A DNA stretch of 56,174 nucleotides, counting the filler. It is 7 parts of 7 records of this genome, joined end to end, with 100 filler letters (N's around TTAATTAATTAA, not from the genome) between each part and the next. Parts side by side here need not be neighbours in the genome. Positions count along the whole stretch, not along the records: positions 44,044 to 50,459 come from SRR2962707_5604; 6 more parts are not named here. One strand, given 5' to 3'. The position numbers and the translations under genes are program-made. Every line of letters begins with the position of its first letter. The first letter of the stretch is position 1. Below the pieces are notes generated by a model that was not told the DNA's origin, ran no database searches, and was given only the letters and a program-made list of their open reading frames with translations. This document shows positions 1-56,174 of this stretch, one piece after another.

Positions 1-571
<571 letters not shown>

Positions 572-586
572 TACCCAGGAGTCCCG

Positions 587-1207
587 ATGAGCCAAAGCGC
601 CCGCTACCACCACGGCGACCTGCATGCCACGCTGCTGCGCGAAGCCGCCGTGCTGCTGCGCGAACAAGGCATAGAGGGGCTGTCACTCAGGCGTCTGGCG
701 GAGCGGGCCGGGGTTTCACGCACCGCGCCCTATCATCATTTCGCGGACAAGAACGCGCTGCTGTGCGCCCTGGCGGAACAAGGCTTCCGCAAGCTGGAAA
801 CACTGATGCAGGAGGAAGATCTGGAATCGGAACCGGCTCGGGGGCTGCGCCGCTTCGTCCACGCTTATTTGCGCTTCGCCAGCCAGGATCCGGAACAGTA
901 TGAATTGATGTTCGGCCGCACCCTGTGGAAAACCGGGCGCCCCACCGAATCGCTGACCCGGGTGGCCCACGGCTGTTTCCGCCGCTATATCGATCTGATG
1001 TACCGGCCGCCGCTGGCCTCCCGCCTGCCGCCGGGCATGGACCCGCTGCGCCTGGCCCAAGCCAGTTGGGCCACCCTGCACGGCCTGAGCCGGCTGCTGC
1101 TGGACGGCATCTACCTGGATCAGAATGACATGGAGGCGGTCAGCGATCAGGCGGTGGATCTGATGATCGCCGGCCTGCGCCTCGGCGAAGACGTCACCGG
1201 CGGGTAA
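587..1207 (+). CDS. TetR/AcrR family transcriptional regulator (YHHGDL, WHG-type C-terminal domain)
   Basis: YHHGDLH...LSLRRLAERAGVSRTAPYHHF helix-turn-helix; C-terminal WATLHG. ATG 587 follows AGGAG. Confidence 0.93.
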   Translation: MSQSARYHHGDLHATLLREAAVLLREQGIEGLSLRRLAERAGVSRTAPYHHFADKNALLCALAEQGFRKLETLMQEEDLESEPARGLRRFVHAYLRFASQDPEQYELMFGRTLWKTGRPTESLTRVAHGCFRRYIDLMYRPPLASRLPPGMDPLRLAQASWATLHGLSRLLLDGIYLDQNDMEAVSDQAVDLMIAGLRLGEDVTGG

Positions 1208-2516
1208 GCGGCCAGCACACCCGCGCCATCAGACCGCCAAGCGCTTCGCTGTGTCCCAGCGTCAATTCACCGCCGTAGGCCTCGGCGGTGTCACTGACGA
1301 TGGCCAGCCCGAGGCCGTGGCCGGCCACGCGCTGATCGAGGCGCTCGCCTCTGCGGATCACCTGATCGCGGCGCGCCGGTTCGATGCCGGGGCCGTCGTC
1401 CTCGACACTCAGCCACAACGCCTCGGGCTCCCGCCACAAACGCACCGATACCCGGCCTCGAGCCCACTTGCAGGCGTTGTCCATCAGATTACCCAGCACT
1501 TCCAGCATGTCATCCCGCTCCACCGGCTGCGGCGGCAGCTCGGTGCCCATCAGTTCGATGCGGCGGCCATCCCCGTAAACCTGGATCATGGTGTCCCGTA
1601 GCGCCACCAGGTCCTGGTCCGGGTGAAACAAGGTTCCGGGGGTGGCGCCTGCGGCCACCCTGGCCCGGTTCAATGCCCGGCGCACGGTGTCCTCCACCTG
1701 GGCCAATTGCTCATCCAGCAAACGGTACAGATCCGGATGCTCACGCCGCAGGTCTTCGTCGCAGCGGTTACGCAACACCGCCAAAGGCGTTTTCAAAGCG
1801 TGTCCGAGATCGCCAATGGCGTGGCGGGAACGGCGCAACTGCTGGTCGGTGTGGCCCAGTAACCGGTTCACTTCCTGCACCAGCGGCCGCAATTCCGTGG
1901 GTACATCGCAATCCAGCTCGGTGCGTTCACCGTCACGCAGTTGCTCAATCTGGCGGCGAGCCTCGTTGAGCGGCCGCAGGCCACGGCGGATCAACCAAAG
2001 TTGCGCCGCCGCCAGGCCGGACAGGATCAATACCCATGCCAGCAGGCTCACCGAGCGGGTATTGCGGAAATTTTCCAACTGCGGGGTGTAATCCTGGGCC
2101 ACTACGATAGCCACTTTATGGCCGTAAATTTCATAGTCACCACGATACCGCAACAACTGCTGGCCATCCGGGCCCGGCACCAGTTCATTGTCGAGACCAC
2201 GGCTTTCGGTGTCCGCCATGCGCTGATCCCAAAGGGATCGCGAACGCCAGATGTGGTCATCAAAAGACACCATGAAATAGCGGCCGGAAAACGGCTGGCG
2301 ATAGGCCGGATCCAGCATCGGCTGCTCCAGTTGCAGCCCGGACGGCCCTTGGGAAATCGCGGCCAGCACACTGACCGCTTCATCGCGCAAACTGGCGGTC
2401 ATCACTTGCCGTTGGCGTTGGTCCAGCCACCACAGCGCGCCCTGCCCCACCAGAATGCCGGCCAGCAACAGGCTGACGAACAAACTGACGCCAAGGCGGC
2501 CGGCAATGGAGGTCAC
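1194..2516 (-). CDS. bqsS: Sensor histidine kinase, BqsS/CarS-like
   Basis: Two TM segments, H-box [11 protein letters not shown]-box [11 protein letters not shown]1 EDDGPG, G2 GHGLGL. Periplasmic PFSGRYF...WRSRSLWD and the PepSY-PepSY-RR-HK order resemble P. aeruginosa bqsPQRS (recalled, not aligned). Confidence 0.85.
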
Positions 2517-3181
2517 CGGGGCAATCCCGTGAAGACGTAGCCCTGCCCGCGCCGGGTCTGGATCACCGGCGCCCCCAGCTTGCGCCGTACGCGATTGATA
2601 TGAACCTCCAGCACATTGCTGTCCCGTTCACTCTCACCATCATAGAGATGATCGGCCAATTGCATCCGCGACAGCAGTTTGCCGGCGTTCAGCATGAAAT
2701 AACGCAGCAGCCGGAATTCGGCGCCGGTCAGCGCTATTTCCTTGCCTTCCAGCCAGGCGCTTTGCCGCTCCTCGTCCAGCTCCACGCCGCCCACGTTCAG
2801 ACAGGCCTGGTTGGCGTTGCCATGGCTACGGCGCAGCACCGCCTGCACTCGCAGCAGCAACTCCTCGGGATGAAACGGCTTGGTCAGATAATCATCGGCG
2901 CCGGCACGCAGACCATCCACCCGCTCCGCCCAGCTGTCCCGGGCGGTGAGGATCAACACCGGCACCGTGACGCCTTCCTCGCGCCATTGTTTCAACACGT
3001 CCAGGCCCCCCATGCCGGGCAGCCCCAGATCCAGAATCACCAGGTCATACGGGTCGTCATGCACGCGCACCAAGGCATCACGGCCATCCGCCAGCCAGTC
3101 CACCGCGTAACCGTGATCACGCAACAACGGATTGAGCTGGTCGGCCAGGGCCACGTTGTCTTCCACCAATAGCAGGCGCAT
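2513..3181 (-). CDS. bqsR: OmpR-family response regulator, BqsR/CarR-like
   Basis: [28 protein letters not shown], winged helix [15 protein letters not shown]...IQTRRGQGY. Coupled to the kinase by a GTGA overlap. Confidence 0.88.
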
Positions 3182-3489
3182 CAGTCGTCCACATCGTCCT
3201 TGAGAACGCTGCCGGTACGGGCGTCGAGCTCCAGCTCGCGTACCACACCATCCGGAGTCAGCAACTCGATTTCATAAATCAGATGACCGTCCTCGCGCTC
3301 CAATTCCGCCTCCAGCAATTGTCCGCCGGGGTACTGGCGCAGGGCTTCCGTCAGAATCTGTTCAAACGGCCGGATGCGGCCCTCCTGCCGCAGGCGCAAG
3401 GCTTCATCGTGCCCCACGTCCAGCGCCGGCAGCGAACCGCTCAAGACCAGCAGGGCGGCGGTTGCCGCCCCGCGGAGGGGTAAAGACAT
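3181..3489 (-). CDS. Exported PepSY-domain protein (BqsQ-like)
   Basis: Signal peptide, then [15 protein letters not shown]...[11 protein letters not shown] (PepSY). 1-bp overlaps with both neighbours. Confidence 0.88.
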
Positions 3490-3803
3490 CAGTCGTCCCG
3501 TTCGTTACGAATCACTTCACCGTTGGCGGCGTTCAGTTCAACGTCCCACTGTACGTTGTCCTGATCACGCAGCTCCACTTTGTAGACATAGCCGCCAAAC
3601 TCTTTTTCCAGCTCGGTTTCCTCGATTTTGGCGTTGGGATGCTGGTCCAGAGCCGCTTTATTCAACTCCTCGAAGGGCTTCACTTTGCCGTCCTGAACCA
3701 GTTTCATCGCCTGATCGGGCCCCACGTCGTCGGCGTAGGCGCCGGCGGTCAGGGTGGCGGTACCGAGAAACAGGGCGGTCAGAATCGCTTTCTTGGCTTG
3801 CAT
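3489..3803 (-). CDS. Exported PepSY-domain protein (BqsP-like)
   Basis: Signal peptide ending AYA, then IEETELEKE..YVYKVEL...WDVELNAANG. AAAGGAG RBS upstream. Confidence 0.88.
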   Translation of the reverse strand: MQAKKAILTALFLGTATLTAGAYADDVGPDQAMKLVQDGKVKPFEELNKAALDQHPNAKIEETELEKEFGGYVYKVELRDQDNVQWDVELNAANGEVIRNERDD

Positions 3804-3861
3804 GGGTTATCTCCTTTGAGTCACTTCCGTTGGGGTACGAAAGTCACTTTATTCGTCACCG

Positions 3862-3899
3862 CTTAACCTTCCCTGAATGGAATCTTAACCCATTGTTAA
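3862..3899 (-). promoter_or_regulatory. Four direct repeats at 11-bp period; BqsR/OmpR-type autoregulatory box
   Basis: Minus strand reads TTAAC-N6-TTAAG-N6-TTCAG-N6-TTAAG. A TAAAGT -10-like hexamer (3846-3851) follows, upstream of the PepSY operon. Confidence 0.75.
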
Positions 3900-4008
3900 G
3901 ACCGTCAACCCCCTTTACCCTCTTGCAAAATCCGCCACATCCGGTCACTTTGAGCCTTTTCCGGCAGCCCCGCCGCTGTCCAGACCGTCAAAGAACAAGA
4001 GCGATTCC

Positions 4009-4869
4009 ATGCATACCGATCTTTCCGATTTGCTGCAACTGCTTGACCTCACCGAACTGGAACCCGATCTCTACCAAGGCGAAGGCCGCAATATCGTTGG
4101 CCCCCGCATCTTCGGTGGCCAGGTGCTCGGCCAGGCACTGCGCGCGGCCTCCCACAGCGTACCCGGCCGCACCGCCCATTCCTTGCAGAGCTATTTTCTA
4201 CGCCCCGGAGACGCACGGGATGCGATTATCTACCGGGTGGAACGGGTGCGCGACGGCCAGACCTTCTCCACCCGCCGGGTGGTCGCGGAACAACGCGGCC
4301 GGCCGATCTTCGACCTGTCCGCCTCCTTTACCCTGCCGGCGGAAGGCCCTTCACACCAATGCGATGCACCGGTCCCCGAAGGCCCGGACGGCCTGCTCAC
4401 CGAACAGGAGCTGAATCGGCGCTATCTGGAGCATGAGGATATCTCGGAGAACTTCCGCAACGCCATGCTGAGAAGAAAGCCGCTGGAGATGCGGCCGGTG
4501 GTGAAACGCCATCCACTGCGCCCGGAACCGGCACCGCCCTTGCGCCAGGTGTGGATGCGCGCGCCGGAAACTCTGCCGGAGGATCCGGTGCTGCACCAGT
4601 GCATTCTCGCCTACGTCAGTGATCACAGCCTGATGGGTACGGCGATGCTGCCCCATGGCCTGAGCTTCCTCACCCGTGACCATCAGATGGCGAGCCTGGA
4701 CCACGCCCTGTGGTTCCACCGCCCGGTGAATATCAATGACTGGCTGTTCTATCAGAGCGACAGTCCCATCGCCACCGATGGCCGCGGCTTCAATCGCGGT
4801 CAGATTTTCAATCAGCGGGGGGAACTGGTGGCCTCGGTGGCCCAGGAAGGGTTGATGCGGAAGATGTAA
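4009..4869 (+). CDS. tesB: Acyl-CoA thioesterase II
   Basis: RIFGGQVLGQAL, HSLQSYFLRPGD, RDGQTFSTRRV, LAYVSD, ASLDHALWFH, VASVAQEGL. Confidence 0.95.
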   Translation: MHTDLSDLLQLLDLTELEPDLYQGEGRNIVGPRIFGGQVLGQALRAASHSVPGRTAHSLQSYFLRPGDARDAIIYRVERVRDGQTFSTRRVVAEQRGRPIFDLSASFTLPAEGPSHQCDAPVPEGPDGLLTEQELNRRYLEHEDISENFRNAMLRRKPLEMRPVVKRHPLRPEPAPPLRQVWMRAPETLPEDPVLHQCILAYVSDHSLMGTAMLPHGLSFLTRDHQMASLDHALWFHRPVNINDWLFYQSDSPIATDGRGFNRGQIFNQRGELVASVAQEGLMRKM

Positions 4870-4876
4870 CGCGCCT

Positions 4877-4927
4877 GTCGCGGTCCTTTCCTGTTATGGA
4901 GAGGCTCCTTATGGAGAGGACCGCGAC
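4877..4927. terminator. Inverted repeat between convergent tesB and thiolase; likely bidirectional terminator
   Basis: GTCGCGGTCCTTTCC ... GGAGAGGACCGCGAC arms; TTATGGAGAGG occurs twice within the element. Confidence 0.6.
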
Positions 4928-4938
4928 GTCTTTCCTTA

Positions 4939-6225
4939 TTACTTCTCGACGATCGCCACCACGCCCTGCCCACCGGCGGCGCAAATGGAGATCAGGCAAC
5001 GGCCGGAGCCTTTCTGGTTCAGCAGCTTGGCGGCATTGGCCAGAATCCGCCCGCCGGTGGCGGCGAACGGGTGGCCGGCGGCCAGTGAAGAGCCCTTCAC
5101 GTTGAGTTTGTTACGGTCGATGCTGCCCAGCGGCTTGTCCAACCCGAGCCGCTCCTTGCAGAAGGTTTCGTCTTCCCACGCTTTCAGAGTGCTCAGCACC
5201 TGGGAGGCGAAAGCCTCGTGGATTTCATAGAAATCGAAATCCTGCAGGGTCAGACCGGCGCGGGCCAGCATGCGCGGTACCGCGTAAGCCGGCGCCAGCA
5301 ACAGCCCTTCTTTCTTGCCAACAAAATCCACAGCCGCCACTTCGCAGTGGGTGATGTACGCCTGCACCGGCAGACCGCGCTCCTCGGCCCACTGTTCGGA
5401 AGCCAGCAGCACCGCGGACGCTCCGTCGGTCAAGGGCGTGGAGTTGGCGGCGGTCATGGTGCCTTCCGGCCCGCCGAACACCGGCTTCAAGGTCGCCAGT
5501 TTTTCCAGGGTGGAATCGCCACGCATGTTATTGTCGCGCTCCAGGCCCTTGAACGGCGTGATCAGGTCTTCCTGCCAGCCTTCCTCATAGGATTTGGCCA
5601 GATTCTGGTGGGAGCGCCAGGCCAGCTCATCCTGATCCTCGCGGCTGATGCCCCATTCGGCGGCGGTGATCGCCTGATGCTCGCCCATGGACAGGCCGGT
5701 GCGCGGCTCGGCGTTCCGGGGAATGTCCGGCACGATCATCTTCGGGTTGAGCAGTTTCAGCGCCGCTTTGATTTTCTCGCCATTGGTCTTCGCCTTGTTG
5801 ATGTTCATGAACACCTTGCGGGCGTCCTCGTTCACACCCAGCGGTGCGTCGGAGGTGGTGTCCACGCCACCGGCGATGGCGCTGTCGATTTGCCCCAGCG
5901 CAATTTTGTTGGCCACCAGAATGGCGGCTTCCAGGCCGGTGCCACAGGCCTGCTGCAGGTCATAGGCCGGGGTTTCCGGCGCCAGACGGGAGCCCAGCAC
6001 GGACTCGCGCACCAGATTGAAATCCCGGGAGTGCTTCATCACCGCGCCGGCGGCCACTTCGCCAACCCGCTCGCCCTGCAGCTTGAAGCGATCGACCAGG
6101 CCGTTGAGGGCGGCGGTGAGCATGTCCTGGTTGCTTGCGCCGAAATACACCGTATTGGAACGGGCAAAGGGAATCCGGTTACCCCCCACCACGGCCACCT
6201 TGCGAACCGCGTCGCCTGCCAGCAT
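4939..6225 (-). CDS. Acetyl-CoA C-acyltransferase (thiolase, FadA2/FadI-like HEAF type)
   Basis: GGNRIPFARS, catalytic QACGTGL, EIHEAFA, GHPFAATG, CAAGGQG. Start placed at ATG 6225 after GGAGGA. Confidence 0.95.
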   Translation of the reverse strand: MLAGDAVRKVAVVGGNRIPFARSNTVYFGASNQDMLTAALNGLVDRFKLQGERVGEVAAGAVMKHSRDFNLVRESVLGSRLAPETPAYDLQQACGTGLEAAILVANKIALGQIDSAIAGGVDTTSDAPLGVNEDARKVFMNINKAKTNGEKIKAALKLLNPKMIVPDIPRNAEPRTGLSMGEHQAITAAEWGISREDQDELAWRSHQNLAKSYEEGWQEDLITPFKGLERDNNMRGDSTLEKLATLKPVFGGPEGTMTAANSTPLTDGASAVLLASEQWAEERGLPVQAYITHCEVAAVDFVGKKEGLLLAPAYAVPRMLARAGLTLQDFDFYEIHEAFASQVLSTLKAWEDETFCKERLGLDKPLGSIDRNKLNVKGSSLAAGHPFAATGGRILANAAKLLNQKGSGRCLISICAAGGQGVVAIVEK

Positions 6226-6446
6226 AGTCAAATCCTCCACAATGGCGTTTCCGCCAAGATTAACAGATGAGCGCAGTCTATCGTTCCGTTGACGCGCCTC
6301 ATTGGCTACGGCGCCCCTGGCGTTTCCCAGGCGGGTCAATCCGCGTGTCACGGACGGGTGATTCAATACGCAGCCAACAGTGACCCGCAAGCGTGTTCCG
6401 CACCGAGGGTCGACATTCCGTACATCGCACGGCGAAGGACAGGATC

Positions 6447-7865
6447 ATGAACGATACCTATCAGACGATTGCCAACTCTTCCGTGGGCAAGGCCCTTTTC
6501 AACGCCATCAATCTGCCGATCCCGGTGATCCTGGAGCGCTGGCAGCCAGGCCAGGCGTCGTTCATCGATGGCCGCGTGCTGGTGGGTGCCGCCGAGGGCG
6601 GCAGTGCCATGGATACCATCCTGGCCACCCTGAAAGCCGCTCCCGGCGCGCAACTGGCGGTACTGGCCAACAACGGCAACGCCAGCGAGCTGCAAAAGCA
6701 GGCGGCCGCCGCCGGTGTCAACGCCGACAATTACACCGCCACCCGTGAAGACGATACCCGCTTCAAAGGGCTGGTGTTCGACGCCACCGGCATCGAGAAT
6801 CCGGATCAGTTGAAAGCACTGTGGGCCTTTTTCCACCCGGTTATCAAGAAGCTGGACAAATGCGCCCGGGTGCTGGTGATCGGCCGCACCCCGGAAACGC
6901 TGAGCGGTGCCGCCCGGGTCGCCCAACGGGGCCTGGAAGGCTTTACCCGTTCGGTCGGCAAGGAAATCAAACGCGGCGCCACGGTTCAGTTGATTTACGC
7001 CGAAGCCGGCGCCGAGAGCCAGCTCGCCGCGCCGCTGCAGTTCTTCCTGTCGCCGAAATCCGCCTATGTTTCCGGTCAGGTGGTGCGCGTCCGCCAGGCC
7101 GGCTTCGATGCCGAGGGCTTTGACTGGCAACGCCCGCTGGCCGGTAAAAAAGCCCTGGTCACCGGCGGCTCCCGGGGCATCGGCGCCGCCATCGCCCGGG
7201 TCCTGGCCCGCGACGGCGCCGAGGTGATCGTGCTGGATATTCCGCCCATGGCGGAGGACCTGAACAAAGTGGCCGGCGAAATCGGCGGCCATACCCTGGA
7301 ACTGGACATTACCAGCGATGAAGCACCGGGGATTATCGCCCGGACCGCCAAGGAGCACGGCGGGCTGGATATCCTGGTGCACAACGCCGGGGTCACCCGC
7401 GACAAGATGCTCGGCAATATGCCGGAAAACCTCTGGGACATGGTGCTGAATATCAATATCGCCAGCCAGTTGCGCATCAATGAACAATTACTGGCGGACG
7501 GCGCCATGGGCGAAGGCGGCCGCATCGTCTCGATCAGCTCCATCGCCGGCATCGCCGGCAACACCGGCCAGACCAACTACGGCTGCTCCAAGGCCGCGGT
7601 GATCGGCATGGTGGACGCTTATCGCGAGGAATACGCGAACCAGGGCATCACCATCAACGCGGTGGCACCGGGTTTCATCGAAACGCAGATGACCGCGGCG
7701 ATCCCGTTCACCATCCGCGAGGCCGGGCGGCGCATGAACGCCATGAATCAGGGCGGCCAGCCGGTGGATGTGGCGGAAACCATCGCCTTCTTCGCCAGCC
7801 CCGCCGCCCAGGGCCTGACCGGCAATGTGGTCCGCGTGTGCGGGCAAATGATGCTCGGCGCCTGA
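6447..7865 (+). CDS. fabG: High-molecular-weight 3-oxoacyl-ACP/CoA reductase (FabG4-type SDR)
   Basis: About 220-aa N-terminal extension, then TGGSRGIG, HNAGVTRD, GQTNYGCSK (YxxxK), NAVAPGFIET. Divergent from the thiolase, as in fadA2-fabG4 loci. Confidence 0.92.
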   Translation: MNDTYQTIANSSVGKALFNAINLPIPVILERWQPGQASFIDGRVLVGAAEGGSAMDTILATLKAAPGAQLAVLANNGNASELQKQAAAAGVNADNYTATREDDTRFKGLVFDATGIENPDQLKALWAFFHPVIKKLDKCARVLVIGRTPETLSGAARVAQRGLEGFTRSVGKEIKRGATVQLIYAEAGAESQLAAPLQFFLSPKSAYVSGQVVRVRQAGFDAEGFDWQRPLAGKKALVTGGSRGIGAAIARVLARDGAEVIVLDIPPMAEDLNKVAGEIGGHTLELDITSDEAPGIIARTAKEHGGLDILVHNAGVTRDKMLGNMPENLWDMVLNINIASQLRINEQLLADGAMGEGGRIVSISSIAGIAGNTGQTNYGCSKAAVIGMVDAYREEYANQGITINAVAPGFIETQMTAAIPFTIREAGRRMNAMNQGGQPVDVAETIAFFASPAAQGLTGNVVRVCGQMMLGA

Positions 7866-7874
7866 TCCAATACC

Positions 7875-7907
7875 GGACCGGGGGCTTCCCCGGTCCCTCC
7901 TCTTTTT
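7875..7907 (+). terminator. Rho-independent terminator
   Basis: GGACCGGGG-GCTT-CCCCGGTCC stem followed closely by TCTTTTT. Confidence 0.75.
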
Positions 7908-7939
7908 ACCTGCCTTGGAGAGATACATTCGGAGGCCGC

Positions 7940-7975
7940 TGTAGGAGCGCAATCTGTGGGAGCCAGCCTGCTGGC
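7940..7975. repeat. REP-like element at contig end
   Basis: TGTAGGAGCG and TGTGGGAGCCAGCCTGCTGGC (GCCAGC/GCTGGC palindrome) resemble gammaproteobacterial GTAG/GTGG REPs. The contig breaks here. Confidence 0.55.
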
Positions 7976-8075
7976 NNNNNNNNNNNNNNNNNNNNNNNNN
8001 NNNNNNNNNNNNNNNNNNNTTAATTAATTAANNNNNNNNNNNNNNNNNNNNNNNNNNNNNNNNNNNNNNNNNNNN
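7976..8075. other. Artificial contig-joining spacer
   Basis: 44 N + TTAATTAATTAA (stops in six frames) + 44 N. Confidence 0.99.
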
Positions 8076-8101
8076 GAGAGAGAGAGAGAGAGAGAGAGAG
8101 A
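8076..8101. repeat. (GA)n microsatellite at contig start
   Basis: Pure GA run, apparently intronic: an AG acceptor follows at 8131-8132. Confidence 0.9.
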
Positions 8102-8132
8102 TGCGTCGATTCACAAGTGATTATGCCTGTAG

Positions 8133-9550
8133 GTGCTGGTCCAAGTTTTCGCGGCTGGAGTGAACCCGGTCGAGACGTACATACGGTCCGGCAACTATGA
8201 TGGGCTACCCCAGCTGCCTTGGATCCCTGGGAACGACGGAGCTGGAATCATCAGGGCTCTTGGGCAAGGCGTGGCGGAATTGATGCCGATGTTGATGGTG
8301 GGCGACAGGGTCTGGGTCTCCAAATCGGTGACGGGTCCGTGTGCAGGTGGTGATCACCACAGTGCGACAACGTTTCGTTTTTTTCCTCAGTGACGCGCAA
8401 TGTCCGTGCAATCACTTTGCATAATGTGGGCTCTCCGTGTGCGAATAGGCACTTACGCACAGTTCACGGTTGCGGATGCCTTTGACGTGAAGCGCCTGCC
8501 TCAGCAAATGTCGTTCGAACAAGGAGCAGCCGTGTCTGTTGCCTTCAGAACGGCGTACAAGGCTCTGGTTGTTCGTGGACGCATCGAAGCTGGGCAAACA
8601 GTGTTGGTGCACGGTGGATCAGGCGGTGTTGGTCTCGCTGCTGTCCAGCTTGCAAAAGTGCTTGGCGCCAGCAGAATAGCTGCAACAGCGGGAACCCAAA
8701 GAGGCCGACGGTTGCTCAGAGAGCATGGAGCCGACGTGGTTTTTGATCACCGCGACAGGTTCGTGGAGCGCCCTTCTGCGGTTCGTTGGGCGCCATACTT
8801 GTTTTTATTGTGGACCTTCCTGACGCTGCTCTGTCATGGCATTCACCGCTTGTTCGTGATTTTGCAAGCCCCGCATACTTGGCTTCTCTGCGCAAGTATT
8901 CCTCAACCAACGGAGGGTTTGATTTAATTGTAGAGATGCTGGCAAACGTGAACTTGGGACATGATCTCGAATTGCTCTCTCAAAACGGAGTGGTTTTGGT
9001 TGTGGGTAGTCGGGGAGAAGTGCTCATTAATCCCCGCGATTTAATGCGACGAAATGCTCAAATCAAGTGAGGCTTCTCGAGCTCCTTTTCGCTTGCAATG
9101 ATTCACAATGCATGCTTTCGACTGCCCCTGACATGCGTGTGGTGGTTTGTGGCGCGGTGTTGCAGGGGCGTTCTCGGTGGCACTCCCGAAGAAGAGCATC
9201 GCACATTGCAGGGAGTGGCTGCGATTGTGGCAACCGGTGCCGTAGCGCCTGTGGTGGGCGTATCCCTTCCACTTGAACGAGCTGCTGAGTCGCATGTAGA
9301 AGTATTAGATCACGACATGACAGGTGGCGGTGCGCTGGGCAAAGTCGTTCTCCTGCCGTTTCCATGGAGCGCAGATACGCAAGCTCTTCGCGAGCGAAAC
9401 GACATCGAGCGTCGCATGGGTGGACCTAGGAACGTCAATCGAACGGCCTCCCAAGCATTGAAAGCGGAACGCGCTGCTGCCAACGGGGACGAGGATGGCG
9501 CCACTGGGCCACACAGTGGTGACTCGACAAACATCATGCGGGAACTGTAG
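8133..9550 (+). CDS. CRYZ: Zeta-crystallin-type NADPH:quinone oxidoreductase (MDR family); 5'-partial, 4 visible exons
   Basis: AAGVNPVETYIRSG, PWIPGNDGAG, G|TYAQ, VLVHGGSGGVGLAAVQLA, IVEMLANVNLGHDL, INPRDLM, GALGKVVL. GT-AG introns near 8335-8448, 8759-8868 and 9067-9165 join the frames. About 60-aa C-terminal extension. Confidence 0.9.
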
Positions 9551-9600
9551 TTCACGCTGAAGACGTGTCTAACGTTATCACAACAACGTCAAGACGGACG

Positions 9601-12600
9601 TCACACAATTTCATGATTGGGATCAGAGGCAATTTTGCCCTCGGCTTTGCCCGATGACGACCGCTTTCCTTCTCTGTGGCGTTTGGTTTTGGATTCCGGG
9701 GCCGTGCTGCCGCCTTTGGCCTGACATCGTAGAGCAAAGCAAGCCAATGGCGTAAGGCATCTTCTCGAGGCGCACCATCATTCCGCAATAACCGACATGC
9801 ACATCGCCCGGCACAAACCTTGAGTTTTTGTTGCAGCTTTTCGTGTTCAACTGCCTTTTGTTTCTCCAACATTTCTTGCTTGGCGGCCTGCGTACCCGGA
9901 GTCGCAAACCAACACTCGGCGTGACCCAACCGCGAGAAACAAACCCATTGTTCTTTCAGAAACAGTGCGACATACTGCAGCCCTCCTCACCTCATCGGCC
10001 TCCAAGTTTTTGTGCATGTCGTCAACTTTGGCCTTGGCAGCTTCACTGTCATAGTCAACGATGGTGTGTTGCTTCTTTACGACATTGTAGGTGGTCGGCG
10101 TAACCTCTGCAGTATGGCGCGGTTTCCCGCAGCACTGTGCATGCTCTGGGGCTTTGTGCGGAGGGGCGGTAATTCCATGCACATGAGTCGCGTAAACACG
10201 CACTTCCTCATATGTCATTGCGTGGGGCAGATGAGCTCGGGATTTGGGTGGAAGCACAATGTTCCGCAGCGATGTAGGCATAAAAACCTGCAAATCCAGA
10301 CACACGTGGAGATTAGTACTCTCCACGGAATTGCCATGCCAAGACACAAGGCCAGGATTCAGTTGGTGAAGAATCTTCTCGCAAACATCACCTCGTCATG
10401 ATCAGCTGTCTTGGACAACTCATCAACTGAGTGGTACTTGTAGTCCTCGCAGAAACAAAGCAGCATCGTTGCGATGGTGAGATCGTAGACGTGAAGAAAC
10501 GCTGACGCTACCGAAAAGGCTAACAGGAACGTCAGCGAGAGAGGAATGAAGATGTTGTCCACGTATCTAGACGAAGGGAGAACACGAGCAAGTTAGACCC
10601 GCGTGATCTTCGATGACACCATAGCATAGTTGAAAACAGCGCGTGGCCACAACAATTGAAACCATACGTTTCGTTCGAGGAATCGGAGTAGATCGAATCC
10701 AACCGAAGCCAGCAGTAGACCCCAACAAGAGTAGCACAGGTGATGAACAGCTTGCCGAAGAACACAACGACCTTAACGTTGAACATATAGTCGAACATAA
10801 GCTAATGAGCACGATCGACATGGTGACACACGCGCAACTTCCAGCATCAATGGTTTGCGCGAACCTTTGAAAACACCCCCACAATTGCGAACTGGATCAG
10901 ATTTGTGAGAAGAAGCTTGAAAGCGTCGCAGCACGCAGCGCAAAAAGCTTTGCCTCGCATTGCCACCATGATGTACGCATTTTGGGAGATATACTTCATG
11001 CATTTTTCCACCAGACACATGATGGCATGAAGAACCTTGAACATGCATCGGTAGCATTTGTTCTTGTTTTGCCACGCTTGCGTCTGCAGCACGATTTATT
11101 CATCGGACGCAAGCACAGTGAGGAGAAAATCACCAGGTAAACATTTGTCAAACAGAGACACACCATGTACCATCCACGCAGACATTTTATTCGAACGCGC
11201 CTGTTTATCAATGTACATCAGGATTGCGCGAATCGTCTGCACCAACGCGATGAGGAAAGCCCCGACACATACACTGCCCAGATGGAACCGCAGCGTTCGG
11301 CACATAGAGTTGAAAAAAGGGCTCTTGAAGTCTTTCCCATTGCCACCCTTGCGAAGCTTGCCAGCTGCAACCATTTGGTGTACGTATCTACAGAAACATA
11401 CATCAACACCGTCAACACCAGTGCGGTGAAAGCGCTGCCGCGCCTAGCACAGGTGTGCAGTAGGCACCAACCAACGCACTGGTTGTTGAGGCGCTGGTGG
11501 TCAGGCGTCGTGATAATTTTGCCAAAATTGGGGTCAACCGGACCGTAGAAACCGCGCGGGTCTTGCACAAGTGGGTAGTAGTTCTTTGCCTCTGGGTGCC
11601 AACACGGAACGCCATTCATGTCTTTTTCACCCCAAGCTGGAGCGCTGACTTTTCCACGGATGAGCGCTGCTCGAAGCCCTGCCTGAAGCTGGGGTTTGCC
11701 ACAGCCTGACTTTGTCTCGTCCACGTAAAATGCCCGAGGATCCTGAGCGACAACAACGCACACTGTGAGGCACATCCCGCCATAATTGAATCCATAGTCA
11801 CTTAAAAGGAAGGGTGAGATCGCACCTCTCCACCAGCCTCGTCGCCAGGACGAAGCCCAGTCTTCCATTTTCTGAGGTTTTCCATTTTAAAGCGAACGTA
11901 CCTGCATAAACAAAACAAACTGAGAGAGCGGTGTTCACAACCAATTAGAATGCACGCACACCGACTGCCCCACTCACATCCCCTTTAAGTGCGTTGTTGG
12001 GACACGGTGGAAGCCAGCATGAACGTGTTCCTGGCCTTCGGGAATTCCAGCAGCATGAGTATCCAGATGACTGATGAGCGCTTGATGTTCGACAGTATCA
12101 TCAGGAATCTCCATGATGATTGGGTCAGTTTCGTATCTGCCAAAGCAGTGCAACAGGAAAAGAAACAGAGCCTATCACAATGCAATCGGGCCAGCGAGCC
12201 TGACGTCTTTCTTCCATAGCGCGATAATAACGTAGAAACGTAGATAGTGTCCATACCCTCGCATGCCCAGCAGTTGCCGGTGCATCGAGTCTGTTTTGTC
12301 ATACTTCACGATGTGCTGGTCGTCCAAAGCAAGCCGGTCCACATTCAACATCAAATCCCACTTGTTTCCACGCCGAACAAAAACACCTGGCAACGAATAT
12401 CGGCATGGAATGTTTCAACTTGGCTGCCATGTTCCAAAAAGGTCTTCCACAGTCAAGGCCAAACTCCGAACTAACAAGCGCACCTTCCGGGAGACCGTGG
12501 AACGATCGAGCGCCCTCCAAGTGCTGCGTCCACTCCTCTTCTTTCACCGAAGGATCAAATGATGGCCGAGTCCAGTACCAATCCGCTACTGCCCCGGCAA

Positions 12601-15553
12601 CAATCATGATACCAATTCCCTACGCGTAACAACAACCAAAAGACTGGCTCATACGCCAGTCGCAGCAGGACGGACAAGGCCAAAGCGTATGCGCGCCTTC
12701 GCACCTGTAATACCGCGTTCATCCACAAGAAGCAAAATAGCTGGAAGAAATTGAGGAACAATATCACATCAACGTCTGCGAGGGCTGATGCAGCATCTAC
12801 AAACACTCCACAACTGGACATCATCACGCAGTACAAAAGGCGATTCATTCAGTCGAGAGGTGGCTCAAAGTGCTGAGATCTTGACAGCAGTGCCAAGAAC
12901 GTCGGACAGAAAGACTCACGTTAAGCTCGAAGCTTCAGCCTGCAGCCATGAAGTAAGAGCGTCAAATTCAGCTGCCAAATTTTCAATCGATGCAGTGGCG
13001 TTTTCCACGTCCAGTGTGTAGTTGCTGGAGTTGTAGTTGAGACCAATATCAGTGCAGTTCACATCAAGAGCACTGGACGTGGCCCCGAAAATGTCATCCC
13101 ACGTTACACCGTCCGCAGAAGCAACAAGCATCATAGAGATCATTGCAAAAGCGAAGTTGACCAGAAGGAAGACCGCCTGTAGCAGCGCAAAGCACCAGTG
13201 AAACGACGCTACAATATGCAAAGCCTGTCGGAATTCTCCGCAGTCAAATCCGGGATACTGCGAGGCGGACGAGGAGGACGTACGGTTGTGAATGGAAAAA
13301 ACACAAGGCATGGCATGGACAATATTGCCACAGACGCCTCTTCAATGATGCAGATCGCAATTTTGATTTTTTTGGCCTGAAAAAACCAATGGGCGCAGCA
13401 TGTTTTCAGGTCTATGGTTGCAACAAGTCGGCCCTCATCGATGCAGTCACAAGAAACATTGAAAACCGCTCACCACTAGAATTGTCAGTATGACAACAAT
13501 GAGGAACAAAAACGAGAAAGAGAATGCTCCAACGCGCCACAGAGTCTGAGTGTCTGTGGTGATCTGAAGAAGCAGGGGCACGCATTTAGAATCACTCGTT
13601 GACCACAACCAGCTGGAGGCCGTCTTGTTAGCTAATGTACAAAAATCATCCCTACTACAACGTACGTCGATTCCATACGCGGATGACACGCTGACATTCT
13701 CGCTCGTGAAAGACGTGGCGTTTAGCCACGTGTCAATTGCCACAGACCAAGCATCAAGGCCCACACTCGACGTGAAGTTCGAAAGCCACTCAGCTGCCGA
13801 TGTGGTGTCGAAGTAACCAGACATAAGCCAGCTGTACCCAGCAAACCCCATGAGAAACAGAATGAAGGCTGTGACGGTGGTCCAGATCAGACAACCCGCA
13901 CAGTACCGCAAAAAGATGATGTACAGAAAACCCATGGCCATGGAACCTACCAAGCAGCATGTGACGAGTGTTCACTACACAAAGCGGAAGCACACAGAGA
14001 TACCAATGCCCAAATGCATTGCACAGTGCCGCGCGCAAATCACCTCCAATCCCAACAACGATAATGGGCCAACGCGCGTTTTCAATATCGTCAGCTGCGG
14101 AGTTTAGAGTCGACAAGGTGACACCAAGAAGTTCTGCAAGCGGATTATCGTAAGTGGTAGTTTCTGTGTCATAGTCGTCTGCCACAGCCCTAGCAGTCAC
14201 AAAATCAACAGCACAAGATCGCATTTCAGCAGGTCGCCTTACGAATTGCAAAGTACTTAGCGCTTGCCACACACAGCTTTTGCATACAGTATGCTGCTCA
14301 CTTCGTCAAACACCGAACATCGTCGGCTGCAATGTAATTGGGGTCTGAAGTGCTGGTGTTGGTCATGTCCGGGTGCGTACACACCTGGCAGCACATACAG
14401 AAGAAAAAATGAGGGGTCGGGGTTCCACCTAACCACAGCGCGATGCGCTTCACGCGGGGCAAGCTCGATGCGCGCGAGCTGCCTACTTCTTTAACTGTGT
14501 TGACAGTAGTGATGATGTCAAAGCAGCGGAAAAAAAGCTCAGTCGTGTTGAGCCACACAGGCCAGCAGTTCGTGCACATCACTGCCTCGGAGTGAAAAAA
14601 CCTGTTTGCCACGCAATAAACGCCAGAGATTATTTCTTTGAAGTTCTCCTTGAGATCGAGGAAGCGCGGCACCCACAGTTCAAGTGACAGACACGTACGC
14701 ATTTTTCGGAATATCCACACCGAAGAGAGACAGGCTCGCGGTCATTTGCGCTACTAGTGCGCTAAAATCACCGTCAATCGCAACGACGGGATCGCCGCCT
14801 GTACAAAGCAGACATCAGTTCACGTCAAAGCCCCATGAACTGTGGGAAGGGCACGACTACGATATTTGTCTACACGCGCGCGCGCACGCGAACGACGTCA
14901 CAAACCTTGGCACTGAGCTACGTAGTCCAAGCTAGGAAGTGGATTGACTTCTAAATACTCAGGTGTGCAAACAACTTCATTGGGCTCCGGGCAATGGTCC
15001 ATGCAGATACCGGTCAAGTTGAGAATGTCAAAGTCGAGGTTGTCCATGAGGCTGTAAATGTCGAGTGACTCCAGACTGCCGATCGTCTGCATCGCGTACT
15101 CGAGAAGGTCGTCTTTCAACCGTGGGTAGTAGGCGAGGTTTTTGTCCGGAAACTCGACCCCTCCACACAGCCGGTCCTGTTTAATAACGCAACCAATCAC
15201 GCAATACACCGCAACGAAAAGCATGACCATGACTGACGCAGGACAGGCACAGGCAAAGAAAAAAAGCAACTCCATAGCACGAGGCAACTCCATCCATTGA
15301 CTTTCGCGACACCCACCTGGTAGTCGCGGGCGTAGATGAGGCTGAGCGGTTCTCCAAAGTACCAGCCCACGCCAAAGCAGGCGGCCCAAGCAGCGAGAAA
15401 GCCGACGAAGATGAAGCAGCAGAAGACGTCAGTGCACTTCCTGCCCTTCGAGGTCACGGCGCAGAATTCTTCTCGAGCCATGAAGTCGGTCGGGATGACG
15501 GTCTCGGACTCGCAGCAGTCCTTCTTCTTGACAGTCGCCTTGCCGCCCGACAT
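9601..15553 (-). CDS. Choline transporter-like (CTL/SLC44/Pns1) protein, multi-exon
   Basis: RKCTDVFCCFIF, PLSLIYARDY, IAGAVADWYW, RTLRFHLGSVCVGAFLIALVQ, EKCMKYISQNAYIMVAMRGKAFC, FFGKLFI, FLHVYDLTIATMLLCFCED. Last exon ends ...PNHEIV-TGA at 9601. Confidence 0.92.
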
Positions 15554-15703
15554 CTTGGTTGGAGCCTCACGGTCGTCGAGCCACGCGCTGGCTGCTCGTG
15601 CTCAGTGCGGCGCGGCGGCACGCGTGCCAGCTCGTGGAAAAACACACGAAGTTCGCTATTTGAGCTCTTTATTTTGTTTGTATTTATTTCTCCTTCTACC
15701 TTT

Positions 15704-15770
15704 CCCTAATCCTAACCCTAACCCACTCCTTCTACCTTTCACGTCCCGTCTTAGGGTTTAGGGAACCCTA
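15704..15770. repeat. Short interstitial telomere-like motifs upstream of the CTL gene
   Basis: CCCTAAT-CCTAAC-CCTAAC-CC (15704-15724), then TTAGGG-TTTAGGG-AACCCTA (15751-15770). Confidence 0.55.
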
Positions 15771-15899
15771 GCCTGTTCGCCGTACTCTGCTGATCACGCT
15801 CTTTGAGCGAGGTTACGAGCGTACGTAGTGCGTGTTTGGGTGGTTCGTACGTCCTTCGTCTGGCTCGCGTGCTGCTTCGTGGCTGCTTCGTGTCTGGTT

Positions 15900-16390
15900 C
15901 GAGTGAGTGAGTAGGCTCTGAGAGAGTGAGTGGGCTCCGAGAGTGAGTGATAGAGTGAGTGAGCAGGCTGAGTGTGCAAAGGTGAGTGTGTAAGTGAGTG
16001 AGCAGGTGAGAGTGAGTGAGCAGGTGAGACTGAGTGAGGTTTGCGAGTGAGTGAGCTCGGTGAGTGAGCTCGGTGAGTGAGCTCTGAGAGCTCTGTGCGT
16101 GAGTGAGCTCCGTCCGTGAGCCCAGTGAGCTTTGTGAGTGAGCGAGCTCCGTGAGTGGAGTGAGCTCTGTGAGTAAGCGAGCTCTGTGAGTGAGCGAGCT
16201 CCGTGAGTGGGTGAGCTCTGTGAGTGAGCGAGCTCGTTGAGTGAGTGGGTGAGCTCGGTGAGTGAGTGAGTGAGTGAGTGCGATGGGTTCACATTCACCC
16301 ACCCACCCACCCACCCCACTCACTCCTCCTCTCCACCTACCTACCTACCTGCTTGTCGCCTCCCCAGCCACCCACCCACCCACCCCAACC
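15900..16390. repeat. Degenerate (GTGA)n/GTGAGCTC minisatellite followed by a (CACC)n tract
   Basis: GTGAGTGAG(CGAG)CTC units of about 13-17 bp over 16045-16280, switching to CACC/CTAC repeats over 16295-16390. Confidence 0.9.
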
Positions 16391-16801
16391 GTTTCCAGAA
16401 GCTGTCTGAACACGCACATATAAAAGAGGTCAAGCAACGGGTCGGAGTCACTCTTGCCCTTCTTTAGGCCCGCTATAAGGAAAAGGGGTATACTACCATG
16501 AAGCGCGGAGTCTTAATAATACTCATACGACTCACAAGAAAGGAAATCAACGGACACCACCCCCCGCCGCACAAACAAGTACAGCTGCCACACGGTGTCC
16601 AATCAGCAAGCTCCATTTTACTGAACACTTGAATCTGATTGGTGCGCGCAGTTGAAAAGCAACCAATCTCATTGGTCACTGAGGTGCGGAAAGTGAGTGA
16701 GTGAGCGAGCGGGTGAGCGAGCGAACCTGCGGACACCGGTTTTTTTTCGTTGCAATAAGTGACATGCACGTAAATACGCAGAATACGGCGTTCACACCCC
16801 A

Positions 16802-16901
16802 NNNNNNNNNNNNNNNNNNNNNNNNNNNNNNNNNNNNNNNNNNNNTTAATTAATTAANNNNNNNNNNNNNNNNNNNNNNNNNNNNNNNNNNNNNNNNNNN
16901 N
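16802..16901. other. Artificial contig-joining spacer
   Basis: 44 N + TTAATTAATTAA + 44 N. Confidence 0.99.
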
Positions 16902-17023
16902 TTTTTTTATCGCCGGCTGCCTTTTTTTTTCTGGTGATCTGCGACCCTTTGTGGTACTTGCGTGCACGCTCGCTGTAGGCTGACCCTGGACACAACTCTT
17001 CCAAGTATTTATACTACGCCCAG

Positions 17024-18233
17024 ATGCTCGAAGGCCAGTCTGCAGTGACCTCGTACGGGCGAGGCGTCGTGCTGTTGAAGAAGGAGCTTGAGGCGGCCAA
17101 CACCGAAGGCGACAAGCAGCTGCAGGCAACTATCCGCCAGCAAATCGCCGCAGCACACGCGTCGGTTGCGGAGCTGTATATGACAGATTTGTGCTTTGAG
17201 GACAATGCTGAGGTACCTTTGGTCCTGCTGCGTTGTGTCTTCAGCATTGCGGATGCCAGTTGGGCCTGTGTCGCGCTTTTGTGTCGCATTGCTTGGGTAT
17301 TCATATCACATCTCATGACCGCAGGCTCGATGCGAAGCTTGCATCAAAGCAGCGATGGCTGCTGACCCTAAAGCTCCGGAGTCATGGCAAGCTTACACTG
17401 GGCTCCGTTTAGTGCAAGGGAAGATCGAAGATGCGAGAACTGGGGCAGCCAATATTGTCAAAGCTTTTGCCGCGCGCAAGGCTGCTGTGGTACGTTAGCG
17501 CTGATTCAGCACTGTGTTCCTGCCAACGATTAGTTTTGGTAGTGATTCATTGGTCTGGATTGACTAAAAAAACATACGGCTGTATGTCGCATCAATGCAG
17601 GAGCTGAACCCGCAGGGCCCCGAGTCTGGTGAGTCGACGTTGCAGCTCCTTGGCCATGTTATCGAAACCCGCATGATTGAAGTCAAAATTTTGCCCCGCA
17701 TTTTTGAAAGTTGCCGCCGTGCGACTGACCACCTCCCCCTTCCTTGCACACCGCGCAGAAGCTCCACCGCTGTCGTACCAGTTTCGGATTGCAACACTGA
17801 AGATTTTGATTGAAGTTGGCGATGCTAAACACGCGATTGCTCTTGCGAAGCAGCTCATGCTGGAGGACGACGACAATGTTGAAATTTGGTGCGTTAGGCC
17901 CTGAAATGAAACTAGAGCGCTGAACCACCTTGCTGTCCATGATGTGCGGCATGTTCAACGCGTGGTGGCTTTGGCCTTGGCTCCCACAGGTATTTGTCGG
18001 GGTTGGCCCTCAAAACCGGAGGCCCGGAGCACTTTGCCACAGCGAGAGTTCACTTAAAAGCCGCCATTGAAATGCTTGACAAAATTCAATCCCAGTCGCC
18101 AGACAAAGCAGCCACGGCTGCAGAGCTTAAACCGAAGTACGACGCTGTCAAAACTGTTTTGTATGACATCAAACAGGCAGCTGCTGCAGCGAGAAGTGTG
18201 GCCCCTGCCTCCAGCAGCGCGAGGCAAACGTGA
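17024..18233 (+). CDS. ACL4: TPR protein, assembly chaperone of Rpl4 (Acl4-like); 5'-partial, 5 visible exons
   Basis: Spliced product AELYMTDLCFEDNAE|ARCE...PESWQAYTGLRLVQ...PLSYQFRIA...EDDDNVEIW|YLSG carries Acl4 family motifs. Introns 17213-17324, 17490-17600, 17629-17758, about 17889-17989. Confidence 0.82.
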
Positions 18234-18490
18234 CAGCCGTTCAACAGCGGGACCTAGACGTAGTAGCCACCAAATGAACGCACTGCACTCGCAATTGATT
18301 CTGCACAGCCGGTGCAGACATTGCTTGTGATGAGCAAGCAAGCGCATGATCACTTCCGCAAGGGCGTTTGTATGATGTTGCCCCAACGGGCTGTTATTAA
18401 ACTTAACAAATGCTTGTCATTTTTTTGAGTGTGCTGCCATGCGCTTAATACGGCAGGGCTTGATGCATTTTCTCATGGATGTGTTGCCAG

Positions 18491-21400
18491 TCATTGCGAG
18501 GACGACTCTTTTTGTGAATTTAGCGCGTATTTCGATACTTTCTGCCCGAACAGTTGTTTGAATTTAGACAGCCGGGCCACGCAAACTGCCGAGTGGTCTT
18601 TGCCGAGTGACAAGTTGGTGACCTTGCCCTGGCGAAATGCACATCAAAAATGCATTAGACCACACACACATGTACAGCGAACAATGTGCTTGCTCCGTGT
18701 TTGCAAATAAACACGTACGACAAGATACTTTCTCCCGTTGATAACTCGATGCACCACTTGCTCACGCATAGGCGTTGCGGCAAAACCATGATTGTTGTCA
18801 CCGTTTCCAAGCCGACCATGCGTTCCTCGTCCTGAACATGAATGACCGCCACAGCAGCATGGAGTGCCGGCAGATCCAAATAAATGCTGAGTACAAAACA
18901 CTCAACGGGAAAGCACCGTTGCGCAGATGCGAAAGCACCAACACGGACCCCACAAATACAATGTTCCGTCCTGAGCAACCGCTCCAGTGTGCTGTGCACC
19001 GGCATGCACTGACACGATTGAAAGGCTAGGGTCTTGCTTTCGATCCCTCCCCTTTTTAGTGCTTGGGCGACTCCCACCTGCCGTGCCTGAAGTACGCAGG
19101 AACACATGGCCAAGGTGAAAATCAATGGAAAGTCCAATGGCGATGACACCAGGCAGTGCGAGCTGTGTTGTTACCCGGAGGGCCAACGCCAGACGCCCGC
19201 TCTTCACTGGTCCGACTATCAATGTCTTCGACAGTGCCGTCCAAAGCAATAGCCTGGGCGAGAAGGAAAAGACGGCTTCAACCCACAACATAGCCACCCA
19301 GACGACAGTGCATGCTTTGCAACAATGTCAACGCGTACGCAAGGTGATGTCTCTGTATCATCCACTGTAGTGCCTAACCGGCCGCAATCGCCTCGACCCC
19401 AACAATAAACCTGTCCTTCGGCAGAAAGCGCAATGGCATGATCCATGCCAAATTCAAAGTCTACAATTTGAATTCCCTACCACAAGATGAAACAAGAAAG
19501 CAACAAAACAACAATGAAGAACGACTAAAAGTGCAGGTCGATCCGTGTAGGCTTGATACAAAGGCCCAGCTCATACCTTCAAGGCTTCGATTTCAAGTGG
19601 CTTTCGCACAGCCGGCAAGTCCTCAGCCGCCATGCCCTGCCCCATGGAACCGAACCGATTGCATCCAAAGACAAAAAAGCCTTTGTCGCTTAAAACTCCA
19701 CAGCCTGAGTGAGAGGTGTGCAGCTTGTGCACTTTATGAGCGTCAAAGACGAGCACCATTTTCGGTATAGACTGCGATGGCCCATCAACAGAGCGTTTGG
19801 AACGTGCACGGGCAATGAAAAACGAATGCTTTGGCAATGAAAACAAACGCCAAACGAGCACAAAAAACATTCAAAACGCAGTTCGTCGATCAAATTGGCA
19901 CCTGATCGTCGTAGATGTGTGGCAAGCCAAGTTGGCCGAGTTCGTTCGATCCGCACGACGCCACAGATTCGTCTCCCGTTTCTTTTTCTTTGACCAAAAA
20001 AAGTGTGTGCTTATCGCCACATGCCACTTGCAGCACGTGTACTTGCGGCGCAAGAAGATGTTCGTCAAAGTGGTGAACCTTGTTTAGAAACACAAAAACG
20101 CACGTGAGCGTGCTTGAGGGGCGCCATGGTCAACAACTTATCCATTGGACGGCCAATTGTTAGTGCGCACCAGCGTTGGAATGTAGTGGTCATACAGTTT
20201 TCCAACACCCAGTCGACCGTGCTGGCCGCTGCCCCACGTATAAGCTCGACCGTCGGCAGTCAGAGCTGCACTATGCGCCTGTCCAGCTGACAATTTCACA
20301 ACTTGACTGTGTGGCATCAAATTGTCAAAGGCTGCAACCTGCGTGGGAAGTGGGTGACTTTTGCAGGCCCCATTACCCAAGCGGCCATTGCGACCGGCGC
20401 CCCACGCAAAAACCCGGCCATCTGTTGCCAGAACCAGCGAGTGCTCTGCCCCGCACGACACCATTCGGATTTCTTGCACTGGGTACCTGCCGCCATCATC
20501 AGTCCACAAATCTAAATCTCAGAGGGTGCTATCAAATAGCACGAGCATAGACAGGGAAACGCGTGACTACGAAACGAACATTGCTTGCACCACCCGCGGC
20601 GAAAACTCAGGAGCTGTGCCCGAATGCCCAAGCTGGTGCGACTGATTTCTTCCCCAAGTATACACACCCCGTAGAACTTTGCTCACTGCCAAATGAATAA
20701 ACCTTTCACAGCGCAATCGAATAAAGATCATATGCTGAGGGCACACGTCAAGCAAGCGTTCAACGCGGGGCTGTAAAAGGCCATCTGCTAGATGATAACG
20801 TGCCTGCCAGTGGTGGTGCCGTGATTGAGGTTGCCTTCGAGCAGAAGGTGCAACGTGGGCTTGTTCGCGGCTGCATCATCTTCGTGAATGCTCGAAGACG
20901 TGAGAACCATGATATCGTCAATAGGTGGACCTCCTTTCTTGACGGCAAGGCGGACAAAATGCCCACCGTCTGCGCCTTCATTGAGGTTCACCGGCAGCAC
21001 TTCAAATCCCTTCACGATTCCACAACGGTGAACACGCACAGGCCAACGCAGAGTGATGAAAAGCCTGCCTGACAGCCTACGACCAGGTCATGCCCATACA
21101 TTCTTGCATACGTGTTAAACGAAAATCAACAACGCACGCACCGGTTTCTTCTTCGCAGCTGTGTCGTCCGTGTCCACCGTAGTGCTGACGAGCACTTCCA
21201 TTTCACTCACCGGAGCGGAAGTCCCTCGCTTGAAGCACAGGTAGATGAATCGACCCCCAGTCCCGAAATTCAAATCCTCCGGCACTCGCTCGTAACCGTT
21301 CGGTGTTCGGCAGTCGTCGATCGGGTTGTTCGACGAGCACAGCAGTGTGACGTCCGTGATGGGCATTCGCAGCAACGCAGGGTCCGGTCGTTCATCATCA

Positions 21401-21663
21401 TTATCACCATCATTATCTGCCTGAGAAGCAAGGCTTGATTGCGGTCGGTTCGGGCTTCCAGAGCTACGGCAGCCTCCGTTGCGTTGCTGCTGGGTTCGAT
21501 TTTTTGGCGCTTGTGCCTGTGCCGCCCGCTGAAGGCGCGTGCCATTGCTGCCTCGAGATGCCCCACTATTGTCGGAAACTCGTGCGAGTTCAGCACGTGC
21601 ATTTCCAATTCCAGCTGTTTTCGTGGCGGCTTCTTGAGCGCTGAGACGCGCCCTGCGGAGCAT
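18491..21663 (-). CDS. MABP (MVB12-associated beta-prism)-like repeats plus RCC1 beta-propeller, multi-exon
   Basis: PITDVTLL...PNGYERVPEDLNFGTGGRFIYLCFKR, GFEVLPVNLNEGADGGHFVRLAVKK, GNLNHG (MABP-like). RCC1 blades VYTWGRNQSHQLG, VSCGAEHSL...FAWGAGRNGRLG, LSAGQAHSA, VACGDKHT, YCWGRGDCGRLG, LSLGKDHS. Stop TGA 18491. Confidence 0.82.
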
Positions 21664-21964
21664 CTCTCAGCCAGCTGGCGTGCTCACCCGCCGTGGATCA
21701 CATTCTGAAATCGAGTGCAATGACTCAAGAGCGACGGTAGCAAAAGAAAAGAAAAGAAAAAAAAAAGAAAGGAAAAAAATTAAGCCGGGACAAAACAGTG
21801 TGTTGATTGGAACCTCCCTGCCACCGGAACGGCGCAAAAAAGCAAAAAACAAAAACAAAAACTGAAAAAAATCCTGGTGGAGGCATGTGGCGAGAGAGCG
21901 AAAGGAAAGGACGCTTTTACAGCGGACGCGCACTCACGCCCAAACGAGCTTGCTCAATAGATGG

Positions 21965-22124
21965 AGTGGAGAGAGAGACACACACACAGAGAGAGATTGG
22001 GTCGAGAGAGAGTGAGTGAGTGAGCGAGTACGTTCGTGAGTGAGGTGACAGTGAGTGAGAGTGAGCGCGTGAGTTCGTGAGTGAATTCGTGAGCGAGTTC
22101 TTGGGTGAGTAGTGAGAGTGAGAG
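21965..22124. repeat. GA/CA/(GTGA)n compound microsatellite at contig end
   Basis: Seen directly, upstream of the minus-strand gene. Confidence 0.9.
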
Positions 22125-22224
22125 NNNNNNNNNNNNNNNNNNNNNNNNNNNNNNNNNNNNNNNNNNNNTTAATTAATTAANNNNNNNNNNNNNNNNNNNN
22201 NNNNNNNNNNNNNNNNNNNNNNNN
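22125..22224. other. Artificial contig-joining spacer
   Basis: 44 N + TTAATTAATTAA + 44 N. Confidence 0.99.
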
Positions 22225-22496
22225 TTTTTTTTTTTTTTTTTTTTTTGCCGGCGCCAGTGCGCAGCGTGCGTGTGTGCGTTTGGGTTTTCTCTTTGTTAAG
22301 TGTGGCAGTGGCACTGCCTTCTCCCTGGGTAGAAGACAAAGGCAGAGGCGGGGACCTGCCAGCGGGGCGGTGCCCCTCCCTGTTGCACTCATCATGTTTG
22401 CCCACGCTTGCTGGGTCTTTTGCCCATTGACTCACTCTAAAAGGAGCGTTAAAGATGGAGTTTAATAGCTACAGTTGAGCTGGGCTTTGCTGCAAT

Positions 22497-25400
22497 ATGC
22501 ACCGACAGGGGGCGCTTCTTGATGTGCCCTCGAAGCCACGGCGCGCTGCGCCGAGGCTGGGGCTGTCGTCGCAACACCAGAGCCACCGGCCCCAGTACCA
22601 TCGCCACGTCCAGCATGCAAATGGCGGTTATGTTGCCGAAAGTCCAGGATACGACGACGCGTGGCTTGTGCAGCGTGCACTCGCAGGCATCGATGATCTT
22701 TCGGGAACTTACGCGGTGGGGGCACCTGGTCATGTCGCTGCCAATGGTACCGACAGTACAGCCAATGGCAGATGGCAAGTTGCCGATGCAAATGGTACAC
22801 AGCCTCGAAACACAAGCATGGTCGAAGCGCAGGTGCCTTTGAGTATGGACGACATTCAAGAGGCCATTGCCCAAGTGGACACGCAGCACAGCGCAGTGCG
22901 CACGCAGGCAATGGACCTTCTGCAACGCCGCGAGTACGCCAGCGCCATGCAGCTCATGGCACAACTCGACCACCTACAGTACTCTGCCACACGCTTGCGC
23001 AGCACTTTCCATGACAAAAAAATGATGCGTCTTCATGATGCGGTGTTGCGACAGCACATTCAGGAGTTTCGTGTTGACAAAATTGACGAACTTCGCGAAG
23101 CCATTGCTTCGGCAATGGATTGCTATCTGGCGCACGAGGGAGGGATTGCGCAAAGCGCTGCGTTAGGCAACGCTGCAAGTGCCACTGGTCAAAATTCAAC
23201 GCTGGAAATTGCGTTTTCACGACTTCAGCAATACGAGGCCACTCTGGGACGTTTTCATCGACTGTTATCGCACCGCATGACTCAAGTCTTAACGACGGCC
23301 GTGGCCGCTCCGGTACAAGCTCGACTGCATGCTGAGCATTTGCTTACCACAGTGCGTGCTGCGGCGACACAGGGGCTTAGCGAAGTTCAAGTCTTTAATT
23401 GTCTCGATTGTCGCACGACCTCGATCCCAGATGAACTGCGACGGCGAATGCTTCAGGTCCTGTCGCGGCCTCGCAATGTCCGTGCCATGCACAGTAGCCT
23501 TGGGGCGTCGCCTGCCCACTCTGCTGGAGATGGTATCCAGCGCCCCGGGCGCCTTGCCCGGCACCGTGGACAATTTCCGCGAGACCAGCACACCATGTTT
23601 GATACGAATGTCAGCGGCATCGGCCAGTCTCACAACAATCAAGCGAATGATGATGAAATAGACTTCGGTGATGACACTAAGATTTTTGCCCCACCTGGTA
23701 GCAATACTCTAAACCTTGCTGCTGTCATGAAAGGCCGCGCTGGTCGTCGTGAGCAGCGGCAACGCCTTCGCTCGGCTTTGGCGTTTATGCGGCAGCTGTG
23801 CGAAGTACGTCGTTCTCGTGTATTTGACCCTGTACAAAGTTTGCTTGTTGGGCAACTTGAGGCTTTGCCTAATCGCGGCTTTGGCTTTGCTCGTGGACTC
23901 ACATTTGCTTTTAGGTTTCCGAGTGCGATCTCCCTCGACGAATGGGCATCCGCGACCCAGTGCAATCTGCTTCATCGCTGTCCCTGCAACAGCATCACTT
24001 TTCAGTGTCTACCATCGATGGTGGGTTCATCGTATGCGTACCGCCGGGAGCGTCGTGCGAGGCCGTTTTTGAAATTGAACGAGCCACGCCTCCAGCACCG
24101 TATTTTACGGTCACTCTCCGTGACTCACATTGGCTCCGGCACTCGCCACATGCTGGCGCCAATTTTGTGCTGGCCGCTCTGTGCGTTCACGATGTTGAAG
24201 GATTTTTTTACGGTCATGAGAGCCACGTTCCCCGTGCTACTCTGAAACTTGTCCATGCACAACTTGGAAAATGGGTAAGATTCAGCGAATGATTCGATCA
24301 CAGTTTTGGCAAGCCACCATTTGATCACCATTGCACCCGGCTGCATTGTTTTTTATTTGACCACTTTCGGATTCCACATTGTGATCGTTGTGAAGGTTGA
24401 CCCGGCGCACGTGTTCCACAAGGGCAACTCCCGTGTGGAACTTGGACATGGGCGTGTGCCTGCTGGCTCGCGAACATTGAACAATGATGCACTTCCGTTT
24501 TTACGCGTGCTGTTGCTTCTGAACTCTGAAACGTGGAGTAAAATAGTGGGTTTCCAAGCGTCACCTCCAAACGTTGCTCCTCGCAATCTGCCGCGCAGTA
24601 ATGCATGGAAAATTGAAAGTCAATCTTTGTTGGGCAGCACGGTTCAAAGCAACGAAGCTGGTGATGCCACGCTTGCTGACGTGAGTCCTAAAAACCGTCG
24701 GCAAGCACGCCAGGCAGTTCATATGGCAATGGGGGCACTTGCAGCAGCAGGAGTAAACAAGGCCACACCACTTGCTGTACGGAAGATTGTGAGCCGATCT
24801 CCATGCTTTCCGTGCATGACAACGTCGCAGTGGAACCGGTTCATCCGAGCTTGCATCGACGAGGCAGGCCCAATGCTTGGCTCGGTTGTCCCATCACCGG
24901 AAGGGGGCGAGACTGCAACTTCGCTGGTTGTTTCCGTTGTGGACAACCACGGTGCAACGCAGCAACAAACTTCCGAAGATCAGCCACCTGCGCCAAAGGT
25001 CGTCCCGCCGATATCCGAGAATGCTGTCGATAAAAGAAAGTCTTCAGGAGATGCCACACATTCACCCACGTTCTCCCCGGCAACGCGTTCTGAAGGCGGT
25101 TCGTTGCAATCTTCAATTACTTCGCCGTCGACAGTTGTGCCAATTCACATTGATTCGCAAGATGCTGAAGCCACAGGAGACGTTTCATTGGAAGATGAAG
25201 TGACCACTGACCCGTTGGCCGAGACGCGGGAATCGGCTTCCGCAAGTCCAAACAGCTTGCAGCAGAGTGGCGCTGGCAGCGGCAGCCGTACGCCCACAGA
25301 CGAGCCAATGGTGCTTCCCGGGCTGGTTACAGGACTTCGACTGAGCATAACAGAGCGAGCACCTCAACACGCCGCACTCGATCGCGCCCTCTCTGTCGCG

Positions 25401-28400
25401 CAAGCTGAAACTGAGGATATTGATCTTGACGATATTGATGTCGCAGCGTTAGAAAGCCGATTGCGTGCTGTCAAAAAAGAGCTTCAAGACGCCCACGAGC
25501 TTAACTTTGTCGATGAAATCGAGGACTTGACGTGGGAGCGCGACAAGCTGGTAGAGCAAATTCAGGTACGCCTATGTTGCTTTACGATTTTTGTCAGCGT
25601 GCTTTGTTGGCAGTCGAAATAGCAACGCTGCGGCACGCACATGATCTTTGTAACACTTCACATCAGGTGGCCCGAGAAAATGGATTTGTAGCAAGCCCCC
25701 AGTCCACATCCGTGTCGATGGTCGACCTCATTCAGGCCGCGGCTGCGGAAAAAGCTTTAGAAGACAAGCGCGAAGCATACCGCGAGCGTCGGCGCGTCAC
25801 GAAGCACAAGCGGGAAGAGTCGAAGGAGACTTTCCCAACCATGGTTGAGCGTCGAGGGCCGATGCCACAAGGCTCAGCTTCACGTGACCGCCCCACCGAA
25901 AACGACGACGCTGTGGTGCCGGAAACAAAGCAAAGCGCCCCAATGTTGCCAAAAGCACCTGAAAGCCCTCGTGATCACACGGCTGGCCCAGTTGTGAGTG
26001 TTGGTGATGGTGCTGGCGATACATTTGGGAAATCGAGTACTCAAATATCGCGTGCACATGCTGCGAGCCGAGGTTCGCCTCGCAGACGCAAGAGCACTGT
26101 TGGTGCTGGTACAAACCTGGCAAGGCAGCAACGCAAGCATATTCTAGACAAGCTCCGTGACAACCCAGTCGTGATGGAAAAGCTGCGCAGCAACGGTCCA
26201 GACAACAGTGCTGACACTCCCGTGCTTCCAGCAGGGACGAGCAATGTTGATGATGACAATGCCATCAAGGACGACGGTGTCATTTCTGGCTTTTCTGCCG
26301 AAAGTAAAACTCCTTCAAAATTTGCTGCAGTTGATGATGACGGTCAAAACGAAGCCTCGCTTGAGATTTCATTGGCCGAAACGGAACCGCAGGAAACAAC
26401 GAAAGCAGCCAAAGAAGACTCTGAAGACAGTCGCACTCGAGTGTCAGCTTCAGCTCGGCAGCCGACGCCGGTAACGCTTGAAGAAGCGATGTCGAGGCAA
26501 GTCTTGTGTCTTATTTCCGTCGAAAACAATACTGCAGCACCTGTTTGTGACGCCAATTTTTGACACTGCACGCTCTGTGGTGTATTGTTGCTTTCTGATA
26601 GTCCTTTGCAGCAGGCAAAACCGGCGCGGCGCTCGTCCAGTCTTTTGTCGGATGAAAGCTTTCCTGATGATTTGGGAATCCCAGCTTTTCCTTCGTCCCC
26701 TCGAGACTCCGACGTTGAAGACGAGGACGGGGACAAAAATGGCAACAACGGTTCTGGTCGCAGCCATGCGCGGCAGCAAATTGACCAATCGTCACCCCGG
26801 CGACGTTCGCCAACTGACTTGGCGCACCGTGTTGGTCGTGTTCGCTCAATGCATTCCCTGAGCCCTGAACCACTTGCGGCGGATGTCGAAGGCGCGAACG
26901 ATGCCACACTAAATGACGGTATTCCAGAGTTGCACCCTCATGTGACTTTTATGCCTGCTCCAAGCGTTCATGACTACAAGCGAGGTAGCCTGTTCAGTTC
27001 GAAGTGCAAGACCTGTGGCGAGGCTTCAGCGAAAGCCTGTGCCGCAAAACAAGAGACAGCTCTGATGATGGTAAGCTTTTCTGCACAAGCAGTGCGTTTT
27101 AATCCCTTGCAGCCATGGCAAGGCGGCACGGGAAACTATTTTTGTTGTTTTTGTTGCTATTTACTGGTTGCACCGCGAACTCCCTTCGCGTCGCACTTGA
27201 TCTCGACTTGCTGTCGACCAGGTCAAAGTTGAAAATGAGAGCCGTGCCAAAGCTTGCATCAAGGATGCCATTCCCAAGCTCAAGCGCCGCAGCAACCATC
27301 GCGCATTTTTGGCGCTGCTTTCGAGCTGTTCGGCATGGCTTTCGGACAAGCACCCCTCTATGATAATTGCACGCAAAGCTTTTAATGACACACAGGCGTA
27401 TTCTCCGTCAGGATCTCGGTCAGTGTCTGCGTCTCCCACGGGGGAGGCAGCAGGTTCGAGTCGTCGCCAACGCGCGGCGTCGCGTTCTTTGTCGCGGCCG
27501 AAATCCGAATCCTATTCCGCGACTCGGAAGCGCGGTGGCTCTAGTCCTTCGTCGTCTCCCATCCTTGCTGGGGCATCCGTGGCGGACGACAGTACCGTCG
27601 AGCAAGAGACAGCGCCGCCTCTCTCCATCGGACAATCTCTGACATCTCGAAAGCGGGTGGACACTCCGGCATACCCTCAGTCGCCTGGCGTTCCAAGTTT
27701 GCGCAAGAATCCTGCTGTTGAAGAAAATGCCCACCAGCAGTCACCATCAAGGTCTCCATCGCCTAGCGGTGGACCTAGTGCAGCTAGCGATGGCGGCAGG
27801 AAGTCTCGAGCGTCCTCGGTGGGTACTGCATCGTCCTATCATCAAAAATTCATGGGTGCAAAAGCCTTTGTCACATTTTGCGCATGTTGTTTTTTCAGTT
27901 TGCTGAAATGGATCCAGACGCGGCGGCTGCCATTGCGGAAACGCGACGACGAATGAGCATGCGCAGCATGCGACGACAAAGACGTCCAACGGCACGGTCA
28001 GGGGATATTGCTGCCGCATCGGAGACTAGTGTCATGGAAAAGGTTTGTTTCATTGCTTTGGAGACAATTAGCTCGCCAGCGCCAAGTATCCTCACTACGC
28101 ATGTGCGGATGCTGTTTTTGCCTTTGTTAAAGGAGAACAAACTTCGGCGTCAGCTTAAAAATGCTGGAATAAATTCCACACCCTTTGGCCACGCCATCAA
28201 ACCTGCCGAATCTTTACAGTCCGGTGAAATTGACGGCGTTGCTGATGCCGTTCTTGGCACAGCAAGCGAATACCCCCAGAACACCGCCACCAACGCCGAC
28301 GTTGCTGCAGCAGCGATTGCTGCGGAGACTACCAAAAACGAGGATAGCAACGCCGGCAATGCTCTCGACATGGGCAACGATGATGCTGCCCGGGCCGCCG

Positions 28401-29447
28401 CGGCAGACCGGCGATTAGCCGAGAAAGAGGCGGCAGAGCGTGCCCGCCGCAGCGAGCAAGAAAAGGCAGAAGCAGCACTGCGAGCCGAAGAGAATGAAGC
28501 ACGGCGAGAACAAAACGAGAAAGAGGAACGTGAAGCGAAGGCCGAGGCCGAACAAATGGCAGCGCGCGCTGCAGCCATTCGAGAAAAGCGGGCGGCACAA
28601 GCAGCGGCGAAAGCGGCGGCAACGGCAACGGTGAGTGCCGAAACCACGACAGGCACAACAGCAGTGCAGGTGCAAGTGCCGACTCCTGATGCAACTCAAG
28701 TCGCAGTTGTTGAAAATCCAAGTACTTCTGGTGGAGCTGGCAATGTATCCAATGACCCGCCAGCTGCCCCAAGCACTGGTGCAGCACCCGATGCGCAGAC
28801 TGATCCTGCTGGTACCGATGCTGCTGCGGCTTCAGATCCGGTTGGTGCTGCCCCCGCGGCGAGTCCTGTGCCGACGGCGGACTCACAAACGCAAGATCTT
28901 TGGTTAACCACAGCTTTAACGGTATTCCCAGACTGGGACCGCGCTGGTCTTGAGCGTTTTCGAGCTGCAGGGTGGACGCTGCAGGGCCTAGTCGACTACA
29001 GACGTAGTAATGATCCGAGCTGGCTTGTGCCGCCGGCCGCCGACACCGCACTAATTGCCAGCAATGGGGTGCCAAGTGGAGCTGAGACTACCGGTAGCAC
29101 TGGCAGTCCTATTATTTCTGCTGCCTCACCCGCGGCTGCACCTGGGGCAGGTGTCTCCATGGATTTGAGTGACCCAGGAGACCTCTCTGCGTGGGTCGAA
29201 AAGTGCGCTACCGTTTTTCCGGTCCGTATCCGCCAGTCGATAGTGAAGGTTTCATCCATCAAGCCTTCTTGTAGCAAATGCACATTTCTCATATCTCGCA
29301 TGCTCCTGTTTTCTGTGTACGGACGTGCTGCGCTAGGACTGGGATAAGTCCAACCTCCACACTTTCCGCACTGCAGGGTGGACAATCGCTGCGCTGGTCG
29401 ACCATCGACGTTCATCTGACCCGTCGTGGCAAATTGGCAGCCGTTAG
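22497..29447 (+). CDS. Large multi-exon protein of unknown function; largely disordered/coiled-coil, with a duplicated C-terminal W-rich domain
   Basis: Successive long + ORFs join through GT-AG introns (e.g. about 23805-23913, 24275-24395, 25566-25666, 29222-29336). The last exon restores a second copy of a ~41-aa module and ends at TAG 29445-29447. Confidence 0.72.
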
Positions 29448-29561
29448 CGACGCCCGAAGCTCGTATTGCTCCGGCTGTGCGTTTTTCCTAAACGGTTATT
29501 TATTGTTATTATTAATAATTGTTTTTGCCGCTGAGCGGTGGGTTGCTGCGGCTCTGGGTCA

Positions 29562-30212
29562 TCACGGATCAGTGTGCTGCGTGATGTGCCAGTTGGACGC
29601 CACCAGGTCTGTAAGGTTGTTCTCCTTCAGCCATGCGCCATAATCGAAATTAATCGGCGGGGCAGAGGAGTTGAACGGCACGAACTCTTGCTTCGCGGCC
29701 TGCCGGAACACAAATTGGCCGTAGCGGTGGCTGCCGGCTGGTGGTGACGGGCCACGAAATGCAGCCACCTCGTCAGAACCCTCCCCCAGGGTGCCAATCG
29801 CCAGGTCGGACCCCAACACATTCGCTTGAATCCAATGCCGCACAGGTGCGTGCTGTCCTGGCGCGTCGATCTCCGGGAAAGAACCGTTCACATCCGCGTC
29901 CGGGTCGACCATCAAGATCGTGTAGTAGCTTCCCGCCTCCGCGTCAGGGAGCACGACGATCGGGGCCACGTTGATGGATCCACCTCCGATATCTTTTTCC
30001 AGGAACAGATTGCCACACTCCACCGCACCCGAGTAGTGGACGACGTTGGTGTAGTCCACGACGAGCGCTGGGTGAGTGCACTTGAAGGGAAGCGCGTCCC
30101 AGGAGCACCCGCCGTCAAAAGTGCAGGCTGGCGTGCCAGCAGCACGAGCAAAACAGCTACTACTGCCAAGAGCGGCGGCTGACGCCAGCGTAGGGACGAT
30201 GAGTCGGTTCAT
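29562..30212 (-). CDS. Phosphatidylethanolamine-binding protein (PEBP/RKIP family), predicted secreted, intronless
   Basis: YYTILMVDPDAD, VRHWIQANV, FRGPSPPAGSHRYGQFVFRQ; hydrophobic signal-peptide-like N-terminus. Confidence 0.93.
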   Translation of the reverse strand: MNRLIVPTLASAAALGSSSCFARAAGTPACTFDGGCSWDALPFKCTHPALVVDYTNVVHYSGAVECGNLFLEKDIGGGSINVAPIVVLPDAEAGSYYTILMVDPDADVNGSFPEIDAPGQHAPVRHWIQANVLGSDLAIGTLGEGSDEVAAFRGPSPPAGSHRYGQFVFRQAAKQEFVPFNSSAPPINFDYGAWLKENNLTDLVASNWHITQHTDP

Positions 30213-30424
30213 CTTTTCGGTTTTGCCGCGCTGTTGCTGGTGCTTGGGAATTAATTATCGAAAAAAAATGAATGCCAAAAAGTAGAGCGAAGCATCTACG
30301 TTCTGCTCGACAACAAGGGAAGAGACCAAGCGAACGGGTGTGCAGACAACCACCGTTCCTTCCTGCCTTTCTTTGGGCGGAAGCTTTGCGCTGGCGGGCC
30401 TGTGTAAGGGAGCCAGAGTGTTGG

Positions 30425-30471
30425 AAGTGAGTGAGAGTTTTGTCTTCGTGAGTGAGTGAGTGAGTGAGTGA
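30425..30471. repeat. (GTGA)n microsatellite at contig end
   Basis: GTGAGTGAGTGA run seen directly. Confidence 0.9.
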
Positions 30472-30571
30472 NNNNNNNNNNNNNNNNNNNNNNNNNNNNN
30501 NNNNNNNNNNNNNNNTTAATTAATTAANNNNNNNNNNNNNNNNNNNNNNNNNNNNNNNNNNNNNNNNNNNN
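30472..30571. other. Artificial contig-joining spacer
   Basis: 44 N + TTAATTAATTAA + 44 N. Confidence 0.99.
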
Positions 30572-30886
30572 TCTCTCTCTCTCTCGCTGCTCTCTCTCTC
30601 TGGCTCTGCCTCTGTCTTATAAGTAGGTCCAACATGGTTTCGTTTGCTCCAACAAACGTGACTGCGTTTTTGAAAAGTTTCGAAAGGTGACTTTTACGTC
30701 CTGGAGCGTCGGCATTGACGGGCAGTTCAATTGCTCGATCTGCTGTCAGCGCTCGTCACCTCCCTGTTTTTTTATTGGCCCTTCTTTTTCTTTCTCTCAT
30801 CTCCGTCTGTTTGTCTGCCGATCTATCTGTCTCTGTTATTTGAGAAATTTCCTTCGTGCGGATTGACTTTTTCATGACGAGCGGTG

Positions 30887-32903
30887 ATGGTGAAAGTAGC
30901 ACCGCTTCAGCGACCGGATTCAAGCACGGGAGCTGGGCCTTTTTCGTCCGTGAGCGGAGGAGGCGATGCCATAAGCAACGACAACGAAGTTGATGAAGCA
31001 GCCGATGCTGATGATTCGGCTGGAGAGGAGGAGCTTCTCCTACCTCCACTTCCGTCCATCAACCCTCATACGGGCAAGAAGAAGATCAGGAAAAATCTCA
31101 TGGACATCTACGCGGTTGTTCGCTTTGAAGGAGAGCCAGCTTTCGCGGGTCGACGGACTTCGACAATCAAACATGCAGGCAGGAATCACATCGTGGCTGG
31201 TGCGGACGAACTCCAGAAGCAAACAATTCGAGTGCCTGCGCATGTGATTGGTAGTGGCCAAGCAACGATCAGTGTGTTCGATGATGATTTCTTCAGTGGC
31301 GATGATCTCATTGGCAGTTGGACAGGGAATCTGGTCCATATTTTGAAAGACGACTGCGACCTTCCGCGGTCGAGGTGGAAGCGCAATGATGACGGCAGTG
31401 TGGTGTTTCGCTTTGACTTATCGCATGGACCAAATGCTGCGAAAGCTGGCAAAGTGGATGTCACTATTTCTCGAGAAAACTCCGAGCACCGTGATGTGAG
31501 CGATGGCCAAGACACGGGAGCAAAAACGGCAGCATCAAAGGCGAAATCCCGCCCAGGGGCTCTGGTGCTGACTTTCAAGAAATTTGTCGCCCTTCGAGAC
31601 GTCGCGGCAATCACCAACTTCCACAACAACATTGACCTTGCACCGCTATTTTACTCGAGCATTGCTTTATTTGTGTATTACACAATTGGGGTGCTGTTCT
31701 ATAGCCAGGTGCCCCGGACACTTCGCACAAATACCACATCCATTGCCACTGACTATTCATGTAGTGGGGGCACCTTGGCTAGTACATTTCGTGAAGTGGC
31801 GTCCAGTTCGCCGACGGATGATATGCTCGCATCGTGCGATCAGAGCTTGTTCACCGCCAGCAACGAATCGGCTGCTTGCTCTGGCTTTGCTGATGCATTT
31901 TACTTCACCACGGCCACCTTAACGACAGTGGGCTATGGAGATATGAGCCCGAAGGGGGCCGACCCAGGAAATGTGTTGTTTGCCGCAATTTTCGCTTTTG
32001 TTGGGGTAGCATTCATTGGTGTGGGCCTGGGCGTGATAGCAGGATTTGTCATGGACAAACAAGCAGCAGCTTCTCAGGCTTTGAAAGAATCAGGAGGTTC
32101 TCCACAGAAAACTGCTGTAAGAAAGCGTTGCGAAAAACAGTTTGCGTGCTGTTTTTCAAATAGCGGGCAGGCAATTTGCAAAGCCTTGGCAGCGATGATA
32201 GTAGCCCTTGTCGTTGGTATGATATTTTACTACATTGAACTCGTGTGGGGGCAGGGAATTGACCCCACTGAGCTCGCACAGCATTCTGAACACCCTGAGA
32301 GCATGTTCGTAAAGGTTCTTTATTTTGCAACCATCACGAGCACAACAATTGGGTGCGTCACATGAGACTTTGATTGTGACTGAATTGCCCGGCCTTGGTA
32401 CCGTCGCTTGTGTCGAGTCCCTAGCCCCCGAGTATAACGGTTTCCTTTTCTTGCTTTTTGTGGCTAGATATGGCGACGAAGCGCCAAGATCTATTGCCGG
32501 CAGGCTTGTGGGGTCGATATACATGCTCTTTGCAGTGACCGTGTTTGGGTTTGCACTGTCCTCTTTGGCAGACATTCCGCTCGAAAAGCGGCGCTTAAAG
32601 TTGGAGGAGAAAGTCACAACACAGTACGGAAGCAGCCTGTCCCCTGTGGAACTCACCAATATATTGCGAAGCGCGAACCCGCAGGCTGTGAACGATGCAG
32701 AACTTGACAGTGTTGCAAAAGCGGAATTCGTTGTGGCAATGCTGCTCAAGCTCAACAAATTAAAACCCGACCAGATTGCCATGATTGAAGAACAATTTCA
32801 TCGCCTTGATGTGAATCGAAGCGGCTCGCTGACAATCGAAGATGTCACTGAGATTACACCCAACTTCGAAGACATGTCGTCCAGCAGCAGTGATGCTGAG
32901 TGA
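30887..32903 (+). CDS. Two-pore-domain K+ channel (TPK/K2P-like) with N-terminal C2 domain and C-terminal EF-hand; 2 exons
   Basis: Pore 1 FYFTTATLTTVGYGDMSP. Pore 2 LYFATITSTTIG|YGDEAP is split by intron 32353-32467. EF-hand QFHRLDVNRSGSLTIED. C2-like MDIYAVV...TISVFDDDFFSGDDLIG. Confidence 0.9.
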
Positions 32904-33324
32904 ACAGCAATGATTGGCGTATCGAAACGTCGTGGTCTGCTGTGTGTGTGTGCGCGCGTGTGTGTGGTATTGTAAAATTTGACTTCATTCATCTTACAGC
33001 CTAGCTTACTATTGAAAAGCCCTCAGGCTGGAGTGGCTGTGTGTTTGTGTCCAGTTCATGACTTCAACAACGCTTCCTGATAAAATGAGGGTGCGAACCT
33101 GAGAATGGGTGTGATTAGACCACTGGACACCGCGGCGAGGGCCTCTTTAGGCGTTGCCAAAGGGTGCTAAACACTTGAGACCACAACGCCACAGCACTCA
33201 TTCCAGTGGCACACGGGCTTCAGCAATCAACTTTCATGATGCAATTGAGTTAGAATTTGTGAGTTTTGTTTTGACACAAAAGTTCCATGTACCGAGCTCC
33301 AGGTTGTTCCAAAAGTACCAGTGG

Positions 33325-36300
33325 TCAACTTGCGTACATTCCCCGTGGTGCATCCGAATCTTTGACTTTCTCTTCGTCAAGATTAGTCACATTCCCTGGC
33401 CGCCACCCCGGCTGTTGCATCAATGCTTTCTGTTGAGCCAGAATGTAGTCGACATTGCGCGGGCACTTGACAACATCCGTTCGTTGACTGAGCTCAGACC
33501 TGCGCGGTTGCAAATTAGCAAGTCACTTTTCAGCTCACCGTGGCGATACCGGTAGCATGGAGCCGCAAAATGACCAAGCTCGTATACGCAAATGGTCTAC
33601 ACATGGTAACGCACATGCCGATCCCATTGAAGCATTCCACTGCAAACTGATAGCTGCTTTCAGGTTGCAGCTTCTCGATCTTAGCTCCAATTGAGTTGTG
33701 TGGCCCTTCAAACACAAGCTCAGCCTCTGTCGCATCGGCGTCAGTCACTGTTGTGGAGTCTGGGATGTCAAACTTGAAAACTCGGAAGCCAAGAATAGGC
33801 AAACCTTTTGAATTCCATACGCCACCAAACAGACCGAATTTACACTTGCTTTTAGACAAAGGAGAAAGCAATTGTCAATGGTAACAAAATCAACAGCAAT
33901 GGAATACTAACACACCTCCATCCCCAGGCTTTTCCCAGCGCAATACGCACGACCGTGGAGTCACCTCGCTCACGTCAATTTTACCCATTTGGTCAGGTGT
34001 GGTAGCCGTTGCCTTGTCATGCAAAAGCAAACATATTAGTTCATTTCGAAAAGGCACATCAACACACCGAAGTTCACAGAATGCCGCTCGACTTTGCGTA
34101 CAGTGAAGAAAGGAGGTGACACTGGAGACCAATCAGAAAAACCGACTGAATTCAGGGCTCTGACCCGGAAGTTGTACATATGTTCAGGCCTGCCAATGTC
34201 AAACGTCAGATCAACGTGAAACGTCAAAAGTTGATGGTCGGCGCACCCTGCGACAACCATGAAGGCTCAACGAACTCGCCAATCGCGCGAACTTTGTTCT
34301 CAAAATGGTGTATGTACCTCAAGTTTTCCACAGTTTTGAAGAAACGCTGGGCGCAGTGCTCAGCGACATTAGATTGCAATGATGACACTGAGCCGACCAC
34401 GTTACTGACTTCGTTTGGTTCATCCAACTGTTTTTTCAATGCTGTGTCCGACTGATTAATCCTTTGCTCCGAAGTAGAATCGCTGCTGTCAGTTTTGTCG
34501 TCGCCAATAGTTTTATTGTCAAAAGTTGGCTGGGAACGCGAGTCATTTAACGCACCTGCACTCGCACCAGAGACGGTTGCGTCATCCCCAAGCATAACAC
34601 CCGCACGATATTCTTTGAGATGTATTTCAAGAAGATGAGCCACAATTTCTGCTCGGAGCATTCGCTGCACTACGTCTAGCGTAAGCTTTTGCTCTTTTGC
34701 CTGAGTATTCCCTTCCGCAATATTTCTCTCAGTTGTGTTTGCTGCGTGTGCACTTTCCATACCTTTGCTAGGGTCAACTCCTTGCAAATCCACCATGCCG
34801 TGACCTTGTTCGTCGTCAGGAACCATGAGGCTAGCAGACAAGCGCTTGCGTAGCTGCTTTGTTGGGAGCTTTGCAACTGCGCGCATAAAAGCCTTTGCGA
34901 CAACTGCTTCCGCTTCTGACTTGCGGTTCGCTGACAAAGCACCTGATGTGTGCGGCGGTTCCTGCTTCGAATCATCGCCTTTGTCCACCTCGGCCTGACT
35001 GCTCGTGGTGCCGCAGTTTGAGGACTCCGTGCCACTGACGTTGCTTCTTTGATCTCTCGTTACCTCTTTGGGGTGTCTTGCAGTGATGCGGACGTTGACC
35101 TCAGGCTGACTATCAGCGGTACCTTTTTGTGCCAACTTAGCTGATGCAGGTTCATCGGTGCTTAACTCTCGTTGTACTTCTTTGGATTCTTCGGCGTTGT
35201 TGCTTGACTCGAATCGAATCGAAGAAGATGAAGCCACTCGCTTTGCTTGACCCAGTTCCTGACTCGAGACTGCCTTTGGGGTCAGTTCCTCAACCGAAAA
35301 CTGCCCAAGCACTTCCCATTCGGATACACGCGTGTCTTCCAAAATCGCCAGCTCAAACGCTGTAACCGGTTCCCCGTTGTCGTAAGAGGGTGGCGCCCAG
35401 CACAGAGATAATGCTGTACTGAGGGAAGGACCGCCCAGTTGAGGTGGCAAGCAAGGCTCCGGAGCTGTGGGAACTGTTCGAAACCCAGGTGCTGCATTTG
35501 CCAGCGAGTCTTCAGACCAACCGCAAGCATTTTTGCAACGTATGCGGAAGAAATGACGCGTTCCAGGACGGAAGCCTTTGAAAACTGTATGCGTCGTGTG
35601 TGATGGAATGAGCCGGCCACGCAGCGATGACAAAGAGCAAACTTCATCTGGTTCTATTGCTTCATACACAAACACTTCGTCGATGCGACTGCCTCTCTCG
35701 TCTGGTAGCTCCCACGATACATGGAGACTCTTCGTGGTTGTATCGTGCAACACAACAGGTTTCGGACGCTTTGGCACCGTTGCCTTGGTATGAGTAGCTG
35801 CTGACGCGATGCTCCATTTTGAGCGTCCGACATGGTTAAAGGCACGAACCTATCCACAAATAGGTGTCATGTGCTTGGATGTTGCCTGTCATTGCAAAGT
35901 AAAAGAAGCGCAGCATCGTCACACTGACCTGGAACTGGAATGTTTGCCCTGCCTTGAGCCCTTCTACGCGATGAACACACTCCTTGCCGGTGGCGTCCGG
36001 CGGCATTCCAAATTCTTCATCCAACATTAGCTGCCTAGCCAGTTCATCCTCCATGCGACGATGCATGAAGGTCATTGCAGTTCTGATTCGAGCTTTGACT
36101 CTAGCTTTTCGGGCTGCAGAGAAACGTTCAGCCTATGATTCCAACCAGCATGAGTGTAATCAAATCATCAATAATGCACCGCTCCATCGAAGCGTCACAC
36201 CTGACCATCAATCGGTGGACAAACACGAACAATACAGGTCACTGACGGAGAGGTCGACGACTACACATGCAGACAAACCTTGTCCATTTCGGCTTCGTGG

Positions 36301-39300
36301 CGTTTGCGCTCGTTTTCAAACATTCGCTCAACACGGGTTTCTTGCACTAAACGACGCTCGTCAGCTCGCTTTTGGCACTTTTTTTTGTCTAAGTATATTG
36401 GTGGACAGTCCTCAAACGTCCTGAACAGGCCGCCACGAATCCGCATTTCGTAGAATCGCACGTTGGCGCCGTAGCCATCAGGTTCAGTCCAAAAGATATC
36501 CATAAAAGTTGTGGATATCTCGAGAATCTATGTGTGGCAACATTCGGTGCAAGCCAGCAACAAACATCAGGTCTTGAAGCCAATATGCCAACTGTCGCGC
36601 AAATAGATGGAGGTATTGCAAGAAGAGAGCAGACTATGCACAGCAAATGACACAGACACCGCGCAATGGCAAACGAACTTTGGGCTGTTCAATTCTAGCC
36701 GGAACAGCGGGTGGCATGCGCTGCTGCACTGGCTCAGAGAACGTGCCTACTCCCATTGCCGATTCTGCAGCAACAACATACTGGTACACACTCCCTGGTT
36801 TCAAATCAGTTACAAGAAGGTGTCTACCGTCGCGCAAGTTTCCAGCAACGTCGACAACTCGAAGGTTCCCCCTGCACAAGTATCGTTTCAAGCACAGGAA
36901 TGAGTCCAATCAAACTTGAAATTTCAAGAACACTGCGCGCGCGTTGCTTGTTGCGGCAAGCACGTACCACGGAAACTCAAGCAGTGCATTCCCATCCCCA
37001 ACTGCTTGTTTACGAATCTTGCGACGCAGGACAAAATATTGCATCACTGGCGCACCGAATGAAATGGGCAAGTTCCATGCCAGTTCCATCCGCACTGTAT
37101 GTTCAAATATATCAGTGCGAACTTTTCGAAAAACAACCTCTTGTGGTGGATCGGGCGGGCGCGGTACTAAGCGCCAAGTGCGAGCGGTACCATCACCTGA
37201 GGCTGAGAGAAGGTCGATTTGTTGCTGATTCAAGGTGATATGCGTGACCACGTCTGTGTGCCCGCGAATAACTTGGATTAGGGCGCCAACAAAACTGTCC
37301 CAGATGCGAATTGTCTGATCGTCGCTGGCAGTCGCAAGTGTGCGCGAGTCAGCGAAAAAAGATACACATCGAACAACGCCTGAATGCGCATCGTCAATAC
37401 TTCGCAACAGAAGCCCTGATGATGTTTCCCACAACTTTACTGCGCAGTCATCTCCTCCCGTGGCAAGAGTTCGGCCGTTGGGCGAGATGCTGCAACAATT
37501 AATGCCGTCGGTGTGACCAAAAAAGCCGTGTGTTGGAATGCGGACTTCAAACGTGCGGGCTGCACCCCCGTGCTCGGCAGGATCAAGTGCAGCCACGCAA
37601 GCTGGTCGCTGAGCCATACACTCCTCACGAGCTTTTTTTCGTGCAGCACGCAACTCTTCAACAACGAAACTGTTCCGTTCATGCGCAAGGACTGGTTCAG
37701 GGTCGAACTCAAGCATCTCTCCGCGTTGCTTTGCAGCGACGATTTCCTCCGCGTACCTTGACGGATGCGCGATGCATCAGGGTTGAGCAGAGTGGTTCAA
37801 TAGTGTGCTGCTTACATCTGTCAGTGCAATACCGCACACTCAGTTGTGACAGGCAACGTACTCCACTAGCCAGGCACCGCGTGCAATAGCCACGCGAGCT
37901 TCAAACTCCGCTTTGACAACAGGATCATTGTCAATCCGTTGAACTGCCGTCTCGAGCGCCTTCCTTGCAGCAATCTCGGCACGTCGCTCGGCCTCAGCTT
38001 GCAATTGACATACAACCAGCCCACACCAGCCGTTCTCGCGTGCTTTATTACCGCACCAAAGCGTTTTGGAGTCAAGAAATTTATCATCTTCCTTCAGAGC
38101 CTGAATAGCGCGCTGGAACTCCATCAATGTTGCTGGATGCCGACCAGTCACCCCATCTCCGCCAGACTGCAGGTACCTGACACAAGAAAAGGCAAGGCAA
38201 TTAGTACGCAAAGCAAAGATACAACAACGATTGCACCGCCACTTGGCAAAACATACTCGTCGAGAGCTGCAGCAAGTTCTGCATCCAATTTGAGCTTCTT
38301 TACATCCTTTCGACGCTGTCGCTCTAACCGCGCTAATCGTTCCTCCTCTTTTTTCTTTCGCTTGGCTTCTTTTTCTGCCTCCCGCTCTCGGCGCATAAGC
38401 TCCAACTCTTGCTCCAAGCGAGTCAATTTGGAAAATTTCTCTTCCTCCTTTGCAGTTTTCTCGGCAGCATGATCAACCCGTGTTACTTCTTGCTGTTTTA
38501 CTTTGATAATCTGGAGCCATTCGCACAGACAGGGGCGACGTGGTCTGAGTCAACCGCTCTCAGCTCCCATCGAAAAGCATATTCGAATCAAACGCATTGC
38601 GCATACCTGCTCATCAATATGTGCACGCCAATCTGTGATAGGCGGCCTAATGATGGAAAACCGGCTGCAGGTTGGTTTTAGGTACGCAACTGCGTACGAA
38701 GTTTGATCTCCAACGTTGTGTCCTTCACTTTTATCCACAAGGAACCTTGATTCAGGTTTGGGCTTGCCATGATGCCACCATGGAGGCTCTGGGAAACACC
38801 CTTGGCATTGCGTGCACTCATTTTCAAGAGTGACAAGCTGTTCATATCTTGCGCGGAATCGTGAAGATGACAGATAAATCAGCGTCACAAGTCAAGGATA
38901 AAAAAGTTGGATTTCAAGTCAAATATCAGCCACAGACTCGTAAAATACACAACATGCATCGTTATTTTGAACTCACTGCCAATAGTGGTTGTTGGCGACG
39001 CCTGCGCGAACGTTGGGAACATGCAAATAGGGCACTTGTTCTGCCTCATCCAATGCAAGCTCGCGGGCTTGAATTTGCTCCGCCAGTTGCCGCTGACCCA
39101 CCAAATCCAACGCATTACTGTGGTCTTGACGCTTCGTATGGCCACGAGTTTTTGAATCTTCCATCGCTCCATCTTCCGGACGTTCTCCCAGCGCCCCGTT
39201 GGAGTTAGAGTCGGCATTTCGAGGCAGCTCAACTTCCCTTGCTATTCGTTCCATTTGGGCTTTCAGCTCTTGTTGCAACACTAGGTCTTTTGCAATTGCC

Positions 39301-42300
39301 TCACGGTCCTTTTCTTTTTGTTCCAGCAACAATTGCTCTGCTTTTGCAGCACGATCTCGCTTCACCTGGTCAACAGAACAACCCTGGGTCAGCAGAGTGT
39401 TCACACAACAGTAGCGTCCCTCGACACACCACCAAAACAATCGAACCTTTGCAGACACCAGCTCAGCATACTTTTTTTGAAGACTTTTCAGTATTTGCTT
39501 GGTGCGACGTTTTTGCATTTGATCGCGTTGCGCAGCGCCGGCACGTTTCATCATGGCAACGAGTTCGACCGCAACGTCACCAACGGCACTCGCAGCGTCG
39601 GACACCGCATCGGTGACAGCGTCGGCCCTGTCGGCCGCGATGGAAAGCAATTCTTCACGTTGGTGCTTTAGTCTATTTCGGGAGACCGAAAAAAAAAAAA
39701 AAAAACATCATGGCGGTACGATTGGGGCTCAATTTTCCAAGCATAGAAGGCACGGAAGTACACGTACAAAGATGACAATTTTGGCTGAGGCTTGGTACCG
39801 CTCCCAACATATTGATCATCCGGTAAAAGCCCGTCCTTTACAAACTCGCGGGCAAAACAACGTTCGTAAAAAGACTGTGGAAGCCCGTAGTGTGCGTAAA
39901 ACTCGTTCATAGGCTTCTCTTGCTTCGTCCCTGCGTCCAGAGTCGACGAAGCCATTTCGAGAATCGCCTCTAAGTTGGGAAACACTTGCTGTTCTGCTTC
40001 TGGCGAGTGTGTAGATGAGAGGCTAAGTCCAAGCTCCTTTTCCTGCCCACGCCACCGGCGATTGGCCTGTAGTGTATGAGAAAACATTCAAAACCATTGG
40101 TGCTGTTTGTACAAATTGCGTCACGAGCAAATGCCCAACACCATCGAGTCTTTGTTAAAGATGAATCAAAACAAACCTTCAGCTGCAAAAATTCACGTGC
40201 GGCCATCCGAAGGCCAAACGCGACATCCCATTGAAAAATTTGTCGATCCGAGTAGCCTCCAACCGAGAATATTTGTGTTCCGTCTAACGACCAGCAACAG
40301 CTATTCACAGTGTCCAAATGCCCCCGAAAAACAAACAGGGTTCGGTATGGCGGGCGAGCTGCCCACAATCGAACTGTGCGATCAGCTGAAGAAGACGCCA
40401 ACAACATCGCATTTGGTGAGAGCGCCACCTGTCGTTTCAAAAATCAATAAATCAATCAATCACGATTTTGAGCAATGGGATACAATTATGTGTCAACTAA
40501 GCAAGTTTACTTCAGTGAAAGATTTTGAGGAGTGTTACCTGAGTAACAGCTCCACCGTGCCCAGTAAGCGTGTCTAATACTTTTCCAGAAGTAAGGCCCC
40601 AGACTTTGATTGTACCATCCGCAGACCAGGAAAGCACCCGAAATTCGTCGTGCTCATCAAGGTCAGTCTCCGGACTGTCATTTTCATTCGGTCGCAATTT
40701 CTTAGCCGATGCGTTGGCCTGTTGGGTTTCAGCACGGCCAGTCCGACGATCTTGCTCTGTCGATGTCACGACCTCCTCCAACTCTTCATCTGAAGAAGAC
40801 AGGGATGACTCCTCCGACGAGGAAGACGACAACGTCTCGTCACTATTAAAGTCCTCATCGCTGTCAATATCGCCATCGCCATCCGCTTCGTTGGTCGTTG
40901 ACACTGTTGGTTTCTTCAAAAATTGACGGCTCGACCTCACTCCGGTTGGCTCGTCATCGACAACGTCTGGAGGCATGCTGACTGCGATTGACGGGACCGG
41001 CAAAAATAAACAGCCGTTCACAGGACCAATGTGACCGTTCACTTGGTCCATTTGCTGCTGTGAAGCGCGAGCAGCATTGGTTTGACCGGCTTCAAAACCT
41101 TTGCGCGCAAACACTTGAATTTGAGCTCCCGACTTTAAATTCCAAAGAACAATGCGATTCTCAGCATCGCACGTCGCAAAGCAACGCTCGTGCTTTGTCC
41201 CATTTGCATCCTTGAGCCTACAGAGTAAATTAAGAGGTTGGCTTGAGGAAACGCGATTCATGCCGGTCACGGCAATCAAGAGAAAAGTTTACCAGCAATT
41301 TCGCCGAAATTGAACGTACGGATGTTCAAAATACTGAACCCAGTTAACAGATCGTTGACTGCAAGTATAGTTGCGTAGTGTGTTTGCCGTTTGGTCGTAA
41401 ATAGTGAGGCTGTGAATGCGATTGTAGTGGTAGTTGAAGCCATCGCCCTGCTGCCACTCTCGTAAGCGCAATTCGCGATTCAAAACGTGACGCATTGCAA
41501 TTGCACTTGGAAAGTATGTCGAGGGCCCTCGCACAAACAAAAAGCAATCACCAACCACTTCCAACTAGGCACGGAAGTCATCACAAATAATAGCACATGC
41601 ATGATCACAAGTGGTTACTCTACATTGCAAACGACCTCATCGAACATTGCTTGGTTTGCAGCAGTGAGCAAGGTCGCACCGGAAGCTCTAAAACGCCCTT
41701 TGAATTTCGGGCGGCGTGAAACTTTAGCCATAAAAACCCTGGCGAGCTTCCCCCTTTCACAACTTTGCCCATGTAGCGCACGTTCGCAACAGCCTTGGCG
41801 ACCGGGCGGAATTGAATCCGACGGTCTGAATCAAGTACCACTTCATCGAGGAATACGTTAAAGCGTAGTCCAAGCAACTGTGGAAGGCAGAGGTAAGACG
41901 GACGGAGATATGACGCATATCAAAGATGAAGTTGTCTGAAAAAAAACCCTGACGTTTAATCCCCCTCTTACCTGATCCCTCATCTCCTTTTCCAGCCGAA
42001 ACTCACTTTGGGCGTCCAGGAATCGGGGCCAGCATGTGTCGGCACAAGTATCCGTGCGATGGCTGCGCTTGCCCACCACCTACGCGCACAAAGAGAGTTC
42101 AAGGCACAGACTTGAATTGCAGTTGACGTCAATTGTCCAATCATTGTTGGCACTGGTGCAAAAGCCCCAACAACATCTCGCAGAGGCCCCCGTCTAGCAA
42201 CCTTGTTTGTGCAGGTGGCGCTCTTATCATCAACTTCGATCCGAATGCAACAAGTCATTCTCCGGGCAAGACGAACTCGCCCAACTGTCAAAGTGAGTCG

Positions 42301-43305
42301 GTCCCAAACTATGGGTGGGAGCTCTTTGATTTCCCGTGCTTTTTTTTCAGCAGCACGCTTCTCTTCAAGCAAAGCCACCGCCTCCTTGGCACGCTTGAAA
42401 CATCCTTTCGCGTACTTAACAGCTTCCAGGGCGGTTATGGCCGCTCGAGCGGTCGCCACAAGTGTCATCTTTTCCCTTTTTTGTTCTGCCTCGCTTGTGT
42501 CTTCTGGCACAAAAATTTCACCTGCCTCTTCCATCTCACGCTTGCGCCAATATTCATCATATCTAGCCGCCAAGTCGCACACGCAAACCAAAGAAGCAAT
42601 TCAAAAGACCAGGCGCGGAGACAACTGGAAAGTGCAACTGATGGAGACATGCAAACTGTCAAACATTAACCGCGCTCACCTTTGAAGCTCCTCCTTGTGT
42701 TTATTGTCCTCGGCTTTGATTTCGCGAAGTTGCTTGTCGATTACCTTGAATATCTTGTCTTTCAGTTCTGGCAAGGAGAGCTTTACTTCTGAGTAGTCAG
42801 TCTCGGGATCAACCACCGGTGCTATTTTGATCGCCTGTGCGTATTTTGCCGTCTCAGTTTTCTTTTTTAGGTCTGTCCACTTTTTCGTTCGAGCTTCTCG
42901 GTCTTTGATGGCCTGTTCGTCGCGCCACTTGTCGAGCAGCGTTTTCTTCACAGCCCACTCCATGCCCTCTTCTGGCAAGCCGCGCTCCGCAATTTCAGTC
43001 GCCTTTTCGATGTTGTCGAGCTGCAGTCGTCCAACCAGCTGATAGCGGTTTCCGAGAGTGCCGGCGTTCATACGCAGTCCTCGCCTCACCAACTCTTCTT
43101 GAAGCTGGACCAGAGACAGCTTAGTGGGGTCAACCATCGTTTTCAGCACACGCTGCACGTCAACATTGGCGGCTTTCATGTCCTTCACCCGCTTTGGAGC
43201 GTACCCTAAGCCTTTCACAGGCGCTCCTTTTTGGGCTTTCTTCAGTATTTGCGCCACCTCTGACAAGCCCTCCAGGCCGAAATCATCGCCTTCGTCGTCC
43301 GACAT
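33325..43305 (-). CDS. Very large multi-exon protein: SAP-like motif, WD40 repeats, coiled coils and several fibronectin type III domains
   Basis: SAP-like LSLVQLQEELVRRGL...GNRYQLVGRL. WD40 GHIGPVN, SWSADGTIKVW, GHLDTVNSCCWS, GHTDGINCCSIS...GGDDCAVKLW. FN3 LAWNLP, LKPGSVYQYVVAAES, WTEPDGYG, VSWELPDERGS, LCWAPPSYDNGEP, LQPESSYQFAVECFNGIG. The junctions I traced (e.g. near 39668-39766) are consistent with one gene; not all were traced. Confidence 0.7.
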
Positions 43306-43859
43306 GGTGGGCTCCAGGGGATCGACTCACCGGGAATTTCTCTTTTATCGCCTTGTCTTGCGGTTTCCTTCTTCCGCTGTTTTTGTGTTTTATATAATTT
43401 TCTCTTTGTGTTGTTCCCAGACCTACGTGCGCCGAATTGCTTCCTTCGCTGAATCGGATCCCAAAACGCTGAATTGGGTCCAACACGCGAGACAAGGAGA
43501 AAAAAAGAAACGACAACTTTCAAAAGAGTCCCCCGCTCTGCCACCGGGTCCTCCACGCTCTGCTGCTGCCATCGGCGAACAACCAAACCCCTCTGGGCCC
43601 TAGGCTCATTATTTCATTTTTTTCCAGTATGCAGAGAAAGAAAAGATCAACCGGGTCGAATGAATAGAAGAATAGAAAAACGCCCCCTCACCACTTCTTC
43701 CATTGCGTTTGATCTTTTCCAACACCGCTTTTGAACAAAGGAATAGACACGCCACCTTGTTCATTCTCGACACTTCCACCGTCAGCACCCACACCGACCA
43801 GACAGACGGCACTGTCTGTGGAGAGCGCCTTCCGGGTCTGGTCTTCCCCGTGTCTCGTA

Positions 43860-43943
43860 CTGACTCGCTCTCACACTCTCACTCACACTCACCCACCTGC
43901 TCACTCACTCACTCGCACTCACTCACACTCACACTCACACTCA
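43860..43943. repeat. (ACTC)n/(CACACT)n microsatellite at contig end
   Basis: Same satellite as the GTGA tracts, opposite orientation. Confidence 0.9.
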
Positions 43944-44043
43944 NNNNNNNNNNNNNNNNNNNNNNNNNNNNNNNNNNNNNNNNNNNNTTAATTAATTAAN
44001 NNNNNNNNNNNNNNNNNNNNNNNNNNNNNNNNNNNNNNNNNNN
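43944..44043. other. Artificial contig-joining spacer
   Basis: 44 N + TTAATTAATTAA + 44 N. Confidence 0.99.
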
Positions 44044-44093
44044 CACAAAAAAAAAAAACAAGAAAAAAAAAAACGGATTGCAGTCTCACGCAC

Positions 44094-44640
44094 GTAGCAT
44101 TGAAGTAGTCGAGCTTGCGGTCAACAAAATTGCACACGTCAATGGCAGAAGCCACAGACAATTCAAACAAATCCGGGAACAAACTGGTTGCGACAAGTCC
44201 ACATGGGTAGAACTGTGTGTAGTTTTGAGTAAGCAACTCATCCGCGTCTGTGTTGCCGCTAGACTCGGGTGGTGATTCCAGTGTTGCATTGATGGTGCAC
44301 AAGATGAGCTCTTTGCCCTGGTCGATCGCCCCTTGGGTGCCTTGGTACTGTTGCTGCACAAAGCTGTTTTTGTACCGGGCACGGTTCTGTTCATAACCTT
44401 CGATCTTGTAAAATATTTGCACTGGGGTGAAGCAGGTTTCCTCCACAAAGAAATTAAGCTCGCAAAACCCGCTGGAATCTGGAACACAAGGTTGCTCATC
44501 TGCAGCAAGTTCGCCATTGAAGTACAGTGCTTCAGCATACAGCGCAGCTGGACCAGCCCAATAAAGAGTCTTGGCAAGAAGCAGGCAGACTGCCGCCACA
44601 AGAACAAATAGCAGCAGCCATACAGGCACTGTCCACGTTT
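44094..44640 (-). CDS. CDC50/LEM3 domain (TM1 plus first half of exoplasmic domain), truncated at an intron by the contig end
   Basis: TM VWLLLFVLVAAVCLLLA, then CELNFFV...PVQIFYKIEGYEQNRARYKNSFVQQQYQG...YPCGLVATSLFPDLF. Compare the CDC50 consensus PVYxYYxLxNFYQNHRRYVxS..xQLxG and PCGLIAxSxFNDTF. Donor GTGCGT at 44093. Confidence 0.85.
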
Positions 44641-47600
44641 TGTTGCACTGGGATGCACAGTGCGTTACTTCCATAAGATCTGCCCCAACATCACGACACT
44701 TGCCAGATTGGGCCTTTCGCTCCGTCTCAGCTGCGAGAGAAAAATGCAAAGGATGTGCGACTGGGCTGGGATCCTCCTCGGCGTCGGGGGATTGCTCGTA
44801 AGAAGCAACAGTCAACAACCGGCGGTGCTCATGAACAGTTTCTACTGGCTTCCTGGGCGCCCCTGGCTGGTTGGGCGTCATGGGCACAGCACCGGTTGGC
44901 ACATCATGAGAAGTCAGCGGTGTCACTTTGTGGCGACGATGGTGCCCAGACAAGTGTTTCACCATAGAGGCAAGCAGGGTATCGAGAACGCTGAAACTGA
45001 CGCCTGACGATGACCGCACTTCACCTCCACGCACGCGCAAACTTTTGAGCAAGACGGGTTCGACCCGCCCACCAACACCTGCGATTGCAGCAGCGGCTTC
45101 GGCGGTGGCCTGCTTCTCGACAGCACTGCGGGCAACGTCAGCTTCGGCACCTTCGCCAGCTGCTCCCTGCTTGGCAGCAAGCAAACGTGCCTCGTCAATG
45201 AGCGCGACTCGAGCAAGCTCACCTTCAAGAACCTGTAGTCACAAAACAACAGTGCGGATGCCGACACAGTTGAGCAAGATATCGCGTGCACACCACGCGC
45301 TTGCTGGACCAATGTCGCTCGCTGAAAGCAATGTCAATTTTTACCAGTTGCTCGCGTGTTGGAATAAAGGCAAGAATAGTTCGAATCAGGGTGTCCCACA
45401 CCAGACAGCCAATCAGCACCATGAACTGGCACATCCAGAAAAAACTGTTTCCGAGCAGGGTTAATGTGACGGTGTACGACTGGTACCTTGCAAGAAAGCA
45501 GCAATCACAAGTTGATGTATTACTAGGCCAAAAAACTCCCACAATTGTTAAAAAGGAAAGCATTGACACGCGCGCTGATAGAGAACTCACGAAACAGAAA
45601 GACTGGATCCAGCCAAGACATATATCAGTAAAAAGAACCCAAACACTGTTGCATAGACGATGGCGTGCACAAAAGTCCATGTGTGCTGGCGCATCATCAC
45701 GGCCACATTGAGTGTCAAGATGAGCGAGAAGTAGAGCATTGAACCAAGGCTGTATCTGCAATTGTGTGCGCAATAAACCGAAAAGTTAGCCACTGAACCT
45801 GCGTGGGTCTGCGGCTAGCACTGCAAGCCGATAACGAACAAGCACAAACAGGCGCTCACGCGGACGCACAGATCACCAAGTCCAAAGCGCTCCAAAATAC
45901 CGACAAATGCCCAACACACGTAGAATATGGTAATTCCATACCTGCGAATGAGTACATGGCACATTGAGCGTGAGTTGAATGTCGGGTATGTTGCAAATCA
46001 AACTGAAAGGGACGATATACACACCACAACATCCCTATCACCATCACAACGAAAGATGCAACAGTGAGGTCGGAATTGGTGCGGCTGACGTGGTATAGCT
46101 GCGGAAAGCGCAGGATTGCATCTGCCTCGATGTCACGATCAAGCCAGCCGACCACTGCAATCGGCAGCACCAGAATAACATCGAAGAGCGCCCCGAGAAT
46201 CGCGGGGATGGGCTGCGTGCCCGTAAACCCGTTGTACCAGGAGAAGATAAACTGCACAGCAGTGATAACCATTGGCTTGAAAAAGCAATACCTAACAAAC
46301 CGAAATAGATATCGTGAGCATACAAAACTTGAATGTAGCGCAAGCACACCCAACCACATGCTAGTACAGCAAGGAAATACACGTGGGGACCAAATGATAC
46401 GTACTTGATTACAATCGCGAGACGTCGATAGTTGCCACGGCCGTGGTATTGCAAAATACGGTACAAGTGCTGGAACTCGTTTATGGCGATGTCACTAATG
46501 TTGGCTGCCTGAAGCCCCTCCCGACCAAAAATACCAATGCCAACGTCGGCGCGCTGAATCATACCGACATCGTTGGCACCATCACCAATGGCCAAAGTAG
46601 TAGGTTTGGGAACCATGCCATCTTTAACAAGTCCAACAAGCTCCGCTTTTTGAAGCGGTGATACGCGGCAAGCTAGCACAGTACTACAGCTCAACAGAAT
46701 GTCACGAAGAATGTCTTGGAGGGGCCCATCGTCCATTGCAATTGAGAGGAATTTTCCTGTTATCACTACCGCCACAGATGCCCCACCTACGACTTGCTTT
46801 TGACCAGCCTTGTGCTGTTGCTCGAATCGCTGGATGCGAAGCTCGCGAATTCGGGCCTGTGCCTGAGGATCCGACACCACAGCAGGAGTGTTGTGGACTC
46901 GTAGACAGGGAAACTTTGCGCTTAATTCTTGGCATGTCAACGTCAACTGGTGAGCGGCCGCTTCGCGATCGCTTTCCAAGGTGCTAGCTTGATTATCGTC
47001 GGAGTTCTGGTGGCGCGGTCGCCGCGATGCAGGGCCACCCACGTGCTCTGGCTTTGGTTGGCCCTTGGGTACACTTGAATTTGCGGGTGTCTCGTTCATC
47101 GCCGAGTCAACACGAGCGGCCGTGTCTGCCTTGGATGAGCGCGGACTTGCGGCGTCGATGTCGTCATCGTCAGACCCATCACCGTCTCCGTCGGATTCTT
47201 CGTCTTCCTCCCTCTCATGCAGGGCATCACGCAACTCCTTCAACACTTGCCTCACAGAAGCCGCGGAGACACTTTCGTCTTCGGTGCCTTGGTCCGACAA
47301 GGTACTTCCGTCGAGCGCGAGCACGAGGTCGGAATTGACAAGTGTCCGACTGCTGAACCCGATGCTGATTGCAGTTTCGAGCTTGTCCCCGGTCAATACC
47401 CACAGACGAATTCCCATAGCTCGAAGTGACCGGAGTGTGTCAGGGACATTATCCTGCAACTTGTCCTCAATAGCAGTGACTGCCACGACTTGTAGCTCCT
47501 ACAGCAAACCAGCAGTCGATTATCATGCCAACGTCCTCAGTGGCAGCATTGAAAGTGGCATTTAAAGTCGCCTGGAAACGTACAGATTCAACCAGTGCAG

Positions 47601-50137
47601 CGGCCTTGGCATTGGCATCCTTTTTCGCGGGCCCAGCTGGAGTAGCGGCGGCAATGCGTTGAAGCGATTTCCACTCAGCAAAATCTTCGGATGATAAATG
47701 GCGCGTGGCAAGGACGAGCGTTCGGAGCCCTTCTTCTGCAAAAGTCGTTACATGGTGCCGCAGCTGCGCCAAGCGAGTTGCGTCGTCTTTTACTCTCTCC
47801 AGAATGATGTTGTCCGCACCTTTACAAAATCTATATTCCAAGCAAAAGGTGAAAGTAGGTCAAACCCATGATGTATCAAGCGGACCCAGCGCAGATCATA
47901 GTCATGCGAGTGCGTACACAGTGGCGGAACCGTCATTTTCAGCCAATATGACCGACATCCGCTTGCGAGTGCTGGTGAAAGCGTGCACGCCAACTACTTT
48001 CAATTGTTTCGTATCAGGGGCTGCATCGCCAGGCATGTTGACTTGACAAGTTGCACTGAGCATGCCACGATGCAACAGTGAAACACCTGTCGCAGCAGCA
48101 GCCTAATCGCATGCACACGCGCCACGAACACAACAACCGAATCAATCCAACGCGATCACCAACACAGGATCGGGAGACAACTCCCTCACGACAGAAAGCA
48201 GCGCAGTGCACACCTTCACAAGGGCTTCTTCGTCCGGGCTTTCGCATTCAAAGTCAATGGACCCGTCCGCATTTTTCACTGGATACACAGTGTTGGCAGC
48301 GCTCATTATGGTCAAGGCTTCTGCTAATCCCTGCGCAAAGGCTGGTCCGCGATCGTCCGCCACGTTTGCTACTTGTTCCATGACGTTGAACGAATCAGCA
48401 TCTAAACTTTCCAGGAGCAGCGGCTGGGAGTCATGGCCGCCATCATCGTGTTGGCCCCGGGGAAAAACAATCATCTTTTGAAGGACCATTTCGTTCTTGG
48501 TGAGAGTCCCAGTTTTGTCGGAAAAAATGAAGTCCACCATCCCAATTTCTTGACACACTCGCAAGTTTTTCACTTGGGGTCGGCGGGCATCTTCGTCGTT
48601 GCTCTTGCGCAAACCTGGGTCATGGCTTATTAGGCAGCCTTGCAGAATGTTCACAGTCTCCATTACGATGTATCTGCAATGAAGCCAAACACAGCGTGAC
48701 AGAAGATCGCGTGCAGCCAGATGAGGCAGCAGCTAATAACAACAATGACAGTTTGAGGCAAACGTACACAGCAATGGGTATGACATTCTGGTAGTATGTT
48801 TGGTAAGTGAAAAGTTTTCCCAGCCACGAAGGAAACCCTTCGATGCAAGGCTCTCCAGGTTCGGGAACGCCCAAGCCAGCAAAGGCAATGACGGATGTCA
48901 CAACGACGGCCACATTAAGCACGGCTGCAAGTTGCATGATACGGTTGAGTGCGCGATCTATGCTGAACAGTTTCGACGGCTCGTCTACGAGATTTAGCAT
49001 CACACGGCTTTGCATTCCGGTGTAAACAGCAACTCCGAGCAGCCAGCTTGTGTTTTGCAGCGAAGTGCTGCGAAGCATGACGTTGTCCATGTAGAGCGCA
49101 CACGAATATTCGGGTACGTGCGCTGGTGCATGTGTCCCAGACTCTAAATCGCCTTCGACCGCCTCGACCGCCTCGACGGAATTTCTTGGGCCAACGCGCA
49201 CCGCACCGCTGAAGGTGGTGATGCTGGGACCAGGCGGTTCCGCCTCAATTCGAATCGAGGACTTTGGGTTTGAAAATAGCTCCAAAAACGCCATGGGGTG
49301 GCGATCACCGTAGTCATAATCGTACGATTCTGCTGGGTTGCCTTTTTTCTTGCCATGTCCGGCGCTGTCGGTGGCAACGTTCTTTCCGTCATTGCATAGA
49401 GTTTCATCCGAGTAGGAAGGCACCAGGCAAGGGTCGGCAAACGCAGCTACAAGCGCTGGAGCGACCGAACCAACCTTTCGGTTCGTTTCTCCGTCGAGCT
49501 CAGTTGTTGTGACAAAGAAAAGGCCAAAGGGGTCACTACAGCAGATGGGTACCATATCGCACGGTGCGACCTCTGTCTTGTGAAGCAGGATAAGATCCCC
49601 GACTTTCACATCGCCCCATTCTGCGTCAACGAACCTTGGGCTCCGCGATTCGGTGTCGGCGCCGGCCCTGAAAATACGAGTTTGTTTCGTATTGATCTCT
49701 CGGTCGCTCCGCCGCCGCTGGCAATCGGTAATGGCCAACACCGCAATACTGTAGACCATCACTGCAATGAGAGTCGCACCCATACCCCATGGGCCATCGG
49801 TTTGCCAGCAGGCGGTCTCTGTACCGATCACCATGACGGCAAAAATGTAAGAAAAATACACGTTCGCGATTTTCTGAAACTGCAAAGCCAGAGCGCGAGG
49901 GAGAAAATCCCACCAAGTGTACTCTGCCGTTGCCACGCTGTTCGGTGGGAAAGGGCCTCCGCTGACATCATCGCAAGCGACTCCGAGCGTTGCCTGAGCC
50001 GTGTCGCTCCCTGCTGGCAGGGCAGTTTCACCGGCCCGTAATGTAAACGAGCGGCTCGGAAGTTCGATTTCCTTCTTCCGACAGCAGCCCTTCGTCCGCT
50101 TCTTCTTTTTATCATTCGTCCCCTGGTCGTCGGACAT
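44094..50137 (-). CDS. P4-type ATPase (phospholipid flippase) apparently fused to a C-terminal CDC50/LEM3 domain; 3'-partial
   Basis: P4 motifs NSVATAEYTWWDFLP, LDGETN, NVIPIAVY, FSDKTGTLTKNEM, ESPDEEALV, FTSTRKRMSV, KGADNII, EGLRTL, TAIEDKLQ, LTGDKLETA, CRVSPLQK, AIGDGAND. TM5-TM10 exons traced. Intron 45233-45344 joins TM10 in frame to an exon with CDC50 motifs. Confidence 0.88.
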
Positions 50138-50392
50138 TCTGCACGTCCCCTGCACTCGAATGCCCGTCTATTCGAGCGCAGCGACTTGGGAATGCAAAAC
50201 AGGGCTGTTCCAGCGGCAACAGATCCACGCGCGCACACACACAGAAGCCAGACAGAAAGAGGCAGAGACTGAGGAGACACGCACACACGCGCGTGCGCGG
50301 ATGATGCCCCCTGCCTGCTGGCGGGGGCAATGCGCTGCCTACGACATACACTGCACCCCCACCGTCCGAAAAGTGGCCGAGTAAATTTCGAG

Positions 50393-50459
50393 AGAAGGAA
50401 GAAAGGAAGGCAGGAAGGCAGGAAGGAAGGCAGAAGGAAGGAAGGAAGGAAGGAAGGAA
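50393..50459. repeat. (GAAG)n microsatellite at contig end
   Basis: Seen directly, upstream of the flippase gene. Confidence 0.9.
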
Positions 50460-50559
50460 NNNNNNNNNNNNNNNNNNNNNNNNNNNNNNNNNNNNNNNNN
50501 NNNTTAATTAATTAANNNNNNNNNNNNNNNNNNNNNNNNNNNNNNNNNNNNNNNNNNNN
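50460..50559. other. Artificial contig-joining spacer
   Basis: 44 N + TTAATTAATTAA + 44 N. Confidence 0.99.
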
Positions 50560-50621
50560 CACACACACACACACACACAGACAGAGCGAGCGAGAGCGAG
50601 AGTGAGAGTGCGTGTGAGAGA
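50560..50621. repeat. (CA)n then GA-rich microsatellite at contig start
   Basis: Seen directly. Confidence 0.9.
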
Positions 50622-50830
50622 GCGGTTGTGAAGCGAAAGTTTACCGCTGCGGGGACAAAGGACGAAAAAAAGAAGCTGGAGAAAGAAGCCGAGTCCGCAC
50701 TGGAGGGTTTGATGCGCCTACTCCCGCTCTCATTGTGCGTTGTTGCGGCGACACGGGTCCGTCCAGCAGCAGTGAACCCCCAACACCTTCGCGTCCAGTC
50801 CAACGAGTAGAGGAGCGTGTCGGGCCACGG

Positions 50831-53800
50831 ATGGACGGTGAAGCAATTGCTGCCCCTTCTTCCACAACAACGTCTTCTTCGACTCCGTTCCGGGCCAGGG
50901 GCACAAGTGTGAGTGCCAGTGCCAGTGCCAGTGCTAGTGCGAGTGTAGGGGCTGGAGCTCCCTCGGCACAAGAGCCGGACAGTGCACCTGTGTTTAAACA
51001 GCACTTGCAGCGAGACGCAGACTGGGTGCAAAGTCTACGCTGTTCGAGCGAAGACTCGCCTGAAGGCGCTTCTTCTGGGTCTGGCCCTGCCTCACGGCGG
51101 CGACCTGCTAACGACCCGAGAAATTTTCTGTCGTCTGTGGACCGGCAGCTTCTGAAGGAAACTGGGCGCAAAGGGAAGCGCGTGGAGGCGAGCAAGCCTT
51201 CAAAGTCGTGGGGAGAGTCCATTCTGGAGGATTCTGCAATTGCTAGTGCGCCACCGCAACCCATAATTGAGCAAAAGGCAAACACGAAAGCCGAGCGAAA
51301 AGAAGAAGAACAAAAACATCAGCAAGAGCAAGAAGAGCCGCAGCGCCAGCCAGTTGTCCAGCAGCAAAAAAGAGACACACTGGGCCAGGAATTGCCACCG
51401 GAAGCGAGTCTAAAGGAGAACAAGCCGCGCACTCAAGGAAAGCGCGAGGAAGAACGTGCGCCTACGGTCCGTGCTGCACAGCTTTCTGGAGGGGTCGAAA
51501 TCCGCGACCACGAAGGCACTGAGGTAGGATCTGTCCCTGGACCGAGCGACCACAGTGCGCAAGCACCAGCAGGATCGAGCGACGACCGATTCGCTCTGCG
51601 TGGCGAAAGCCCACGAAACAGCTTTGATCAAATTCCACAAGCCCAAGAAATCGGTGTTGCTACCGACACGAAGGAAGCGAGCATTGGAGGCAGCGAGGAC
51701 CCGCACGTTGGTTCAGAGAGCGCTCCAAGTGGGGCAAAAATGCCGGAAGGGCGTGCCTCCACGCCCCGTGCGCTGGAAGAATTCGACGAGGAGGAGTACC
51801 AGTCATTTGCTCAGTCGATGGATGACGAGAGACAGCAAAGATCCTCACAGCGAAAAAGTCTTTTTGCAACTAGCGCACTGAAAAACAGTCAAGGCCGGGA
51901 CGGTGTGGCTAACGTTATGACATCAACACCAACCCCGAGCAAAGGTGGTGCTGGCGGTGTTGGTGATGTCAGAAACAGCAGCCGCAGCAAAGCCGATCTT
52001 GGCGGCAAGAGTGTCCTTGACGGCGTCGAGCTCCTTGGGCCTAGTCCCAGAGGGGACTCACGCGCATCAAGAAACCTCACCTACGCATCCCACAGTGGGG
52101 GCAACATTTACGACAGTGCCATCAAAGTGCTCAGCGGTGGCTCTTCATTTGCTGTGTCGCGGCAGTTGCAAGCTGAGCACCTTCGCCCAAATGCCACCTC
52201 GTCAGCTGCAAGCTCGATTCGCGACGGTCCAGTCCCAACATTCTGCTCCACACCATTGGATAGTGGGCGCGAACAAGGCGCTCCGAAAGTGATGTTGACC
52301 ACGTCGCCTCCCCAGCCGCGCGGCAATAACATCGGAGACGTTGGACGTGCCTCAAATATGAAGTCATCGTTTCACCCGATGTCACAGCTTACCTCTGCGT
52401 CAGAATTTTCGTTTTCGGCGCGTACCTCTGACACGCAATCATCGTCCCCGCGTTCTCCATTGGGCCAGTCACCCTCGTCCACTGCTCAGTCGTCAAGTAG
52501 CAAATCATATAGCCCTCCCCCATCAGCCGACACACTGTTTCAACCTCCACCATTCTTTCAAGCTCAGCAGGCAGCTCTTGCTGACCGGAAGTCAGCTGCT
52601 TCACACGCCAAACGCGCAGCTGCAGTAGCGGAAGCGAACGGCACTCCGATTGACAGCTCATCGTCATCTGGTGCGATCAATTTGATGCGGTCGCTTGAAA
52701 ACATTCGTTCTTTGCAACACGCAAGTAGCAAGCCACGCCGGGCTGCACGTCCTCTCATGTCTAGTGGTGCTCAGCAAAACGAAAGTCAGCGCGCTAACAA
52801 CACGATTTCTGGAAACGGTGACAAACGAATGATGCCAAGCCAAGGCCGCCCTACAATCAGTGGAACACCCGAAGGAGTGAATCTGCACCCACACAGCCAT
52901 TCTACTGACCAGCCTCTGAGTATGAGCAAGCAGGCTTCCGAGGTGGTGCGGCAGTCACGAGTGGGGAGGGGCAATGGCCCGCAGTACCCAAACCGGCGAC
53001 AAGCAGCTGCAGAGAACCGAAAGTTCAACCAACCTTTCGTGGCACCACACTTCGCTAAGGCAGCACAAGCGCGCCTTGCCGCAGACGCCAATGCAGCTCT
53101 CACAACTCCCAAGGCAGACTACGATCACATTGGGGACGGAGCTGACGATAGTTATAATCGCGGTCTTCAACCTAGTGTGCCGGTGACAAGAATGGACCCA
53201 GATCGTGATGTGGGGATGGGCCGAGATCCTGTTGGGCGCGGCCTTTTCAATCGTAGCTTGCGCTTGGCAGATGAGAATCTGAAGGGCGATCGCCCCCGTG
53301 ATCCCCGCGACCGACACCCTGGAAGTCCCCGGCGTGGGATTGCACTTCGAACTGATCCACATGGGCCTGCGTTTGCGCACGACCCTTCCACGTACGAGTC
53401 GCCTGCGCAGCGGCACTATCGAAAGCAGGTATGTTACTGTTCAACGATCGAACGATTGGACGGTGTTTGCCTCTTTAGTTTGTGAATGCGCGTGAATGTC
53501 GTGTGCTAACTTCAAGGACGTTTGCTTAACAGGGATCTTTCGTTGAGGAGCGAAGAAACGCAAGCCCCGCTGCAGCAACCTCCGCATCAACAGCACCGCG
53601 ATTAACTTCGCCCAGGGCTGATAAGTCCAAACAACGAAACGAGTACGATGCAGACCACGCTCTGGGCGATTCACTGGACTCTGCTCCAGCGCACTCAGCA
53701 AGTCGCAACACACGAAACAATAACACTCCGCACAGGGGAACCAGAGATACTGCCAGTAGTGGTGGAAGAGACAAAATGCGCGACATCGAGGCACTTCACA

Positions 53801-54432
53801 AGCGGACAATGGAGCTTGATCGACTTGCGCGCAAGCTCGAAGAAGATCGGTCCCGATTGGAGAGGGAGCGTGCTGAAATATTTTCACTCCAACAGTCGTT
53901 GCTCGAGGACGCAAGAGGATCTCCGCCCCCCCGTCTCCATGGGATTGAGCGTAGCGTTCCGACAGCAGGATATGGCTACGACTCCTTGGCCGTTGGAGCT
54001 GGCAGTACGGCAAGTTATCAACATGATGTCCTGGACGTGAGTGATGACGCAGAGACAGGAACGCAAGCGCTTGATGCCTCACGCTATATGACACGTGAGG
54101 AACTCGATGACGAGTTTGCGAGGTCTTCGCGTCATCTAAACAGCGAATTTGAGCGATCGCTACGTAGCCTTCAGCGCAAGGTGGGACGGGATGGCCGTGC
54201 ACCGTTGTCCAAGGCAGCTGTTGATACTCTTGAAGAAGCGTCTCCTCGAAGAGCGAGTGGTAATGGTCCACGCAGCAGTACGAGGAGCACTGCTCCTCCC
54301 ACAACCGTGGAAGACATGGCCCGTAGCGAGTTGGAGGAGACCTTGCGCGCCATATCTGAGAAACGCCAGCTTCGCATCAAGAAACTACAAGAGCTGAACA
54401 AGAGTGCAACAGATTTCATGGGAGCACCTTGA
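50831..54432 (+). CDS. Ser/Pro-rich disordered protein with C-terminal coiled coils, unknown function; 2 exons
   Basis: 916-codon ORF joins the 53776-54432 frame through phase-0 intron 53429-53532 (GTATGT...TTAACAG). Start uncertain. Confidence 0.72.
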
Positions 54433-54612
54433 AGACAGACACGGAAACCCGCGCGCACACAAGAAACCGCTCTGTGTCAATCGCTTTTATTTGCATGACG
54501 ACGGTTTTTGAGTGAGCAGTTTGACTTGTGGAGGCGTTTGTCACGAGCCCGCTAAAAATAGAACATCGTATATTTGATTGTTATGTGTGCGGAGTGCAAG
54601 ATGTTTCATCGT

Positions 54613-56061
54613 TTACACTCCAATACTACTTGCCTCGTGGAACACATTGCGCGCAACTTCTTTGTCAGTCCCAATTGCATAGTCGTAAAATAGTCGGGGA
54701 AGCGTGGCTCCCAACCGCGCAAATTCCACAACTCGCCCCCAGCTTTCATCTGCACCCTCCGGCTGAACCGGCTTATGTTGGCCACTCAAACTAGCGCCGT
54801 CACCGCCCAAATCAACTGACAATGCTGAAGTTTCCAGGATCGCTCTTTGCGGAACAGCCGCTTTGAATTGCGCGACCAACGATTCTGACATGCTTGGCCA
54901 TTGATCACGCAGATTGGGGTTGTCAGATTGGTCAAAACCCCCCGAATCATTGACAATCACCAAATGGTGGCGAGGAAACGGTGCCGAGTCTGCTTCCAGC
55001 AGAGCAAGCAGCTGCTTGTGGTGGTCTGAGGGCCAAACGACCAGCGAACAGTGTCTGACGCAATTGGACAGTTGGGCTTGTGGTCTTGTTATCACAGCCG
55101 TTGGCAGAAGTGCTGTCATCTCTCTGTCCTGCTTTGGTTGAATTGGCACGCCTGTCAAACTCGACAGCCGTTGGGCCAAACGACTGGTGGCTTCAGGCCT
55201 TCCTACAACGTGAATGAAGCGAAACAGGTCTTTTTGAGCAGGAGCAGCCAACTGGTCCCAATGCAAATGCAACTCTTCGCGCAGCGTTCGTGCTTCTGGA
55301 TGCACTCCGGCACTACGCATCAACGGAACATGTGTGGCTCCCATGAGGCGGGACCACTTGAATAGGTACGGCTCGCTTCCAAAAGTAAAATTCACAAGGC
55401 CTTGGCGGGGCGGACAGTCAAAAAATTCTGCTGCCATGTCCAATGCCCTCCGGGCCCACGCCTCAGATGTGTTTGCAATGTCATCGAAGCACCACAAAGC
55501 ACACACAACTCCTGCGCTCCTTGTGGGCACTTGTGCTCCCCTAGACTGTCCACCTTCCGACGCGTTGGTAATACAATCCTGCTCGCCAATGACGTTCGCC
55601 AACACACATTCGGGTTCACCGCGGATTCGTTCTTGCTGCGGCTTGTTTCCACGCAAAGTGTGCAGCGCTTTCAGCAATGCTTCGGGGTTGAGCCTGCTGC
55701 TGTTTTTATTGGACCACCCACGCACTTCTTCAACTGGGATGGGCACCAAACTTTCGAGCCACGCTGCCCGGCGAGAGCCAGTCAAAACATCGCCTTCTCG
55801 CTGCCCCACAACAGCAAGAACTAGATCGCAGTGTGAAGCTGCAGAACATATCAACCGCTGATGCCCCGTGTGCACTGGATAGAACTTGCCCGCCACCATC
55901 CCCACGGAAAAAGGAATTTTGGCGGCAGCTAGGGCACGGAAAAAGTGTCTGGCAGCAGCCACACTGCTCGAGACAGGCTGAGTCACACACGGCGGGGCAT
56001 CTTCCCTTTCAGCGCCCCCGCCAGCTTTTTTGGTCGGTGGCTGCAGCAGCTGGTCCGACAT
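54613..56061 (-). CDS. nadR: NadR-like nicotinamide-nucleotide adenylyltransferase with degenerate kinase domain; apparently intronless
   Basis: VGMVAGKFYPVHTGH (HxGH), RAAWL, SEAWA, FGSEPY, TLRE..HWDQL. IHVVGRPEATSRLAQRL sits where NadR has its Walker A motif. Confidence 0.75.
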   Translation of the reverse strand: MSDQLLQPPTKKAGGGAEREDAPPCVTQPVSSSVAAARHFFRALAAAKIPFSVGMVAGKFYPVHTGHQRLICSAASHCDLVLAVVGQREGDVLTGSRRAAWLESLVPIPVEEVRGWSNKNSSRLNPEALLKALHTLRGNKPQQERIRGEPECVLANVIGEQDCITNASEGGQSRGAQVPTRSAGVVCALWCFDDIANTSEAWARRALDMAAEFFDCPPRQGLVNFTFGSEPYLFKWSRLMGATHVPLMRSAGVHPEARTLREELHLHWDQLAAPAQKDLFRFIHVVGRPEATSRLAQRLSSLTGVPIQPKQDREMTALLPTAVITRPQAQLSNCVRHCSLVVWPSDHHKQLLALLEADSAPFPRHHLVIVNDSGGFDQSDNPNLRDQWPSMSESLVAQFKAAVPQRAILETSALSVDLGGDGASLSGQHKPVQPEGADESWGRVVEFARLGATLPRLFYDYAIGTDKEVARNVFHEASSIGV

Positions 56062-56174
56062 GTGCTGACACACCTCTGCCTCAACTACACCGTCTTTTTA
56101 ACACCAAACGGCATCCAATTTTCAAGTTCGTCAAAGGAAGAAGGAAAAAAGAAAAAAATGAAAAAAAAAAAAAA

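Follow-up and report, generated by a model that had tools for sequence, protein, structure and literature searches.

To our knowledge, all characterised P4A flippases are heterodimers encoded by two genes, as in yeast Drs2p-Cdc50p, human ATP8A1-CDC50A, ATP11C-CDC50A and Dnf1-Lem3. For their ER exit, localisation and activity, these enzymes need the right CDC50 partner. The ATPase ends, and CDC50 begins, on the cytosolic side of the membrane, and in the complexes solved in the cryo-electron microscopy literature the CDC50 helices adjoin TM10. The regulatory tail of these enzymes is a free C-terminus, and the literature on P4A ATPases gives its autoinhibitory motif as GFAFS in Drs2, GYAFS in ATP8A1 and AYAFS in ATP8B1.

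Other architectures have been described. Chimeras of a P4-ATPase and a guanylate cyclase (P4GC) occur in alveolates and in some stramenopiles (PMC13466520; PMC8982854). In these chimeras the ATPase is likewise of the P4A type and is followed, after TM10, by a C-terminal membrane module in the same polypeptide, and the localisation of P4GC still requires a separately encoded CDC50 (PMC13466520). The P4B ATPases (Neo1, ATP9A/B), in turn, are reported to be independent of a separately encoded beta subunit (PMC8514546).

The gene described here holds the same two modules, and the same catalytic motifs, as the heterodimeric P4A flippases, but its alpha and beta parts lie in one reading frame instead of in two genes. 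We consider it very probable that it encodes a single-chain P4A-type flippase, consisting of an alpha subunit, its own cytosolic tail and a CDC50 beta subunit. Compared with P4GC and the P4B ATPases, the appended module is CDC50 itself, whereas that of P4GC is a cyclase, and CDC50 is kept and tethered, whereas the P4B ATPases dispense with it; like the P4B ATPases, the fusion would need no beta subunit from another gene.

Gene structure and catalytic domains

The stretch of DNA that was analysed (the window, 56,174 nucleotides) consists of seven contigs strung together artificially, with linkers of the form N44-TTAATTAATTAA-N44 between them. The gene has ten exons and lies on the minus strand of a single 6.4-kb contig (window 44044-50459), next to a linker that starts at 44043; given the nature of the chain, the gene is cut at the end of its contig (44044) and not by an internal assembly gap, and the flanking stretches are not its genomic neighbours. 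Rfam gave no matches within the window. Translation starts at an ATG at 50137, with an in-frame stop upstream of it at 50170. The joined exons form a single open reading frame of 1724 codons that stays open through the last base, the two other frames being broken, and the product from the ATG has 1714 residues. The 3' third of the gene, with the remaining CDC50 ectodomain, TM2 and the stop codon, lies outside the window.

The exon joints are given by a spliced contig of a public sequencing run (X1). The library type of this run is not on record and its RNA status is a guess; the contig is treated as cDNA only on the ground that it is free of nine canonical introns. This one contig of 6719 nt lies on 50381..44092 and lacks all nine GT-AG introns, and in the eight pieces listed it shows no other letters and no gaps relative to the genome. 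It leaves the genome at 44092, in frame, and continues for 1332 further letters; the 30 letters just beyond 44092 translate as ...YAESQGFHED, which, read by hand, matches the next CDC50 exon of a relative (YAESVGFREDQ, see below), and they have no match elsewhere in the window. Transcript ends, isoform shares and rare intron-retaining forms are beyond what contigs of this run can show.

The contig includes a 5' UTR (50138..50381). According to Pfam, the upstream exons encode PhoLip_ATPase_N, Hydrolase and PhoLip_ATPase_C. Exon 1 (48768..50137) carries the start codon, PhoLip_ATPase_N (PF16209, 44.7 bits against a cut-off of 29, E 1.1e-11), the DGET motif at residue 215 and the TM1-TM4 region, placed by hydropathy. 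Exon 2 (48214..48673), defined by its splice joints, holds DKTGT at residue 509, and exons 3 (47918..48102, joints 47830/47918 and 48101/48213) and 4 (47584..47830) encode parts of the N-domain with the frame kept. Exon 5 (46405..47498) matches Hydrolase and the start of PhoLip_ATPase_C, with TGDK at residue 790 and GDGAND at residue 1059 and a long acidic low-complexity insert between them. PhoLip_ATPase_C (PF16212) is matched in separate exons with 66.8 and 33.6 bits (cut-off 28.3); exon 6 (46025..46291) encodes its TM5-TM6 region, with E 3.4e-18 on the covering frame and with both joints in place. Exon 7 (45870..45941) has 72 nt, its joints (45755/45870 and 45939/46023) being consistent with the 70 contig letters that lie between them, and exon 8 (45591..45755) encodes the TM8-TM9 region, as given by the spliced contig and hydropathy. 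Exon 9 (45345..45486) encodes TM10 and ends ...AFIPTREQL, which aligns with TM10 and the post-TM10 proline of other P4-ATPases. The DKTGT phosphorylation site, the DGET of the A-domain, TGDK and GDGxND are the defining motifs of P-type ATPases. In a simple hydropathy scan the peaks fall at the expected TM places, with TM1 and TM2 merged.

Judged on the scores of exon 1 only, the ATPase part would be of the P4A type, nearer to Drs2/ATP8/ATP11/Dnf than to Neo1/ATP9: among solved chains this exon matches Drs2 at 2.7e-28, ATP8A1 at 2.1e-26 and ATP11C at 6e-25, and the P4B chains more weakly (Neo1 at 6.2e-16 and ATP9A at 5e-12).

The junction between the two modules

The junction itself is intron 9 (45233..45344), of 112 bp, phase 0, which runs from GTAAAA to CTACAG on the minus strand. 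The TM10 exon ends in ...FFWMCQFMVLIGCLVWDTLIRTILAFIPTREQL, just before GTAAAA, and exon 10 begins at 45232 with VLEGELARVALIDEARLLAAKQ. From there 379 codons, down to about 44094, can be read without meeting an in-frame stop, and the CDC50 domain is reached in this frame. The opening of the frame coincides with the acceptor: the stop-to-stop frame starts at 45238, which places a TGA at 45239-45241, 7-9 bp upstream of it. If intron 9 is retained, a stop is reached at 45225-45227 after 45 unrelated residues. The spliced contig crosses from 45345 to 45232, the shorter of its two flanks there measuring 142 letters. The initial annotation had drawn this exon end, this intron, the upstream TGA and an open frame of about 380 codons from the letters of the genome, and had predicted that the intron would be spliced out; all of this is borne out by the sequence and by the contig, from which the eight other introns have been removed as well. 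In a single mature mRNA, both modules are thus read in the same frame.

The CDC50 module

The hydrophobic helix that opens the CDC50 module (44558..44635) would be helix 11 of the chain. It lies at about residues 200-225 of exon 10, has a hydropathy peak of 2.94 at residues 1530-1563 of the product and is modelled by AlphaFold2 at exon residues 201-225 with a block pLDDT of 93-96, in an otherwise poor model of the last exon (mean pLDDT 53.5). The first part of the ectodomain follows (44094..44557) and ends at a GT donor (44093-44092), beyond which the start of the next intron (44044..44093) is truncated by the end of the contig. Within it, PF03381 (CDC50) is matched at 44153-44479 with E 1.3e-14 and 54.8 bits (cut-off 28.6), over profile positions 37-128 of 286; the part in the window is therefore the first third of the ectodomain, the remaining profile lying beyond the contig end. 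The motifs FYKIEGYEQNRARY and YPCGLVATSLFPDLF, which the initial annotation had read as CDC50 after a single TM helix, fall inside this match. Against solved structures, exon 10 finds Cdc50 chains (6lcp_B, E 4.5e-06), and eight columns are invariant in an alignment of 21 sequences (C257, Y275, N283, S290, Q295, P343, G345 and L346).

Compared with the CDC50 of heterodimeric P4A flippases, this module is highly divergent. Only 21 proteins of 1.84 billion are reached at E 0.001, and the usual N-terminal signature of CDC50 (QQ.L.AW.P) is not evident in the fusion. A conserved Met stands 14 residues ahead of the helix. In the ESM Atlas, the clusters that were found are those of ordinary CDC50.

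The tail between TM10 and the CDC50 helix

The stretch between the junction and the helix was initially described as a linker of about 200 residues and low complexity. The length stands, at about 195 residues, but low complexity is only part of the description, since some of its blocks hardly differ between three taxa. Exon 10 opens (45167..45232) with the continuation of the post-TM10 helix (VLEGELARVALIDE...), which in the relative L001 shares an unbroken exon with TM10 and which AlphaFold2 places at exon residues 2-21. A conserved cytosolic block follows at 44960..45064 (VEPVLLKS.RVRGGEVRSS.GVSFSVLDTLLASMV), with a basic stretch and GVSFS; it matches P0001 at 38 of 39 residues and is kept in P0003/L001. 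A variable spacer comes next (44756..44959), which agrees with P0001 at only 50 of 74 residues and has many gaps against L001, and then a second conserved cytosolic segment ahead of the CDC50 helix (44645..44755; HPLHFSLA ... CRDVGADLMEVTHCASQC), which shares 31 of 34 residues with P0001 and is also kept in L001.

GVSFS lies some 80 residues past TM10, within the block that is conserved in three taxa, and shares three of its five positions with GFAFS. The basic stretch and G..FS of the fusion would lie where Drs2, ATP8A1 and ATP8B1 have their tail motif. By this analogy, the block is a candidate for the P4A autoinhibitory tail motif, an equivalence that we infer. A sequence search of the tail against the PDB gave nothing at E up to 10, and in an alignment of the post-TM10 tails with 11 homologues the proline and the start of the helix are alone common, the tail motif being found in none of the 11.

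A rival reading has the fused precursor cut in the spacer; the mature enzyme would then be a common heterodimer of alpha and beta, and the use of the fusion would be limited to co-translation and co-assembly. The spacer is indeed weakly conserved next to the adjoining block, and AlphaFold2 predicts it to be disordered (pLDDT 33-48), as expected for a segment that is cleavable or that merely tethers; no cleavage motif was found, however, and a plain flexible tether accounts for the same facts. Cleavage seems to us unlikely. On the preferred single-chain reading, the chain would stay uncut after synthesis.

The same order in a diverged relative

An alignment-based metagenome scan identified a relative, L001, on contig OJIS01001954.1. 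Seven collinear tblastn segments on one strand cover residues 1072-1714 of the fusion, in the same order as in the window: P4-ATPase, tail, CDC50. One of them (residues 1286-1348) spans the site of intron 9 in a single frame. L001 thus has no intron at the junction, and its TM10 runs straight into the same tail. The exon concerned continues to ...AFIPTREQLVLEKELARVALIDETEAR, followed by gtaagt, and the exon after it starts at an AG and continues the frame. Later exons of L001 match PF03381 positions 165-230, and a final hydrophobic exon ends in a stop, its match to our own CDC50 profile being weak (E about 1). The splice sites of L001 are those suggested by its sequence, and one junction (about 2770/2950) is not cleanly placed.

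Between the window and L001, synonymous differences are saturated in all five segments compared (pS 0.69-0.83), while pN is 0.16-0.37; because of this saturation the dN/dS ratio is not computable for three of the five. The segment across the junction (61 codons) is 80% identical and free of gaps. Purifying selection has thus kept the arrangement of P4-ATPase and CDC50, together with the tail, in at least one further species.

These data also bear on the possibility that the locus comprises two neighbouring genes with separate proteins, the ATPase ending through a retained intron 9 and CDC50 being made from an internal promoter and ATG, with the spliced contig as a minor read-through or a merge of transcripts. 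The intron-retained frame, with its early stop, would indeed give a free ATPase, the Met just ahead of the CDC50 helix is conserved in all three taxa and could start a free CDC50, and Logan contigs can fuse transcripts that overlap and give no ranking of isoforms. Against this, the splice is present in the contig and leads into the stop-free frame; in L001, which has no intron at the site, the escape through intron retention is unavailable; and purifying selection has left the blocks of the tail ahead of the Met almost unchanged, although a free CDC50 that began at this Met could do without them. No contig was found across the intron, a weak point because contigs drop rare forms. Two separate genes are considered quite improbable. 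Still less probable is a wrong joining of a P4-ATPase gene to a CDC50 gene during assembly, which the shortness of the contig (6.4 kb), its simple-repeat ends and the fragmented, non-axenic assembly might suggest but which has a negligible chance of being true, given that the same join appears in an independently assembled spliced contig and on a separate contig of a diverged relative. The join between the P4-ATPase and CDC50 is real, as seen in the spliced contig and in a related organism, and the in-frame fusion that the initial annotation had proposed is upheld by the 1724-codon reading frame together with these two sources.

Other P4-ATPase-CDC50 chains

The same annotation knew of no native fusion of this kind, and within the limits of our searches this still holds. 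A word search with the last exon for longer proteins gave no fused relative among 8000 candidates, and in a full HMMER scan of 1.84 billion representatives none of the 21 matches exceeds 533 aa. A profile search for longer proteins returned nine CDC50 proteins of more than 900 residues, none with ATPase families. Conversely, none of 63 P4-ATPase matches has PF03381 listed or matches our own CDC50 profile. This absence of fused relatives is weak evidence, because the searches were word-limited or the query very divergent. A limited search of the literature found no description of a P4-ATPase-CDC50 chain. In all nine long CDC50 proteins the domains that accompany CDC50 have nothing to do with flippases (RabGAP-TBC, Ctp1, cellulase, MFS, RCC1 and others), and these database entries look like merged gene models.

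A proposed flippase in a single chain

In the proposed enzyme, an alpha subunit with ten membrane helices and intact catalytic motifs would be followed by the post-TM10 helix, by the basic GVSFS block (probably an element of autoregulation), by some 70 residues of variable spacer and by the conserved segment that precedes CDC50; the first CDC50 helix, the luminal ectodomain and the second helix, which lies outside the window, would complete it. Since the two termini that are joined are both cytosolic and, in the solved complexes, the CDC50 helices lie beside TM10, such a tether would let the modules assemble within the chain, which would then have 12 helices. The tether would fix the stoichiometry at 1:1 as well as the choice of partner, and ER exit should not need a separately encoded CDC50. 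Intramolecular assembly of this kind and flippase activity are predicted for the fusion.

The regulatory tail, a free C-terminus in the heterodimeric P4A flippases, would in the fusion be an internal loop anchored at both ends. With somewhat better than even confidence, we propose that a small lineage of microbial eukaryotes, itself poorly sampled and comprising two taxa at least and probably three, has a P4A flippase with alpha and beta permanently fused in a 12-helix chain, the first natural one, whose autoregulatory tail is tethered at both ends, so that regulation and subunit pairing would be unlike those of every flippase studied.

No mechanism is overturned by this proposal, which concerns a new architecture of a well-understood machine. 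A natural fusion is evolutionary evidence, of the Rosetta-stone type, that alpha and beta form an obligate pair and do not part at any stage of the transport cycle. It also suggests that a post-TM10 tail can be doubly anchored and yet be kept under selection, which bears on the mechanism of tail autoinhibition. For heterologous expression, reconstitution and cryo-electron microscopy, the fusion offers a flippase of fixed stoichiometry on a single plasmid. Beside the guanylate-cyclase chimeras, it represents a second type of C-terminal fusion of P4-ATPases. A further difference from the heterodimeric P4A flippases is found in TM4, where the fusion reads PIAV (PIAVY) and the usual motif is PISL.

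Junction and reading frame

On the minus strand, the exon for the final ATPase helix terminates in ...AFIPTREQL, followed by GTAAAA; the intron (45233–45344, 112 bp) has CTACAG at its 3' end, and the last exon opens at 45232 with VLEGELARVALIDEARLLAAKQ. Since the stop-to-stop frame of this exon starts at 45238, a TGA lies 7–9 bp upstream of the acceptor, and the frame is open for 379 codons, up to the GT at 44093–44092. The initial annotation had described this exon end, intron, acceptor and upstream TGA, followed by an open frame of about 380 codons with one transmembrane helix ahead of CDC50, and its description of the sequence is accurate. The identity of the CDC50 part was confirmed by Pfam: PF03381 matches exon residues 252–360 (E 1.3e-14; score 54.8 bits, cut-off 28.6 bits; profile positions 37–128 of 286). 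The helix ahead of this match is strongly hydrophobic and forms a block of pLDDT 93–96 in an AlphaFold2 model that is otherwise poor. Among PDB sequences, the last exon matches solved Cdc50, Lem3 and CDC50A chains only, the best being 6lcp_B (4.5e-06).

The exons further upstream match PhoLip_ATPase_N, Hydrolase and PhoLip_ATPase_C in Pfam, and exon 1 is nearest, among solved chains, to Drs2 and ATP8A1. The product from the ATG at 50137, which has an in-frame stop upstream at 50170, comprises 1714 residues; given that it contains DGET215, DKTGT509, TGDK790 and GDGAND1059, the ATPase part looks catalytically intact. Each part is an unremarkable representative of its family, P4A ATPase or CDC50; the unusual feature is the architecture.

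The usual TM4 motif of P4-ATPases is PISLYVSIE. In the fusion it reads PIAVY..ME (aa about 452–466) and is split by intron 1, between exons 48768–50137 and 48214–48673; the altered motif may bear on substrate choice. The cytosolic domains also carry a long acidic low-complexity insert between TGDK and GDGAND (46405–47498; about aa 830–990).

The spliced contig

X1 is the only public sequencing run with this stretch; its library type is unrecorded, and its labelling as RNA is a tool's guess. One 6719-letter X1 contig aligns in ten blocks between 50381 and 44092, with no mismatches or gaps in the blocks listed, and skips nine intervals, all GT..AG on the strand of the gene. The predicted junction intron, 45233–45344, is among those removed. 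As nine canonical introns are missing, the molecule is taken to be a processed mRNA; that it derives from a processed retrocopy is a remote alternative. The exons joined at these joints form a single ORF of 1724 codons, still open at the final base, and the two other frames are broken, their longest piece being of at most 191 codons. The contig carries 1332 additional letters past 44092, in which the remainder of CDC50 and the 3' UTR should be found; the first 30 of them, read by hand, keep the frame (...YAESQGFHED) and match the next CDC50 exon of L001, a 5279-bp contig (OJIS01001954.1) from a diverged relative. A second X1 contig matches 43 letters of the acidic insert (47362–47404) at lower identity, probably owing to repeat content.

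One contig spanning two genes is not in itself proof of a single transcript. The argument for a fusion does not rest on contiguity alone, because the splice is present and the frame is free of stops up to CDC50, so that any mRNA with this splice translates into CDC50. That free subunits are also produced, through intron retention or an internal start, we regard as very improbable.

Conservation in a diverged relative

When the last exon was compared by HMMER with the full set of 1.84 billion representative proteins, only 21 reached E 0.001 or better, which indicates a strongly divergent CDC50 module. The top three are partial proteins predicted from contigs without annotation: P0001 (86% identity over exon residues 17–379), P0002 (the CDC50 part) and P0003 (the tail). 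The contig with the last two, L001, was recovered by a metagenome scan and tight alignment. Tblastn with the spliced window protein finds on it seven collinear same-strand segments covering residues 1072–1714, with identities of 77–91% in the PhoLip_ATPase_C exons, 78% in the TM10 exon, 85% in the tail block, 57% in the pre-helix segment and CDC50 helix, and 34%, across an unspliced intron, in the ectodomain. Pfam assigns PhoLip_ATPase_C to three L001 exons and CDC50 to two; a custom profile of seven full-length CDC50 proteins likewise picks up exons further downstream and, at weaker strength, a last hydrophobic exon terminated by a stop.

The L001 segment for residues 1286–1348 crosses the site of the window's intron 9 in one frame: the exon there reads ...AFIPTREQLVLEKELARVALIDETEAR, with gtaagt only afterwards, and the next exon opens right after AG, with a stop upstream in its frame, and runs into the conserved tail block. 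Intron places therefore differ between the species, yet TM10, tail and CDC50 share one frame in both. In all five segments tested between the window and L001, synonymous sites are saturated (pS 0.69–0.83) and pN is lower (0.16–0.37), including an ungapped 61-codon segment across the junction. A chimeric contig is thereby ruled out, and casual read-through is very unlikely.

Intron 9 of the window is absent from L001, where introns lie instead 16 codons downstream of that site (1714–1898) and in the pre-helix region (2436–2596). The database protein P0024, which may come from either DNA or a transcript, runs for 998 aa without interruption; it shares 55.5% identity with window residues 16–1073 and spans a region with four introns in the window gene.

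Anatomy of the linker

The low-complexity linker of about 200 residues proposed initially stands as to length (about 195 residues); in composition it is modular, with conserved blocks, rather than of low complexity alone. Identities to P0001 are 31/37 in the first tail segment, 38/39 in the block VEPVLLKS.RVRGGEVRSS.GVSFSVLDTLLASMV, 50/74 in the spacer, 31/34 in the pre-helix segment (HPLHFSLA ... CRDVGADLMEVTHCASQC), 24/26 in the helix and 136/153 in the ectodomain part, and both conserved linker blocks are also found in L001. The suggested likeness to the post-TM10 helix is borne out across the splice: in an alignment with 11 P4-ATPase homologues, the residues just after it extend the amphipathic helix behind the conserved post-TM10 proline, and AlphaFold2 places a helix over exon residues 2–21.

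About 80 residues past TM10, in the VEPVLLKS block, GVSFS stands behind a basic stretch, an arrangement that can be likened to the basic patch and GFAFSQ of Drs2, GYAFS of ATP8A1 and AYAFS of ATP8B1, an element described in the consulted sections of reviews as autoinhibitory and binding the N-domain. Compared with PDB sequences, the tail gave no match. Because of this resemblance and the proximity of exon 1 to Drs2 and ATP8A1, the first half of the linker is a candidate regulatory tail belonging to the ATPase itself, and the final part may represent the cytosolic N-terminus of CDC50.

Proposed working of the fusion

One chain would hold twelve helices, ten from the ATPase and two from CDC50, the two sets being joined by a tether that is cytosolic at both ends, so that the topology is consistent. 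The CDC50 helices pack beside TM10 in solved heterodimers, and about 195 residues would thus be ample for intramolecular assembly. The fusion would fix the stoichiometry at 1:1 and the partner, would allow ER exit without a free CDC50, and would turn the regulatory tail into a loop anchored at both ends. Cleavage of the spacer after synthesis, which would separate the two parts, appears unlikely, though less so than the production of free subunits.

Precedent and significance

The nearest described fusions, according to the parts of the articles consulted, are P4-ATPase–guanylate cyclase chimeras (PMC13466520, PMC8982854), which still require a separate CDC50 (PMC13466520), whereas here CDC50 itself is appended. 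A limited search of protein sequence databases for both parts on one chain found none: CDC50 is on none of 63 P4-ATPase matches, none of the 21 HMMER matches exceeds 533 aa, and ATPase families are on none of nine long CDC50-bearing proteins, which look like gene models merged with unrelated neighbours. A word-based search with this divergent query (8000 candidates scored) gave no longer fused relatives of the last exon, and the main texts of the openly available literature covered make no mention of a native fusion. The initial reading of a real, natural P4-ATPase–CDC50 fusion is supported, and we lean towards its being both constitutive and undescribed. Rather than revealing a new mechanism, the fusion offers a natural experiment and is of practical use in flippase biochemistry.

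Contig setting

The 56-kb window does not represent a single chromosomal segment. Six identical artificial spacers, each of 44 N, TTAATTAATTAA and 44 N (at 7976–8075, 16802–16901, 22125–22224, 30472–30571, 43944–44043 and 50460–50559), chain seven separate contigs, and adjacency across them is without biological meaning. The fusion gene is confined to one contig (44044–50459, 6416 bp), and the flanking DNA is therefore not its genomic neighbourhood. The source organism is eukaryotic; its GT-AG introns are short (83–114 nt in this gene) and its G+C content is ~54%. Simple repeats at the contig ends (an A/T-rich run, GGAAGG-type and CACT-type; 44044–44076 and 50389–50459, also 43900–43943) probably explain the assembly break inside a CDC50 intron.

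In the next contig, a 955-codon open frame (50618–53485, plus) is rich in Ser, Ala, Pro and Gln and has no Pfam match. Contig 30572–43943 has open frames of a eukaryote-like kind, with an ion-channel pore domain (30878–32365, plus), a fibronectin type III domain (34224–35849, minus) and WD40 repeats (36910–37776 and 40512–41288, minus). Contig 1–7975 has a bacterial rather than eukaryotic look, with long uninterrupted frames matching a HAMP/HATPase_c histidine kinase (1194–2627, minus), a thiolase (4939–6444, minus) and a short-chain dehydrogenase (6384–7865, plus); the culture behind the assembly was probably non-axenic, or the sample mixed.
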